A stretch of DNA of 64,000 bases from Candidatus Bathyarchaeota archaeon (GTDB taxonomy: Archaea > Thermoproteota > Bathyarchaeia > Bathyarchaeales > Bathycorpusculaceae). The notes beneath the pieces are model-generated. The model was not told the origin of the DNA, made no database searches, and saw only the letters and a list, made by a program, of their open reading frames with translations. The DNA lies in assembly GCA_963832745.1 (NCBI GenBank), contig CAWHVC010000003.1, forward strand, positions 96,001 to 160,000, written 5' to 3'. Shown piece by piece: positions 1-64,000 of this stretch (within the stretch, counting starts at the first letter, position 1; each line of letters begins with the position of its first letter). Both the position numbers and the translations under genes were made by a program.

Positions 1-833
1 TCGCCGACAGCCAAAAAACCGTTACTGTAAGCCCTGCTGATTGGACCCGCTAAAGAGATGGCGTGGTAAGAGGTTTTGACTATTTTTGCTCCTTTAACTT
101 GCCTTTTAGCAACGGGATGTTTGGTCATTAGACGTTGCAGGTAACCTTGGGGGTTTCCGTGGTTTGTTGCTAAACCAAGTTTTGCTGACCCGTCTGGTCG
201 GGGAATAAGCCAGCCGTAAAATCCGGGGGCGCTGCTCCCCATATAAACCTCAACCGCGTGAGGTTCCACGTCGTGGACTTGGTCGAGTTCAGTTTCAACG
301 GCGTAAACCAGTCCTGACCCATTAAGCCCCCTCAAGCCTGCTTGGCGAAGAAGTCGTGAACTGATGCCTTCAGTATCAACGGTAATTTTTGAGGGAACTG
401 CTGTGCCGTCTTTGAGGTTCACGCCCTTGACCCAGCCGTTTTCAACTTGAAGCGACTGGACTGGTCGACCTAAATGAAAAGTTGCTCCAGCCTGTTCAGC
501 TTGACCAGCGATGTACTGATCAAATTTTGCCCTATCCAACACGCAGGTTACAGGAGTTTTAAGTCGGATTGAGAATTTTGTGCCTGATGGCGAATAAAAG
601 TTGGCGCCGTCAAAAACGTTTTCAACAATGCCTTTGGGCAAGGGGTAGTAGCCGAGGGATTTTAAGCTGCGTATGCTGATGTGACCTGCACAGTGAGACG
701 GCAAACCGACCTCTGAATGCTCTTCGTAAATATCCGTTTTAACGCCAAGCTTAGCTAAACAAAGCGCCGTGTAGGAACCCACTGGTCCCGCGCCGACAAC
801 CACTGCATTTGCCTGCTGACTCTTCTTTGCCAT
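1..833 (-). CDS. Geranylgeranyl reductase-family FAD-dependent oxidoreductase (3' part outside window)
   Basis: Manual translation: MAKKSQQANAVVVGAGPVGS (GxGxxG), HCAG motif, LDRAKFDQ, ending ...GFLAVGD at the window edge. Confidence 0.85.
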   Translation of the reverse strand, partial: MAKKSQQANAVVVGAGPVGSYTALCLAKLGVKTDIYEEHSEVGLPSHCAGHISIRSLKSLGYYPLPKGIVENVFDGANFYSPSGTKFSIRLKTPVTCVLDRAKFDQYIAGQAEQAGATFHLGRPVQSLQVENGWVKGVNLKDGTAVPSKITVDTEGISSRLLRQAGLRGLNGSGLVYAVETELDQVHDVEPHAVEVYMGSSAPGFYGWLIPRPDGSAKLGLATNHGNPQGYLQRLMTKHPVAKRQVKGAKIVKTSYHAISLAGPISRAYSNGFLAVG

Positions 834-885
834 CATCACTATTGCTACTGCAGGTGTCCTAAAAAAAGAATCGAAAAAAATAGTT

Positions 886-1140
886 TTAATTCTGGTTGGT
901 TACCAACAGTTTTGAGGCTGCCTCGATCGTTTCGGTTTCATTATTTGCGGCGGCTTGTCTAATGTTTTCAACCACTGGCTGAAACAGTTGCCCTACAAGT
1001 TTGCTGGTTAAATCGCTTACAACCTTTTTTTGGCGTTCATCGATTTTGCCTATTCGTCTTAATGCTTCAGCGAGTTCTTTTTGGCGGCTTCTCTCAACTC
1101 GATCAAGCAAATCAAAAACAAGTTCGTTAATGTCTTCCAC
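886..1140 (-). CDS. Small helical protein resembling the glutamyl-tRNA reductase C-terminal dimerization domain
   Basis: RQKELAEALRR...KKVVSDLTSKLVGQLFQPVVENIRQAA resembles the HemA C-terminal helices. Confidence 0.55.
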   Translation of the reverse strand: MEDINELVFDLLDRVERSRQKELAEALRRIGKIDERQKKVVSDLTSKLVGQLFQPVVENIRQAAANNETETIEAASKLLVTNQN

Positions 1141-1161
1141 CTGATTTTTCGCCTTTCAATT

Positions 1162-2130
1162 TTAGGAAAGAAAAGGGTTGGTTGCGCATACTCTTTGTGA
1201 GGGTTGCGAAACGTATTCGGTGAATCCCCATGTTTCTTCCACTTTCAAAGACAGATTCTGCAAGGCAGAAGCTAATTTTTGTCCGTCACTGGTCAAATTG
1301 TACGTTAAAGGTATTTTTCTTACGAACACGAGTTTCTTGCCTTTGAGATGTCTTATGTGCTTGTAAGTTCTTCTTTGAGATAGACCAACAGTTTTGGCAA
1401 GTTTGTCCGCTGCGATTCCTTCATCTGGGATTGCCTGGTAAACTTTCAATGCGGAAACTGTCAACTCTTCCAGCGATGGGTCTCTTTTTGACTTATGGAA
1501 AAAGATATAATTTCGTTCGGTTGGAACATTTACTAAACCTGCTGTGGCTAAACGTTTAAGGATTCGTGAAGTGATTGTTGGTGAAATGATTTGTTTGATT
1601 TCTTCGCAAGTTTTTGGTCCTGAAAGCAAGATTTGCAGAAGCGTTTCTTCATGGCACTCGGATTGAGGGGGTAGTTTTTCAGCGAATTCTTCAAAACCAT
1701 TCAGCAATTCACTTATGCGAACACCAAACGTGGTGACGTTGTACTTGCTCAGGGATTCAGTGACAAGCCCGATTGTTATGAGCGGTTGAATATATTCTTC
1801 ATTTATGGTGTATTGGCTTTGATGGCTGCCTGTTTTTTTGAGCTCTTGCTGAATTTTGGCAAGAGTACATCTGCCATTAACGATGGCCCCAAAAACGTGC
1901 AGTCTTGTCTGATTCTTTAGGACGTTGAAAAAATCTGTTGTGTAGTTTGGGTTGCTCATGGTGTTGCGGAGGTTTCTTAACTCATTTTTCAGTTTATAGA
2001 AACGACATAAACTAATGCATTGGATTGGCGTGATTGGTGTGCAGTGTTTGCACATGTCCTCAAGCGATTTCAGGTTTTCAAATGAACCTTGGTTGCTTTG
2101 GGTCTTTGGTGGTAATAAGACAGCAACCAT
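1162..2130 (-). CDS. Multi winged-helix DNA-binding protein with N-terminal Cys cluster
   Basis: CKHC-x7-C-x3-C followed by about three wHTH-like segments; ATG at 2130 follows GGAGG. Confidence 0.65.
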   Translation of the reverse strand: MVAVLLPPKTQSNQGSFENLKSLEDMCKHCTPITPIQCISLCRFYKLKNELRNLRNTMSNPNYTTDFFNVLKNQTRLHVFGAIVNGRCTLAKIQQELKKTGSHQSQYTINEEYIQPLITIGLVTESLSKYNVTTFGVRISELLNGFEEFAEKLPPQSECHEETLLQILLSGPKTCEEIKQIISPTITSRILKRLATAGLVNVPTERNYIFFHKSKRDPSLEELTVSALKVYQAIPDEGIAADKLAKTVGLSQRRTYKHIRHLKGKKLVFVRKIPLTYNLTSDGQKLASALQNLSLKVEETWGFTEYVSQPSQRVCATNPFLS

Positions 2131-2295
2131 GTTTATGCCTCCCAATTGGCTATCAAACGTTTAGCAGCCCCAACACCGTTTTTTGATAGGCTAAAACATG
2201 CCGAGAGAGAAACTAAGACTGAACCCAAGACATACATTTTTCTCATCAAACATTCCCAAAAGCACCTTCCTTTAGCTTATGTAAAAAGGGTTTTC

Positions 2296-2461
2296 GTAAA
2301 GAAATGTTGACGAAGCCTTAGTCAAGGTTTCTTTACTAACTTTTTACTTCAAAAATTAAGCTGACCTCTATAAACTGCATCTAAAAACTTTAAACCAGAT
2401 TAATTAGTTATCCACTTTTAGTCAAGAAATCTTGACCGATGTTTAGTATAGAATTGTTGAC
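2296..2461. promoter_or_regulatory. Four copies of a 16-bp palindromic operator-like motif (GTCAAG-N4-CTTGAC consensus)
   Basis: GTAAAGAAATGTTGAC 2296, GTCAAGGTTTCTTTAC 2321, GTCAAGAAATCTTGAC 2421, GTATAGAATTGTTGAC 2446, in a divergent intergenic region. Confidence 0.55.
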
Positions 2462-2509
2462 AAAAACTTCTTTAAGGAATCGGTTACCGCTACAGGTAAT
2501 TGATAAAGA

Positions 2510-3157
2510 ATGAAAAGAGTAGTTACATTGATGGTTGCATTATCGCTACTGCTTTTTCCATTGCTTGCAGAAGCGCAACCACAACCACCCGACGTTCCCA
2601 CTTTAGGACCAGCACTAATTATGTCTGCAGGAGATGGTTTTACAAACGTTACAGTTTATTCTCCTCAAAACCAATCTTACCAAGAAAAACCAATAGAGTT
2701 AACTTTTTCAGTAGATGCTGTTGGAATGTTTGGACAGTTTGGAAACGTCGGTTACCAAATAGACCAAGGAACAATACGTAGCGTAACCAGTTTCGTCAAC
2801 AAAACAATAGGTAATGAAAGCATGCCTAACTGGTACTATAGTCGTACAACTATTTTTGCAACAATAGAATTAACTGACCTTTCGTTGGGACCGCATAACG
2901 TTACGGTTTATTATGGCTGGCAATATTTGGGAATCCCTGAGAATCCAAGCTTAGAAAGGTTTGAAGTCTACGCGTATGATTCTGTAGAGTTTACAATTGC
3001 TGATTCCAACCTTTCGGTAACTGATTATAACACGCCATCTTCAACAGTTACCCCTATGCCGACGCCTACCGTTGCAGAGCATTCAATAGCAACCATCACA
3101 TTACTGGCAGCATTAACAGTTCCAGCTATTTTAATTCTAAAAAGAAAAAGAAACTAG
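2510..3157 (+). CDS. Secreted/cell-surface protein with C-terminal membrane anchor
   Basis: Signal peptide, Pro/Thr linker, VAEH (PEF-CTERM-like), TM helix, KRKRN tail. Confidence 0.75.
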   Translation: MKRVVTLMVALSLLLFPLLAEAQPQPPDVPTLGPALIMSAGDGFTNVTVYSPQNQSYQEKPIELTFSVDAVGMFGQFGNVGYQIDQGTIRSVTSFVNKTIGNESMPNWYYSRTTIFATIELTDLSLGPHNVTVYYGWQYLGIPENPSLERFEVYAYDSVEFTIADSNLSVTDYNTPSSTVTPMPTPTVAEHSIATITLLAALTVPAILILKRKRN

Positions 3158-3160
3158 CAA

Positions 3161-3355
3161 TTACCCTATTACTTGTACTCTGCCAACTTTGCCGTCTGTT
3201 AATCTGACTTTAATTCCATGTGGGTGCGTTGGGCTACTAGTGAGGATTTCTTTGACAATGCCCTCGGTTAAGGTGCCAGTTCGTTGGTGCTGTTTTAAAA
3301 CGATTTTCACGTGGCCGCCTAGCTTAATTTGTTGTCTTTGCTGGTTAGGTTGCAT
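3161..3355 (-). CDS. YwbE/DUF2196-family protein
   Basis: IVLKQHQRTG-LTEG-V-EILT-S-HPHGIKVRL-DG-VGRV signature. Confidence 0.85.
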   Translation of the reverse strand: MQPNQQRQQIKLGGHVKIVLKQHQRTGTLTEGIVKEILTSSPTHPHGIKVRLTDGKVGRVQVIG

Positions 3356-3427
3356 TTTTAGGTATAGGAACTACGCGGCTTATAGCACATTCGCACTATC
3401 ATTCAAAATCCGGGAGCTGGTTCACAC

Positions 3428-3477
3428 CAACCTATTTGCCTAATAGAGGTTCTATGCAAAAACCTAAGAGGGGTAGG
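3428..3477 (+). repeat. Dispersed ~55-bp palindromic intergenic repeat, intact copy
   Basis: CAACCTATTTGCCTAATAGAGGTTCTATGCAAAAACCTAAGAGGGGTAGG; matches 63093-63148 and the split copy at 39098/51680. Confidence 0.9.
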
Positions 3478-3587
3478 ATCATAATGATGCTTTTTGAAAA
3501 TTTTTGTTCCCCAACCAAACGTACCGTAAATATTTCGGTCAAAATAGAAATAAAACCTTACAAAAAGGGTTAAAGAAAGAACGGAAA

Positions 3588-3818
3588 TTATTGAACTAGT
3601 TCAATGCGCCGTTTTCCGCGTGACATGCCGGAGGTGCGGATTTTACCGCTGACTTCCAAGCCAAGCAGAATTTCGTTGAAGTCTTTGAATCCTAAATCTT
3701 CGAATTCGCTACGCATTTGACTGAACAGTTCGTCATCGGTCAGGTCGCCTTTTTTGCCCAAAATCTCCAAGAGGACATAATGGACAGGGCGGGTTTTCCA
3801 AATTTTAATTTGTGGCAT
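3588..3818 (-). CDS. Small winged-helix protein downstream of cdc48
   Basis: 76 aa, wHTH pattern (LTDDELFSQM...FNEILLGLEVSGKI). Confidence 0.7.
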   Translation of the reverse strand: MPQIKIWKTRPVHYVLLEILGKKGDLTDDELFSQMRSEFEDLGFKDFNEILLGLEVSGKIRTSGMSRGKRRIELVQ

Positions 3819-3833
3819 AGGTATCAGCTTCTC

Positions 3834-6020
3834 TTATGTTACTGGTGTTGCTGGCTTTTGTACTTGACGGATTGCCTGCATGAAGCTCTTGTACCATTTC
3901 TCCATGTCAGGTGTAATTGATGGACCCATTTCTTTCATTGCGTCTTGGAAGTCTTTCATTGTGACTTTTTGAGCGTTAACGTCCCGACGAAGGGCATGCA
4001 TTGCTGCTTCACGGCATAAAGATTCGATATCGGCACCACTGTAATATTTTGTGACTGCTGCAAGCGGGGTAACATCAACGTCTTGGTCAAGAGGCATATT
4101 CTTAGTGTAAATCTTAAAGATTTGAATTCTGCTCTTCTCATCTGGTTCTGGAACGTATATTAAGCGGTCAAATCTGCCTGGACGTATTACTGCTGAATCA
4201 ACCATGTCGGGTCTGTTGGTGGCTGCTATGACTACGATGTCTTGAAGCGTGTTTATGCCGTCCATTTCAGTGAGCAGTTGACTGATTACGCGTTCGGAAA
4301 CGCCGCTGTCTGACATGCCCATTCCACGTCTAGGTGTTAATGAGTCGATTTCGTCAAGGAACACGACTGCGGGTGCTGCCATGCGGGCTTTGCGGAAGAC
4401 TTCACGGATGGCTTTTTCTGATTCGCCAACCCATTTGCTGAAGACTTCGGGGCCTTTGATTGAGATGAAGTTGGCTTCGCTTTCGGTTGCAACGGCTCTG
4501 GCGAGCAGCGTTTTGCCGCAGCCAGGAGGACCGTACATGAGTATACCTTTTGGTGCACGTATGCCTAAACGTGTGAACATTTCTGGGTTTTTGATTGGCC
4601 ACTCAACAGCTTCTATTAGGTGCTGTTTAACATCATCTAAGCCGCCGGCATCGTCCCAGTGAACGGTTGAGACTTCAATGTATACTTCACGCATAGCTGT
4701 TGGTGTGACTTCTTTGTACGCGCCGAGGAAATCGTCCATTTTGACTTCCATCTTTTCCAGCACTGAGGGGGGTATGCGTTCTTCTTCAAGGTTAATCTGA
4801 GGCAAGTATCTACGGAGTGCTTTCATGGCGGTTTCTCTGCCAAGTGATGAGAGGTCAGCACCTGTGTAACCGTGAGTCATAGCTGAGAGCTTGTTTAAGT
4901 CAACATCTTCAGCAAGAGGCATACCACGTGTGTGGATTTGGAGGACTTCATGTCTTCCTGCTTTGTCAGGGACGCTGATTTCGATTTCTCTATCAAACCG
5001 GCCAGGTCTGCGTAGGGCTGGGTCAAGTGCGCCGGGACGGTTGGTTGCACCGATTACGATTACGTTACCTCTGCCGCCAAGACCATCCATGAGGGCAAGC
5101 AGTTGTGCGACGACGCGACGTTCGACTTCACCGGTTACTTCTTCACGTTTGGGCGCAAGACTGTCTAGTTCATCAATAAATATGATGCTTGGAGCGTTCT
5201 GTTGTGCTTGCTGGAATATTTCGCGTAAGCGTGCTTCTGATTCGCCGTAGAATTTGCTCATGATTTCTGGGCCGTTGATGCTGTAGAAGTTGGCTTCTGA
5301 CTCGTTTGCGACGGCTCGTGCAAGCAGGGTTTTACCGCAGCCAGGAGGACCGTGTAGCAGAACGCCTTTTGGTGGTTCAATTCCGAGGCGTTGGAAAAGT
5401 TCTGGGTGACGAAGTGGTAACTCTACCATTTCGCGGACACGTTGAATTTCTTCGTGTAAACCGCCTATGTCTTCGTAAGTGGTACGTGGTAAACCTTTGC
5501 CTTCGGGGGCTGGTTCGTTAAGAATTGTAAGGCGGGTTTCCGCTGTAACTTTGATGATCCCGTGTGGACGAGTTTTGGAAACAGTGAATGGGATAGCGTG
5601 ACCCAGCATCATGACAAGGGTTGTGTCGCCTTCAACTAGGGTACGTTCCATTAAACGGTTTTTAACAAAATTGGTAAAATCTTCGTCCACGTTGAGACGC
5701 ATGTCAACTGGCGCCAATGTTAAGCTTAACGCGGTTTTTACTTTGGCGGGTTTTACAACTACGTACTCGTTTATGGCTACGCCACTGTTTTTGCGTGTGA
5801 ACCCGTCGATTCTGATGATGTCGCGGTTTTGGTCTTCGCTGTATGCGGGCCAAGCAATCGCGCTTGTTGTCCTTTTGTTAACAATTTCGATAACGTCTCC
5901 AGCGCTTATGCCAAGTTTCTGCATTGTCCGCTGGTCAATACGGGCGATACCTCTGCCCACGTCTCTTTGTCTTGCATCTCCAACACGTAATTGAACTTCG
6001 CTCACGTTAGAACTCTCCAT
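3834..6020 (-). CDS. cdc48: CDC48/VCP (VAT) AAA+ ATPase
   Basis: N-domain plus two AAA modules with GPPGCGKT Walker A, Walker B and RPGRFDR. Confidence 0.97.
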
Positions 6021-6297
6021 AATTAACAAGTCGTATAAGCTTGTTGAAAAGAACATTTCGTCCCTATATAAACTTTAAAGCGTAACAGTTCAGACTCTCA
6101 GGCGATAAAAAACGACAAAACAGCGTGTATCTGTTTTGGTTTTTTGATGGCAAGCGGCAGTTTCTTTTGGGCTGCTGAGTGGCTACTCCAGATTTAAGCA
6201 AGATTTTTACCTGTTTTTCAGTTGAAAAGGGATAGTCTCTGCCTGCCGGTGCAAAATACTGATTAATATTCAATATCATGTTTTGAGCCAATAGGAA

Positions 6298-6348
6298 CTA
6301 CCCCTCTTAGGGATTTTTGTTGTCGTCCCAGCAGGAATCTAACAGGAT
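6298..6348 (-). repeat. Degenerate copy of the dispersed repeat
   Basis: Reverse complement ends in CCTAAGAGGGGTAG and begins with ATCCTGTTAG; centre diverged. Confidence 0.6.
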
Positions 6349-6358
6349 GTTTTAACCT

Positions 6359-6412
6359 GACCTACCTCTATAGGTTTCTGCAATGAGTTTCTATTAGGAT
6401 CCAAATAGGTTT
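6359..6412 (-). repeat. Dispersed repeat, inverted divergent copy
   Basis: Reverse complement AAACCTATTTGGATCCTAATAGAAACTCATTGCAGAAACCTATAGAGGTAGGTC. Confidence 0.8.
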
Positions 6413-6413
6413 G

Positions 6414-6965
6414 TTAAGAAGTTGAAGGTTTAGTTATCCAATCCGCAAGAGTAACCTTATTCGTGTTATCCTGCTTCTCCACCTGCACTATACCCCTCTC
6501 CGAAAGTCTTGCAACAACACGGTGAACCTTGACTCTTGAAAGGTTTGTTTTCCAACGAATTTCTTTCTGCAACATGCTGCCCTCTTTGGTTGAAGAAAGC
6601 GTTTCAACCACTTTACGTTCGTCCATATTTAACACTTTAAGAACTGCATCTAAAGTTTGCTTGTTTTGAGGCGGCGGCATAGGGACTTTTTGGGAGGCTT
6701 CAATTGGAGCTTTGGCTTGCTTGATTGGTGGAAACGCTATCATGTAAACAAATACTGCCAACGCAGCAATGAGGGGCACCACAAAAACGAGCAGCCACAC
6801 AACACTTGTGCTTGTCAGTGCCATGTTGGATGTTTGTCCCATGTGACCTCTACTGCTTGTGTCATCAAAAAGTGTTGTAGAAAAAAGCACCAAACCAATA
6901 ATGCTTACAGACAACAAGGCGACTGCAAGAGCGAATAGGGGTTTCTGCATCAAGTTTACCTGCAA
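6414..6965 (-). CDS. Membrane-anchored winged-helix regulator
   Basis: Two TM helices plus C-terminal wHTH (LQKEIRWKTNLSRVKVHRVVARLSERGIV). Confidence 0.8.
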   Translation of the reverse strand: MQVNLMQKPLFALAVALLSVSIIGLVLFSTTLFDDTSSRGHMGQTSNMALTSTSVVWLLVFVVPLIAALAVFVYMIAFPPIKQAKAPIEASQKVPMPPPQNKQTLDAVLKVLNMDERKVVETLSSTKEGSMLQKEIRWKTNLSRVKVHRVVARLSERGIVQVEKQDNTNKVTLADWITKPSTS

Positions 6966-7085
6966 ATATACGGTTCAGATGTCTATTAAGATGTTTCACT
7001 TTTTGAAACGTTTCGTTTCAGCCAACATCTAAACCGATTGGTCAACATAGAGTTTTTCAGCGGAAAAAATTGGAGGTGAAAAAGA

Positions 7086-7484
7086 TTGAACAAGAAAGCA
7101 ATCCTCGTTGTTAGCATGATACTGGGGATAGCTGTGTTTATCCCATTAGTTGCTGCTTCACCTTTAATCCAGAACGGCGACACTCTGCAAACACAGGACC
7201 AAACTCAACTGCAAATAAGAGATTGTGACGGCTCATGCATACAGGACGGCACTCAGGCAGATTGCCAGCAAAATCAAACCTGCACCCAAGACAGACAACG
7301 CCTACAATCATGTGACGGCAACAATACCTGCATTGGCGCAGGAACCTGCGACGGAACACAAACCCAAACACGCCAACGCTTAGGTCAACAAGAAGAGTGC
7401 AGACAAGCAGGCGTATCGGACGGTCAACAATACTGCTACAGCAACCAACAACAATATCAGCACAAAAACTGCCAAACACCATAA
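7086..7484 (+). CDS. Secreted Gln/Cys-rich repeat protein
   Basis: Signal peptide, repeats such as QTQDQTQLQIRDCDG / TQDRQRLQSCDG; GGAGGTGA SD. Confidence 0.7.
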   Translation: MNKKAILVVSMILGIAVFIPLVAASPLIQNGDTLQTQDQTQLQIRDCDGSCIQDGTQADCQQNQTCTQDRQRLQSCDGNNTCIGAGTCDGTQTQTRQRLGQQEECRQAGVSDGQQYCYSNQQQYQHKNCQTP

Positions 7485-7595
7485 ACTCGGCAGTTAACAA
7501 TTATAGTCTCCTTTTCCCTTTTTGAAATAAAAATTAGCAGTTAATGGCTCGTTTTGGGTTTATTCAAAGATAAAGATGTAAATTAAGGAAAACAA

Positions 7596-10037
7596 ATGTT
7601 TTCATTGATTAGCTTGGCAGAAAAAAGTGAGGAGTCTCAAGGTTCAACGCAGGAAGCATTTGACCCTAAAATTTTAGACACTGGACTCAACCAAGCAGAA
7701 GTCGAACAGAAAAGAAAACAGTTTGGCTACAACGAGGTTCCAGAAGAAAAGTCGAACCCTTGGCTTCAGTTTGCCAAAAAGTTTTGGGGACTCACAGCTT
7801 GGCTGCTGGAAATAATTATTATTCTTTCACTTTTTCTACAGCGTTATACTGACGTTTACATTATTTTGGGCTTGCTAATTTTGAACGCTATCTTGGGTTT
7901 TGAAGAAGAACTTCGAGCCTCAAAAGCCGTTGATACTTTGAAAGAGAAACTCCGCGTTAACGCCCGCGTCTTACGAGAAGGCATATGGAAAGTTTTGGCT
8001 GCCAGAGAAATTGTTCCAGGGGACGTGGTGAGGATTAGACCAGGAGATTTTGTTCCTGCCGACTTGAAAACGGTAACAGGCCATCTTGAAGTTGACCAGT
8101 CGGCTTTAACGGGTGAATCGTTTGCTGTTGAAAAGAATCCAGGGGACATTTTGTATTCTGGTTCGGTTGTGAAACATGGGGAATCAAACGGCATTGTTGT
8201 TTCGACAGGAACCAAGACATATTTTGGTCGTACAGCGCAGCTTGTTCAGTTGGCTAAGCCTAAACTGCACATTGAAGAAGTCGTAGCAAGCGTGGTTCGT
8301 TGGCTGCTAGTAATTGTTTCTGTTTTAGCTATTGTAGCGCTTGTTTTCTCCGTGATTAGAGGATTTGACATAATTGACACGTTGCCGATTCTTCTAGTTA
8401 TTTTGTTGTCTGCAATTCCAGTGGCATTGCCTGCCATGTTCACTGTTAGCATGGCGCTTGGAGCAATGGAATTATCCAGAAAAGGCGTGCTAATAACCCG
8501 TTTAAGCGCTGCTGAAGACGCCGCAACCATGAATGTGCTCTGCGTTGACAAAACTGGAACAATAACAATGAACAAACTCTCAATCATCAAAACCTTGCCG
8601 CACAACGGATTCAGCGAACAGGACGTGGCGTTTTATGGAGCGTTGGCGTCTCAGGAAGCAAACCAAGACCCTATTGACATAGCCTTTATTGAGATGGCTA
8701 AACGTGAAGCGTTGCCGATTGAAGCATTTAGGCAGACAAGTTTTGTTCCGTTTGACCCCAAGACCCGACGAACAGAAGCTACGGTTCAGAAAAATGGTGA
8801 AACATTCAGGGTTATGAAGGGTGCAGTTAGGGTTATCGCTGAAGCCTGCGGATTGGGTGAGGATGAAGAGAGGCAGCTTGAAGAGCAAACGCAAGAGTAT
8901 GCTTTGAAGGGTTACAGAACCTTAGCAGTAGCAAGAACCAACGGCGATGGGCAACCGAAGCTTGTTGGGTTAGCAATGCTTTACGACATGCCACGTCTAG
9001 ACTCAAAACAATTAATACAGGAATTAAACCAACTGGGAATTTCAGTTAAAATGCTTACTGGCGATGCTCTGCCAATCGCGAAAGAAACTGCGAAAAACGT
9101 TGGGTTAGGCGAACGAATCACTTTGGTTTCCAGTTTGAAGGCAGACATCAAAAAGGATGCCTTGTTGGCTGAAGAGGAAGCAGAACAAAGTGATGGTTTC
9201 GCGGAAGTGTATCCTGAAGACAAGTACACTATCGTTAAAAGCTTGCAGGTTAGCAAGCACATTGTTGGGATGACGGGTGATGGCGTGAATGATGCGCCAG
9301 CATTAAGGCAATCTGAAGTCGGCATTGCAGTAAGCAACGCTACTGATGTGGCGAAAGGCGCGGCAAGCGTAGTGTTGGTTAACGAGGGCTTAACCAGCAT
9401 TGTGGACTTGGTTAAGAATGGCAGGGTTATTTACGAACGGATAGTAGCGTGGATTTTAAGCAAAATCATCAGAACACTTCAGGTTTCCGTTTTTACAGTG
9501 CTAACCTTCCTGTTAACTGGAAGCTATGTGATTTCAGCCTTTGAGGTTATTTTGTACTTTTTCTTAACTGACTTTGTAAAAATTGCCTTGTCTACTGATA
9601 AGCTTCAAGGCTCCGACAAACCAGACACATGGAAGTTACTGGGGGCAATCAAAGCGTCAGCGATTCTGGGTACACTTATAATTGCTGAATCAGTTGCACT
9701 GTTATATGTGACACTTAACATTTTCAATGTATCAATCAGTGACCCAGCGCTTTACACTTACACTTTTGAGATACTTTTCTATTCAGCATCGTTCCTAAAC
9801 TTTAACGTTCGTGAAAGAAGACTCTTTTACAAATCCAGACCCAGCACAATCCTTTTGCTTTCAAACATCGTAAGCTTAATCGTTGGTACAATACTGGTTA
9901 CCGTTGGAATCCCCGGCCTTTCAGCTGTACCCTTCACTGGAACATTAGTGATGCTTGGACTTTCAGCTCTATTCGCGTTTGTAGTTAACGATTTAGTAAA
10001 AGTCTTCATAGTACAGAAAATCGGAATCAAATGGTAA
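7596..10037 (+). CDS. P-type ATPase, plasma-membrane proton-efflux (P3A) type
   Basis: TGES, DKTGT, GMTGDGVNDAPAL, IPVALP motifs. Confidence 0.92.
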   Translation: MFSLISLAEKSEESQGSTQEAFDPKILDTGLNQAEVEQKRKQFGYNEVPEEKSNPWLQFAKKFWGLTAWLLEIIIILSLFLQRYTDVYIILGLLILNAILGFEEELRASKAVDTLKEKLRVNARVLREGIWKVLAAREIVPGDVVRIRPGDFVPADLKTVTGHLEVDQSALTGESFAVEKNPGDILYSGSVVKHGESNGIVVSTGTKTYFGRTAQLVQLAKPKLHIEEVVASVVRWLLVIVSVLAIVALVFSVIRGFDIIDTLPILLVILLSAIPVALPAMFTVSMALGAMELSRKGVLITRLSAAEDAATMNVLCVDKTGTITMNKLSIIKTLPHNGFSEQDVAFYGALASQEANQDPIDIAFIEMAKREALPIEAFRQTSFVPFDPKTRRTEATVQKNGETFRVMKGAVRVIAEACGLGEDEERQLEEQTQEYALKGYRTLAVARTNGDGQPKLVGLAMLYDMPRLDSKQLIQELNQLGISVKMLTGDALPIAKETAKNVGLGERITLVSSLKADIKKDALLAEEEAEQSDGFAEVYPEDKYTIVKSLQVSKHIVGMTGDGVNDAPALRQSEVGIAVSNATDVAKGAASVVLVNEGLTSIVDLVKNGRVIYERIVAWILSKIIRTLQVSVFTVLTFLLTGSYVISAFEVILYFFLTDFVKIALSTDKLQGSDKPDTWKLLGAIKASAILGTLIIAESVALLYVTLNIFNVSISDPALYTYTFEILFYSASFLNFNVRERRLFYKSRPSTILLLSNIVSLIVGTILVTVGIPGLSAVPFTGTLVMLGLSALFAFVVNDLVKVFIVQKIGIKW

Positions 10038-10107
10038 AACCATTGTCCACATTTTTTGGGGATAACAGTTAAAGCCACAATCACGCCTATACCCACGGGG
10101 GCAAAAA

Positions 10108-10395
10108 GTGCAGGTTTCAATCCGCTACTTCACATCACTACGAGAATTAACAGGCAAAAAAGAAGAAAAACTATCCTTTCCAGAAGACCAAATAACTGTC
10201 GATTTAGCATTGAAAACTTTATCTAAGAAATATGGCAAAAATTTTGACGATTACATTTACAACAAAAATGGCCAGACGAAGAGTTTTTTGCAGTTTCTCA
10301 TTAACGGAAACAACGTGTCCACACTTGAGAGACTTGAGTCGACTCTTCGAGACGGGGATGTTTTGGCGATTTTGCCTCCGATCGGCGGCGGCTAA
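10108..10395 (+). CDS. MoaD/SAMP ubiquitin-like sulfur carrier
   Basis: Beta-grasp pattern, C-terminal ILPPIGGG. Confidence 0.9.
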   Translation: MQVSIRYFTSLRELTGKKEEKLSFPEDQITVDLALKTLSKKYGKNFDDYIYNKNGQTKSFLQFLINGNNVSTLERLESTLRDGDVLAILPPIGGG

Positions 10396-11159
10396 GCCAA
10401 CAGTTTGTCAAAGAGTAGCTTGGTTTGGGCAATCTCCTCTTTGGTTGTGGTGTGGTGCAGTTCTAAGGTTACGGGTCCAGCGTACTTGTACTCTTTGAGT
10501 TTGGTTATTAGCCATTTTAGTTCAGGTGTTTCTTCAAGAAATGGCCTATGGGACTTGTTTGCCATATGAATGTTACAGAGGTAGAGGTGGTACTTTTCGA
10601 TTAGGTTGGCGGCTTCTTTGGTTTCGAGCGCATGGCAGAAGTCAAGGGTAAAACCCATTGTCCGTTTGGGGTCAATAACATCTAAGACTTCTTCAAGTTG
10701 CTCCACGTTTTTGCCAAACCCAGTGGATGTATAAGAAAGATTCTCCAGCGCCAGCTTGATACCAAACTTTTTTGCAAACGGTACAATTTCCCCAAAAACC
10801 GCCTCCAAACACTCCTTCCTAACGGATTTGGAAAGACTTTTGGAAATATCAGAATGAACTACCATCAAAGGCGCCTTTAGCGCTCGGGCGCATTCAAGCG
10901 AGATTTTCCCATAATAAACAGCTTGGTGAACTTCGATGGGGTCTTTAACATGCATGATTGCTGAGTGCAGAGTTAGGCAGTTTAAGCCTGAAGCTTCAAA
11001 CGCTTTTTGTTCACGGTAAACGTCAGTGTCATGTTCTTTTTTGACAGATTTCATGTTAAACTCGATGTTCTGAAACCCAAGTTCTTTGACTGCACCAAAA
11101 TTTTCTTTTATCCCCAACTTGCTAAAAATTCCATTTGACAAACTTAACTTCATATTCAC
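10392..11159 (-). CDS. Sugar phosphate isomerase/epimerase (xylose isomerase-like TIM barrel)
   Basis: LALENL, TLDFCH, IHMA, VTLE metal-binding motifs. Confidence 0.85.
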   Translation of the reverse strand: MNMKLSLSNGIFSKLGIKENFGAVKELGFQNIEFNMKSVKKEHDTDVYREQKAFEASGLNCLTLHSAIMHVKDPIEVHQAVYYGKISLECARALKAPLMVVHSDISKSLSKSVRKECLEAVFGEIVPFAKKFGIKLALENLSYTSTGFGKNVEQLEEVLDVIDPKRTMGFTLDFCHALETKEAANLIEKYHLYLCNIHMANKSHRPFLEETPELKWLITKLKEYKYAGPVTLELHHTTTKEEIAQTKLLFDKLLA

Positions 11160-11195
11160 TCTTACCTGCCAAAATGTTTAGTGATAAAGTCGGTT

Positions 11196-11648
11196 TTACC
11201 TTAGCTTCTCAAGATAAATAAGCGTTATACCGTCCTTGTCTTTCCCAGTTTTAAACTCCGTGTAACCCAGTTTTGTGTAAAGGTGAAGACTTTTTTCGCT
11301 TTTATATCCAGTGAAAAGTTCAAACCGTTTAACCCTTGGGCTCTGGCATTCTACCTGCCGCAATAGTTCAGCACCGACACCTTGATTCTGAAACACTGGA
11401 TCAACCAGCAACCTGCCCACAAAACAAGTGTCACCTTCCTCCAAAAACCGCACTGACCCAATAATTTTACCATCTTGAGTTGCCTTTAGTATTGTATGGG
11501 TTTTGAAAGCGGCTTTTACTTCGTCAAGGGTTTCAAGAAGCGGAGGCAAAGTGCAAACATTGTAAATTTTAGCTTGAGACTGAAACGCCAGCTTTTGCAC
11601 TGTCAATATTTCTTGTGCATCGCTGGGTTTTGCTGTTTCTATTTTCAT
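11196..11648 (-). CDS. GNAT acetyltransferase
   Basis: VDPVFQNQGVG motif A, LYTKLGY. Confidence 0.9.
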   Translation of the reverse strand: MKIETAKPSDAQEILTVQKLAFQSQAKIYNVCTLPPLLETLDEVKAAFKTHTILKATQDGKIIGSVRFLEEGDTCFVGRLLVDPVFQNQGVGAELLRQVECQSPRVKRFELFTGYKSEKSLHLYTKLGYTEFKTGKDKDGITLIYLEKLR

Positions 11649-11779
11649 CTTGATAAGGACAAGTAATAGAGGGGTTTATGCTTTTCTTGAACGATAACGC
11701 AAAAAAGACAATAAATTATAGACAGTAAGAATAAAAGCAGAAAACACTCAGTTATCTCTTTACTTGAGGAGCATGCGTT

Positions 11780-12364
11780 ATGCCGCCAGCAGTTGTGAAG
11801 AACATCCAGGACCTGATTTATTGGCAATACGCAAAAATCATAGCCCAATCAGCAGGTTTTAGCAAAAAAGATTACGGTTTTGTAACAAGCAAATTCAAGC
11901 AACTCAACCAAGGCGTCATCACATGGAACGAACTGCGGGAGTACATTAAAGAGAGGGAACAGCAGGAATGCGGTTACTGCGGTGCCACTGCCGATTTGAC
12001 TTTGGAGCACTTGTTGCCGCGGAAGTTTAAGGGACCCGATAATGAGCGTAATGTGGTTTGGGTTTGTAAAAGTTGCAACTCCAAAAAAGGCGCAAAACGA
12101 CTCTACGAATACCACGTGCACAAAGGCGGTTTAAACGAGGCAAAGTATAAAGTGCCAAGAATCGCTGAAGGCAAATACCTAAAATTCGCCTATGAGACAC
12201 TTCAAGCCAACAACATGCTGCAGCTAAAAATTTCAGAGTTAACGGTACAGGTTTGTCCTGAATGTGACCTTAAACCGCTCTGCATAAAAGAAGACACAGA
12301 AGGCAAACTATCAACACTATGCATTGACGGCTTACTGACATTATGCTTCAAAAAAGATGCCTAA
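11780..12364 (+). CDS. HNH endonuclease
   Basis: CGYCG...LEHLLPR...N....CKSCNSKKG. Confidence 0.85.
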   Translation: MPPAVVKNIQDLIYWQYAKIIAQSAGFSKKDYGFVTSKFKQLNQGVITWNELREYIKEREQQECGYCGATADLTLEHLLPRKFKGPDNERNVVWVCKSCNSKKGAKRLYEYHVHKGGLNEAKYKVPRIAEGKYLKFAYETLQANNMLQLKISELTVQVCPECDLKPLCIKEDTEGKLSTLCIDGLLTLCFKKDA

Positions 12365-14154
12365 AGAGGCAATACTCCGCCCCAGAACATTACTTTTTTC
12401 CGCATCATTTTAACGTACTCTTTAAGCACATCCACTTCAACCTCAGTTAAATCATCTAAATGGTCAGCAAACAACTTCTTTACGTCATCCTCAGGCACCT
12501 TAACATAAAGCACATCACGTTCAAAGATGTGTCTACCAGCGATAGGTTTATCCATTGAAATAGCTACTTCCGAGCCAGCTTTGGCTTCGCCGATTGCTTT
12601 GCCTTGCTCTTGAATTTGCTGTATTTCGCCAAGGTCTGAACCGTCTTCTTTGCGGATAAGCGAAACTTTAGGTTTTAATCGTCCACCCTGGATTTCTACA
12701 CCTACAACTAAGGGTTTAGCTCGCCGGAAAATACAGTTGGGCAACACCATTATTTTGCCAGGTTTAACAAGAGCATTAAATTCTTCTTCACTCTTGCGTT
12801 CACGTTTCTCTTTTACCCATTTCAGGTAATTATCAATAAGATTGTAAATGATTGGGTCTTTGAAGATTTTTACACCATTAGCTTCTGCTTCAACTTCGGC
12901 ATCAGGCAAAATTTTCACGCCAAACGCCAACACTGCCCCCACGAGAGGTTGACGTTGTTTAACAACAGAGGCTTCGATTATGTCACGTTTGCTTATGTCA
13001 CCGACATCGGCGATTCGGACCTGTACATTATTGGCTTTAAGTATTTCTGCCATGGCTTCAAGCGAGCCCAAGGTGTCTGCTTTGGCGATGACACCGTCAA
13101 TTTCTTTGGTGATTCGGATTCGGCCAATCTCTTCAGTGATAAGTTTACAGTATTTCGCGACATCTTCCCCTGCTGGCACCGCAAGTAAAGGTGCACCTGC
13201 CAACGCATCTTCAAGACCGGGCGCAACAATCTTTACTCCTGCACTGGCATACACGCAATCAACACCTGTAAATTTGTCTCGGGGGTCACGCATTTCATCC
13301 AGCGGTTTAGGCACAAGAATAGTGCGGACGTGAGCGGAAATTGGACCCTGTTTGCCGCCAATAACAACTAAATCATCCCTATGCAGGGTGCCATCATAAA
13401 CAATAGCGTTCAATGTCATGCCCAAACCTGGTTCTTCTTTTACTTCCAAAATTGAGCCTTTTGCGGGACCATCGGTGGTTTGGAGACGTTTTTTGAGGAA
13501 CTGCTGGGTTAAGCCAACAAGCACCATGACAAGTTCAGATAATCCTTCCCCTGTTTTAGCGCTCGTGGGCACCAAAGCCACGTTTTGGGCGAAGTCGCGG
13601 ATGTGGTCGAAACGGTCGGTTTTGAAGCTTAACCGGCTGAAGTCGCCCATTACTTGGTAGAGACGGTTGTCAACTTCTTGCTGGACAAAGCTTGACTGTT
13701 TAGCGTATGACTGCAAAAACGGTGCGCCATTTGTTGGTTTCCAGCCGGGAACACGGTCAATCTGGTTAACTGCCACGATAAATGGAGTTTTGCGTGCCTT
13801 CAAAATTTCAATACATTCAAAAGTTTGAGCTTCAAACCCGCGTAAAGAGTTAACGACCAAAATGGCGATGTCTGCAACGCTGCCGCCTCTTCGCCTAAGA
13901 TTAGTGAATGCTTCATGACCTGGCGTGTCTACGATAAGCAACCCAGGAATCTCTATACCTGTTTTGAAGGTGCCCATGTAGGGACCGATAAGCTGTTTTA
14001 GTGTTTCAACTGGAAAAAAGCTGGCGCCGATGTGCTGCGTCATACCTCCTGCTTCCCGAACTTGTACATTGGTTTTACGTAGTTCATCAAGCAGTGAAGT
14101 TTTGCCTGAATCGACATGTCCTAGAACACAAACGATTGGTTGACGAATTGGCAC
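12361..14154 (-). CDS. infB: Translation initiation factor aIF5B (IF-2)
   Basis: GHVDSGKT, EAGGMTQHIGA, DTPGHEAF. Confidence 0.97.
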   Translation of the reverse strand: MPIRQPIVCVLGHVDSGKTSLLDELRKTNVQVREAGGMTQHIGASFFPVETLKQLIGPYMGTFKTGIEIPGLLIVDTPGHEAFTNLRRRGGSVADIAILVVNSLRGFEAQTFECIEILKARKTPFIVAVNQIDRVPGWKPTNGAPFLQSYAKQSSFVQQEVDNRLYQVMGDFSRLSFKTDRFDHIRDFAQNVALVPTSAKTGEGLSELVMVLVGLTQQFLKKRLQTTDGPAKGSILEVKEEPGLGMTLNAIVYDGTLHRDDLVVIGGKQGPISAHVRTILVPKPLDEMRDPRDKFTGVDCVYASAGVKIVAPGLEDALAGAPLLAVPAGEDVAKYCKLITEEIGRIRITKEIDGVIAKADTLGSLEAMAEILKANNVQVRIADVGDISKRDIIEASVVKQRQPLVGAVLAFGVKILPDAEVEAEANGVKIFKDPIIYNLIDNYLKWVKEKRERKSEEEFNALVKPGKIMVLPNCIFRRAKPLVVGVEIQGGRLKPKVSLIRKEDGSDLGEIQQIQEQGKAIGEAKAGSEVAISMDKPIAGRHIFERDVLYVKVPEDDVKKLFADHLDDLTEVEVDVLKEYVKMMRKKVMFWGGVLPL

Positions 14155-14320
14155 TGTACTTTTTCCTCCCTAAATAAATTATCAGGCTTGAAGATAATGC
14201 ATGTTTGACTAATAAGAATACTTCATTATTCAATGAAGACTATTCATACTTGAATACTTTACCGTCAATTGAAACAAGGCTTTTAAGAGAAAAAAACTTA
14301 TTGAAAAAAGGTGAAAAAAA

Positions 14321-14638
14321 TTGACTTACTGCACTAAATGCGGCAGCGCGCTTAAAGCAGACGACAAATATTGCCCCGTCTGTGGAGCACCAGTCGCCAA
14401 ATACACAAGCGAAGAATACACTGTTTCAGGCAGCAACCTGGTTGATAAAATAAAAGAGCTGCTGCATGAAGGAAACGTTACCCGACTAATAGTTAAGGAT
14501 GAGGCAGGAAAAACGCTTCTGGAAATCCCTGTAACCGTCGGCGTAGTCGGTATAGTAATTGCACCATGGCTTGCAGCTTTGGGAGTTATAGCAGCTTTAG
14601 TTGCAAACTGCAGAATCGTCGTCGAAAGAAGAGAATAA
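14321..14638 (+). CDS. Zinc-ribbon + DUF4342 protein
   Basis: CTKCG/CPVCG ribbon; KIKELLHEGNVTRLIVK...EIPV. Confidence 0.8.
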   Translation: MTYCTKCGSALKADDKYCPVCGAPVAKYTSEEYTVSGSNLVDKIKELLHEGNVTRLIVKDEAGKTLLEIPVTVGVVGIVIAPWLAALGVIAALVANCRIVVERRE

Positions 14639-14643
14639 AAAAG

Positions 14644-15759
14644 TTACTTTTTCTCTTTATTCGCTTCCACATCTGCGCCAGCTTCGAGCTTTGCAGGCAA
14701 GTACTCGTCAACAATGTATGTTAAACCGTAGCGGCTGAAAGCTTCAAGTTCCGTTTTGCGCCGGATTTTTAGGAAAGTTTTGATTTCGCGTTGCCAGATG
14801 GGGTCATTTTGGTATCTTGGGTCTTTTTGCAGTTCATATAGACGTTTAATGTCTACTTCATCAAGGGGGTCAGTTGGCAGCTTATATTCGATGATGTCGC
14901 TTGCCCAAACACCACTCCAAACCGCATCTGGCGTGTTTAAATCTCGCAAGTGAGCAGCGTTAGCTGAACCGGAAATAATGACTTGGGCAATGTGCATTCC
15001 CCAAGGGTCACCATCAGTTAAGATGAAAACGGGCAAATTAAGTTCATCATGCAACCGCCGTATGAAGCTGCGGGTTTGTCTTGGTGCTTGTCCACCACAT
15101 GAAATTAGAAGCGCTTTGTGTTTGCTATGGACGCTTTCTTCGATAAACCTTGTGAAAAGAGCGCCTTTCTCTATGGCTATGACTTTGTCAGCAGTTGTTT
15201 TTAGGAATTCAGAAGACGTTACTGCAGGTCCGATAAGGACGCCGTCTGGGTGACTGGTTAAATTAACAGATTTTCCTTCATAACCTGGAACAGTATAGGC
15301 GATGTCTAAGTCGCCAAAGATGGCGCTGCGTTCTTCGGGAAAAATGTTAAAATCTTCACGAGCAAAACCTGTGAGAGTTTCAAGATCTGTGATGATGTTG
15401 TTTGACTCCTGCTGGTCAGCAAAAGTCATTTCGTAAGCTTGCGCTGAGTAGTAAACATCTCTTAACGTGGAGGTTTTACGCTGACTGGTAAGTTCATTGC
15501 TGAACAATGCAACCCAAGCGAGTTGCGTGAAGGGTTTAATATGACGGATGTTTCGAGTGCTTCTTCCAACACTTTTCTCGCCTAAAACGTACTGACGCAG
15601 GGCTGAGTCGTAAGTGATGTTTTCGGTTGAACGGCTGGGCATGTTAACTGTTGGAAAGACCCCTTGGTCTAGTTGATTGTATACTGAAGCGCCAAAGTCC
15701 TTAAGACCTTTAAGGACCGCTTGTTTTCTTTCGCTGATTTTAGCTTTCTTCTGTGCCAT
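14644..15759 (-). CDS. top6A: DNA topoisomerase VI subunit A
   Basis: TLRDVYY catalytic Tyr, IEK, DGDPWG TOPRIM. Confidence 0.96.
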   Translation of the reverse strand: MAQKKAKISERKQAVLKGLKDFGASVYNQLDQGVFPTVNMPSRSTENITYDSALRQYVLGEKSVGRSTRNIRHIKPFTQLAWVALFSNELTSQRKTSTLRDVYYSAQAYEMTFADQQESNNIITDLETLTGFAREDFNIFPEERSAIFGDLDIAYTVPGYEGKSVNLTSHPDGVLIGPAVTSSEFLKTTADKVIAIEKGALFTRFIEESVHSKHKALLISCGGQAPRQTRSFIRRLHDELNLPVFILTDGDPWGMHIAQVIISGSANAAHLRDLNTPDAVWSGVWASDIIEYKLPTDPLDEVDIKRLYELQKDPRYQNDPIWQREIKTFLKIRRKTELEAFSRYGLTYIVDEYLPAKLEAGADVEANKEKK

Positions 15760-17281
15760 ACTTTTGCACACTCTTTAATAATTTTTCAATGTCAGGCCGT
15801 TTAGTTTGCCCTGCCAATGTTGTTGAGAATTCTGCGATTCTAGGCAGATATTTGCTGAAGATGCCGAGACGTTTCTTTTCCATGTGTACGTGTTCTTGCC
15901 GGGTTAAAAAGTGCGAAAGCTGCCTTGAAACTTCACGGAGTGCGTTTGCTTCTTCTTTACGGACTTCAATTCGGTCGGAAATAAATTCTTTACCAACCGT
16001 TTTGTAAGGCACTTTTGTGCTGCAAACATGAATCACGATGGCAATCGGCATGTCTGGGGAGACTTTGTAGCGTCGCCAGTTCATAGCTGAAATAACCTTG
16101 TAGGCTACGTCGCTTGCTTCATCATAAAGCAGTGGAATCTTGTTGGCAAAACGGTAAATCACAAAGCCGCCTGTTTTTGGAACGCCTCCACCGTACGCGA
16201 CGGCCATTTCCACGATGAAGGGGTGGCCAGCATACGTGGATGGTTTACGTTGATGAACCACCAGGTACTCAGGGTTTAACTCTTTCACGACACCTGCTTT
16301 AAGCAGTTCTTCACCTAAAGGTGAAAGGCAGCTTGCGTCAGGAGGCAAGAAATCCTTGTACTTCTTAAGGTTCTGCATTAACTTTACAATTTCTTCATGT
16401 GTAAGCTTCTTAGGGCTCTTGTTTACAGGGATTCCTGCAAATTCAAGGAATTTTTGAGCAGTGATTTCACCGACCCTATGGAAATGTTGCCTAAGGAAAG
16501 TGGACATATTAGTGCAGGTGGTTAATTGGATAAGACGCTGGAGTAACTCGACATCCACGCCGTAAGGATGCGGAAGAGTTTCCGTTGGAGGATCAGGCAT
16601 GTTTGTTGTGGCACGGGTAAACTTGTAAAGCCTGCCTTTTGGGTCAACAAAGGTAATGTTCGCGTACGGATTAACCATAGCTGTCTGCTTGAAGTACTCA
16701 ATAATTTTAGGCATAGCCCTCAGGTAGTCGCCTTCAAGAGAGAATTCAATGATTGTTCCACGCCAACCGTCCTTGTTAATGAGGACTTTACGGTCTAAAA
16801 TTATAGGTTTGTTACGTTGGATATCAATCATTAATTTGAAACTGTAAATTTTTTCTTGACCAGTACTTGAAGTAATCATGACAGGTTGGTGTGTCGTGAT
16901 TTGTCCATATAGGACAGCCATTTTCCCGCCTAAACCGAAGGTGCCTCTGGCCTGTTTAAGCTTGTATTTTGAACCATAAAGGACTTGACCAAAAGCGGAG
17001 GGAATGAATCTTGGTTGAATGCCGCTGCCGTTGTCTTGAACGCGGAGCTTGTAGATTTGGGTGTCCTTGGTGGCTTCTCCTTCAAATGATAAACGCACGT
17101 AAACGTCTGGAGGGATTTTTTGGCTTTCTGCGGCGTCAAGCGAGTTTTCTACTACTTCACGGATTGCCACGAATATGCTTCTTGACGGATTGGTTAAGCC
17201 TGCGATGTCTCGGTTTCGGTAGAAAAAGTCCGATACACTCATTTCTTCAAAGGTTGCTTGAGACACTTGTCGCTTACCCAC
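15740..17281 (-). CDS. top6B: DNA topoisomerase VI subunit B
   Basis: EVVENSLDA, DNGSG, RGTFGLG GHKL motifs; RFANKIPL. Confidence 0.96.
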   Translation of the reverse strand: MGKRQVSQATFEEMSVSDFFYRNRDIAGLTNPSRSIFVAIREVVENSLDAAESQKIPPDVYVRLSFEGEATKDTQIYKLRVQDNGSGIQPRFIPSAFGQVLYGSKYKLKQARGTFGLGGKMAVLYGQITTHQPVMITSSTGQEKIYSFKLMIDIQRNKPIILDRKVLINKDGWRGTIIEFSLEGDYLRAMPKIIEYFKQTAMVNPYANITFVDPKGRLYKFTRATTNMPDPPTETLPHPYGVDVELLQRLIQLTTCTNMSTFLRQHFHRVGEITAQKFLEFAGIPVNKSPKKLTHEEIVKLMQNLKKYKDFLPPDASCLSPLGEELLKAGVVKELNPEYLVVHQRKPSTYAGHPFIVEMAVAYGGGVPKTGGFVIYRFANKIPLLYDEASDVAYKVISAMNWRRYKVSPDMPIAIVIHVCSTKVPYKTVGKEFISDRIEVRKEEANALREVSRQLSHFLTRQEHVHMEKKRLGIFSKYLPRIAEFSTTLAGQTKRPDIEKLLKSVQKYGTEES

Positions 17282-17688
17282 TTTCCCAGTTTAAAGTTGT
17301 CTAATTTCCGTTAGTATATTTGTTGCTTGTTCTTTAAGTTAACTGCACTTAAAGATTAAACTTTTCATTTCTAAAAAGAGCAGAAAATATGGGTATGGAC
17401 TTTTTTGCCTTAAATGAGTATAAAAAACTGGTTATAGACAACCGTAAAAGATGATAAGTGCCTGTGGATGGATGAAGAACCAGTTTTTTGGTTTAGAAGG
17501 TACGCTTCATTAATTATATCTTTAGCTGGAATCTTGTTTCTTTTGACAGCAAACTGCTTAAAGAAACACTAAAAAATCTTGAAAAACCAAAATTTAGCGT
17601 TTAATTTGGGGGTAAGACAAATAATTTAAAATAACCCCTTTATGTTTAATGTAGCAATTAACTTCAATACACAGGTTGGAACTGTAAC

Positions 17689-17883
17689 ATGAGTGAAGGC
17701 GACACTTACTGGGTAACTTTAGCTGAAAAAATAGTTGGAATAACCTTAATCATCATCAGCGGATTAATGCTTTACTGGACTTTAACAACAGACTTAGGAA
17801 TGGTCACTTGGTTGTTTGCACTCTTAGGAGCAGTAGTTTTAATCATCGGCATCTTCCTACTGCTTGTTAGAGCACCAGAATAA
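17689..17883 (+). CDS. Small two-TM membrane protein
   Basis: 64 aa, two hydrophobic helices. Confidence 0.65.
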   Translation: MSEGDTYWVTLAEKIVGITLIIISGLMLYWTLTTDLGMVTWLFALLGAVVLIIGIFLLLVRAPE

Positions 17884-17930
17884 ACCACATTCTAACCTTT
17901 ACAATTTTCAACTTTAACCCAAACTTTTGG

Positions 17931-18365
17931 TTACATTGCTGGCGCTGATACTTCCTGCTTCATCGCAAGATAAATTTTCATTTCAATCTCTTTGCTTTTC
18001 TGGTCAACCTTGCCGTCAATATCAAGTTTTAAATTGTTAATCCAGCTAAGTCTCGCAGAATTTGTCATGCAAACTACTTGACCTTTAATGGTGCCTTTCA
18101 TGTCGGGTTCTTGCATTCCAGTACCGCTTCCGGTAAGCATCACATTATCGCCTTCTTTTGTTGTTTCTGCCGCTTTGATTTGCCAATCCATTGTTCCGTC
18201 CGGTTTAATGTTAGCATCAACTGTTTCTGCATGTATGGCGTGGTAGCGGCCTTTTACTTCACCTGAAGAATTGTACTGCATCGATGCACCGTTTTGATTG
18301 AAGTCTTTAATGATTATTGCATCTATCTTTTCTTTGATTTCAACTATTGGTTCTCTTTTTTCCAT
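17931..18365 (-). CDS. Hypothetical protein
   Basis: ORF with GGTGA SD before ATG at 18365; beta-rich. Confidence 0.65.
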   Translation of the reverse strand: MEKREPIVEIKEKIDAIIIKDFNQNGASMQYNSSGEVKGRYHAIHAETVDANIKPDGTMDWQIKAAETTKEGDNVMLTGSGTGMQEPDMKGTIKGQVVCMTNSARLSWINNLKLDIDGKVDQKSKEIEMKIYLAMKQEVSAPAM

Positions 18366-18534
18366 AAAATTCACCCTAAAAAGAGGACTATGGAAGCTTT
18401 TTATTACTATGTGACTGTGTCAAAACACTAACAATTTTAAAACGCAAAGCCATCAGAGCAATGTTAAGGGCGCAATTTTAGAACAGAAGACTTTATGAGC
18501 TAACTTGACAGTAAAGCTGGGAGCCGGTTAATCG

Positions 18535-20043
18535 ATGTCAAAGCCTGATAAGTCGCGTAACCAAAACTGCACTGAATCAAACCCTGAAGGCTATCTTCCA
18601 CGTTCGCTTTATGTACTTGAAAATGACCCGCGTGCAAACATCAGAGAAATAGTAAACACCATCTTTCCAGACAAACTAATGATGGTTTTATCGCTTATCC
18701 TAATCCCAATAATCCTTTTACCATTCATAATACAACTGGACACGGTTGTTTTAGAATTTTTTGACATTTGCGACGGCATAATTTTAACACTTTTCATCGC
18801 AGAATACACAACGAAACTTTACTGTGCAGAAAACCGCTGGAAACACTTCAAATCACCATGGCACATTGTCGACTTAATCATTATTGCATTACCCTTCAGC
18901 AGGTACTTATCATTCGTAGAACTCGGCATCACAGGTTCACCATCACTCCTGTTACGGCTTCTAAGGTTGCCTAGAGCTTTGGCAGTCGGCAGCAGAGCAG
19001 TAGCCAGCAGAAGAACCAACAATAACTTCACAACCGACAAACTTGATACTGACCCTGAAATTGTGATTCGCCAAGTTGACTCTGACCTTAAAACTGTTCA
19101 TAACAATCTAACTTGGGAAGAACTTGAAGCACATGTTTCTGATAGAAACAGGCAAGAATGGATTGATTTGCATAACGTTTCTGGAGAGGGCTTCAAACGT
19201 TTAAGCGGTATACTGCAGATTTCGGAGCCTCATTTCAAAAGCGGCTTGATGGATGAGATTTATCCTCATATTGATTATTTGCAGAAGGCTTCGTTTATTT
19301 TCTTGCAGGCAGGCAAAATAAAGTATCCTGAACATGCAGATGCTTACTTGACCATTTCAAGGTCAGGAATCATTGTTATCTGCAATGGAACAAAAATCTT
19401 CACGGTTTCACGCCACAGCATAGACTTGCCCACCAGTATTCTGAGCCGAGTAAACCAAACAAGACATAACCAAACGTTCATGGTTCCAGTGTTGTACGGA
19501 ATTTTTGAGCACATGCTTGAAGATTACAAACAGATTCTAAGCGAAATAGAAATTGAAATAATAAAAATCGGTAGCACTCCACGGTCAAATTTGCCTAAAG
19601 ATTTTCTTGAAAGAATATACATGCTTGACAAGGAAGTTTCAAGGCTTGTTTCAAACCTTGTGCACTTCAAAGACTTGCTTGGGATAATCATTGCCAGAAA
19701 AGTGCCGCTTGAAGGCTTTGACAAAAACGCAGAAGAAGCATTTCAAGTTTTACAAGACAGCGCCATTTACCTTAATGAAATCGCCCATGACTCAATAGAT
19801 AACCTGCGTTCAACCATTGACTTGTACATTAACCAAACTTCATTTGAAACCAACCGAATACTGAAAATTTTAGCGGTTATAACCAGCATCGCCGTTATTC
19901 CCTCAGCTATCGGAGGAATAATGGGCATGAACCTGCTTGATGTACCCTTTGGGGTTTACCTGTGGCAGTTATGCTTCGTAATTGGGGTAGCTATGACGTT
20001 TGCAGTGTACATGTTTTACAAGCTTGGATGGCTAAAAACATAA
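18535..20043 (+). CDS. CorA-family Mg2+ transporter with N-terminal voltage-sensor-like (S1-S4) domain
   Basis: C-terminal GMN motif plus two TMs; N-terminal FIAEY, PWHIVD, LRLLRLPR. Confidence 0.85.
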   Translation: MSKPDKSRNQNCTESNPEGYLPRSLYVLENDPRANIREIVNTIFPDKLMMVLSLILIPIILLPFIIQLDTVVLEFFDICDGIILTLFIAEYTTKLYCAENRWKHFKSPWHIVDLIIIALPFSRYLSFVELGITGSPSLLLRLLRLPRALAVGSRAVASRRTNNNFTTDKLDTDPEIVIRQVDSDLKTVHNNLTWEELEAHVSDRNRQEWIDLHNVSGEGFKRLSGILQISEPHFKSGLMDEIYPHIDYLQKASFIFLQAGKIKYPEHADAYLTISRSGIIVICNGTKIFTVSRHSIDLPTSILSRVNQTRHNQTFMVPVLYGIFEHMLEDYKQILSEIEIEIIKIGSTPRSNLPKDFLERIYMLDKEVSRLVSNLVHFKDLLGIIIARKVPLEGFDKNAEEAFQVLQDSAIYLNEIAHDSIDNLRSTIDLYINQTSFETNRILKILAVITSIAVIPSAIGGIMGMNLLDVPFGVYLWQLCFVIGVAMTFAVYMFYKLGWLKT

Positions 20044-20049
20044 GGCAGT

Positions 20050-21153
20050 TTACTTGTAAGTGAGTGTGGAGCATAACTCTTCTACGGTACGGTTAAGGGT
20101 TAATTCCGCCATGTTTCTGCCGTAATCCAGAATGCGCCGTGTGCTATCAAAAATCAGCCGCAAAACAGAGGTTACGCTTGGGTCAAGCTTCTTGCTGGAA
20201 AGCAGCATAACCAACTCGTTCTCTAAAGGCAACAGGGATTCACGTTTTGAAATCAGTTTTTCTGCATCTTTGTAGTCACGTTTGAAGACTGCTTTTATTG
20301 CATCCTCGTAAAGTTGCTGAGCTTGACCTGAAAAACTGACAATCTGAGAATAAATCTCCTCATCCAAGGGGTCCTTAACAAAGAGGGTTTCGTCATCAAG
20401 GAGTTTTTGAAAAGCGGAAAGATGGTTAATGATATTTACCGCGTTTTCACTTATGTTTTCGATATCGTTTACGGCTATGCGGTAAAGCAGGAACTCTTTT
20501 GGAGTGCGGAAACCTAATTCACGGTACAGGTTGCGTTCTATTCCATATTTTAGTTGGCGAACAATGTAAAGACCAAGACGGTTAACATCATTATGCGCGT
20601 TAATTACGCTTTCAAAGAGGACACTGTTTCGGTCTTGCAGTGCAGCTACGGCGTCACGGTTTGCAGCTAAGGCAACAATTGCCATTCGTCTGATGGCTTT
20701 TTCAATTGAGAACTCCGAATGCCTGATTAGGATTTGTAATGTGATTTCGTCTGGTGTTTCATCAATTATTTCGGAGCCCAGAAAGGTGTCACGGGCAAAA
20801 TTTTTCATTTCGATTTTGACTTTTGCAGCGTCTTTTACGTTTTTGAAGTGTATTCGTATTATGTCGGCGCCGATTGCGTAAAGTGCACGTATCATGCGTA
20901 AAGCTGATTCGGGTGACTCTTTGGGGTCCACGTTTATAACGTACTCTTTGGGTTTGGCAGAGTCTCCTGCGCCTTCTTTTTCGTTGATTTTTCTAGGAAC
21001 CAAATTTAGGGTGGAGTCTGGTTGAATGTTAAAGGCGATTTCGCTTCCCCGTTTTAGGCCAAGGTCTTGTATCCATTCTTTGGGTAGCGAGATGATGTAT
21101 GAGCCTCTGCCAGTGCTTTGGACTCGTCGGTAGCCTAGGTCTTTTTCTGCCAT
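20050..21153 (-). CDS. AbrB/PhoU-family phosphate uptake regulator
   Basis: RRVQSTGRGSYIISLPKEW AbrB domain plus two PhoU-like helical repeats. Confidence 0.88.
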   Translation of the reverse strand: MAEKDLGYRRVQSTGRGSYIISLPKEWIQDLGLKRGSEIAFNIQPDSTLNLVPRKINEKEGAGDSAKPKEYVINVDPKESPESALRMIRALYAIGADIIRIHFKNVKDAAKVKIEMKNFARDTFLGSEIIDETPDEITLQILIRHSEFSIEKAIRRMAIVALAANRDAVAALQDRNSVLFESVINAHNDVNRLGLYIVRQLKYGIERNLYRELGFRTPKEFLLYRIAVNDIENISENAVNIINHLSAFQKLLDDETLFVKDPLDEEIYSQIVSFSGQAQQLYEDAIKAVFKRDYKDAEKLISKRESLLPLENELVMLLSSKKLDPSVTSVLRLIFDSTRRILDYGRNMAELTLNRTVEELCSTLTYK

Positions 21154-21439
21154 GAAAACGCACGTTTATACATATATTTCATTTAGATAACATGTATCAT
21201 TAACTGGCATATAAATGATTTTCAACAAAGTTATATAGAATACATGCATTTAAGTGGCAACACTACTAGTGAGAAGGGCCCATATGCCAATAAACAGTTG
21301 TAGAATAGTCCTGAAAGATTCAGAGCAAAAAAGCACAACCAACGGTGTCGTATGCACAAAAGACACCGACTTGTACATTTCGTTGCTCATTTGCCCACGC
21401 TAAAACACTAAAAATCGTTTAAATGAGGTAAATTAAAAA

Positions 21440-21880
21440 TTGAAAAGAATAATCGCTAAACAAGAGAACTGTATAGGCTGCGGATTATGCGAAGTAGCCT
21501 GCACCGTACAGCACTCAAAATCAAAAGACACAATCAAAGCTTACAACAGCGAACGCCCTAAACCAATAAGCAGAGTACGCTTAGAAATGAACAAACCAGT
21601 CTCCTTTGCAATCCAATGCCGCCACTGCGAAGATGCACCATGCGTAACCGCCTGTCTAGCCGGCGCAATGCAAAAAGACCCAGAAACAAACCTAATCACT
21701 CACAACAAAGACAAATGCATAGGCTGCTGGACATGCATAATGGTTTGCCCATATGGAGCCATCAAAATGGACAAGCAAGGCAAAGTAGTTGCTAAATGCG
21801 ACTTCTGTGTAGAACTTAAAGAGCCAGCATGTGTAGCCAACTGCCCCAACCAAGCATTAGTACTAAAAGAGGTACCGTAA
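21440..21880 (+). CDS. 4Fe-4S dicluster protein (CooF/HycB-like)
   Basis: Four Cys clusters (CIGCGLC, CRHCEDAPC, CIGCWTC, KCDFC). Confidence 0.9.
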   Translation: MKRIIAKQENCIGCGLCEVACTVQHSKSKDTIKAYNSERPKPISRVRLEMNKPVSFAIQCRHCEDAPCVTACLAGAMQKDPETNLITHNKDKCIGCWTCIMVCPYGAIKMDKQGKVVAKCDFCVELKEPACVANCPNQALVLKEVP

Positions 21881-21881
21881 A

Positions 21882-23162
21882 ATGGCAAAGTACGTTATTG
21901 TTGGTGCTTCAGCGGCAGGCATAGGCGCAGTTGAAGCTATCCGCGAAGAAGACCCACAGGGTTCAATCACTGTCATCTCTGAAGAGCAATGCACATACTA
22001 TAGTAGACCAATGATTAGCGAGTTCGTAAGCGGTAAAGCAGATGCCCAAAAAATGAAGTGCCGAAACGATGATTTCTGGAAAGAAAATAATGTAGATGCA
22101 AAAACCTGCCAAAAAGCAGTCTCATTAGACCTTACCGCTAAAATTGTCAGCCTTGAAAACGGCGAAAAAGTCGCCTACGAAAAACTCCTAATTGCAACAG
22201 GCGGCAAACCGTTTGTTCCAAAAATGGAGGGTCAAGACAAAGATGGCGTATTCACATTCACAACCCTATCCGACGCGCAACAACTTGCAGCAAAGATTGA
22301 TCAAATACAAGCAAAAAGCGCAGTTGTTATCGGAGCAGGCTTAATAGGCATAAGCGTAACCGACGCCCTTGTCAAACGAGGCTTAAAAGTTACCGTAGTC
22401 GAGTTGCAAGAAAAGATTCTAAGTTTACTTCTTGACGTCAAAGCATCAGACATAGTTGAAAGCACCATCAAAAGTGCAGGCGTAAACTTTGCAACTGGCC
22501 AGTCAGTCCAAAAAATCATTGGACGCCCAGACAACGGCAATGCAGTTGGCGGAGTAATCTTAACCAAAGGCGACACAGTGCCATGTGATATCGTGATTGT
22601 AGCCATCGGTGTTATTCCACGCACTGAACTGGTTGCAGGAACAGCAGTTAAAATCAACAGGGGCATCGTCGTGGACAATTACATGCAAACAAGTGTTCCA
22701 GACGTTTACGCCAGCGGCGACGTAGCCGAAGCTTACGATTACATCCTAAATCAGAACCGCCTGTTACCTCTTTGGCCACTTGCAATTTTGGAGGGTAGAA
22801 CCGCAGGTTACAACATGACAGGCAAAAAAGCCGCTTACGAAGGCGGAACAAACATGAGCAGCCTCAAATATTTCGGCGTACCAATTGTTTCCATCGGTTT
22901 ATCTAACCCCAAGGATGACCCAACCCTTGAAGTTCTTGTTAAACAAGACACTGACAAGGGCACCTACAAAAAGTTGGTGCTAAAAGACAACGTTATCGTT
23001 GGCATGACAATGGTTAACGCCATTGAACGTTCCGGAATCATCTTCAACCTATTAAAGAAACATATTGACGTTAAAGACTTCAAACAAGACCTGCTAAGGG
23101 ACGATTTTAGCTTAGCGTTCCTGCCAGTTAGTCTTCAAAAACAAATGAGTGTGGTGCAATAA
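21882..23162 (+). CDS. NAD(P)/FAD-dependent oxidoreductase (NirB/rubredoxin reductase-like)
   Basis: GASAAG, ATGG, GAGLIG, TSVPDVYASGD. Confidence 0.88.
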   Translation: MAKYVIVGASAAGIGAVEAIREEDPQGSITVISEEQCTYYSRPMISEFVSGKADAQKMKCRNDDFWKENNVDAKTCQKAVSLDLTAKIVSLENGEKVAYEKLLIATGGKPFVPKMEGQDKDGVFTFTTLSDAQQLAAKIDQIQAKSAVVIGAGLIGISVTDALVKRGLKVTVVELQEKILSLLLDVKASDIVESTIKSAGVNFATGQSVQKIIGRPDNGNAVGGVILTKGDTVPCDIVIVAIGVIPRTELVAGTAVKINRGIVVDNYMQTSVPDVYASGDVAEAYDYILNQNRLLPLWPLAILEGRTAGYNMTGKKAAYEGGTNMSSLKYFGVPIVSIGLSNPKDDPTLEVLVKQDTDKGTYKKLVLKDNVIVGMTMVNAIERSGIIFNLLKKHIDVKDFKQDLLRDDFSLAFLPVSLQKQMSVVQ

Positions 23163-23163
23163 A

Positions 23164-24288
23164 ATGGACAAGCACGATAGAAAAATAATCAACCCATACG
23201 GCGACGACAAAGACTTTTCAGCCTGCGGCATCTTCGCCATGATGAACACAGAAGGCAACCGCTTCGGCTCAAAAGATCCAGTACGTGCAATGGCAAACAT
23301 GCATGACAGAGGCAACGGACTTGGCGGCGGCTTTGCAGTTTACGGCATATACCCACAATTCAAAGACTACTATGCACTCCACATAATGTACCTGCAAAAA
23401 GATGCAAAGGAGAAAACAGACCGAATCCTCGCATCCAAATTTGACATTATCTATGAGGAAGAAATGCAAAACAAACCAGCCAACGTACGTGACCCACCAA
23501 TCGTTTGGCGGTACTTTGTCCAACCTCAAAAACACAGACCGGAAGGACAATCTGAAGAAGACTATGTCTTAGACGCGGTAATGCGCATAAACACTGAAAC
23601 AGGCAAAGCATTTGTATTTTCAAGCGGCAAAAACATGGGAGTCTTCAAAGGTGTAGGTTTTCCAGAAGACGTTGCAGACTTCTTCTGCTTAGAAGATTAC
23701 CAAGGATACCTTTGGACGTGCCACAGTCGTTTCCCAACCAACACTCCAGGCTGGTGGGGCGGAGCACACCCATTCAACATTTTAGACTGGACGGTAATTC
23801 ATAACGGTGAATTATCATCTTACGGCATCAACCGCCGCTACCTAGAAATGTACGGTTACAAATGCACCATGCAAACAGACACTGAAGTTCTAGCCTACGC
23901 AGTAGACTTACTTATGCGTAGAGAGCACTTGCCAGTTGAACTTGCAGCTAAAGTTTTGGCAGCACCACTCTGGGAAGAAATTGATCACATGCCAGCCAAA
24001 GAAGCAAACTTACTAACAGCATTACGCCAAACCTACGGCAGCCTACTCATGAACGGTCCATTCAGCATTGTAATTGCCAACCAAGATGAAATGATAGGTT
24101 TAACCGACAGAATCAAACTAAGACCACTCGTAGCTGGAATCAACGGTGACTTCACATACCTGTCATCTGAGGAAGCAGCCATTCGTCTTGTATCACCAAA
24201 CCTTGACAATTTCTGGACCCCAAGAGGCGGAGAACCAGTAATTTGCAGATTAAAAAACAGCCGGAAACCCGTTGAGGTTAAGGCATAA
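23164..24288 (+). CDS. Glutamate synthase domain 1, class II glutamine amidotransferase
   Basis: ACGIF, DRGNGLGGGF, HSRFPTN, HNGE, DRIKLRP. Confidence 0.9.
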   Translation: MDKHDRKIINPYGDDKDFSACGIFAMMNTEGNRFGSKDPVRAMANMHDRGNGLGGGFAVYGIYPQFKDYYALHIMYLQKDAKEKTDRILASKFDIIYEEEMQNKPANVRDPPIVWRYFVQPQKHRPEGQSEEDYVLDAVMRINTETGKAFVFSSGKNMGVFKGVGFPEDVADFFCLEDYQGYLWTCHSRFPTNTPGWWGGAHPFNILDWTVIHNGELSSYGINRRYLEMYGYKCTMQTDTEVLAYAVDLLMRREHLPVELAAKVLAAPLWEEIDHMPAKEANLLTALRQTYGSLLMNGPFSIVIANQDEMIGLTDRIKLRPLVAGINGDFTYLSSEEAAIRLVSPNLDNFWTPRGGEPVICRLKNSRKPVEVKA

Positions 24289-24304
24289 CTGGAGAGGAAA
24301 AGAA

Positions 24305-25816
24305 ATGAAGACATACATTATCCCTGAATACCTCGTAGAAAGAGACCCACGACGGTGCATACGTTGCAAAGTATGCGTAAACCAATGCACCTATGACACT
24401 CACTGCTATGATGAAGAAACAGACACCATAGCCAGCAAAGAAGCAAACTGCGTTAACTGCCAAAGATGCGTCACATTCTGCCCAACAAACGCAATCACCA
24501 TACGCAAAAACCCTAACGCCAGTCGAGACAACGCCAACTGGAGCATGGACGCCATCCGCGACGTCAAGAAGCATGCTGAAAACGGTGGAGTAATCATCAC
24601 AGGCATGGGCAACGACAAACCAAACTTCACTTACTGGGACAGACTGCTGCTTAACGCAAGCCAAGTAACCAACCCATCAATAGACCCACTTCGGGAACCA
24701 ATGGAAATCAGAACGTATCTTGGCACAAAACCTGACAAACTAGACATACAAATAGAAAACGGCGAAACAGTCCTCAAAACCAAACTCACACCACAATTAC
24801 GCCTTGATGTTCCAGTCATGTTCTCAGCCATGTCTTACGGCGCCATCAGCCTAAACGTGCATGAATCCCTCGCACGTGCAGCAACAGAATGCGGCACATA
24901 CTTTAACACTGGTGAAGGCGGCTTAGACCAAGGACTCTACAAATACGCAGAGCACACAATCGTCCAAGTTGCTTCAGGCAGATTTGGTGTACACTCGCAA
25001 TACCTTAATGCTGGTGCGGCTGTAGAAATCAAAATTGGTCAAGGCGCAAAACCAGGCATGGGTGGACACTTGCCAGGCGAAAAAGTAACGCCCCCAGTAG
25101 CCAAAACCCGCATGATTCCAACCGGTTCCGATGCGCTTTCACCCTACCCACAACACGACATTTACTCAATCGAAGACCTACGCCAACTAATCTATGCCTT
25201 AAAAGAAGCTACCAACTACGAAAAACCAGTCTCCGTTAAAGTTGCGGCTGTGCACAACATCGCGGCAATAGCAAGCGGCATGGTACGTGCAGGAGCAGAC
25301 ATGATCGCTATCGACGGTGTCAGGGGCGCAACAGGCGCAGCACCTAAAGCCATCCGAGACAACGTAGGCATACCCATTGAACTTGCCCTTTCACAAGTAG
25401 ACCAACGCTTACGTGACGAAGGCATACGCAACCAAGCCTCAGTCGTAATTGCAGGCGGCATACGCAGTAGTTCCGACGTGTTCAAAGCAATCGCATTGGG
25501 TGCAGACGCTGTGTACATTGGCACTGCCGCTTTGATCGCAATGGGCTGCACTGTTTGTCAACGTTGCTACACTGGCAAGTGCCCGTGGGGTATAGCGACA
25601 AGTGACCCATGGATCGGTAAACGAATCAACCCAGACATTGCGTCAAAACGCCTTGTGAACTTGCTGCACAGTTGGACTCACGAAATTAGAGACATGATGG
25701 GTCTAATGGGCATTAACGCTATTGAAAGCTTACGCGGCAACCGCTTAGCATTGCGTGGCGTTGGAATGACCGATAAGGAACTCCAAATTTTGGGAGTAAA
25801 AATGGCTGGAGAGTAA
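24305..25816 (+). CDS. Glutamate synthase FMN-binding subunit with N-terminal ferredoxin
   Basis: AMSYGA, NTGEGG, QVASGRFGV, IKIGQGAKPG, C-x2-C-x2-C-x4-CP. Confidence 0.93.
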   Translation: MKTYIIPEYLVERDPRRCIRCKVCVNQCTYDTHCYDEETDTIASKEANCVNCQRCVTFCPTNAITIRKNPNASRDNANWSMDAIRDVKKHAENGGVIITGMGNDKPNFTYWDRLLLNASQVTNPSIDPLREPMEIRTYLGTKPDKLDIQIENGETVLKTKLTPQLRLDVPVMFSAMSYGAISLNVHESLARAATECGTYFNTGEGGLDQGLYKYAEHTIVQVASGRFGVHSQYLNAGAAVEIKIGQGAKPGMGGHLPGEKVTPPVAKTRMIPTGSDALSPYPQHDIYSIEDLRQLIYALKEATNYEKPVSVKVAAVHNIAAIASGMVRAGADMIAIDGVRGATGAAPKAIRDNVGIPIELALSQVDQRLRDEGIRNQASVVIAGGIRSSSDVFKAIALGADAVYIGTAALIAMGCTVCQRCYTGKCPWGIATSDPWIGKRINPDIASKRLVNLLHSWTHEIRDMMGLMGINAIESLRGNRLALRGVGMTDKELQILGVKMAGE

Positions 25817-25821
25817 AAAGT

Positions 25822-26617
25822 ATGACAGAACAAAACGTTATGGATCCAAAACTGCAATCAAGAATAAAACGTGAAGGCAATACAGTCACAGTTAACGCTG
25901 ACTGTCTCTATTACAGAGACCTAAACTGCATACTACGTGAAGTCATAAAAGATAAAACCGTAGAAAAATTGGTAAGTCATTAACGTGTGTGGACAACGCT
26001 ACATCGGAACAGACCTTGACACAACCATCCCAATCGAAATCAAAGGCATCACCGGAAACGACCTTGGCGCGTTCATGAATGGACCACAAATCACTGTTTA
26101 CGGTCACGCACAAGACGCAAGCGGCAACACAATGAACGAAGGCCAAATAGTAATCCACGGCCACGCAGGCGACTTAACAGGGCACTCAATGAGAGGCGGA
26201 AGAATCTTTGTCCGCGACAACGTCGGTTACCGCGTCGGCATCCACATGAAAGAGTACGAAAACAAAATTCCAACTATCGTCATCGGTGAAACAGCAGGCG
26301 ACTTCCTAGCAGAATACATGGCAGGCGGCATAATCCTAATTTTAGGATTAAACCTTAAAGGCTGCGAAAAATGCATCGCAAGATTTGTCGGCACAGGCAT
26401 GCACGGCGGAGTGATTTATGAGCGCGGAGAAATTCTTGAACCGGAAGAAGGCACAAAAACTGAGGATGCTGACGAGAAGGACATGCAGGTGATTGAAGGC
26501 TTAGTTAAAGAGTACGCAGACTTTTTTGGTGCCGATGCAAAGAAAATTTTGGATGGCAAATTCAAGAAGATTAAGCCGTTGTCCAGCAGGCCATATGCGA
26601 AGCTTTATTCGCATTAA
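25822..26617 (+). pseudogene. Glutamate synthase domain 3 (GXGXG) subunit with a frameshift near 25975
   Basis: ATG 25822 frame reads ...YYRDLN...EKLV then stops at 25981-25983; +1 frame continues VINVCGQRYIG and GXGXG repeats. Confidence 0.75.
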
Positions 26618-26694
26618 AATTTCTTTTTTTAAAATTTTATATTTTTTTGTTTTGAAAAGTTAAAGTTTTTAAAAAAAGAAAAAAGAAAGTTGTT

Positions 26695-29388
26695 TTAGTG
26701 TTTTCTTAATATAAGCAAAGTTGCTACTGCTAAAGCAATAATTATAGCTAATACGCCAGCAATTACTGTGGTTGTAGTCGTGTTATTTATTGAGTCAATG
26801 TTTGCAACAGAGGATGTCGTTTATGTTGCTTGTGGTGCTTCTGCTACTGTGGCAAAGGTTTCTGCCCAACTGCTGCCGTATGAGTCGTCACCTGCAAATG
26901 TCGCGGTAACCTTGTAGTCACCTGCCATTGTTGGTGTCCAAGTGAATGAGTAGCCGCCTGTAGCATCGCTTGTGGTGTCACCGATGTGTACTCCGTTTCC
27001 ATTGGGGTCAATTGCGTCGATTGAGACTGGAACACCAGTAACTGTTATGTTGTGGTATATGCCGTCAATCGGTTCTTGACCGAATAGGTACTCCATGTAT
27101 GTGCTCATTGAATCTTTGGAGACACATGCAACCTCGTCTAATCCTCGGAGGTTCTTCATTGGTGCTAATGCGCCGCTTTGAGCTGTTGTTGCTGCCACGA
27201 TTCCTGGAGAGTTATCTAATACTTTGCCGGATATGATAACGCTTGTTCCACTAGTCATTTGTGTCTGCGGGGCTGAAACTGTAGTTGTGCTTGTGCCTTT
27301 TCCGAACACGTACATGTAACCGTCATATCTGTCATCGAAAGTTAAGTAACCGTCAGCGACTGCGCCTGCTACACCGCCATCAAGTTTGCTCCAGATAACT
27401 TCGCCTGATGTTGCGTTAATGCACCAGAATCTCCAGCCTCTTGCTAAGGGTTGTGTTGGTGAGTGTTCACCGTTGGCATAGTATAGTTTGCCGTCTGCAA
27501 TTTGAGGTGCGTTGCTAAAGAGTGCAGTGTTTGGATATTGTGGACTTTCGAATGGTACTGCAGGTGTTACTAGGTTCCATGCGATTTTGCCTGTGTCCCA
27601 GTCAAGAGCGTAGAAGCCTGCATATGAGAAATCAAAGAGTAAGCCGCCGTAGGATGCTGTTGTGTAAGCGCCGAAGTCACCCCAAGGATAGGTCATGCCT
27701 TCAGATGTTCCTAATGCGGGGCTTTGCCATGCTAGTTTGCCGTCGGTTAGTGAGAAGCAATCCCAGAATCCGCCTAGACAACGAACTGCGTATTTGCCGT
27801 GGTCTGCGCAGCCGGTGCTTGTGCTATAGAAGATGTCGTTAACTGTTGTGTTCCAGAGTAGCTGACCTGTGGTTAGGCTTGCACCCATGACAAATTGTCC
27901 TTGAGCTGTGCCTGCGCCTGCGGGTATGATTGAGCCAACGCTAATTGCCACCATTGATTCGTAGTCTGCTGTGCCTAAACTGCTGAACGGATAGGATACG
28001 TTACTAAGAATTCTTGTGGCGAAATCAGTGCTTGTTCCAGTGGTTGTCCAGTTTATCAAGCGATAGTTTGGATTGGCTGATGTTCCAGCATTATAGACGC
28101 TTAGAACGAATGGTTCATTGTAGAATGTTCCTGAAGCTACAGGAGCAGTTGAAACATTTAATGTTACTGCGCCGCTCCATGGATCATATTTAATCATTCT
28201 GCTTGAACCAATGTACAGCAGAGAGTAAGTGCCTGCACCTTGTCCTGTTTGGCCTGCGCCAGGTTCAGAACTATATGCAGTGTTGTATGTTACGTATGTC
28301 GGTATTTGAGTTATGCCTGATTGTTCCCAAAGTATTTGGCCGGTTCGTATATCATAGCATTGCCAAACAGCTGTTGTTTGTGTAACAGTTGCTTCGTTGA
28401 CTGTTCTCGTTGCCGGCTTATTTACTGACTGGTAGGCTCTGCCTTGGAAAATAATGTTGGGTGTTCCAGCGTAGTTTCCTTCGCCTGGACCTGCTGAATT
28501 GTAGCCGTATTGACCACCAACGATTCCGCCTAAAGCGCCTTGTCTTGCCCACGCTATGTGTGCAGTGTTAGGTGCTTGGACGTATGGAGTGTACTTGTAG
28601 TTGCTTGCATAAGTGTTTGTGTCTGCAGGCCAGTTAGATCCACCGCCTTGTCCAGCGAATGGGTATTGTCCACCGATAACCCACCATTCTCTATCGCCGT
28701 TAGGTATTGGTCTTGTCCAGTAGTCAGTTGGTAGAGGTTGTCCTTGCCAGCTATTAACCATGTCTTCTTGAACAGTTAAGGATAATTCTTCGCTTGTGGA
28801 GGGTTTATAGTATGCAGATTCAAGGTATGATGGACCTGAAAAAGCTATAAAGGCTGGATTGATTTTTGCGAGTTCTGCCGGAGGTATTTCTGCTCTGCTA
28901 TTATATACTACGCCTTGGAAGTATGTTCCATTGGGGAAATAGTTGCCAGGGAAGTTAAAAACGAATGTCCATGTGCCCACTTGATCTGCTTTATAAGTGA
29001 AATAATTGGTTGCGTCGCCTTGATATGAATTCAATGGTCCAACAGTTTCAGTTGTACCATCAGGTTTTGTTATTTCAACTGTAAATCCTGAAAAGTACCG
29101 GTTTGTTTGTGTTGGCGGTTCCATCCATAAGTTGACAAGGATTTCTTGGTCTTTACCAATTGGGTTAGGGCTGACACTCATGAAAGCTTCTGTAGGGATG
29201 GTTATGCTTGGAGTTACTCCAGTGGGGATACTAGTTTGCCAAGAGGGGTAAGTTGGGGCGCCGGTTTGCTGTAACTGAGCGTTAACTGACGAAGTCGGTA
29301 GGGTTATTGCCAGAATTGTTGACATCAGAAGAACGAGAATAGTTGCGGTTGTATTCATTTTTGCAATATTTCCTATAATTTTTTTCAT
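26695..29388 (-). CDS. Large secreted PQQ-like beta-propeller surface protein; in-frame TAA at 26821-26823 before the anchor
   Basis: Signal peptide, TG-x2-W blade repeats, paralog of 30827-33448; 41 in-frame codons with a TM helix follow the stop. Confidence 0.8.
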
Positions 29389-29829
29389 TTAGTTCTCCTT
29401 TTTTAATTTGTAAAAAACTGGTTTGCATGTTTCACATATTTAAGCTTTGGCAAATTCAATTCCAATCATTTAATTTTTTTAACTTTAAATATTAATTTCA
29501 TAGTTTTTTTCATAAACAAAATCAAAAAAATTAAAAAAGGAGACAACATCATACGAGCCAAAAATTCAGTAACACTATTCAGGCACTATATTTCACTAAT
29601 TTACCTAATGTTACTGGCCTAAAGCCACATGTTTCGTTGATTACTTGGGGGATAACTTGTCAAATGAGAACTATTTTTGACACTATTTTTCAGCCTTAAT
29701 ACGACCGACAGAAAAAATAAAAATTATGTAAAAACTGTTTAAAAATTAAAAATTTTAAGGAAAAACATTGAAAAAGCATTCTACACATTTATTTACAAGC
29801 ATTCAAAAAAATACAGGTGAGGGAATAAG

Positions 29830-30309
29830 ATGAGCAACATTACTAAAATCGACGAAACGGACGTTAAAATATTAACCATGCTAATCAACGATGCAAGGAC
29901 TCGCCTAAAAGACATCGCCGAAGAATGCAAAACCTCATCAGTATCAGTCCTTAACAGAATAAAACGGCTAAGAAACCTTAAGGTCATTACCGGTTCAACA
30001 ATTTTCCCAGACGTAGCCGCCATTGGAATGCCGATTGTCGCCACAATAGGAATAAACATTGACGGAAATAAAGACCAAGAAATAATTAAGGCAATGGAAC
30101 AACAAATCCACATTGTAGAACCTTCATCAAGCGTTGGCGAATACGACATTTGTGGGTTAGTGTTTGCGAAAAACATTAATGAACTTGACAAAATAGCTTA
30201 CTCTATAAAGGAACGATTCGCCGCAAGAAAAATCACTATTAACGTTTGGTCAGGCACTCCAAAAATGGTTTATCAGAACATTGATTTACAGCCGTTAGGA
30301 AGCAGGTAA
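29830..30309 (+). CDS. Lrp/AsnC family regulator
   Basis: DETDVKIL..L..DAR HTH, GEYDI. Confidence 0.9.
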   Translation: MSNITKIDETDVKILTMLINDARTRLKDIAEECKTSSVSVLNRIKRLRNLKVITGSTIFPDVAAIGMPIVATIGINIDGNKDQEIIKAMEQQIHIVEPSSSVGEYDICGLVFAKNINELDKIAYSIKERFAARKITINVWSGTPKMVYQNIDLQPLGSR

Positions 30310-30311
30310 AG

Positions 30312-30830
30312 ATGGATGAAATTGATTATTTGATTCTTGGCGAATTATTACTTGATGCCCAAATGTCGTTTTTGCAGATCGCTAAAAAATTAAAAATTTC
30401 ATCCTTTACAGTAAAAAGCAGATTCGACAAGATGGTTAAAGAAGGAATAATCCGCAAGGCAATCATCAACATTGACTTGTCTAAACTGGGGTATCAAGGC
30501 AAAGCTTTTCTTTTAATAACTAATGAACCAAACCAGTCTAAAGAAACCACAATAAGTGCCCTTAAAAAAATGGGAAACATCTTAGTTGTAAGCGAAATAC
30601 TGGGACCTTTTGATCTCATAGCTATTGCACCAATTATTGATTTTGACAGCATCAAAGATTTGGTTAATATGGTTAAGAAGATACCAAGCGTGCAGAGAGT
30701 TAATGTGACACTTGTTAATGAAACGATGTTTCCTCTTAGCGACACTTTTGGAAAAATGATAAGCCAAGCAAGTCATGAATCTGCAGAGGCAATAAAGGGA
30801 TTAAAAAAAGGAAGAAAAATTCCTTTTTAG
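30312..30830 (+). CDS. Lrp/AsnC family regulator
   Basis: MDEIDYLIL..L..DA, IDLSKLGY, GPFDL. Confidence 0.9.
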   Translation: MDEIDYLILGELLLDAQMSFLQIAKKLKISSFTVKSRFDKMVKEGIIRKAIINIDLSKLGYQGKAFLLITNEPNQSKETTISALKKMGNILVVSEILGPFDLIAIAPIIDFDSIKDLVNMVKKIPSVQRVNVTLVNETMFPLSDTFGKMISQASHESAEAIKGLKKGRKIPF

Positions 30831-33448
30831 GGTCGTTTTCTGAGTACTAATATTGTAGCAATTGCAACAGCGATTATTACTGCTACAGCTGAACCGATAG
30901 TGTAGAGTTCTATTGGCGGCATTACAATACTGCTTGTTGTTGCGGGGGGTGTTGTTTCTGCTGCTGCGCCTACTACGATGCCTGTTGAAGCTCCTGAGCT
31001 ACCGTAGGATTTGTCGCCTGCAAATGAAGCAATAATTTCGTATGCACCTTCATTTGGCGGTGTCCATTCGCAACTGAAAGTGCCATAGTATCCGTTGGTT
31101 GTCACTGTGCCGATTGGAACAGAGTTGCCGTTTGAATCCATCGCTATCAAAGTAACAGGGACACCTGTTATGGTTTCGTTGCCCCAAAGTCCACCGATCG
31201 GCATTTGCTTGTGCAGGTACTCCATTTGTATGGTCATTGACTCTTGGCTTACACATGGTGTTCCTAACTGTGCGGGGGATAGGTCGAGAACTGTTCCTTT
31301 GATTACTACGCCTGTGCCTTGTGGTATTACAACGTCTGGAGCGGTTACGGTGGTTTCGCTTTTACCTTTGCCTAAGACGTATAATGTACCAGTGTAGGAT
31401 TCAGATAAGCTCATGTATCCATCAACGGTTGCACCTATCGTTCCGGTGAGCATCATGTCAAATATTTTTTCTCCATTTGTTATGTTAATGCAGTTTAGTT
31501 TCCAGCCTCTTGTAATTGGTTGTGTTGGTGAGTGTTCAGTGTTAACAGTGTAAAGTTTACCGTCGATAGCATATGAGTAACCGTTGAATGACATTACTGT
31601 GGTGCCGTTCTTGTTAATGTATGGCGTTTCGAATGGACTTACTGCGGGGGCTTCGTATTTCCAAACGATTTTTCCTGTGTCCCAGTCAAACGCGTAAACT
31701 CCAGTATAACCGTCTCGGAAGAACATGCCATAGGCTGACGTTGTATCGTATGCGCCGAAGCTGTTTGCGTCCCATTGGGCATCCATTTTTTCGCTTGTCC
31801 ACTTTAGTTCGCCTGTTCTTATGTCAAGCCCTTTGAATTCACCCCAAGCATTAAGGAAAGCGTATGTTCCTTTATCACAAAGGTCACTTGCACTGCTATA
31901 ACCCATGAATTCTTGTGCACCTGCTGGAGCAATCGTCTTGTTTACTAGCACTTGACCTGTTTTCATGTCGACAGTTATGAGTCTCATTTCAGGTGTTGTT
32001 CCATCATAACCGATTAGTCCTCGTCCAAACGAAGCGGAAATTCCGGCGGTGAAGTCACTGGTTGCGGGGAAACTGGTTAATGGCCAACTGACATTACTCA
32101 TAATTCTTGAGGTAAAGTTTGTTGATGTTCCTGCAGTCGTGAAGTTTATTAGGAAACGTTGTGCATTTGCACCGGTTCCTATTGTTTGTACGCCTAAGCC
32201 GTAGCCACTCATGTAGTGAATAGCTGATGTCAACGGTGAGATTGAAGTGTTTAGTGTCATTGCTCCAGTGTTTGCATTATACTTGTAGAGTCTACTGCCA
32301 TCTAAGTATACTATTGTAGATGGGTACTCTATTGCGCCTTGGAATTGCCAGTTGCCGAAACTTTCCACAGTTTGTGAATGGGTAAATCCGTCAACTTCCC
32401 AGTATAGTTGTCCAGTGCGCATGTCAACACACTGTAACGTGGTTGTTGCTACCTGCTGTATGCTGCCATTGATATATTCAGACCGTACTTTTGGTACAGC
32501 CATGTATCCTCGTCCATCGATAGCCATTGTAATTACGCCCGGGTTTGCTGATGTAGTAGCAAATGGAACTTCATATGACCATTCGGTAGCGCCAAATGTT
32601 CCGTATCTGCCTGATCCAGTGATGCCTCCGAGAGCGTTAACTTGTTTCCAAGCAATGTGTGCAGTTTCTGGGGCTTGTACGTATGGGAAAAAGTCCATTC
32701 TTTGGTTCCAGTAGGGGCTGCAGTCGGGGTACATTTCATAATAGTCGGGGCCTGAGGGTCCATACCAGGGCCAGTCACCTATGATGGGTAACCAATCTCG
32801 CAGTTCTGGCGCTACTGGTCGTGTCCAATAGTCGGTTGGTGTTGTCACGTAGGGCCATGACCATACCATGTCTTCCTGTACGGTGAAAGTGTATTCGGGG
32901 CTTGAATCGGGTTTGTAGTAGGTTGAGCCAGTATAGTTTGATGTTGTGGTCATATAGCCAGCTGCGCCTTCAGAGGCTGAAGTGTAAACTACACCGTCAT
33001 TATAGTATCCTGCAGGTAAGAAGCATCCAGGGAAATCAACTTTGTACTTGTATACACCGACCTGTGTTGGAGTGTACTCCATCCATGTAGCGGCTGTGTC
33101 TCTTTCTGAATTCATGGTGAACTCGTCTGTGGTTCCATCTGGTTTAGTAATGGTTATGTGGTATCCGATGAGTTTACGTTGCGCATTGGACGCTGGTGTA
33201 GCCCAAACGTTGACTAGAAGGGTTTGGTCTTTGCCAATTACGCTTGGTCTTATGCTTATCCAGACGTCAGTGTCAAATGTGCCGGTTGCGACGTCACCAC
33301 TTTTCAATGGTCCAGCATACGGCTGTACTGGCGCAAGAGCTGCTTGAACGGGTTGTATCGGAGCGACAATTAGCACTGTTGAAGTTATCATCATCAAAAT
33401 AAAGATGATTGAAAAAACTATTTTTTTCTTTTTACTTGAAGTTTCCAA
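30827..33448 (-). CDS. Large secreted PQQ-like beta-propeller surface protein with C-terminal TM anchor
   Basis: TTG start after GGGAG, signal peptide, PTDYWTRP, EHSPTQP, terminal TM plus RKRP. Confidence 0.85.
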   Translation of the reverse strand: METSSKKKKIVFSIIFILMMITSTVLIVAPIQPVQAALAPVQPYAGPLKSGDVATGTFDTDVWISIRPSVIGKDQTLLVNVWATPASNAQRKLIGYHITITKPDGTTDEFTMNSERDTAATWMEYTPTQVGVYKYKVDFPGCFLPAGYYNDGVVYTSASEGAAGYMTTTSNYTGSTYYKPDSSPEYTFTVQEDMVWSWPYVTTPTDYWTRPVAPELRDWLPIIGDWPWYGPSGPDYYEMYPDCSPYWNQRMDFFPYVQAPETAHIAWKQVNALGGITGSGRYGTFGATEWSYEVPFATTSANPGVITMAIDGRGYMAVPKVRSEYINGSIQQVATTTLQCVDMRTGQLYWEVDGFTHSQTVESFGNWQFQGAIEYPSTIVYLDGSRLYKYNANTGAMTLNTSISPLTSAIHYMSGYGLGVQTIGTGANAQRFLINFTTAGTSTNFTSRIMSNVSWPLTSFPATSDFTAGISASFGRGLIGYDGTTPEMRLITVDMKTGQVLVNKTIAPAGAQEFMGYSSASDLCDKGTYAFLNAWGEFKGLDIRTGELKWTSEKMDAQWDANSFGAYDTTSAYGMFFRDGYTGVYAFDWDTGKIVWKYEAPAVSPFETPYINKNGTTVMSFNGYSYAIDGKLYTVNTEHSPTQPITRGWKLNCINITNGEKIFDMMLTGTIGATVDGYMSLSESYTGTLYVLGKGKSETTVTAPDVVIPQGTGVVIKGTVLDLSPAQLGTPCVSQESMTIQMEYLHKQMPIGGLWGNETITGVPVTLIAMDSNGNSVPIGTVTTNGYYGTFSCEWTPPNEGAYEIIASFAGDKSYGSSGASTGIVVGAAAETTPPATTSSIVMPPIELYTIGSAVAVIIAVAIATILVLRKRP

Positions 33449-33610
33449 AATTTTGGTCTCCCCAGTTTTATGAAGACGACAGTCTTGTGAAAAAAGAGTC
33501 ATCTTCAGAACCAATTTGGCGATAAAATGCTTATAACAACTGTTGGAAAGTGACCACTTAATACACAAAAAATTATAAAAAATATATAATAATAAAATTT
33601 AGGTGAAAAA

Positions 33611-33841
33611 TTAATAGAAGTTACGTGCTTCTTTACGTTTTTCTGCTTCCTCATAGAACCGTAGCACTTCGTCCACTATTTCTACGTTTGAAAGCAGCAT
33701 ACGCCTACAGCAATAGCGTTTAATGCCAAGACTGTCAAGCACGTCGCTCGCGTTTTCGCCTGTTTTAATGCGCCTTGCGAATTCTTCCCATCTGTCTCCA
33801 ACCAGTTTGCCGCAGGTGAAGCATCTTACGGGAATTATCAC
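33611..33841 (-). CDS. rpoN: RNA polymerase subunit N (Rpo10)
   Basis: MIIPVRCFTCGK...RYCCRRM. Confidence 0.97.
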   Translation of the reverse strand: MIIPVRCFTCGKLVGDRWEEFARRIKTGENASDVLDSLGIKRYCCRRMLLSNVEIVDEVLRFYEEAEKRKEARNFY

Positions 33842-33856
33842 TTTCTTTTTCTCTCC

Positions 33857-34267
33857 TTATCTGTAGCTCTTCTGTTCTTTTGCACGTGCGCCTGCTCCAC
33901 CGAACTTTTTGGTTTCTTTAGCTCTTGAGTCACCAACAATCATCGTTCGGTCGTATTCACTAAAGACTGTACGTAAATGAGAGCTTTTTGTCCATTTCAA
34001 CAATGCGTTTGCGACTGCCATGCGGGCTGCTTCTGCTTGACCCATGAAACCGCCGCCGCTGGTTTGAACGTCAAGGTCTACCTGATGCCAGACCTCTCCG
34101 CCTGCTTGCAGGAGTGGTTCCATGATTTTTGCACGTGCAATATCAGGTTCGTAAATTTCAACTGGTGTCAGGTTTATGCGTACTTTGCCTACGCCTTGTT
34201 TTACTACGGCGCGTGCAGTTGCGGTTTTTCGTTTTCCGCTAACAACTAATACTTTCTTTGCCGGCAT
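33857..34267 (-). CDS. rps9: 30S ribosomal protein S9
   Basis: GKRKTA, GGGFMGQA, QKSYR. Confidence 0.97.
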   Translation of the reverse strand: MPAKKVLVVSGKRKTATARAVVKQGVGKVRINLTPVEIYEPDIARAKIMEPLLQAGGEVWHQVDLDVQTSGGGFMGQAEAARMAVANALLKWTKSSHLRTVFSEYDRTMIVGDSRAKETKKFGGAGARAKEQKSYR

Positions 34268-34269
34268 GA

Positions 34270-34710
34270 TTATTCACCTTGATTCCATCCGATCTCTTTT
34301 GCTAATTCAGCTAAAGTGAAGGATGGCCCTTTAAGTTTTGAAGCTTGAGCTTCTTCGAATTGGATTGTTTGTTGGTCTTTAAGTTCTAATGGTACACCCA
34401 TGAAAACTTTTAGACGTTTAAATGCATTTTTGCCTTTTGGTTGATGGTAGGGCAGCATGCCTCTTAGGGTCTTTTTGAGCATTCTATCTGGTCTGCGGTA
34501 ATGGAATGGTCCGCGTTCTGGTGCTCCTACTTCAAGGAAAAGGTGTGCTTCTGCTATTTTGCTTTTCTTTTTGCCTGAAATAACGGTTTTTTCAGCGTTG
34601 AGAATGGTTACGTTTTCACCGTTTAGCAACCTTTTAGCGACGTTGCTTGACATTCTGCCAAGGATTAATCCCTCAGCATTTACGTAAGTTACTCGGGAGT
34701 TTGTTGACAT
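34270..34710 (-). CDS. rpl13: 50S ribosomal protein L13
   Basis: ILGRM, GPFH-RRP, RGMLP. Confidence 0.95.
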   Translation of the reverse strand: MSTNSRVTYVNAEGLILGRMSSNVAKRLLNGENVTILNAEKTVISGKKKSKIAEAHLFLEVGAPERGPFHYRRPDRMLKKTLRGMLPYHQPKGKNAFKRLKVFMGVPLELKDQQTIQFEEAQASKLKGPSFTLAELAKEIGWNQGE

Positions 34711-34717
34711 TACATTT

Positions 34718-35080
34718 TCACCGGATAATTTTGATATTTGAGCCTTTGGGATTTTTCGCCACAAGCTCAGGGATTGTTACGTATTTTGCTTTTACAGCGT
34801 CAAGTTTTGCTTTTGCTTTCTCTGAAACGCTGAAAGCAGCTACCGTAATCGGATGACTTAATGAGCCCGTTGCAAGAATTTTGCCGGGGATAACAATGGT
34901 GTCTGCAGTTTTTGTGTTCCTGTTGATGCTGCTCAGGTTCACTGCTGCACGTTGAGAGCGTGGTTGAGCTAACTGTTCAGCTACATCATGCCAGATAGGA
35001 GCATCTTTTTCTCTGCTCTCTTTCTTCAATTGTTTGATAAGCTGGATTAATTCCGGATTGGTTGATTCTGTTTGTCTCAT
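34718..35080 (-). CDS. rpl18e: 50S ribosomal protein L18e
   Basis: TNPELI, VNLSSI, PGKILATG. Confidence 0.95.
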   Translation of the reverse strand: MRQTESTNPELIQLIKQLKKESREKDAPIWHDVAEQLAQPRSQRAAVNLSSINRNTKTADTIVIPGKILATGSLSHPITVAAFSVSEKAKAKLDAVKAKYVTIPELVAKNPKGSNIKIIR

Positions 35081-35892
35081 TGTTTTTCTACCTTTGCTTG
35101 TTCTTCAAATTCCTTTAGTTGTTGCCCTAAGATTTTTGTTGCTTCTTGAAGTACTCTTTCAGGTGGAAGTGCACCTGTTGACTCCAAATTAATGATAAAA
35201 GAGTTCTTTTCCCATTCAACTTTAAGCGGGGAAGGCTTTTTGGGGCAAGCGTCAACACAGTCCATGCACAAGTTGCATGAATAGATGTCGCGGACGTCAA
35301 TTTTGCCGCCTTTGGTTTCTAAAACTTTTTTGGGGCATATGTCAACGCATTTTTGGCAGTCTTCACATAACTCGGTTGGAGTAGTGATTTTTGGGTAATA
35401 CTTGTATGCTGAAACACATACTGGTTGCCATTTTGCGTGCGTTTTGCCAGTTCCAAGTCTTGCGTAGGCTTCAAGTTTTAGTTTTTGTCCTTTTGCAAGT
35501 TTGATTATTGGGATTTTGTCTGATACTGGAACAATTTCGGGGTTTTCAGAAACGAGTTCACCGCTGTAAACGGTTCTTGTGCCGTCTTTTGCCTCTGCGT
35601 CTAAGGTCAAGGTTACTCGGCATTGCGGACAGCCGAATTCGCTTTGGCAAGGGCATTCTTCAGGAGTATTGTAATTGTCAAGGTCTGTTTTTAATGGAGT
35701 AAGACCAAGCCTGTGAGCAATAATTTCGTCTTGAAGAATTGATGAGTTATCAATCATTACAACTTCATCAATTGCCATGCATGGAACCTGAGCAAGTGAT
35801 ATTCTGCGCAAAGCGTTCATTAGAGGAACCTCTGCGTCTCTTACAATTACGCGAATGACTGTATCGTTTTTCTCAAGGATTTCAACTTTCAC
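35077..35892 (-). CDS. rpoD: RNA polymerase subunit D (Rpo3) with ferredoxin-like insert
   Basis: NALRR, IAHRLGL, HAKWQP, two CxxCxxxCP clusters. Confidence 0.96.
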   Translation of the reverse strand: MKVEILEKNDTVIRVIVRDAEVPLMNALRRISLAQVPCMAIDEVVMIDNSSILQDEIIAHRLGLTPLKTDLDNYNTPEECPCQSEFGCPQCRVTLTLDAEAKDGTRTVYSGELVSENPEIVPVSDKIPIIKLAKGQKLKLEAYARLGTGKTHAKWQPVCVSAYKYYPKITTPTELCEDCQKCVDICPKKVLETKGGKIDVRDIYSCNLCMDCVDACPKKPSPLKVEWEKNSFIINLESTGALPPERVLQEATKILGQQLKEFEEQAKVEKQ

Positions 35893-36001
35893 TTGCTAAG
35901 ACACTCCAACAATAGGTGCAAATATTTGGTTTGCGTTTCAATAATTGTTTCAGTGCATTATTTCAATTTTTCTATTAATCAAATAATGAAAGGGTGGAAG
36001 G

Positions 36002-36403
36002 TTAAACTCTTCTTCCTCTTCTGCCACCGGGTCTTCGGGTGCCGTCATGAGGAATTGGGGTCACTTCTTCAATGCGTTCAATACGGAAGCCAAATCTTGC
36101 AAGGGCTCTGATTGCTGCTTGTGCACCTGGACCAGGAGTCCTTGGACCACTGCCACCTGGTGCGCGAACTTTAATGTGGATTGCTGTTACGCCTTTGTCT
36201 CTTGCAATTTCTGCCGCTCCGGTTGCTGCGCGCATTGCTGCATATGGTGATGATTCCATGCGGTCTGCTTTGACGAACATTCCGCCGGTTGTACGCGCGA
36301 TTGTTTCGGCACCGCTAATGTCAGTTATGTGGATTAAGGTGTTGTTGTAGGAGCTAAAGATGTGGACTATTCCCCATTTTTCGTTACGTTTGCTGTTGCT
36401 CAA
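36002..36403 (-). CDS. rps11: 30S ribosomal protein S11
   Basis: [25 protein letters not shown]. Confidence 0.97.
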
Positions 36404-36990
36404 AATCTGCCGCCTCCACGTCCGCCTCTTCTGCCTCGGCTAGGTTGTCGGATTTCGGGTGGTTTAGCGACAACTGTTAAGCCTACGCGTAATGGGTGGG
36501 CTTGGTTTGTAAGTGCACTTGTTACTGAGTAAGTAATTTGTGCTTCATCTGCTTTTGGAACGATGTAGCCTGGGATTGTTACTCGTCTGCCATTGATTGA
36601 TATGTGTGCATGAGTGATTAGCTGGCGTGATTGGAATATTGTTCTTGTCAAGCTTTTTCGGAAAACGATTGTTTGCAGTCTACGTTCAAGAATGTCTTCG
36701 ATAGTTAAGTCTAAGACATTGTCTAGAACGGCTGTTTCCTGCAGGATACCCAACTTCTTTAAGCGGGTTAGCAGTTCACCTTCCATTTTTGCGCGTTCTT
36801 CAGGTGTTTTGCTGATTAATGAACGTGCAATGCCTCTGACTTTGGATAGATACGTTTTGTGACGCCAGAGCTCATGTTTGTTTCTTAAACCGTATTGACC
36901 TAAGAGTTTAAGCTCTTCTTGAAGAATATCTTTGCGCCAACGGAAACGTGGAGTTTCGAATTTCTTACGCTGTTTCTTTGGATCTCCCAC
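36400..36990 (-). CDS. rps4: 30S ribosomal protein S4
   Basis: MGDPKK, YGLRNK, LERRLQT. Confidence 0.97.
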
Positions 36991-36992
36991 GA

Positions 36993-37478
36993 TTATTTGC
37001 CTCCTTCAGCTGGCTTACTACCTTGTTGCAGGGTCTTTTTCTTTACGCCTAATGCTTTGCCTGCGCGTCCAGTGGTTTTTGTTCTTTGACCACGAACTTT
37101 TAAGCTGTAAGCGTGACGGTATCCACGCCAGGAACGGATTTCTCTGGCTTGGTCGATGTCAGTTTTTACTTTGAAAATTAGATCAGCGCTTAAGAGGTGG
37201 ACATCTTTGCCTGTTTCCGAATCCTTTCGCCTGTTAAAGAGCCAGCCGGGGATTCCGTATTTTGCTGGGTCTCGGATTACATCCTCTATTTTTGCGATGT
37301 CTGAATCTGTAATGAAACCTACACGCAGATCTGGGTTAACGCCTGCTTTTTTAATGACAGCGTTTGACAGGCTCATATTGATACCCCTAACTTGTTTCAC
37401 TGCATAAGAAGTTTTTAGGGTGCCTGGTGAGTCAGAGCCCAAGATGCGCACTATGTGACGAAATTCCTGTGACGACAT
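36993..37478 (-). CDS. rps13: 30S ribosomal protein S13
   Basis: RSWRGYRH, KVRGQRTKTTGR. Confidence 0.97.
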   Translation of the reverse strand: MSSQEFRHIVRILGSDSPGTLKTSYAVKQVRGINMSLSNAVIKKAGVNPDLRVGFITDSDIAKIEDVIRDPAKYGIPGWLFNRRKDSETGKDVHLLSADLIFKVKTDIDQAREIRSWRGYRHAYSLKVRGQRTKTTGRAGKALGVKKKTLQQGSKPAEGGK

Positions 37479-37893
37479 TCTAAATTATCATCCGTTTTTA
37501 ACTTGAAGCATATACGAAATGAGGCAGTATTTATTTAAACCTTCCCTTGCCAGAATATTCGTTTAATGAAATTTATAAACGTCTAACTATTCCAAGCAAC
37601 GTATCTGCCACTGTTTTTTCTGATAACAAGCAATGCAAAGTACCTAAAAAGGATTATACTTTTGGCACCTCGAGAGACAAAAACACGGCTTACAAGAAAC
37701 AACAGGGCAATTGCAAGACGTTGGCAAAAGGAAAGTTTGCAGTAGAGCAATAAACTCACCATTTATTACCCACAATCAAGCTTTTTGATTCACTATTTTA
37801 CCAGTTTTATTGAATTTCAATAATATATGATAACAAAACTAAATGTAAATAAATGAGGACAACAATGCTGTTGAGCCGGAAGGGATTGGGAAA

Positions 37894-38151
37894 ATGGAAT
37901 TAACTATAACAATAGTTGGTTTAATAGCTGCAGTATTTACAACAATTGCTCTTTTGCCTCAACTGCTCAAAGTTAAACGAACCAAATCAGCCAAAGACAT
38001 CTCCACATGGATGTTTTCACTTTTTTGTGGAGGCGTATTTTTATGGTTTATTTACGGCTTGTTCGTTTTTGATTTGCCCATTATTCTCGCAAATTCCTTC
38101 ACATTCGTTCAAGCAGTAACAATTCTAATGCTTAAAATAAAATACAAATGA
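37894..38151 (+). CDS. SemiSWEET (PQ-loop) transporter
   Basis: TTIALLPQ, SAKDIS, LWFIYG, PIILAN. Confidence 0.9.
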   Translation: MELTITIVGLIAAVFTTIALLPQLLKVKRTKSAKDISTWMFSLFCGGVFLWFIYGLFVFDLPIILANSFTFVQAVTILMLKIKYK

Positions 38152-38229
38152 AGCCAAACTCTAAGCAAAGCCAAATTTCAAGTTTTTTCAAAAAGAAGAA
38201 GGGAGTTTTTCAAGGCCCTTCAAACTAAT

Positions 38230-38934
38230 CTACAAGAAAAGATTGTTGTCGACATCTATGAAAGTGTTGATTTCACTGGCAATCTTTGGATTTGGATTCT
38301 CCAACCCATACCGGTTAAGCCAAACGGCTTTCATTCCAACATCAATGGCAGGCAAAATATCGCAGTTCCAAGAATCCCCAACATACACAGCGTTGGATGG
38401 TGTGACATCAACTTTTTCAAGGGCAATCTCGAAAAGTTGTTTGCTGGGTTTTTTGTAGCAGTCGCTTTCTGAAATTATAAAGTAGTCAAGTAGTTTGTCT
38501 ATTTTGCATGCTTTTAGTTTCTCCATTTCCTGGTCGACCTGACCATTTGCTATTACGCCCAGTTTGGCATAATTCATCAGGGTTGTTAGGAGTTCTATGC
38601 TGCCGGGCACGGGTTGACGGTTTTTACAGTATTCTTTAGTATACAGTTCCACAGTGTTTTTTTCTTCTTCTATGCTCAGGTTTATTCCATACATTGCGCA
38701 CAGTTTGGATATTCCTTGTGTGGTAACGTCAGCCATTATTAAATTGCCGCTGGGAGTAGCACAATAATCGGAAGCGCCGAGAAGTCTTTCGTGTTCTTCT
38801 TCTAGTTCTTCTAAAGAAACAGCTCTAAGTTTTTGAAATTTTTTTTGAAGTGCCTCTAATCCTTTTAGACGACTGTGCTTATGGTCAAAAAGGGTATCAT
38901 CCAAGTCGAACAATACAGCCTTCATCAGACTCAC
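38230..38934 (-). CDS. HAD-superfamily hydrolase
   Basis: FDLDDTL, KKP, VGDSW-CDI. Confidence 0.9.
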   Translation of the reverse strand: MSLMKAVLFDLDDTLFDHKHSRLKGLEALQKKFQKLRAVSLEELEEEHERLLGASDYCATPSGNLIMADVTTQGISKLCAMYGINLSIEEEKNTVELYTKEYCKNRQPVPGSIELLTTLMNYAKLGVIANGQVDQEMEKLKACKIDKLLDYFIISESDCYKKPSKQLFEIALEKVDVTPSNAVYVGDSWNCDILPAIDVGMKAVWLNRYGLENPNPKIASEINTFIDVDNNLFL

Positions 38935-39097
38935 TGCTAATATAATTAGAATGCTACCCTTCTTAAAGTTAACCTAAATATAAGCAAAAAAAAGCATCTG
39001 AACAGTTTTCAAATGAAAAATAACAATTAAAATAAACAAATGCTAAATTGTCCAATACAAAACAACGGCATTGTGTGGCGCTAACTTCAATCACCAA

Positions 39098-39132
39098 AAC
39101 CTATCAGGACGCTATAGAGGTTCTATGCAGAA
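39098..39132 (+). repeat. attL: left half of dispersed repeat ending in core TATGCAGAA (39124-39132)
   Basis: AACCTATCAGGACGCTATAGAGGTTC-TATGCAGAA, then similarity to the repeat stops abruptly. Confidence 0.88.
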
Positions 39133-39407
39133 TGCCTGTGGTGTAAAAAGCATGGGAAAATGTAAGATAAGGCGTAAGAAAACACGGTAAAAGTGTAAAT
39201 TTACGCTATTACTCGATTTTCATGGTAAACAGAACGGTAAACAACGGCGTAATCTTACACTTTTTGTAAACAGGCAGTATAAAGGTAAATGGGTGAAAGC
39301 GGTAATTACCTGTGTTTCCTTTGGAAATCACCCTGTAAACATGCCCGATTCATTGGAAAAAACACTTATATGCTTGTTTTACCATATCAGCGCTTGGTGA
39401 CATCAGA

Positions 39408-40094
39408 TTGAAGCCGAGGGCTGTTAGACTCAGCGCTGACTACGAAGCAAGACTACAGAAGGTAAAAGACTTCTATGGTGTTAGTGGCGGTTACTTCTCA
39501 GACGAATTTAGAAAGTTACTGGAAGTCCTTAGCGAGTGCATTGATAATCAACGCCAGTGGCAACAGACCGAGGAAACCTTAGAGAAATCGAAAGCTATTT
39601 TTTGCCAGTTCAGAAAAACCATTGAAATACCACACCGCAACAAAAAAACAGGTGAGGTTATTTGGAAAGAAAAAAACCTTGTATGTTCCCGTAACCCACC
39701 AACCTTTAAGAAAGCGTTTTTGCCGTTGTGTGATATTTGCCAAGCTAACAAGTTCCATCTTAAGCTGACAGAGAACACTATTGTTGAACAGCCCAAAATT
39801 GAAACACCCCTCTATGAAGAGTCTCGAGAGTCACAGGTAGCACCCAAGCCGCAACCCCAACCAATTAAGAAAGAACTCCAACCGATTGTAGGCTGGGAAA
39901 ACTACTCTGTACGCTCTGACGGCTCTAAAGTTTGTCCTTTTGGTGGCTATGTCTATCCAGCAAATTGTAAGCGTTGCAAAGAGGCAGACGATAAAAACAA
40001 ATGGGAAACTTGTGTAGCGCTTCATTATCAGCTACAGACTAACCCCTCGGCTCCAAGAAAATTTGATGCCCTAAACACAACAGGGCGCAATTAA
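39408..40094 (+). CDS. Proviral protein, Cys-rich, possible N-terminal RHH-like DNA-binding domain
   Basis: TTG start after GGTGA; AVRLSADYEARL; CDIC, CPFGG..CKRC. Confidence 0.65.
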   Translation: MKPRAVRLSADYEARLQKVKDFYGVSGGYFSDEFRKLLEVLSECIDNQRQWQQTEETLEKSKAIFCQFRKTIEIPHRNKKTGEVIWKEKNLVCSRNPPTFKKAFLPLCDICQANKFHLKLTENTIVEQPKIETPLYEESRESQVAPKPQPQPIKKELQPIVGWENYSVRSDGSKVCPFGGYVYPANCKRCKEADDKNKWETCVALHYQLQTNPSAPRKFDALNTTGRN

Positions 40095-40097
40095 ACT

Positions 40098-40370
40098 ATG
40101 AGTGAGCAAGAAATTAAAACCCCCAAACCTGCAACCTTAACCTATATCCTTGAAGTATCCCCCAAATGCAACAGGCTACAAGTTGAACAAGAAATGGCTA
40201 TTAGCCTGCGCAAGCTTAACGACTGCAAAGCTGTTGATGCTTACCGTTTTGGTGAACTTCTCGGTACAACCTGTAAGGGCAAAGGCATTACTGACGAAAC
40301 GTTGACGGCTGATTTTACCGTGATTCTTGAAACCGATAAAATTGCAGAGCTTCATGGCTCTAAACTTTAG
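40098..40370 (+). CDS. Proviral hypothetical protein
   Basis: Tightly packed ORF in operon. Confidence 0.6.
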   Translation: MSEQEIKTPKPATLTYILEVSPKCNRLQVEQEMAISLRKLNDCKAVDAYRFGELLGTTCKGKGITDETLTADFTVILETDKIAELHGSKL

Positions 40371-40381
40371 GAGCCTTGCAA

Positions 40382-41263
40382 ATGTCCGAAACACCCGATT
40401 TATTATTCCTTGGGCGAGGCTTAGACGAACCAACCCCCGAACCAACCAACACACGCACAGACAGCGACATGTTAAAAGAAATTTTTGAGCAGTACCCAAC
40501 AGCCGAAGAAGCAAAGAAGCATGTCAACGAGGTTGCAAAAGGAGAAAACAAGTTTAACCGAAAATTCAGCAAACCCAACTGCTACAAGGCAATCAAAAAG
40601 AAATGCAACTTCAAAGGCGATAAACCAAAAGTTTCAAGCCATGAAGCAACCGCAAGCATTCCAGAAGGCGAAGAAATAGAACTCCCCATCGAGCCAGACA
40701 CACCAACACAAACCACTTCAACGCACTTTGAAGATGAAAGCGGCATACCTGAACCTCAACCTTACAACCAACCATTCACAAACTACGAAGCCGTAAAAGC
40801 AGAACTACAACCAATCCAAGAACGAAGCGTCAAAGGCTTAGTCAACAACGTTTTTGACATGATAGGCGTTAAAGGCGAAGGCAAAAACGGCGTAGGTATA
40901 ACCGACCAAGAAAGCAAAGATACAATCACACTTTTGCCCTATATTCTCAAAAAAATAACAAAGGGCGAAATGAACCAAGAAACCTATGAGAACCTAACCA
41001 TTGGTTTACACGTTGGCAACATTGCAACCAAAGCAATAAAAAGCAAAGTTGCAGACCGAACAAACAAGGAACTCAAGAAAATTTTTGCAGAACAACCAAC
41101 AACAACACAGAAAATAACCCCTGCACCACAGCCAGCCCCAGCACCCGAACCAAAGCCAGAGCAGACACCCGAAACCAAACCCGAACAGCCAGCCATAAAC
41201 ATAACAAGCAACGACAGCCGAAACACGCCTTTCCTAAAAGCAATGGAGAAAATGCAACACTAA
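40382..41263 (+). CDS. Proviral hypothetical protein with Pro/Glu-rich linkers
   Basis: Long ORF after AGGAG. Confidence 0.7.
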   Translation: MSETPDLLFLGRGLDEPTPEPTNTRTDSDMLKEIFEQYPTAEEAKKHVNEVAKGENKFNRKFSKPNCYKAIKKKCNFKGDKPKVSSHEATASIPEGEEIELPIEPDTPTQTTSTHFEDESGIPEPQPYNQPFTNYEAVKAELQPIQERSVKGLVNNVFDMIGVKGEGKNGVGITDQESKDTITLLPYILKKITKGEMNQETYENLTIGLHVGNIATKAIKSKVADRTNKELKKIFAEQPTTTQKITPAPQPAPAPEPKPEQTPETKPEQPAINITSNDSRNTPFLKAMEKMQH

Positions 41264-41267
41264 AGGG

Positions 41268-41549
41268 GTGACAAGAATGAACTTTGACGATTTAAAAACT
41301 ATCTTAGGCGTTATGAAAACAATTATGCCGCCAGAAAGCCGTGAACAAGTTGATTCATTGCTTAAGCTGGGAGAAATAGCTCAAACAGTGTTGCCCAAAG
41401 ATGCCGTTCAAACAAAGCCATTAATGGAGATGCTTAAGCGCTGTCATGTTGAGCAAACCACTTACAAGGGTAAAAAGTGCGTTGCCATTATCATCGAAAA
41501 AATCCCCCCAGCAATCGAAACAACCGCAATAAAGAAGGCAGACGCATGA
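41268..41549 (+). CDS. Proviral hypothetical protein
   Basis: ORF with GGTGA SD; ATGA overlap with next gene. Confidence 0.65.
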   Translation: MTRMNFDDLKTILGVMKTIMPPESREQVDSLLKLGEIAQTVLPKDAVQTKPLMEMLKRCHVEQTTYKGKKCVAIIIEKIPPAIETTAIKKADA

Positions 41550-41767
41550 AGCCCTTAAACGCCTCAATAGACATGCAACCATACAATGAAGAAACAATCA
41601 GAACCAACCACGCCAACCTAAAAAGACGCTCCATAGCAGACCTTGAAGCAATCATCGACAGCAACCACGCAAGCCTAACCACAAAAGGTTTAGCCTTCCT
41701 ACTACTGCAAAAAAGAAAACCAGCCGAAAAGCGCAAACTGCCGCCTAAGCAGTTTGTGTGTGTGTGA
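41546..41767 (+). CDS. Proviral hypothetical protein ending in a (TG)n tract
   Basis: ATG overlaps upstream TGA. Confidence 0.55.
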   Translation: MKPLNASIDMQPYNEETIRTNHANLKRRSIADLEAIIDSNHASLTTKGLAFLLLQKRKPAEKRKLPPKQFVCV

Positions 41768-41775
41768 GTGTGTGT
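41744..41775 (+). repeat. Left inverted repeat with (TG)6
   Basis: CCTAAGCAGTT(TG)6AGTGTGTGT. Confidence 0.8.
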
Positions 41776-41778
41776 ATT

Positions 41779-42132
41779 ATGAGTTGTAGCAGTCAACACT
41801 CAACCATTCTTTTCTGCCCCAAATGCCCCAACAAAAAAACACTTACATGCCAGTTCTGCAACGGAACCCAACTCAAAGCCGAACTAATCAAAGAACGCTT
41901 AGAAGTCAAAGCAAAAGACAGAAGGCGCAACTTCAAACAAGAAATAGTACACGTTTTCGTTTTCAACAACGGCTTAGTAACGACCACAGACCAAAAAGAC
42001 GATGTAATGCTTCAATTCACAGGCAAACAAGAAACCAAACTGAAAAGCATCAAACAAAGAATTGACAAACAAAAACCCTGCAAAATAACTTGGCATTCTG
42101 AAAGATGCATGAAAGAAGAGGTTTACGTCTAA
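41779..42132 (+). CDS. Proviral zinc-finger protein
   Basis: CPKC...CQFC. Confidence 0.65.
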   Translation: MSCSSQHSTILFCPKCPNKKTLTCQFCNGTQLKAELIKERLEVKAKDRRRNFKQEIVHVFVFNNGLVTTTDQKDDVMLQFTGKQETKLKSIKQRIDKQKPCKITWHSERCMKEEVYV

Positions 42133-42416
42133 TGGTAAAGGTGACGGTTCAAAGAAAATGTGAGTTGGTAATTAACCAACTCATAACAAAAGGCTTCCTA
42201 ATTCAAGTTAACCAAAATCACCTTGATGCCGCAATAATGAGAACGCTTAGAGTGATGGATAAGCGAACAATCAAGAACGTCAAAGATGCAATGGTTTGTT
42301 TGGAATACTTAACGGTAACAGCGCCAGAAGTTTACAAGCTCAATCTTGATGCAATCACAGAAAAAGCGACCCTTGAAGAACTGAAAAGCCGACAGGTGAC
42401 AATCAATGAATGCTGA
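42132..42416 (+). CDS. Proviral small protein, possibly winged-helix
   Basis: DKRTIKNVKDAMVCLEYL...VYKLN pattern; TAATG overlap. Confidence 0.6.
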   Translation: MVKVTVQRKCELVINQLITKGFLIQVNQNHLDAAIMRTLRVMDKRTIKNVKDAMVCLEYLTVTAPEVYKLNLDAITEKATLEELKSRQVTINEC

Positions 42417-42672
42417 AAGACAAGGAATCTTAGTTAACCGTTTAGACTCTATAGAAAAAGAGTATAAATGGGGTAATAAAGACAAAGCATTCCATTACTT
42501 GACGGAAATCTTGAAAGAAGTCATTAGAGAAGAAAGCCAAGATAACCAACGAATCAGCGATTTAATAAACATAACAAAAGAGCATAACGACAACATCAAC
42601 AATCACAGCCAAGCCTTAACGGAACTACAATCAAAGGAGCATGTTCATAATGGAAAGTCTAAAAATAAATAA
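42406..42672 (+). CDS. Proviral coiled-coil protein
   Basis: AGGTGA SD; heptad-like C-terminal half. Confidence 0.6.
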   Translation: MNAERQGILVNRLDSIEKEYKWGNKDKAFHYLTEILKEVIREESQDNQRISDLINITKEHNDNINNHSQALTELQSKEHVHNGKSKNK

Positions 42673-42832
42673 GAAAAGGACTTTCCGAGTACGAATAAAC
42701 CGTACAGATACAAGAAAAGGCGAACCCTACCTATCCTTAGTAGCATTAACTGATAGATACATCGAATTAGAGTTTCAAAGTGACGCTAACATACAGCCAG
42801 AACTTAAACCATTAATGGAGAGAGAAAATTGA
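42650..42832 (+). CDS. Proviral small beta-rich basic protein
   Basis: GGAG SD; overlapping ORF. Confidence 0.55.
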   Translation: MESLKINKKRTFRVRINRTDTRKGEPYLSLVALTDRYIELEFQSDANIQPELKPLMEREN

Positions 42833-42859
42833 GTATTATTCTTTCTTTCTCTAACAGTA

Positions 42860-42887
42860 ACACACACTCACACACACAAACTTTAGG
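42860..42887 (-). repeat. Right inverted repeat with (TG)5
   Basis: ACACACACT(CA)5AACTTTAGG is the reverse complement of CCTAAAGTT(TG)5AGTGTGTGT. Confidence 0.8.
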
Positions 42888-42974
42888 TAAGGAAATGAAG
42901 CGGTCTTTAGAGGTTCATTGGAACGGAAAAATTCCTTTGCCTAAAACCGTTAAAACCTTCTTAGGAGCTAAACA

Positions 42975-43610
42975 ATGACAATTTTTCCACGCCTAACCAT
43001 GCCAGCAAACCGAGTTTACAAAGATTGCTGGGCAATCATCGGAATGCGGCAAAGCGGCAAAACAAATTTTCTAAAATGGCTCTTAAGCCAAAGCCACGCA
43101 AGATATACAATCTTTAACACAATCGGCGCAATCAAAGATTGGCAACCACTACACCCCAAAATTCAACGCATCGTCACCCCTAACGGCTGGGAAGATATAC
43201 AAGCATGTTTCAGCAAAACAGCTAAAGAAGTATGGAAGCAAGGCAATCAACAATTCATTATTGACGATATCGCAGTAAGGCACGATGTAAAAGGCAAACT
43301 TAAGCCCTTTTTAACTGATAAGTTTTGGATGCATAGCGAGCTTGCTAAAATAATGAATCAAGGCGGCAACCGAAATATCAGTTTATGGTTAAAGGCTCAA
43401 AGAGTCGCACAAGTTCACAACGACCTATTAAGCAACTGCGACCACCATGTAATCTTTAAGCTCTATTTGCCGCAAGATATTGATTGGTATTCTGGCGTAA
43501 TTCCAAAAACGGTTGTTGAAGCAAGCAAAGACCTTCCCGAACACGAATTTATTTATTACAGGCTGGGCGAGCAACCACAGTTTTGCAAAGCCGTTAAAAG
43601 GATGGTCTAA
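42975..43610 (+). CDS. Viral genome-packaging ATPase (FtsK-HerA/A32-like)
   Basis: Walker A GMRQSGKT, Walker B FIIDD, ISLWLKAQR motif; ~210 aa; directly upstream of the MCP. Confidence 0.82.
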   Translation: MTIFPRLTMPANRVYKDCWAIIGMRQSGKTNFLKWLLSQSHARYTIFNTIGAIKDWQPLHPKIQRIVTPNGWEDIQACFSKTAKEVWKQGNQQFIIDDIAVRHDVKGKLKPFLTDKFWMHSELAKIMNQGGNRNISLWLKAQRVAQVHNDLLSNCDHHVIFKLYLPQDIDWYSGVIPKTVVEASKDLPEHEFIYYRLGEQPQFCKAVKRMV

Positions 43611-43756
43611 CCGTCAAGACCTGACCGCCTTACAGACTTCCAAACCCCTTTTTACAGACTTCCAACTTTAAGCGACTCTTTTTAAACATTACGACAACCG
43701 TTCTTAAGAGGGCAAAAAGATACGGTTTACGAAAAGTTTTAGGAGAAAACGTAAAA

Positions 43757-44632
43757 GTGGCATTTAGAAAAATATTTGAAAAATTCTCCATAAAAACCGA
43801 TAAAATAAAAGCAAATACACTAAGCTCAACCACACAAAGCACCGCAGACACAGCCGAAACCGTCACCCTTGAACTCCCCAAAAACAAACTCATTTACGGC
43901 GTTGACCTAAGAGTAACCAAAGACACAGACAGCACACTCGTTGACAACATCAACGAAATAAGAGTATTCCTAAACGGCAACCTCATAATCAAAAAATACG
44001 CTGGCGTTGTCGCAAAAGCAATCGCACTTTTGAACGGTCAAAAATGTTCAACAGGCTTCTACAAAATCTATTTTGTTGACCCACAACTCGGCGGCTCACC
44101 AATCCCAGCAGACGCATTAACCACATTCACTGTGGAAATTGATGTTGCAAAGGCAGGCGCAGGCGTAAAGAACGTTATCACACCAACATTGCTGGAAGGC
44201 TTCAAAGAATCTTTCCCACTGGCACTTAACAAAATCTTAGTTGAAAAATACAGCATTTCCAAAGCATACGGAACCGACACAGGCGAACAAGAATACGGTC
44301 ACGAAAGAACCCAAGACATTCTCGGCTTAATCTACGACTTAGGCGATAACGGCACACGAAGCGACACAGCATTCAGTTACTTAACCCTTGAAGGCAAAAG
44401 CCGCACCGAAGAAATCACCCCATACAGCAAAATGGCATTCAACCAAATTAAAGAACTCAACACCCAAGAAAGCAACGGAAACGCCCTTGCAACTGGAATC
44501 TTTGCTTTAACCTTCCCCGAAGGATTAGCCAGTTACAGATTCACCGAACTAAGAAGCCTCTTGAACATTGCCAGCGCTGGAACCAACTGCACAGCCAAAG
44601 TAATTGAGCGCTTCCTAATCAGCGCCCAATAA
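43757..44632 (+). CDS. Double-jelly-roll major capsid protein (STIV B345-like)
   Basis: LELPKNKLIYGVDLRV, IPADALTTFTVEI, KILVE and KMAFNQIKELNTQE..ATGIFALTF parallel recalled STIV MCP segments (IPRNNFIRKIRV, FPATMVQNIILSI, KVIE, KVSWAALQAENQAE..ASAIIDF). Confidence 0.78.
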   Translation: MAFRKIFEKFSIKTDKIKANTLSSTTQSTADTAETVTLELPKNKLIYGVDLRVTKDTDSTLVDNINEIRVFLNGNLIIKKYAGVVAKAIALLNGQKCSTGFYKIYFVDPQLGGSPIPADALTTFTVEIDVAKAGAGVKNVITPTLLEGFKESFPLALNKILVEKYSISKAYGTDTGEQEYGHERTQDILGLIYDLGDNGTRSDTAFSYLTLEGKSRTEEITPYSKMAFNQIKELNTQESNGNALATGIFALTFPEGLASYRFTELRSLLNIASAGTNCTAKVIERFLISAQ

Positions 44633-44648
44633 GGTGAGGTGAAAAAAC

Positions 44649-44882
44649 ATGGCACAACAAGTTAAATCCCAAGTTCAAACCCTAAGCAACCGCCTTTTCA
44701 CTTTAGGCGGCACTCACCGAGCAGGTCAACACAGCCTAACAGACGGCGAAATCGTTTGCGCCGCAATCGCAGGCATAATGATTTTTGCCCCTTCAATGTG
44801 GGCGAAAATGCCACTTGTCGGCAAATACGGAAGCGCAATGATAGCCTTTGCAATCATGGTAATCGCCTTCATAATTTGGTAA
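44649..44882 (+). CDS. Viral small membrane protein
   Basis: GAGGTGA SD; two TM helices. Confidence 0.75.
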   Translation: MAQQVKSQVQTLSNRLFTLGGTHRAGQHSLTDGEIVCAAIAGIMIFAPSMWAKMPLVGKYGSAMIAFAIMVIAFIIW

Positions 44883-44896
44883 GGAGCCCCGAGAAA

Positions 44897-44968
44897 ATGC
44901 CACAAAAAAACATGATTTTGATTGCAGTAGCGGCTTTGCTACTGCTCAGCTTTATGAACTGGCTCTAA
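44897..44968 (+). CDS. Viral 23-aa hydrophobic peptide
   Basis: MPQKNMILIAVAALLLLSFMNWL downstream of AGGAG. Confidence 0.45.
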   Translation: MPQKNMILIAVAALLLLSFMNWL

Positions 44969-45018
44969 GTCAGTTCACCCCACTTTTTTTAGTTAAAATT
45001 TAAGGGAGAACTTCAAAA

Positions 45019-45278
45019 ATGTACAAACTTCAAGCTCCAAAAATAAAATTAAGCCCTTTTTCAACGATTCGAGCCGTTGCAGAAGGGGCAAGCGTAAAGT
45101 CCAAAACTGGAAGGATGAAGTTGCAGACGCAGGCATTATCGCAGGCGTAACCTTTTTCGGCACTATAGGCGGTACGGCGGCAACAGGTGCGGCAAACATT
45201 GAAGGTGCATTGATAGCGGCTGGAAGCATATTCTTTACAATTCTTGCATTGAAACGAGGCTTAGTTAAGGAAGAATAA
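45019..45278 (+). CDS. Viral membrane protein requiring a -1 frameshift at C CCT TTT (45054-45060)
   Basis: ATG 45019 after GGGAG; -1 frame encodes DAGIIAGVTFFGT...ALIAAGSIFFTILALKRG and has no start codon upstream of this domain. Confidence 0.55.
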
Positions 45279-45280
45279 TC

Positions 45281-45505
45281 ATGGTTGCCGCCGCAGTTTT
45301 AGCCGCCCTTGACATCACAGCCGAGGCATGGAAGCGCTTAACGCCAGAGCAAAAGAAGAAACTTAGAGCGAAATATGACGAGGGCGCAAAAGGATTAGCT
45401 AAAGCATGGGCTAAAACTTGGGCTAAAAATACAAAAAACGCAAAAAAGACCGTTAAAACGGTTTCTAAGACTTTTGCAAAGAAAAAGGGCAAGGGGAAAC
45501 GCTAA
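45281..45505 (+). CDS. Viral small Lys-rich basic protein (possible genome-condensing protein)
   Basis: 74 aa, very Lys/Ala-rich. Confidence 0.65.
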   Translation: MVAAAVLAALDITAEAWKRLTPEQKKKLRAKYDEGAKGLAKAWAKTWAKNTKNAKKTVKTVSKTFAKKKGKGKR

Positions 45506-45507
45506 AA

Positions 45508-46302
45508 ATGGTTTGGATTAACCATCAAACCCCCAGCAACTACACAAACCGCCATAGAGATTGGTATCAAGGCGTTTTTCAAGGGGTAGTACACGCTTTT
45601 GCATTGTCAGAAGAATACCGCTATTATCTAAGCATGGAAAAAGAATGCGTAGAAATCAATGCTTGGTTTGCGGCTGACTTCTTAGGCATTCTTAGCTGGC
45701 TGAAAAACTTTTTAATTGACACCAAACGCAAAGCATACCAAAACGGTTACGTTGACGCATACGACCAAGCCGCCCTTTCAGCTTGTAAGGTCATGGAGTC
45801 AACCGAAGGACAAGCCAAAGAGCTTCTTAACAGCATAAACAACGCCTACAACAAAGCCATTTCTGAATCTCAAAAAATGGTTACAAACGTCAGCGACTAC
45901 ATTAACAAGAACATAACCCCCGCCCTAAGTGATGCCCAAACCGCAGTTTCAAACATTAAAACCCAAGTAAACGGCGTTGTAACCCAAATTAACGGCATAA
46001 GCTCACAAGCTCAAAGCGCTCTTAACAACGCAAAAACAGCCTTATCCAACGCCGACAGCGCAGTAAATTACATCAATAACACGATTGTGCCGAGTCTAAA
46101 CAACAAGACAAAGCAGATTGACAGCCTTTTAAGTGATGCACAGAGCAAAGCCAGCCAAATAAGCGTTTTAGGCGTTGACATCGGCAAAGTCAAAGAACGT
46201 TTAGCGGCTTTAGAGAAAGGGCAAACCGTAACCACTGGAAGCACAAGCCCAACCGACAGCATCAAAGACACAATTTCCTCAATTTTTAGACCAAAAAATT
46301 AA
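45508..46302 (+). CDS. Viral coiled-coil structural protein
   Basis: Long heptad region with an internal repeat (DYINKNITPAL / NYINNTIVPSL). Confidence 0.7.
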   Translation: MVWINHQTPSNYTNRHRDWYQGVFQGVVHAFALSEEYRYYLSMEKECVEINAWFAADFLGILSWLKNFLIDTKRKAYQNGYVDAYDQAALSACKVMESTEGQAKELLNSINNAYNKAISESQKMVTNVSDYINKNITPALSDAQTAVSNIKTQVNGVVTQINGISSQAQSALNNAKTALSNADSAVNYINNTIVPSLNNKTKQIDSLLSDAQSKASQISVLGVDIGKVKERLAALEKGQTVTTGSTSPTDSIKDTISSIFRPKN

Positions 46303-46323
46303 CTTTTTCGGAGAGAAAAAAAA

Positions 46324-46482
46324 TTGTTTGACCTACAAAACTTTAACATTGAAACTTTGAAAAATTTAGCAAACCAACACCAAAAAGAGTTAATCATAGT
46401 GGCTCTTGTGGGTGCGGCTTTGCTGTTAGTTTGTATTGCCAAAAAGCAAAAAGTATCACTTAGCGAGGTAGCCAACGCATGA
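46324..46482 (+). CDS. Viral small single-TM protein (52 aa)
   Basis: TTG start after GGAG; LIIVALVGAALLLVCIAKK; ATGA overlap with next gene. Confidence 0.6.
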   Translation: MFDLQNFNIETLKNLANQHQKELIIVALVGAALLLVCIAKKQKVSLSEVANA

Positions 46483-47060
46483 CCGTAATTGACAGCTTCT
46501 TTGATTGGCTTGAAGCCATAGTCAAGCCTAAGCCAGCAACAACTCAGCCCACAGAGACAGGTTTTGAACTGCAACCCGTCATAGAACAAACCGTCATAGC
46601 ACCCAACCCAACCCCAGCCGAAACAATACAGCCATTAACACCAATCACGCCAGCCGACCCCGAACCAACAACCCAACCCAGCACACCCTTTAACAGCTTC
46701 ACTTACAACGATAGCCCAACAGTGACCCCAACGGCAACCCAGCAAACGGCAACACCCCCAGCAGACGCAACACAAGCGCCAGTAGGCAAAGGAATTTGGC
46801 AAATAAACTTGAACTATGGCTTCATAAGGAAAGTCAACGAGCCAGAGGACTATCACTTAGAATATGGCGGCGCTAACGGTACACGCTTTGATATTGGCAC
46901 TGTCGGAATTTACGCAGATGGCATTAACAAAGCTGGCGTTCTTAGCAAAGCTGACATGATAGAGCATCAAGCCAAAGGCGGCAACATTGCAAAAGCTGAA
47001 TCTGGCTGGAATAAGGCGGCAATAGCTGACGCAGAAACCTTAAGGAGGGTTGTTCAATGA
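46479..47060 (+). CDS. Viral structural protein with Pro/Thr-rich stalk
   Basis: GAGGT SD; amphipathic N-terminus, P/T linker, globular C-terminus. Confidence 0.7.
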   Translation: MTVIDSFFDWLEAIVKPKPATTQPTETGFELQPVIEQTVIAPNPTPAETIQPLTPITPADPEPTTQPSTPFNSFTYNDSPTVTPTATQQTATPPADATQAPVGKGIWQINLNYGFIRKVNEPEDYHLEYGGANGTRFDIGTVGIYADGINKAGVLSKADMIEHQAKGGNIAKAESGWNKAAIADAETLRRVVQ

Positions 47061-47806
47061 ACGACACAATAAACGTAACCGTCACAACAACACAAACAGT
47101 CACGCCAATTCAAGGCAAAAAGTACATGATGGTAACCGTTGGCGCTGTTGACGTTCTTGTTAAGACTTGCAAACAGCAAAGTGTTAATGAGGATGGCGAG
47201 TTTTTCAAGCTCAAAGCAAACGGCGTTTACACCCTAAAAGCTGACAACGGCGTTTTCTTCTACGTTATCTGCAAAACTGCCGCTGGCTCAAGTACCCTTG
47301 AGATTGTTGCAAGCAATGACGAACTCTTTTTTCTAAACGACCCCTCGTCATTAGCACAAATTACGCCATACATCTTTAAAGGCACTGGCGGCGCTGTTCC
47401 TGACAACACAAGCCTATACGATGCCCTCACATGGAAACTTCAAAATCCCCCCGCATACATAAATCAAGAAAATCCAGTTCAAAATCAGTATTATACGGTT
47501 CTTGATAGTACTGTGCCAACTCGTATTAAGCAAATGGGTTTTCGTGTTGACACAACAGGCGAAACCGTACTTTGTCGAGTAACTATCGATGGTTTTGTTG
47601 TTTCTGCCGCTCCAAGAGTTGCTACAGCGGGGTCAATGTATTGGTGCTATTTTCAACCTGACTTAGATGGCAACGCTGTTTACAATAGCAGTACACTACC
47701 TACCCCAAACTGGCTTGAAGGCAAGACATTGAAAGTTGAAATTTGCAAAACGACAAATGCGGGCAATGGAAATATTCGTTGTGTTGTAGCTTACGAGACA
47801 AGGTGA
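47057..47806 (+). CDS. Viral beta-rich protein, candidate penton/spike
   Basis: GGAGG SD; two beta-strand-rich domains. Confidence 0.65.
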   Translation: MNDTINVTVTTTQTVTPIQGKKYMMVTVGAVDVLVKTCKQQSVNEDGEFFKLKANGVYTLKADNGVFFYVICKTAAGSSTLEIVASNDELFFLNDPSSLAQITPYIFKGTGGAVPDNTSLYDALTWKLQNPPAYINQENPVQNQYYTVLDSTVPTRIKQMGFRVDTTGETVLCRVTIDGFVVSAAPRVATAGSMYWCYFQPDLDGNAVYNSSTLPTPNWLEGKTLKVEICKTTNAGNGNIRCVVAYETR

Positions 47807-47810
47807 TTTT

Positions 47811-48224
47811 TTGAAGCCTTCTTTTTCTTTTTTGGCGGCTATCGGCTGTTTTGGCTTTGCAGTTTTGCTTTTTACACGCATGGACTACCTTGTTAACAAT
47901 ACGCTCTATAAACATGGCTTAAAATTCAGTGATGAATGGTACAGCGAGTACAGTTTGTTGTATGCGTTGCTGTTTCAGTTGACGATTGCTTTGATTTATT
48001 TGTGGACTCGTAGCTGGAAACTTTGCTTAGTTCTTGAAGCCTTTGTCTTGTCAAGCTGTCAGGACTTTGTTTATTTTGGTCTTTGGGAAGGCGGCAAGTT
48101 TCCGTCAGGGGATTGGGATTGGATGCCGTTGTTTAAGACTTTTGGGCATTGGACTACTAAAGACCAGTTAGCGTTTAGTGGTTTGGCGTTGGCTGGGGCT
48201 GGCGTTGTGGCGAAGGTGGCTTAA
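47811..48224 (+). CDS. Viral integral membrane protein
   Basis: AGGTGA SD; 3-4 TMs, QDFVYFGLW. Confidence 0.7.
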   Translation: MKPSFSFLAAIGCFGFAVLLFTRMDYLVNNTLYKHGLKFSDEWYSEYSLLYALLFQLTIALIYLWTRSWKLCLVLEAFVLSSCQDFVYFGLWEGGKFPSGDWDWMPLFKTFGHWTTKDQLAFSGLALAGAGVVAKVA

Positions 48225-48226
48225 AA

Positions 48227-48874
48227 GTGGGTTTGTTTGATTCCTTTTTTTCACCGAATCCCCCGACTCCAAGCGGCAAGAGTTGCACGGGTTGTTTTTG
48301 GAGTGGCTATCAAGGCAAGATTTGCCGAAAACCCGTTAAGCCTGCACCGATTTTAAACGTTGGACATGCTGATTTGTGCGTTAATTATACGACTACGCCG
48401 CCCACTTTTGACAGCACAACTTACACGGCTGTTGAAGCGGTTAAGACGGCGGTTGATGAAAACAAGATAGCTTTATTGGCAAAACCGACTTTTAGCACGG
48501 TGACGGCGAGTGATAACCTTTTGGTTAGTAGTGATGCTGAAATCGTTACGACTTTGACGGTGTACACTAAGTTTAAGGAGTTTAGGGTACAGGTGAACGG
48601 CAAATACAGGGTAACGTTTGATTTGACAATTGTTGGTACGTATGGCACTTACAGTGCTTTTGGACAGGTTTGGAAAAATGGCGCTCCTTATGGAGTTGAA
48701 GCTACAAATAATTCGGGAAATTGGCATACTCGGAGTGATGATTTGGATTTTGTTGTTGGCGATTTGGTGCAGTTGTACGGCAAAGTCTATGTTAGCGGTA
48801 TTGAGTGTCACTTGAAGAATTTTAGGTTGTACGGTTCTATTTCTGGCAATGTTGCCTTTGAAAACCCTGTTTAA
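48227..48874 (+). CDS. Viral protein with N-terminal Cys motif and C-terminal beta-sandwich, candidate receptor-binding protein
   Basis: CTGC..C..C; YRVTFDL, DFVVGDLVQLYG. Confidence 0.65.
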   Translation: MGLFDSFFSPNPPTPSGKSCTGCFWSGYQGKICRKPVKPAPILNVGHADLCVNYTTTPPTFDSTTYTAVEAVKTAVDENKIALLAKPTFSTVTASDNLLVSSDAEIVTTLTVYTKFKEFRVQVNGKYRVTFDLTIVGTYGTYSAFGQVWKNGAPYGVEATNNSGNWHTRSDDLDFVVGDLVQLYGKVYVSGIECHLKNFRLYGSISGNVAFENPV

Positions 48875-48876
48875 AC

Positions 48877-49059
48877 CTATGTTTCACCCAGCTTTTTTAT
48901 TTTTGTCTCAACGGATGGTTTGCCTTCGTTGGCACACCAGCGATATAGTTTAGAAATGCTGTCTATTCCGATTTTTTCAAGTATTTTCTTGTTCTCGTTG
49001 AATAAATTTGTAAATTCTTTGTAGTCTTTGGGGGGGATGCGTATTGTTGTTGCTGGCAT
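48877..49059 (-). CDS. Ribbon-helix-helix-like regulator (candidate repressor)
   Basis: TTIRIP...GIDSISKL; only credible minus-strand proviral gene, divergent from the integrase. Confidence 0.6.
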   Translation of the reverse strand: MPATTIRIPPKDYKEFTNLFNENKKILEKIGIDSISKLYRWCANEGKPSVETKIKKLGET

Positions 49060-49440
49060 GGTTGCTTTGATAGGTTGTAAATGGTTTTATTGTTTTTGAT
49101 ATGGTTGTAAACGTTTGTGATTTTTTGATTACATTAATATACGTGGCTGGTTTTTTTCATTTTAACTGTAGTCTCTTAGGTTGGAACTATCAGTTCTAAC
49201 ACACCGTTTAAGAACAGCAAAAAGGTTTGATGGCTGAAAACAATCCTTAGGAAAGTAGGCAACGCCGCCCCAAAAAGACATTTGGTGACATCAGATTGAT
49301 GCGGTCTTGCCTACTCCCCTTACTCATTTTCTTTTGAAGTCTTATTAAGCCTTTCTCCAAAACTCGAGGTATTCTCAAAACGGTTAAGGGTTAACGTTTA
49401 TATGCTAACTTGCCTCTTCCTATGGCTTGGTGACATCGGA

Positions 49441-50898
49441 TTGAGTAAATTAAGAGGTACTGTAAAGTTTAAAGAAGATTTGTTGGCGATTTTTCGTCAT
49501 TTAAAGAAAAATCCCCAAGAACCCGACCCTATTAAAAGCTGGGCTGTCGTACCCTTTGAAGGCAAAATCAACGGAAAAACACAGAGAATTGACAACAAAC
49601 GAGCATTAGCCGCCTATTTTGGCATTAGCCACATGAAGCTTTATGACATTCTAAAAAAGAACCCTCATGGAGTAGTTGATGCTTCAAAGCCTAAAACAGT
49701 TCAACCCGAAAGCGCAAGGCAGTATCAAGAAACCATTATCCACACTGAAATCATTAAACGCTATGCCAAATACATTAACCCACAAACAGGCTTACTAACA
49801 GGACACGGTGCATCTGTTGACCGCATGGGCGAAAACCTTTTTTTCATGTTCAAACGTGACCCAGCGCTTTTAACAAAGGAGCAGTATGTGCAGGCTGTTC
49901 GTGACCCCCGATTTGCAAAGGCTGACGGCTCAATAAAAGTGGAACAACTCAGCAAAATTAGACTTGTTTTAGATACTGCCGCCCAACTAAAAGACGTTCC
50001 CATAAGTGGCTACAAATTTAGAGATGGTGACGAATTTTATGAACGAGGCTTACAGATTAAAGGCGGCAAATTGGAACTCTACTTACAAGAGCATGAACTA
50101 ATACAATTTGTCAAAAACATTGACTGTATAGACACTTTAGTAATGCACAGACTCGGCTTAGAAGCTGGAAGCCGTATTTCAAGCGCAATGTTGGTTAGCC
50201 GCGAAAATATCTTGTTTGACCTAAACACCATTGTGATGTATGAACCAAAAGTCAAGAAAAAAGAAAAACGCATCTTTGCCACTGAAACACTCGATTTTAT
50301 TAACATGTACATCAGAGAATGCCCTAAGCCAACGCCACAAAACCCCCGAAACATCGGTATAATCGGAAAACTCTTTGAAAGGCACAAGAGCGCAGGCAAA
50401 AATTATCAAAGCTATAATAGTAGCATTAGACGGGCTGGCTTTAATGCTGGACTATGGGGCTACCAGACCGACGCAAAAGGAAAACCAATGTTTACTGAAA
50501 AAACAGTTAGAAAACGAGGCGGCGGCGGTGCATTAGGCAAAGAAAAACACTACTTAACAGAAGGTAAGTTGACAACAAGCCACACAACAATGAAGCACAC
50601 CTTTGTAAGCCTTTCAAGTCAACACGGTTTTAGCATTGATGATTGTGCAAGACAAACAGGAACCAAAGCAAGCACCCTTACAGACTTCTATCACGGCGGC
50701 GGCGAAAGTACACTTTTAGCGCTTATTTTGGGGAAAAGAACTTTCGTGCCTTGGCATGTGTGGATTAGGGAAACTATAGACCCCCTTTATCGAAAACAAT
50801 ATACTGATTTGAAGAGACAGGGCAAATGGACTATTTCGAGCGAGCAACAACGCATTGAAGAAAAGACGCTTAGCGATAAAATCGAGGATGAAGCCTAA
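49441..50898 (+). CDS. Tyrosine recombinase/integrase (divergent)
   Basis: LGLEAGSRISS (R), PKVKK (K), TSHTTMKHTFVS, ARQTGT..STLTDFY (Y); TTG start after GGTGA. Confidence 0.8.
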   Translation: MSKLRGTVKFKEDLLAIFRHLKKNPQEPDPIKSWAVVPFEGKINGKTQRIDNKRALAAYFGISHMKLYDILKKNPHGVVDASKPKTVQPESARQYQETIIHTEIIKRYAKYINPQTGLLTGHGASVDRMGENLFFMFKRDPALLTKEQYVQAVRDPRFAKADGSIKVEQLSKIRLVLDTAAQLKDVPISGYKFRDGDEFYERGLQIKGGKLELYLQEHELIQFVKNIDCIDTLVMHRLGLEAGSRISSAMLVSRENILFDLNTIVMYEPKVKKKEKRIFATETLDFINMYIRECPKPTPQNPRNIGIIGKLFERHKSAGKNYQSYNSSIRRAGFNAGLWGYQTDAKGKPMFTEKTVRKRGGGGALGKEKHYLTEGKLTTSHTTMKHTFVSLSSQHGFSIDDCARQTGTKASTLTDFYHGGGESTLLALILGKRTFVPWHVWIRETIDPLYRKQYTDLKRQGKWTISSEQQRIEEKTLSDKIEDEA

Positions 50899-51056
50899 TG
50901 GCTGATTCCTTTTTGACTGTTGAAGATGGCGAGGTTATGGTTAACATTAACTGCCGTTTTCATCATGCCCACATTTCCTTAAAGCAATACAACGCAATTA
51001 AGAAATTGCGGTTAGCGCCAAGCCGAGATGATGACTTCGACCCAACCCCTTTCTAA
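50898..51056 (+). CDS. Proviral hypothetical protein (52 aa)
   Basis: TAATG overlap with integrase stop; MADSFLTVEDGEVMVNINCRF... Confidence 0.5.
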   Translation: MADSFLTVEDGEVMVNINCRFHHAHISLKQYNAIKKLRLAPSRDDDFDPTPF

Positions 51057-51069
51057 GAGGCTGAAAACT

Positions 51070-51252
51070 TTGCACGACTCAGACAAAGAATTAGTCTGTT
51101 GGGTTATTGTCGCTATCTTGGTTTCTGTTGTGGCTGGCTGTTTGATGTTCTACATGATGCACTTAAGTGTCTCAAACAGTCAAGCAATCCCACTTTCAGA
51201 CCCAGCCAACCCACTAAACCCAATATGGCAGGTGAAGGACTTTGGAAGATGA
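51070..51252 (+). CDS. Proviral single-TM protein
   Basis: TTG after GAGG; TM helix; DPANPLNP. Confidence 0.6.
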   Translation: MHDSDKELVCWVIVAILVSVVAGCLMFYMMHLSVSNSQAIPLSDPANPLNPIWQVKDFGR

Positions 51253-51378
51253 TTGGACTTTTGACTGCCTTTCTTTTCTAATCGGTGGCGATGTTGTTAT
51301 CTTTATTTTTATTGCATTAGCTCTGTTAGGGTTTGTTTAGGAACAAAGTTTTTTAACTCAACCAAACAACCTTTTTTT

Positions 51379-51564
51379 ATGTCACCAAATAAAAACGGCT
51401 TACCTTGCCCTAAATGCAAGACCGAAACTCAAGACCTTTTCTCTGTTGAAAATGGAACCGAAAAAATATTTTGTCTTGTTTGTGGTACCGAGAAAGGACT
51501 TTTAGAAACAGGGGATACCCCAAAAAGCGCCTGCGGCGCACGGCACAAAGTAGCGCAAGTCTAA
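51379..51564 (+). CDS. Proviral zinc-ribbon protein
   Basis: CPKC...CLVCG. Confidence 0.6.
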   Translation: MSPNKNGLPCPKCKTETQDLFSVENGTEKIFCLVCGTEKGLLETGDTPKSACGARHKVAQV

Positions 51565-51652
51565 AGAAGTATTCAGGGGTGACCCCCAAAAAGGTTTTTT
51601 GAAGTCTTTTAATTGACTTGATTTTGTTTTTTGAAGTGTAAGAATGTCAATT

Positions 51653-51680
51653 TATGCAGAAACCTAAGAGGGGTAGGTCG
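51653..51680 (+). repeat. attR: core TATGCAGAA plus right half of dispersed repeat
   Basis: TATGCAGAA-ACCTAAGAGGGGTAGGTCG; upstream sequence unrelated to the repeat. Confidence 0.88.
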
Positions 51681-51797
51681 CCTATTGGTTGAAAAGCGCG
51701 CATGTGCATGTTAAAAAAATTAGTGCTTATACAAGAAAAGAGCAACTTGAAGAGAGAGAGAACAGAGCAAAGCACGTAAACAAGCCAAAAAACAGAA

Positions 51798-52055
51798 TTA
51801 CATGTGCTCAACTATTTCAATCACATTAACGGTTGAAGCAATCCAACGCAAATACGCGTTAACCGTGGCCCGTAAAGCAATAGTGTCGTCCGCATCAACC
51901 GTTAACACAAGAAAGTTATCGTTCACCTGCAAATCCACATTTGCTCGATGGGTAACAGGCGAGTTAACTTCAGGCTTCAACGCCGCAACTGCCGCCGTCA
52001 ACTGTTTGGAGTCACAGAATTTCAAACATATAGACGCTTTAGCCTTAATCGCCAT
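51798..52055 (-). CDS. pcc1: KEOPS complex subunit Pcc1
   Basis: AALKPE...ADDTIALRATVNAYLRWI; exosome operon context. Confidence 0.9.
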   Translation of the reverse strand: MAIKAKASICLKFCDSKQLTAAVAALKPEVNSPVTHRANVDLQVNDNFLVLTVDADDTIALRATVNAYLRWIASTVNVIEIVEHM

Positions 52056-52146
52056 TAATTTTCACTTGAGAATTAATTATTGTTCAAATAGATAAGGCTA
52101 AGTCAGAAACAAAAAATAAAATAAGTTATAGAAGAAAAGAAGCCGT

Positions 52147-52485
52147 TTACTCGACTTCTTCTTCGGTTGTTGCCGTCTCAACTGCTGGAGCAGTGGTTTT
52201 TGCGGTTTCTTCGGCTACTGCACCTTTTGCAGACCGCCTAGCTACAATACCAAGTTTTGTCAGTGGAGTGTATGCTCCGCCTGCATAGGTATAGTTGCAT
52301 TTACCGCATTGCCAGACGCCGACACTTACGCGGTGTACTCTAACGAAACCGCATTGTGGGCACTTGTGAGGCCTCTTTAGTTCAGTTATCACTTTTACAT
52401 AGCGTTTTCTAACTGTGGAGCCGTAACGTACGCCTAAACCACGAGTTGGACCAACTTTCTTCATTTTCGGCAACTTTTTCACCAA
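52147..52485 (-). CDS. rpl37ae: 50S ribosomal protein L37ae
   Basis: GVRYGSTVRKR, CPQC, WQCGKC, AGGAY. Confidence 0.95.
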   Translation of the reverse strand: MVKKLPKMKKVGPTRGLGVRYGSTVRKRYVKVITELKRPHKCPQCGFVRVHRVSVGVWQCGKCNYTYAGGAYTPLTKLGIVARRSAKGAVAEETAKTTAPAVETATTEEEVE

Positions 52486-53270
52486 TCAAGTTTCTTACGC
52501 AGTTCTGCTGCTTTTGCTTGTGCAATCTTTGAAGCTTCTAAAATCTGTTGCGGTGTGAAATAGCCTGAACCACCTTTCTGGATGGCGCAAATGTTACCTT
52601 CATCGTTGGTTGCCATGGTGAGTCTTGAGTCCATTACTTGTTCTTCTTCAAGTTGAGGATCAACGATTAGTTGGTTGTTGATTTTGCCGATTGTAACAGT
52701 GATTGGGTGACTCTTCATTGGTAGTGGTGTGTAGCCTTGCTTGATTTTCAGTTCGCCATCTTTGATTTCATAGTTTGGCATTTTAGTGTTTAGCAATGCA
52801 GCCATTGCAGCTAATGCGGAAGCGTCAATCAGGTTACCGTCATGATTCAACACGTAAACGTCTACGAAGACAACGAAGACTTTTTTGCCTGCTTCAATGC
52901 ACAGTTTTTCTGTGTCGATAGCATGTGATTCACGTATTCCACGGTCAACGATTCTTGCGAGTTCAATGCTGTTTTCGTCTGGTGGTCCTGGCTCAAAGTT
53001 TGGTGAAGCTAACGGTACAAGTTCAGCGTTTACTGTTTGTACACCATCATTTGGTGTATCTGGGAATGGTTCGCCGGTTTCAACTTTAACGCCGACCAGA
53101 ACCTCGGTTTTTCCTAGGTAAACACGTGCTGAACCTTCGGCTTTCTCGATTATTCCTTGTTCAAGTTTGATAGGTCGGTAATCTTGCAGGCCACGTTCAT
53201 CTAAACGTTGGCCTTTTTCGATGTGCTGACTAATTTGCTTCAGTCTAACTCTTGTAATAAGTGATGACAT
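52479..53270 (-). CDS. rrp42: Exosome subunit Rrp42
   Basis: RNase PH fold; KAEGSA, FEPGPPDE, HDGNLIDA. Confidence 0.95.
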   Translation of the reverse strand: MSSLITRVRLKQISQHIEKGQRLDERGLQDYRPIKLEQGIIEKAEGSARVYLGKTEVLVGVKVETGEPFPDTPNDGVQTVNAELVPLASPNFEPGPPDENSIELARIVDRGIRESHAIDTEKLCIEAGKKVFVVFVDVYVLNHDGNLIDASALAAMAALLNTKMPNYEIKDGELKIKQGYTPLPMKSHPITVTIGKINNQLIVDPQLEEEQVMDSRLTMATNDEGNICAIQKGGSGYFTPQQILEASKIAQAKAAELRKKLDW

Positions 53271-54019
53271 TACTCTTCAACCTCTTTATCTTCTACGTCT
53301 TTAACAACCATATATTTGGTTTTTAACGCTTCTTTCTGCATCTCATAGATTTTCTTGCAGCCACCCATAGCCAAATCTATAGCTTGCTGGAATTCATCCT
53401 GAGTTAGGATACCATCCATTTGAAGCAGAGTAATAGCGTTTAATGCGGGCATGTAAGCAACTGGAACATCTGCGGCGCCAAGCTTGTCTTCTGCATCGAA
53501 CAAGTCAAGAACAACAGTGTCGTCGACTTTTCCAGCTGCACAAGCAACTACAAGGTCACGCATTGGGACACCAGCGTCAGCAATTGCTAAAGCTGCAGCA
53601 GTGATGGCTGCGCATCTTGTTCCGCCGTCTGCTTGCAATACTTCTATGAAAACGTCTACGCCTGTTCTTGGGTAAAGTTCCAGGAACAATGCTGGTTCGA
53701 GTGATTCACGGATTACTTTTGAGAGTTCAACTTCTCTTCTGGATGGTGCTGGTGATTTTCGTTCTTGAACTGAGAATGGCGCCATGTGATAGCGGCATCT
53801 TAGAACCATTCTGTCTGCAAGTGCTAAGTGTTTTGGATGCATTTCTCTTGGGCCGAAAGCTGCGGCTAAAATCTTGTTTTTACCGTGTTCAATGTAAGCT
53901 GAACCATCAGCGTTTGAGAGTACACCGACTTGAAGTTTTAGGGGCCGAAGTTCATCCGCTTTGCGGCCATCTAATCTAATACCTTTTTTGTCAATCAATT
54001 TATCGGGTTTTTCATTCAT
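53270..54019 (-). CDS. rrp41: Exosome subunit Rrp41
   Basis: [24 protein letters not shown]. Confidence 0.96.
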
Positions 54020-54722
54020 TTTGGGGTTCCTCCACTGTTACTTTACTTTCTTTAAGAAGTTGGGTGATACGATCGGTTAGACCACTTGTGTGGGATTCCT
54101 GCTCGATTTTTCTAATAGCTGTGATAGCGAGTTCCTCGTCTTCTGGGGTCTTACCAGTGACCAAAATTACTCCGTTGAGTCCAAGAATAATTTGGCAGTT
54201 TGTTTCCTGTTTAATCATAGAAATCATTGAACCTTTTCTGCCGATGACTCGTGGAATCTTTGTTGGAACAACATGAAGTAATTGTCCACGGGTAATTTTT
54301 CCAAGGCCTGGTTCTCCAACGGTAAGTTGTGGGTCATGCGCTCGGTCGTATGAAGCGATTTTTGCAACAATTAAATCGCCTGCATTTAAAACTTGAGATA
54401 ACTCGTCATTTTGAGGCTTAAAAGGCCTGCTTAAGACGTCGGATGCTCGTAGCATTGCAGTGTAGGGTGACTTAATATCAACTGTCCAACCGTTAAATCC
54501 AACTTCCGTAACGGTTCCAATAACTATGTCGCCTACTTTAGGCACGTAAAAAGCCCTAAGCGCAACCACGTTGACCTTTTTGTTGTCGATATCTACAAGT
54601 CCAATTCGTTGAGCGTAGATTTTGTTTTCTTCAACATACGTGTTTTCGCCGGGTAAATAGTCGCCTTCTGCAAGCATTTCTCCAGGCGTAACAAGCTGTT
54701 TTTTTTCAAAGAATGTTGGCAT
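54012..54722 (-). CDS. rrp4: Exosome RNA-binding subunit Rrp4
   Basis: S1 ([11 protein letters not shown]) and KH ([10 protein letters not shown]) domains. Confidence 0.95.
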
Positions 54723-54757
54723 AAAATTCTCTTCCAAATTTTAGTTTTCCATTATTT

Positions 54758-55450
54758 TTAAGATATTATTTTTGCTTCTCCACTTCCCTTAGTTACGTCG
54801 CCAAGTTTGTTTAGCACCGAAGCATAAACTCCAGCAGGCATTTCGATTTCCCCATACCAGGAGCCATCACCGCGCCATTCTTCACGTTTAAGAACACCAA
54901 AAGACTTGATTGTTCCATAAGCTCTTGAAGCGAACTGTGATGGCACTTTTACTGCAACAATAACTTGCTCAATCTTTAAAGGCAAAATTGGTCTAAGCAG
55001 TTTAACTATATCCTTTGATTGCTCCTCAACTGACTTGTAAGGGTCAATAGGGTAACGGATTTGCTCCATGGCGTTTTCGATACGTGCCGGTGGATGCGGC
55101 AGATTTGTTTTGGGGTCAACTGCTTGGCGAGAGATAAAATCAATAATTTGCCTGCGTTTATCATCAACCATCTTGCGTCTTTGATCGGTTGTTAACTGCA
55201 AGGTGCCTTTCTTTAAAATTTCATCCGCAATTTTTAATGGGTCAACTGTTTTGAAGGCTTTTTTCATTATTTCTTCAGAAACTTTGGTACCCTTATTAGC
55301 GTCAGAAAAAACAGTTTCAGCGGCTAAAACCTCGGTAATTGCCGATGTTTTGCCGTTTCGGTAATCTAACGCTTTTTGCGGTTTTACTAAGATTTCGAAG
55401 TGCTCGTTGTCTTTGGTTAAGCGTGCAACGGTGAACCTTTCACTCATCAC
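54758..55450 (-). CDS. Ribosome maturation factor SBDS/Sdo1
   Basis: HFEILV, LQLTTDQRR, DPKTNLPHPP. Confidence 0.95.
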   Translation of the reverse strand: MMSERFTVARLTKDNEHFEILVKPQKALDYRNGKTSAITEVLAAETVFSDANKGTKVSEEIMKKAFKTVDPLKIADEILKKGTLQLTTDQRRKMVDDKRRQIIDFISRQAVDPKTNLPHPPARIENAMEQIRYPIDPYKSVEEQSKDIVKLLRPILPLKIEQVIVAVKVPSQFASRAYGTIKSFGVLKREEWRGDGSWYGEIEMPAGVYASVLNKLGDVTKGSGEAKIIS

Positions 55451-55454
55451 AACG

Positions 55455-56183
55455 TCACTTGCTTGAACCCAGCTCTTTAATGTAAGAGTCTATTTTTTCG
55501 TCAGAGAGCATCTCAAGCGTTTTAGTGGCAGTTGGTATGATAGCAATTTTGATGCGTGGCGGAAGCTGCCTTGCCTCTAAAGCTTTTACTAAGCATTTTA
55601 CTGCAAGTTTTGTTGTGTCCTCAAGACTAATGGTTTCTTTGTAGTCTTCTTTGAGAATGTTCAGGACTGTTTCTCTTCCTGCGCCTAAAGCGGTTGCTTT
55701 GTAGCCTCTGTATGTTCCGCTGGGGTGTGTTCCGAAAACGCGTGAACCAGTCTTGTCGACTCCTGCGAAGATTATTGACACTCCGAAGGGTCTTACACCG
55801 GCATGCTGCGTATACATTTGTTGTATATCGCAGATACGTTTGGTTACAACCTCAACATCTATGGGTTCATCGTAAGTTAATTTATTGCTTTGAGCATAAA
55901 CTCTCGCCTGATCAATCAGGATTCTTGCGTCGGAACTAAGACCAACAATTGCTGCTCCAATATGGTCATCTACACGGAAGATTTTGTAAGAGAAGCCTGC
56001 TTCTTCAAGGACTTCGATGCTTTCTTCAGAACCAAGCACGACACCTTCAGCGGTTTGGATGCCTAAAATTGTGGCTCCACGATTAACTAATTCCATGGCA
56101 TATTCTACTTGGAAAAGTCTGCCATCGGGGGAGAAAACAGTAATTGCGCGGTCATATGCTCCGGGTGCTGCAAATACAGACAT
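55455..56183 (-). CDS. psmA: Proteasome alpha subunit
   Basis: YDRAITVFSPDGRLFQVEYA, GVRPFGVS. Confidence 0.97.
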   Translation of the reverse strand: MSVFAAPGAYDRAITVFSPDGRLFQVEYAMELVNRGATILGIQTAEGVVLGSEESIEVLEEAGFSYKIFRVDDHIGAAIVGLSSDARILIDQARVYAQSNKLTYDEPIDVEVVTKRICDIQQMYTQHAGVRPFGVSIIFAGVDKTGSRVFGTHPSGTYRGYKATALGAGRETVLNILKEDYKETISLEDTTKLAVKCLVKALEARQLPPRIKIAIIPTATKTLEMLSDEKIDSYIKELGSSK

Positions 56184-56677
56184 AACGTTAACCTCACTTT
56201 ACACTTCTACACTTTGCACAGTCTCATATAATAACTAAACTAAAAACCTTTCCTATTAAAGCAATCTGGGGGTTGACTATGCAATCCACAAATTGCAACA
56301 CTATTTAGCAAATATACAATAAGTCCATACACATTTGTAAACTTAACGCTGAAAAAACTAAAAGCTTGATTGAATTTTAAACTAAAAAATAGAGCCAAGA
56401 CAACACTTTTTTGTATGAAATACCCAGGTCTTCTTGCTTAAAAAATCTTTACAAACCAATTTTAACGGCAATTAACAGCCAACCACTGGTTTTGTATTTC
56501 TTAACAGGTAAGCAAACGTTTGGTTAAAGTTAAGTACAATTAGATTAGAAAACGCTGGATTTTTCCACTCGGCAAGCATACGTCAAGAAAAACGGCATTC
56601 TGGAAAATGTTAACTGGGATCAAGTCAACAAAAACATGGAGTCATGTTAAGTAAGCAAGATTTTTTCAAAAAAAGAA

Positions 56678-56992
56678 TTAGGGTGGAGTTATTTTTATGG
56701 CTTGTGTGGGGCACTGCATCTCGCAAGCTAAACACTGTATGCAATCTTTTTCTCTTGCAGGGTCAGATTTTTTCTCTGAAAGGGAGTTTCCAGGAGATTC
56801 AGCCCACTCATAAAGCGATACAGGACAAACATCGACACATACGCCGTCACCGACGCAGACATCCCAGTCAACTGCAACGTTTGTTCCGTGAACGCCAAGC
56901 TTGTTAGGAGGTTCAACTGGACCCCAAACGTTATGGCCATTATGTTCTGATACTACTTTGCGGTTTTTTTGAAAATCAGGATCAATAGGCAA
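56678..56992 (-). CDS. Zinc-containing dicluster ferredoxin (Zfx-type)
   Basis: IDPDF..H-GH-VWGP..LGVHGT N-terminal extension plus two Fe-S motifs. Confidence 0.88.
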   Translation of the reverse strand: MPIDPDFQKNRKVVSEHNGHNVWGPVEPPNKLGVHGTNVAVDWDVCVGDGVCVDVCPVSLYEWAESPGNSLSEKKSDPAREKDCIQCLACEMQCPTQAIKITPP

Positions 56993-57090
56993 AACAATTC
57001 ACCATCAATAAAGCGGAAAAGCGGAAATATTAGTTTTTCTCCAAGTCTTGTTTAGGCAAAATATTATCTAAACCCCTTTCTAATTCTTAA

Positions 57091-57864
57091 ATGGTTAAAA
57101 TGACTCGTTATAGCCTGCCGACTGGAATGCGGTATGCTACCCTCAGCGAAAGAGAACAGTTTTACAGAGAAGAGTTCAACCTAAATAGGGTAGCCGAATG
57201 GTTCAGCCATCCAGTGGGTAAAATAAAGTTTGCAGTAATTATGGGCAGGCATACACAGATTTACCCCGAAAAGTACCGAGACAACGCCGCAACAACTATC
57301 ATCATTGATGACTACACGAGCCTTGAAGATGTTAAGGGTGAAGTTGTGGAGTTTTTGCCCGAAGCAGTATATTATGACCGAACCGTTTACGGCGAAAACA
57401 ACGAAAAACTCGGACAGGAGCTCGCTTTTGATCTTGATCCAGAAAATGTAGTTTGCCCCATTCATGGCAGCCTTGAGGATAAGATGAAGCGTGGGCAGGG
57501 CTTAAGCTTCTGCGAACTGGAACTAGACATTGTTAAACGTGAAGCGACTGATTTAATCGAAAAGTTAGGAATCCGTTTTTCCGATTTGAGGGTTGTTTAT
57601 TCGGGAAGAGGCTTTCATATTCACGTTTTTGACCAAGAAGCATACGGTTTAAACCAAAAGCAGCGGCTTGAGATAGCCCGCGAAGTTAAGCATGCAGGTT
57701 TTCATATTGATGAATGGGTTACCTCTGGCGAAATGCGGCTAATTCGGTTGCCCTTTAGCCTCAATGGTTTAGTGTCACGTATAGTGTTACCTCTACAGAA
57801 ACAGGAGCTTGAAGCTTTCAACCCAGTTACCGACGAACGGTGTAAACCAAAATTTTTGGGTTAA
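57091..57864 (+). CDS. Archaeo-eukaryotic primase small-subunit domain protein
   Basis: ELAFDLD, YSGRGFHI, IDEWVT..RLIRLP-SL. Confidence 0.85.
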   Translation: MVKMTRYSLPTGMRYATLSEREQFYREEFNLNRVAEWFSHPVGKIKFAVIMGRHTQIYPEKYRDNAATTIIIDDYTSLEDVKGEVVEFLPEAVYYDRTVYGENNEKLGQELAFDLDPENVVCPIHGSLEDKMKRGQGLSFCELELDIVKREATDLIEKLGIRFSDLRVVYSGRGFHIHVFDQEAYGLNQKQRLEIAREVKHAGFHIDEWVTSGEMRLIRLPFSLNGLVSRIVLPLQKQELEAFNPVTDERCKPKFLG

Positions 57865-57868
57865 ACGA

Positions 57869-57958
57869 CTACTTTTTTACGTCTTTAGCTTTCTTTTCAG
57901 ATTTACTGTAATAGTAGGCTTGCTTCTTTTTTGTGTCTTCAGCTTTTTGTTTTGCCAT
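57869..57958 (-). CDS. 29-aa Lys-rich microprotein
   Basis: MAKQKAEDTKKKQAYYYSKSEKKAKDVKK; GAGGG SD and TATAAAG box upstream. Confidence 0.45.
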   Translation of the reverse strand: MAKQKAEDTKKKQAYYYSKSEKKAKDVKK

Positions 57959-58072
57959 AACAAACCCTCAAAAACATGTAAACTTTATATGCATAAAAAA
58001 TTTGTCTTAAAATGCGAGAATTGAAAGGTTTATTTGGCTTTTGCACCTTACCTTTAAAGTGCTGGTTTATTT

Positions 58073-59449
58073 ATGGTTGAACAATTTGACAGTATTGTTA
58101 TTGGTTCAGGCTCAGGCATGCTTATCGCTTCAATAGCAGTAGAACAAGGCCAAAAAGTAGCGCTTGTTGAAAGTGGACGCATGGGAGGAACCTGCATTAA
58201 CCGTGGTTGTGTGCCATCTAAAATGTTGATTTACCCCGCCGACGTAGCAGCCACCCTTAAAGATTCAGAAAAAATCGGCGTTAATGCAACCATAAACTCG
58301 ATGGATTTTCAGAACATCATGGCACGTATGCATAAGCTTGTTGATGGGGACTCAAACATGCAAGCTCAAGGAGTAGAACAAACGTCAACGCTTACATGGT
58401 TTAAAGAAACAGGAGAATTCACAGGCGACTACACCATGCAAATCGGTACTCAAACCATCACCGCCAAAAAAATATACATAGTGTCAGGCGCACGTTCAGC
58501 CATTCCACCGATTAAGGACCTTGAACGCATCAACTACCTAACAAGCGATAACGTGCTACAATTGCAGACCCCACCTAAAAGCGTTATAATTGTTGGCGGT
58601 GGATACATCGGCGTCGAATATGGCCACTTTTTTGCCGGAATGGGAGTAAAAACCACGATTATTCAACGTTCATCTAAACTGATACCGGAAGAGGAGCCGG
58701 AAGTTTCTGACTTGTTGAAGTTGGAACTGGAGAAAAGGATTGAATTATACACTAATTTTGAAGCTTTAGAGGCACGCCAAGAGCCTGACGGAGTAGTTTT
58801 GACCACCAGAAGCCGAATTGATGGAACCGTTAAAGAGTTTAAGGCTGAAAGGTTAATGATTGCAACTGGCCGAGTTTCAAACGCTGACATTCTTAGGCCA
58901 GAAAAAACTGGCGTACAACTTGACGAACGTGGTTACATAAAAGTTAACGATTATTTGGAAACCAGTAAGAAGAATATTTGGGCATTTGGCGACGCTATTG
59001 GAAAAGCCATGTTTAAACATGCCGCCAATTTTGAAGCTGGTATTGTTTGGCACAACTCAAATCATGACCACAAGGTTCCAATGAGCTACTTGACGGTGCC
59101 GCATGGAATCTTTACTCATCCTCAAGTTGCGTCTATTGGGCTTAAAGAGGCTGAAGCAAAAGCACAAAAACTTAACATCCTAATTGGCAGGGCGCTTTAT
59201 CGTGACACCGCCATGGGAGCCGCAATGGGTGAACCAAACGGTTTCGTAAAAGTAATTGTGGAGCAGAAAACGGGCAAAATCCTTGGCGCTCACATAATCG
59301 GCGTAGAAGCTCCAGTACTAATTCAGGAAATCGTTAACGCGATGGCTTCGGGCAACGGAACTTTCGAGCCCATTGCTCAGGCAATGCATATTCACCCGGC
59401 ACTTTCTGAAGTAGTGCAGAACGCATTTGGGAATTTGCAGCCGGCCTAA
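58073..59449 (+). CDS. Dihydrolipoamide dehydrogenase/mycothione reductase-family disulfide oxidoreductase
   Basis: GGTCINRGCVPSK, GGGYIG, HPALSE. Confidence 0.92.
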   Translation: MVEQFDSIVIGSGSGMLIASIAVEQGQKVALVESGRMGGTCINRGCVPSKMLIYPADVAATLKDSEKIGVNATINSMDFQNIMARMHKLVDGDSNMQAQGVEQTSTLTWFKETGEFTGDYTMQIGTQTITAKKIYIVSGARSAIPPIKDLERINYLTSDNVLQLQTPPKSVIIVGGGYIGVEYGHFFAGMGVKTTIIQRSSKLIPEEEPEVSDLLKLELEKRIELYTNFEALEARQEPDGVVLTTRSRIDGTVKEFKAERLMIATGRVSNADILRPEKTGVQLDERGYIKVNDYLETSKKNIWAFGDAIGKAMFKHAANFEAGIVWHNSNHDHKVPMSYLTVPHGIFTHPQVASIGLKEAEAKAQKLNILIGRALYRDTAMGAAMGEPNGFVKVIVEQKTGKILGAHIIGVEAPVLIQEIVNAMASGNGTFEPIAQAMHIHPALSEVVQNAFGNLQPA

Positions 59450-59516
59450 CGTTTGCCTGAATCTAAACAGTTATATTTGCCTAAAAACCTAATTTCTAAA
59501 CAGGAGTAGGTTTTTT

Positions 59517-59801
59517 ATGCAGTTTTCTAAAGTTGCTGGAAAAAAAGCAGACCACAAAGTAACCCTATACGCACTTAGCACCTGTGTCTGGTGCAAAATG
59601 ACAAAACAGTTTCTTGCCGATAATGGAGTAGAGTATCAGTTTGTTGATGTTGACTTGCTTGAGGATGACGACAGGGATAAAGCACGTGAAGCCATTTTAA
59701 AACTAGGCGCAACCCTAAGTTACCCTACAATAATTGTTGACGACAAAACTGTAATTACAGGTTTTAAGAAAGACCAGCTCAAAGAGGTGTTGGGAGTTTG
59801 A
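59517..59801 (+). CDS. Glutaredoxin (NrdH-like)
   Basis: CVWC, SYPT, ITGF. Confidence 0.9.
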   Translation: MQFSKVAGKKADHKVTLYALSTCVWCKMTKQFLADNGVEYQFVDVDLLEDDDRDKAREAILKLGATLSYPTIIVDDKTVITGFKKDQLKEVLGV

Positions 59802-60358
59802 CCACCATTGACCAGGTACGTCAAAGGGCAGAAGCAGACGCAAAAACTTATGGTTACTACTTAACACCAGACCCGGAACTGTTGCAAGCATTTTTTGAAG
59901 GATTAAAAACCAACGAAGACCGCTATGGATACCCCCTTTGCCCATGCCGGTTGGCGTCTGGAAAGTTTGAGTACGACAGAGACATAATTTGTCCCTGTGA
60001 CTATCGAGACCCCGACGTAGCTCAATATGGAGCATGCTACTGCCGCCTCTACGTAAACAAAACAGTGTATGAAAGCAAGAACCTTCCAGAAGTTCCCGAG
60101 CGGCGACCAATAGAAAAACAGAACCGAGCTTACCAACCAAAAACAGCAGCAACTGCAACTACGTCAACCTCCACAAGCCAGACAACTGCGGAAAAGCAGG
60201 CGCCAACCCAAGAGACAAAATCAGCTGCAGATGGGGAAGTGAAAAAGAAGCTTTGGTACTGCAAACAATGCGGTTATGTGGCTTACAGGGAAGATCCACC
60301 GTATGTTTGTCCGATTTGCAAGGCCAAACAGGAAATGTTTGAGGAATTAAAACCTTAA
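59798..60358 (+). CDS. Ferredoxin:thioredoxin reductase catalytic subunit with C-terminal rubredoxin-like domain (FDR-like)
   Basis: CPC, CPC, CYC motifs; CKQCGY...CPIC. Confidence 0.9.
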   Translation: MTTIDQVRQRAEADAKTYGYYLTPDPELLQAFFEGLKTNEDRYGYPLCPCRLASGKFEYDRDIICPCDYRDPDVAQYGACYCRLYVNKTVYESKNLPEVPERRPIEKQNRAYQPKTAATATTSTSTSQTTAEKQAPTQETKSAADGEVKKKLWYCKQCGYVAYREDPPYVCPICKAKQEMFEELKP

Positions 60359-60372
60359 GTCAGGTTTAGCGG

Positions 60373-60531
60373 TTAAGCTTTCTTTATTTCTAACTCGACT
60401 TTTTTCCAGTCTTCGTCAATGCCTTTAAGCGAAGACATTGCACCAACCATTGTTTTTGCCAAAAATTTTTCGACAAACTCGTTTAGTGGGATTTCTTTTC
60501 CGTCAACTTTTAGTTTACAGTTTAGGCTCAT
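60373..60531 (-). CDS. Small conserved hypothetical protein
   Basis: LKVDGKEIPLNEFV...GAMSSLKG. Confidence 0.7.
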   Translation of the reverse strand: MSLNCKLKVDGKEIPLNEFVEKFLAKTMVGAMSSLKGIDEDWKKVELEIKKA

Positions 60532-61034
60532 TAGGCTACACCGGTGTATGGTTTGATAAGCCTGAAAAATAAAGATTTTACTCACAAAAGATATTTTTGA
60601 TTAAAAATTCTGGACTGGTTTGCTTTTTCAAAAAAGGGGAAACTGATATTTGTTGTTTTGATTGTTTGAGTTATTATTCCTCATTTTTGTTTTCTCCTTT
60701 TTTGCTAATTATTGATTGGTGCGGCGGTCCTCTTCCTTTGCAGTGAATAATTGGCAAAGGCAAATACTAAGGATCCAACTCCAAAGGCAGCGATCAATAA
60801 GGCGCTCACCATTCGGTTTTTCCTCCTTTAAGGTACAATGCTGTTTTTGTCAGGGTTGTACCGGTTTTTGTTTTTGCCCGTTTTGGTTTTTTGGGTTTTT
60901 TGCTCATTTTTTGACCACCTTTTCGGTTACATAACAGATAATTGCTCATTAAAATATAAATATAGTTGTGATTTGTTCACACAATTTATGATTTATTAAG
61001 TAAATGTATGAAAATTAAAAGAAAAAGGGGACAC

Positions 61035-61598
61035 TTAAGTTTTTGAGCCCACAGCCTTAACCGTTACCCGCAACTTAGCCAAGTTTTCCTTAATCTCAGC
61101 CTTAACACCCATAGCAGCAAAATACTCTTCAAGGAAAACCTTAACAAACTCTTTAGAAACATCAGAAAACAAAATCAACGTAAAATCGTTAGGCGCATTC
61201 TTGGTAATTCGGAAAAAGTTGCACGCCTCAAGCCGAACGAGCATCTCTTCTGGCGAGTGAACCTTGGTCTTCAGTTGTTCCCAGTGTGAACGGGCGATTT
61301 CTCTATGTTCGCTCCAGAATTTCTCTTTCTCTTTTTCAGACGAAATTGCAACGAGCTGCAGGAATGATAACCAATGGTCAACATCTAAAATGACATGTTC
61401 ACCTGTCAGCAATAAATCCATGTAGGAACCAATTTTCTTTTTTGTATTCGGGTCTTCGAGTGGGCGGTTTTCGTTGTAGAATTTTAGGGCGCGCCGCATT
61501 ACTTCGCTTTGGGAAACTTGGGAGTCGGTGCTAATTTTTTCTAGCAACTCCGCGGTTTGTTTGTCGAAAGCTACCGTTATTCTTGTTGGGTTAGTCAT
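61035..61598 (-). CDS. CopG/RHH-family transcriptional regulator
   Basis: RITVAFD...SQSEVMRRAL; C-terminal sensory-like domain. Confidence 0.8.
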   Translation of the reverse strand: MTNPTRITVAFDKQTAELLEKISTDSQVSQSEVMRRALKFYNENRPLEDPNTKKKIGSYMDLLLTGEHVILDVDHWLSFLQLVAISSEKEKEKFWSEHREIARSHWEQLKTKVHSPEEMLVRLEACNFFRITKNAPNDFTLILFSDVSKEFVKVFLEEYFAAMGVKAEIKENLAKLRVTVKAVGSKT

Positions 61599-61853
61599 TC
61601 TCACACAACAGCCAATTAAACGTATGAGCAATAATTCATAATTCATATAAACATTTCTAATGTAATCAAGCCACTTTCTTGTGCATTATTAAAACTTTCA
61701 GGCGCAATCAACCCACAAACGTTAAACTCTCATAGACGTATACGAAAGCATCAACAAACATACAAAATCCCGAACGAGCATTTGAAAATCTTTTTAGCCC
61801 AAACCAAACATAAACCATTAGTGCACAGACGGTTTTAGGGAAGAAGCAATACC

Positions 61854-62510
61854 ATGAAAAACCCAAAAATTTACTTGCCACAAAAAGAAAGAACCAAAAA
61901 AATCATTGAACTCTTAGAAAAACAGTACCCAGACGCAAAAACCGCTCTAAACTATACTAATCCATTGGAGATTTTGGTTGCAACCATGCTTTCAGCGCAA
62001 ACAACCGACGAACGCGTCAACATAGTAACCCAAAGCTTATTTAAAAAATACAAGACACCGCAAGACTATGCAAACGTAGACATAAAAGAGCTCGAACAGG
62101 ACATCCGTTCAACAGGGTTTTACCATAACAAGGCACGTAACCTACAGAACTGTTGCAAAATGCTTATTGAAAGATTCCATGCTCGAGTTCCAAAAACTAT
62201 GCAGGAACTGCTTGAATTGCAGGGTGTGGCACGTAAAACCGCCAATATTGTGCTTTACAACGCTTATGGAGTCATTGATGGAGTGGCTGTGGATACTCAC
62301 GTGCGGAGGTTATCTCAACGGCTGGGTTTAGCAGACACTGATAACCCTGATCATATTGAACAGGAACTAATGCAAATAACGCCGAAAGAGAACTGGATGA
62401 AGCTGACTGATTTGCTGATTTTTCATGGACGTCAAGTATGCATTGCAAGAAAACCCAAATGCGAAATCTGCGTACTAAACGAGATATGCCCTTCAGCATT
62501 CACCTTTTAG
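61854..62510 (+). CDS. nth: Endonuclease III
   Basis: LSAQTTD, HhH GVARKTAN, VDTHV, C-x6-C-x2-C-x5-C. Confidence 0.95.
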   Translation: MKNPKIYLPQKERTKKIIELLEKQYPDAKTALNYTNPLEILVATMLSAQTTDERVNIVTQSLFKKYKTPQDYANVDIKELEQDIRSTGFYHNKARNLQNCCKMLIERFHARVPKTMQELLELQGVARKTANIVLYNAYGVIDGVAVDTHVRRLSQRLGLADTDNPDHIEQELMQITPKENWMKLTDLLIFHGRQVCIARKPKCEICVLNEICPSAFTF

Positions 62511-62566
62511 TTGAGAACTCAACATTTATATGATTTTGAAGCGCTGTCTAGTTTAAGGTTATTTTT

Positions 62567-63046
62567 ATGGCTGATAGAATAAAAGTCGGAGATAAAGCAC
62601 CTGATTTTAGTTTACAAGATACTGACTTGACAACGCATAAACTAAGCAAGTATTTGGGCAAAAAAGTGGTTTTAGCTTTTTTTGTTACAGCTTTCACTAC
62701 AACCTGCACCATGGAAGTTTGTCAATTTCGGGATTCCATGTCAAAACTGATTGATTTGGAAGCGCAGGTTATTGGAATAAGCGTTAACAGTGCAGTTTCA
62801 AACAGGGATTTTGTGGAAAGCAATCATTTGCCTTTTCCAGTGTTAACCGACGGCAAACAAGAAGTCATCAGAACCTACGGTTTAACCCCCGAAGAAGCTG
62901 TGGGCGCTAACGGTTACGAATACGTGAAACGGTCAGTTGTTATACTTGACAAAGAGGGTATTGTTCGTTATGTTTGGGTTGCAAATTCAGCAACGGTGGA
63001 ACCCAACTATGACGAGATACAAAAAATACTAAAAACAATCCCTTAA
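62567..63046 (+). CDS. Peroxiredoxin (BCP/PrxQ-like)
   Basis: [22 protein letters not shown]. Confidence 0.88.
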
Positions 63047-63092
63047 TTTTACTACAGAAAATTAACTGCACCAACACCGCTATGTTGTTCTC

Positions 63093-63148
63093 CAACCTGT
63101 TAGGAGCCTATTAGAGGTTCTATGTAAAAACCTAAGGGGGGTAGGTCG
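63093..63148 (+). repeat. Dispersed ~55-bp palindromic repeat, intact copy
   Basis: CAACCTGTTAGGAGCCTATTAGAGGTTCTATGTAAAAACCTAAGGGGGGTAGGTCG. Confidence 0.9.
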
Positions 63149-63306
63149 TATTGACGCTTTTTCAACCCAAAAACAAGCAGCAAAGCCTCATCTGCCAACA
63201 ACAACACGCAATTTCACCTGCAATTTTGCCCTTCAAAGTTTCAGGATAGCGAAAAGGTGAAAAGCAACTTTGTGTTGATTAAATCATAAGATATGGTGAC
63301 TCAAAA

Positions 63307-63504
63307 ATGAGCAACGATGTTGATATGGCTACTATCCAGTTAAACAATGAAAAAATGAATTTCCTCTTAGGCAAAAAAGACTTCAAAACTGGCAGCCGCG
63401 GTTATCATGCACAGGGCAAAATGATGTCAGGCGGCAAAAACTATCAAGTAAACATCCTTGTCGTAGAAATTGGTTCGAAACCTAAAGAAGAAAAGAAAAA
63501 GTAA
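63307..63504 (+). CDS. Small basic hypothetical protein
   Basis: GGTGA SD; KDFKTGSRGYHAQGK...YQVN. Confidence 0.7.
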   Translation: MSNDVDMATIQLNNEKMNFLLGKKDFKTGSRGYHAQGKMMSGGKNYQVNILVVEIGSKPKEEKKK

Positions 63505-63532
63505 AATAATTTTCTAAATTTTTTGTTTTTGT

Positions 63533-64000
63533 TTACACAACTATTGATGCATTGACTATAATGACTTCTTTGACTGGCCTGTCGTCTCGGTCTGTTTTTG
63601 TTTTGCCGATTGCTTCAACAACTTCCATGCCAGAAACTACTTTTCCGAATTGTGGATGCTTTGAGTCCAAGTAGTTGTTGTTGACTAAGTTGATGAAGAA
63701 TTGGCTGCTGCCAGTATTTGGACCAGCGTTCGCCATGGCAATAGTACCCTTATCATTATAGTTTTTCCTTGTGAATTCATCTTTAATGTCTGGGATTGAT
63801 GGGTCACCACAGCCAGTGCCTGTTGGGTCGCCGCCTTGAATCATAAAGCCCTTAATAACTCTGTGAAAAATTGTGCCGTTAAAGACTCCTTTCTGTGCCA
63901 AGTTTTTGAAGTTGTTTGTGGTTATTGGCATGTCGTTTCGTAACTGTAAGGTTATGTCGCCCATGCTTGTGTGAAGAAGGATTTTTGTGCCGTTAGTGTA
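63533..64000 (-). CDS. Cyclophilin-type peptidyl-prolyl isomerase (5' end outside window)
   Basis: FHRVIKGFMIQGGDP, AMANAGPNTGSSQFFI. Confidence 0.95.
   Translation of the reverse strand, partial: YTNGTKILLHTSMGDITLQLRNDMPITTNNFKNLAQKGVFNGTIFHRVIKGFMIQGGDPTGTGCGDPSIPDIKDEFTRKNYNDKGTIAMANAGPNTGSSQFFINLVNNNYLDSKHPQFGKVVSGMEVVEAIGKTKTDRDDRPVKEVIIVNASIVV

Follow-up and report, generated by a model that had tools for sequence, protein, structure and literature searches.

A provirus of a Bathyarchaeia archaeon in the centre of a dispersed, extragenic repeat copy

Results

In the genome of a Candidatus Bathyarchaeota archaeon, a provirus interrupts one copy of a multicopy repeat at its middle, and leftovers of related viruses lie at the same spot of two other copies, one of which is in a related genome; the virus lineage therefore seems to land in this repeat and not in a tRNA gene. 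Positions are those of the window, i.e., the whole stretch of 64,000 nucleotides that was analysed, unless a contig or locus is named.

Ends of the insert and empty sites

The insert is bounded by a direct repeat of TATGCAGAA at positions 39124-39132 and 51653-51661, as the sequence-only reading had reported. The bases bordering it differ between both ends (5' C vs. T; 3' T vs. A), which limits the direct repeat to exactly 9 bp. By sequence and nhmmer, attL (39098..39132, + strand) is the left half of a split repeat copy that closes with the core at 39124-39132, and attR (51653..51680, + strand) is the core (51653-51661) followed by the right half. With nhmmer against the whole genome, window 39098-39132 (C3 135098-135132) matched model positions 28-63, and window 51652-51680 (C3 147652-147680) matched model positions 54-82. 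Both halves adjoin in the repeat model, and their sole overlap is the duplicated core. Removing the insert in silico and joining the flanks gave a single full-copy match (model positions 27-82, 47.2 bits, E = 6.1e-12, computed for a genome-sized search), in agreement with the earlier claim that the rejoined flanks form a repeat copy. The split copy is flanked on the left by a host gene for a HAD-family hydrolase (38230..38934, - strand; PF13419, 3.9e-20), and on the right by the host pcc1 gene (51798..52055, - strand; PF09341, 9.8e-14). No gene is disrupted by the insertion of the provirus into the repeat copy. A tRNA gene was not found in the whole window.

Matches to pcc1 and HAD occurred together in five of the 80 loci compared. 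An intact repeat copy was present between pcc1 and HAD, in the same orientation, in all four close relatives (L040, L045, L046 and L047; HAD 86-95% identical), and the provirus insert was missing from all four. Locus L011 was identical in sequence to L045, and the pair was counted once. The expectation that virus-free relatives should carry a rejoined repeat thus held in these genomes. The fifth locus (L108) is distant (pcc1 56%, HAD-like 50%), with the genes 64 bp apart and no repeat found between them.

Repeat family

A repeat profile built on 17 seed copies gave 128 matches at E < 0.01 in the whole 3.02-Mb genome, two of which were the half matches attL and attR. Intact copies in the window were matched at 3417..3483 (+ strand, E = 6.3e-16), 6359..6419 (- strand, C3 102419-102359, E = 2.2e-9) and 63077..63153 (+ strand, E = 5.1e-19), the first and the last corresponding to the intact copies that had been pointed out near 3428 and 63093. 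The element is roughly 60-75 bp long, with a conserved unit of about 55-60 bp and variable modules on both sides, and 112 of 114 copies were located outside crude ORFs, which cover 80% of the genome. The host core TATGCAGAA is the most conserved centre of this lineage-specific, extragenic, REP-like family. Among 112 anchored copies, the 9-mer 5' of the core varied (TAGAGGTTC in 18, TAGAAATAG in 13, TAGAAACTC in 9, and others), and the right arm 3' of the core was nearly constant (ACCTATAG(G/A) in 70). Upon folding, the core was in an enclosed loop in just 24 of the 112 copies. A conserved hairpin was not supported, because the left arm varies without compensating changes in the right arm. The description of the repeat as palindromic agreed with the copy split by the provirus, in which AGGTT/AACCT arms surround the core, but these arms were restricted to a sub-family of copies. 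Repeat copies also contain short CCTAnTAGG palindromes.

A REP/RAYT origin of the repeat was dropped, as the RAYT (Y1) transposase (PF01797) had no match in the genome that hosts the provirus (G000), with 6 of 14 control genomes positive. A gene-start-like module to the left of 14 of 114 copies was likewise discarded, since it yields merely short, unconserved ORFs. Across 120 genomes, at least 20 pattern matches were obtained in 10 and none in 94. The REP-like family, not described before, is thus limited to some members of a single Bathyarchaeia genus.

The bare 9-mer TATGCAGAA occurred 104 times in G000, vs. about 34 occurrences expected by base composition, and was followed directly by ACCT, i.e., the repeat context, in 39 of them. 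Preceded by GGTTC, the core occurred nine times (seven intact copies and two junctions), and the seven intact GGTTC-core-ACCT copies carry no insert. An orphan right half of the repeat was located at C2:387853-387883; a recognisable virus end was not found beside it.

Further junctions in other repeat copies

A second junction was located at C5:85381-85432 in G000, where the left half of a repeat copy (model positions 12-63) closes with GGTTC plus TATGCAGAA. Directly after the core come about 140-190 bp with 88-89% identity to the left end of the provirus. At the orthologous site of another genome (G008), the copy is intact (L157 1715-1797, model positions 10-87). A third junction, in the related genome G332, consists of a repeat left half (model positions 14-67) with the TATGCAGAA core, followed by about 180 bp at 78-81% identity to the viral left end; the orthologous place in G000 is an intact copy (C3:81354-81422). 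All three junctions share one repeat position but occupy different repeat copies, and the GGTTC arm was present in all three copies struck. The use of several copies is therefore observed, and not merely inferred, which strengthens the earlier claim of a multicopy repeat that serves as attB at many sites. The junctions in C5 and G332 are left-end remnants of about 150-190 bp that lack attR, and both are at synteny breaks. The right side that the C5 junction lacks was looked for as far as C1:548.2 kb, where only a degenerate fragment of the repeat was present. Just one complete provirus with the TATGCAGAA core was found.

Gene content of the provirus

The body of the provirus (39133..51652, + strand; 12,520 bp) is supported by gene content, tblastn, AT skew and relatives, and is single-copy in the genome. 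When 10 provirus proteins were compared with the genome by tblastn, matches were confined to the provirus, except for one 35%-identical match of the 137-aa protein. AT skew was strongly positive across 39-47 kb and negative in the flanks. That the insert is a provirus, as first proposed, is supported by its coding for a packaging ATPase, a probable capsid protein and a divergent tyrosine recombinase.

The viral left end (39133..39330, + strand; sequence and homologous left ends) contains many short motifs of the GTAAR type and a conserved AAAAGCATGGGAAAA motif, which judging from their sequence might possibly be arm-type or regulatory sites. Homologues of the left end were found at C5:85433-85570 in G000 (88-89%) and in G332 (78-81%), and weaker ones in five further genomes of the genus. 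ORF calling placed early-side ORFs of 228, 90, 295, 93, 124, 103 and 88 aa at 39408..42672 (+ strand), for which no Pfam family was found at E ≤ 0.01.

The packaging ATPase (42975..43610, + strand; 211 aa) is of the A32/FtsK-like P-loop type (phrog_2666, 8.9e-14), with weak Pfam matches (AAA_14, 0.0021; Pox_A32, 0.015) and with homologues in both G332 proviruses. Its gene is directly upstream of the capsid gene (43757..44632, + strand), whose 291-aa product is, by its family matches, probably a PM2-P2-like double jelly-roll major capsid protein. On its own, this protein matched P2_N (PF18628) at E = 0.0024 and 18 bits, below the 25-bit cut-off; P2_N was matched by 9 of 13 members of its family (best 8.9e-6) and P2_C (PF25513) by one of 13. 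The nearest Atlas clusters by features were the P2_N/P2_C families (score 0.97). The capsid profile had no match in the PDB, and tblastn of the capsid protein had no match in 50,697 phage records. A relative of the capsid protein (P0076, 82% identical) is encoded on an 18.7-kb contig.

The structural module (44649..48874, + strand; ORF calling) comprises a 77-aa membrane protein, 74 aa, a 264-aa coiled coil, 193 and 249 aa, a 137-aa membrane protein and 215 aa. These ORFs have syntenic homologues in the G332 proviruses, and no Pfam family was found for them at curated level. At the right end, a conserved motif shared with related elements consists of GGGGATACCCC and, after it, a GC-rich palindrome (51506..51543, + strand).

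Integrase

The 498-aa ORF at 49402..50898 (+ strand; family profile and conserved columns) encodes the integrase and lies about 750 bp away from attR; its homologues begin to align at about residue 16. Judged by profile comparison, its family belongs to the tyrosine recombinase superfamily, of which the provirus protein is a very divergent member. The profile of 46 sequences matched archaeal XerA (5hxy; E = 2e-14) as well as the integrases 3nkh, 4a8e, IntI4 and HP1. PF00589 was matched at E ≤ 0.01 by 32 of the 46 members; the window integrase alone scored 13.1 bits against it (cut-off 27.1). The catalytic residues of tyrosine recombinases are Arg-Lys-His-Arg-His/Trp-Tyr. In the provirus protein, an N-terminal HTH region is followed by a catalytic domain with R258, K283, H394, K398, H399 and Y430. 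R258, K283 and Y430 were invariant, and H394 and H399 were kept in at least 90% of the 46 sequences. K398, conserved in at least 90% of them, replaces the second catalytic Arg and aligned with the Arg of HVLRHT (HxLRHT) in XerA 5hxy, so five of the six catalytic positions are retained and one is substituted family-wide.

Single-protein scans of genome contigs and viral contigs with the integrase revealed no relative, and the query P0003 against metagenome contigs returned four short contigs in which a repeat half was absent. As to whether integrase homologues elsewhere also lie beside split repeat copies, which had been put forward as a check, those at 35-45% identity are outside this repeat. 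In about 38 kb around three of the homologues in G016, G236, G150 and G061 (41-45% identity), neither a split repeat copy nor a shared virus module was found. Consistent targeting of tRNA genes by integrase homologues, which had been named as speaking against the proposal, was not observed either: across nine loci around them, the only tRNA that ARAGORN detected was about 23 kb away from the integrase.

Related proviruses with a TCTGGA core

In more distant viral relatives, the core is 6-7 bp long (TCTGGA) and lies in ordinary DNA, outside the repeat. TCTGGA was present at both ends of related proviruses, at a constant distance to conserved internal motifs, in different genomes and at unrelated loci. 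The right-end motif (GGGGATACCCC plus palindrome) was found in G295, G017, G342, G065 and G332, about 110-150 nt before the TCTGGA-type core. As far as sequence comparison goes, this pattern agrees with a virus-borne core (attP) and not with a random target duplication. The G332 provirus at locus L125 ends at TCTGGA, with the ends about 12.6 kb apart, and its target is single-copy. A 13-bp direct repeat was rejected as the att site of L125, because the conserved end architecture puts the ends at TCTGGA; the 13-mer is part of an internal iteron array. A 16-bp match to the region of this 13-mer was noted inside a coding region elsewhere in G332.

Discussion

Mechanism of insertion

The provirus quite likely entered by conservative site-specific recombination through its own tyrosine recombinase, with the core of the host repeat as attB. 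The insert (39133-51652) would be a temperate virus of the tailless icosahedral type, known from its genes (the ATPase gene and then the probable double jelly-roll capsid gene). Its integrase (49402-50898) would pair a viral attP bearing the 9-bp TATGCAGAA with the identical host core, and strand exchange within the core would leave the left half with a core as attL and a core with the right half as attR. The preferred target would be the sub-family in which the core lies between GGTT(C) and AACC(T), a layout usual for the core site of a recombinase, in which inverted binding arms lie on both sides of an overlap region. As the genome holds several GGTT(C)-core-AACC(T) copies, several interchangeable, harmless attB sites per genome would be available to the virus lineage. 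We infer that the encoded integrase is the catalyst, that the core is part of attP and that the arms are needed. A free or circular viral genome or an attP junction was not found, and no related viral contig was found among the viral contigs.

Entry by transposition-like insertion with staggered cuts, which would make the 9-bp repeat a target-site duplication and leave the free virus without the core, is quite improbable. The junctions alone are seen, attP is not, and an IS6-family element of 3,065 bp (inverted repeats beginning GGTTCTGTT; 8-bp duplication CTATGCAG) landed in the same core of another repeat copy, so that the core is accessible to transposases. The provirus itself, however, has no terminal inverted repeats at its ends, neither a transposase nor Cas1 was found among its proteins, and a tyrosine recombinase is encoded close to attR; TCTGGA at both ends of related proviruses in unrelated loci is as if the core travelled with the virus. 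The integrase could also recognise nothing but the bare 9-mer, the repeat being struck as a rich source of TATGCAGAA and playing no part as such. The excess of the 9-mer over expectation, its 39 occurrences in repeat context and the use by virus relatives of a 6-7-bp core in ordinary DNA agree with such an enzyme, but all three junctions are in repeat copies with the GGTTC arm, which accompanies only 9 of the 104 9-mers in G000, and this reading is unlikely. The dependence on the arm or on the repeat, drawn from three events, is suggestive. Homologous recombination between a host copy and a whole repeat copy borne by the virus, which could have acquired one since the repeat is abundant, would result in complete copies at both ends; model positions 28-63 in attL and 54-82 in attR were found instead, the viral sides of the core are unlike the repeat, and this route is extremely improbable.

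A broader reading, rather unlikely on the whole, is that the repeat centre is a general landing pad for mobile DNA, used by at least two unrelated mechanisms, or that the repeats are miniature att-bearing elements, with co-evolution of virus and repeat. Three events at this position would be attributed to the viral tyrosine recombinase and one to the IS6-family DDE transposon, and only repeat-rich genomes were seen to carry the virus lineage that has the TATGCAGAA core. A host protein might recognise the flanking CCTAnTAGG palindromes, or these might make the DNA adopt an unusual shape; in the other version, the repeats might be spread in trans by such integrases. In both versions, viruses and repeats would co-evolve, and proviruses at dispersed copies would drive chromosome rearrangement, as suggested by the position of both remnants at synteny breaks.

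Under site-specific recombination into the repeat, a multicopy extragenic attB means many harmless entry sites per genome. A lineage that targets it can accumulate as polylysogens or in tandem arrays, and its homologous proviruses, scattered over several loci, can cause rearrangements. The short core with arms and several natural targets is suited to studying change of integrase specificity, from TCTGGA to TATGCAGAA, and a small integrase family with Lys replacing the second catalytic Arg has newly come into view.

Comparison with known systems

The targets described for archaeal integrases are tRNA genes and, more rarely, unique sites within or between genes. The starting assumption that tRNA genes and longer att sites are usual was too narrow, since thaumarchaeal elements are known with an att of 8 bp and with intergenic targets (PMC6563490). 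In the available text of that paper, att sites go down to 8 bp (median 17 bp), 15 of 68 targets are intergenic, the double jelly-roll proviruses NitGar-E1/E2 are in tandem at one intergenic site, and dispersed repeats are not named as targets (PMC6563490). Those elements resemble the provirus described here, which is probably of the double jelly-roll type as well, in being archaeal, with a tyrosine integrase, a short att and an intergenic location, and differ in their STIV-like capsid proteins (the one here looks PM2-P2-like) and in the phylum of the host (PMC6563490). The TKV4/MVV/pTN3/STIV group likewise combines a capsid and ATPase module with a tyrosine integrase in an archaeal chromosome, but, in the available text of the sources, its integrating members use tRNA genes and not a repeat (PMC5894146, PMC8371274). 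In the available part of the 2021 review, "tRNA genes" is mentioned 24 times and "intergenic" four times; "repeated sequence", "multiple sites" and "MITE" have no mention there (PMC8371274). Judging from gene content, Bathyarchaeia probably harbour a group of proviruses of the double jelly-roll type, which is absent from PMC10848311, where "jelly" and "Varidnaviria" are unmentioned.

The closest parallels to a repeat-targeted provirus are bacterial, namely Neisseria Nf phages in dRS3 and insertion sequences in REP. The Nf1 prophage integrates into dRS3, of which an N. meningitidis genome has about 700 copies, and Nf1/MDA phage is likewise a temperate virus that enters a dispersed multicopy intergenic repeat, at loci that vary between genomes, according to the portion of the source at hand (PMC7058167). 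The Nf phages differ in having a bacterial host and in being filamentous ssDNA phages, whereas the provirus here is probably a dsDNA virus of the double jelly-roll type. Their enzyme is a recombinase of the Piv/IS110 type and not a tyrosine recombinase. IS1397, ISPpu9 and others likewise insert site-specifically into extragenic REP/BIME repeats, as far as the available text of the sources describes them (PMC1525189, PMC12288879). In these insertion sequences, transposases act on bacterial REPs tied to RAYT/Y1, whereas here a virus with a tyrosine recombinase is located in the repeat.

Split Repeat Copy and Empty Sites

The 9-bp sequence TATGCAGAA occurred at both ends of the provirus (window positions 39124-39132 and 51653-51661), as the sequence-only reading had described, and the direct repeat is exactly 9 bp because the bases outside the two copies differ. 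The 12,520 bp between these cores (39133-51652) were single-copy in the source genome, G000, where the window spans C3:96001-160000, and had an AT skew unlike that of the flanks. In a genome profile search, the repeat half at 39098-39132 matched model positions 28-63 of the repeat family and the half at 51652-51680 matched positions 54-82; the two flanks thus abut as pieces of a single copy and share nothing but the duplicated core. Flanks joined in silico gave one full-length match (positions 27-82; 47.2 bits, E = 6.1e-12 at genome size), a score well beyond chance. The intact look-alike copies reported near 3428 and 63093 were also present. The window contained no tRNA genes, and Rfam gave no matches anywhere in it.

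The flanking genes were archaeal (Pcc1, exosome subunits Rrp41 and Rrp42, ribosomal protein L37ae and a HAD hydrolase), and the nearest named records to the Rrp42-like gene were titled Candidatus Bathyarchaeia or Candidatus Bathycorpusculum. Genome G008, the nearest relative at DNA level, was 83-87% identical in the flanks and had ~640 bp between the flank matches versus 12.7 kb in G000; within this stretch lay an unbroken repeat copy whose core was exact. Among 80 loci fetched by the neighbouring Rrp42-like gene, five held pcc1 and a HAD match. Close virus-free relatives did have the rejoined repeat that integration into it predicted: loci L040, L045, L046 and L047 all carried an intact copy between pcc1 and HAD in the same orientation (L045, identical in sequence to the G008 locus, was counted once), with two copies in tandem in L046. 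The distant locus L108 (pcc1 56% identical) was without the repeat. Four more of the 80 loci had a copy directly after pcc1 and no detectable HAD gene. Overall, a copy downstream of pcc1 was seen in 8 of the 80 loci (among them L046 4502-4626, L064, L109, L110 and L114), in differing orientations and with one tandem pair; this position is either an old site or a recurrent target for the repeat itself.

The Repeat Family

The repeat profile was made from the 17 matches (up to 5 substitutions) that a 29-nt segment of one copy, 3444-3472, had in the source assembly (3.02 Mb, five contigs). The profile matched the genome 128 times at E < 0.01, 101 of these at E < 1e-8. In the conserved unit, ~55-60 bp long, two or three CCTAnTAGG-like units come first, followed by a 6-nt arm of variable sequence, the core and ACCTATAGGGGGTAGG. 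Further repeat modules often precede or follow this unit, giving a mosaic whose modular build resembles that of bacterial BIMEs. Modules joined to the core unit in varying combinations across the genome were a GGGTCTACC...GGTAGAC hairpin, GCTAATGGnnGAAAAA...CATTAnnATGTTGA, and GCTTTAyTTTTCAT.

The core was the best-conserved part of the repeat; of 112 anchored copies, 44 had exact TATGCAGAA, 11 had TATGCAAAA and 10 had TATGTTGAA. The family is extragenic: 2 of 114 copies lay mostly within crude ORFs, and those ORFs span 80% of the genome. Copies had no strong orientation bias towards neighbouring genes, and what looked like a start codon next to 14 of the 114 opened no real genes. The inverted arms AGGTT/AACCT, which the sequence-only reading had placed around the core, exist but are confined to a sub-family of copies. 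The 9-mer to the left of the core was TAGAGGTTC in 18 of the 112 anchored copies, with several other variants common, and the right side hardly varied. No compensating changes between left and right arms were found in the 112 copies, and the core folded into a loop in only 24 of them.

Of 120 genomes in the genus, 26 contained a 25-nt repeat pattern (up to 3 mismatches) and 94 lacked it. Ten genomes had at least 20 matches (G000 55, G008 53, G332 40, G287 64, G295 110, G246 65, G147 37, G219 34, G249 22, G333 25), and a reversed control pattern had none in any of the 120. From this distribution, the family is therefore lineage-specific and expanded. A Y1/RAYT transposase was not found in G000, and control genomes gave matches; the repeat is REP-like in habit, but is not a REP/RAYT system.

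Junctions at Other Repeat Copies

Other copies broken at the core were included in the list of repeat half matches. A left half in G000 (C5:85381-85432; positions 12-63) ended in GGTTC plus TATGCAGAA. Directly after it came viral left-end-like DNA, which matched the first 140-190 bp of the provirus at 88-89% identity and gave way to unrelated sequence. At the orthologous G008 site the repeat copy was intact (positions 10-87). The two sites share a neighbouring 86-nt tRNA-like gene, which is 84 bp from the C5 repeat and outside the crossover. A second left half (positions 14-67) with core TATGCAGAA was found in relative G332 (C1, near 1.3865 Mb), with ~180 bp behind it that matched the viral left end at 78-81% identity; its left flank was syntenic with G000 C3:81437-82849, where G000 has an intact, diverged copy. 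Both junctions were at synteny breaks, with no viral gene, right-end motif or attR nearby, and are remnants.

Sequence and gene neighbourhood differ among the three left halves, which therefore represent three separate copies and three events at one model position. The proposal that a multicopy repeat serves as attB is supported by these junctions. The GGTTC arm was present in all three junction copies. GGTTC plus core occurred nine times in G000 (seven intact copies and two junctions), and the bare 9-mer TATGCAGAA 104 times versus ~34 expected from composition.

The 86-nt tRNA-like gene (G000 C5:85210-85297; locus L145, 1279-1364) was called 'tRNA-???' by ARAGORN, had copies 80-95% identical in many genomes of the order, and may represent a tRNA with an intron or some other peculiarity. 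An orphan right half at G000 C2:387853-387883 (locus L136; model positions 55-85) started at TATGCAGA; the DNA preceding it was neither repeat nor recognisable virus end, and it was adjoined by a 306-aa ORF without known family and then cysteinyl-tRNA synthetase. Outside the window, a 3,065-bp IS6-family transposon (G000 C3:615313-618377, locus L135) lay in the core of another copy, with an 8-bp duplication, CTATGCAG, inverted repeats starting GGTTCTGTT, a SWIM zinc finger plus DDE_Tnp_IS240 transposase, and three other ORFs. A chance insertion of this kind into a core would be rare (~128 cores x 9 bp in 3 Mb); the target preference of the transposon cannot be judged because it is single-copy.

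Provirus Genes and Related Proviruses

The provirus had ~18 ORFs, nearly all on the + strand. An A32/FtsK-like packaging ATPase (phrog_2666, 8.9e-14) was directly followed by a 291-aa capsid protein with a weak match to the PM2 P2 N-terminal domain (18 bits versus a 25-bit cut-off). P2_N was matched in 9 of 13 capsid homologues and P2_C in 1 of 13, and the Atlas feature neighbours of the protein were P2 families. The capsid profile matched no PDB sequence, and tblastn against 50,697 phage records gave nothing; a double jelly-roll capsid is therefore probable, not proven. Other provirus ORFs had no family matches.

Of 332 genomes in the family, 3 had capsid matches. Related proteins on other contigs were the capsid proteins P0076 (82% identical; contig of 18.7 kb) and P0077 (76%; 8.5 kb) and the integrase P0002 (64%; 7.6 kb). 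G332 carried two syntenic proviruses of ~12.6 kb each (L124, C1:472500-492000; L125, C1:142500-162000), with capsids 41-42% identical to that of the window and, in L125, an integrase 35% identical. Searches with the left end and with the right end each found 7 of 120 genus genomes, G000 counted. The shared left end consists of TCTGGA(A/T), ~18 nt, AAAAGCATGGGAAAA, and then virus-specific short iterons; the shared right end consists of GGGGATACCCC, an A-run, a GC-rich palindrome, and then 110-150 nt to TCTGGA. The ends of L125 are TCTGGA ~12.6 kb apart and its host flanks are single-copy in G332; with the shared end architecture, the wider group therefore carries its own short core and integrates into ordinary DNA. 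The window lineage has TATGCAGAA at the equivalent place, integrated in the repeat.

L124 and L125 were surrounded by DNA without a G000 counterpart even at protein level, and ~1 kb of L125 matched L124 at 89-91% identity, suggesting that the two exchanged DNA recently. The right-end motif (GGGGATACCCC plus palindrome; window 51506-51543 and loci L148-L153) was present in at least six genus genomes, and could be a terminator, packaging site or arm-type site. A 16-bp exact match to the L125 left-end iteron array (chance expectation ~1e-3 per genome) was located inside the 5' end of a coding region at G332 C1:1114748-1114763 (locus L134).

Integrase

The integrase ORF (498 aa; 49402-50898) is near the right end of the provirus. 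Relatives were scarce, with 4 found by word-indexed search and 71 at E ≤ 1e-3 among 1.84 billion representatives; alignment A1 comprised the query and 45 of the 71, short fragments left out. The family profile matched archaeal XerA (5hxy) at 2e-14, plus several bacterial integrases. PF00589 was matched in 32 of the 46 members and an N-terminal HTH in 8. R258, K283 and Y430 were invariant in the 46 sequences, and H394, K398 and H399 were conserved in at least 90% of them. Tyrosine recombinases normally have a second catalytic Arg, in HxLRHT; K398 aligned with this residue of XerA (HxLKHT versus HVLRHT). Judged by alignment, this is a tyrosine recombinase family with an apparent family-wide Arg-to-Lys change.

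The att site is ~750 bp downstream of the integrase gene, so the enzyme is not SSV-type; SSV-type integrases have their own gene split on integration. In a scan of the order, 16 of 301 genomes had any match. Full-length homologues (41-45% identity; G016, G236, G150, G061) were outside the TATGCAGAA-core repeat and outside proviruses with the window capsid module. Of nine loci around homologues, 0 had a tRNA gene near the integrase.

Proposed Mechanism of Integration

The best supported explanation is that the viral tyrosine recombinase would exchange strands inside a 9-bp identity shared by attP and the repeat core. Two inverted core-binding sites would be provided by the GGTT and AACC arms, and candidate arm-type contacts involve the GTAAR-type left-end iterons and the integrase N-terminal HTH. 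The split copy, its intact orthologues, the three junctions and the recombinase family are observed; the acting enzyme, the core on attP and the parts played by arms and iterons are inferred. Insertion by a transposition-like reaction that duplicated 9 bp is formally conceivable but improbable: the element has neither inverted ends nor a transposase, and the virus group carries its own core along. The half copies at the provirus ends contradict an entry by homologous recombination via a repeat copy carried on the virus. The interpretation of a provirus integrated by its recombinase in a host repeat copy, not a tRNA, is supported and extended.

Earlier reports describe short att sites and intergenic targets in thaumarchaeal elements, double jelly-roll proviruses included (PMC6563490). 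For Euryarchaeota, Crenarchaeota and Thaumarchaeota, double jelly-roll proviruses that have tyrosine integrases are known (PMC5894146). In its accessible text, a 2021 review of archaeal tyrosine recombinases gives tRNA, intragenic and intergenic targets, and the terms 'repeated sequence', 'multiple sites' and 'MITE' are absent (PMC8371274). The words 'jelly' and 'Varidnaviria' are absent from the text of a Bathyarchaeia virus survey (PMC10848311), and Varidnaviria made up 3 of 655 vOTUs in the accessible part of a 2026 provirus survey (PMC13573593). High-quality MAGs of the same archaeal group included a 46.8-kb tailed provirus, in a text without the word 'repeat' (PMC11697101). No description of an archaeal virus targeting a dispersed repeat was found in open-access text, supplements aside. 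The repeat-targeted insertion, with attP and excision predicted from the integrated form, has bacterial parallels in the Nf1 prophages that occupy dRS3 repeats (PMC7058167) and in insertion sequences located within REP elements (PMC1525189).
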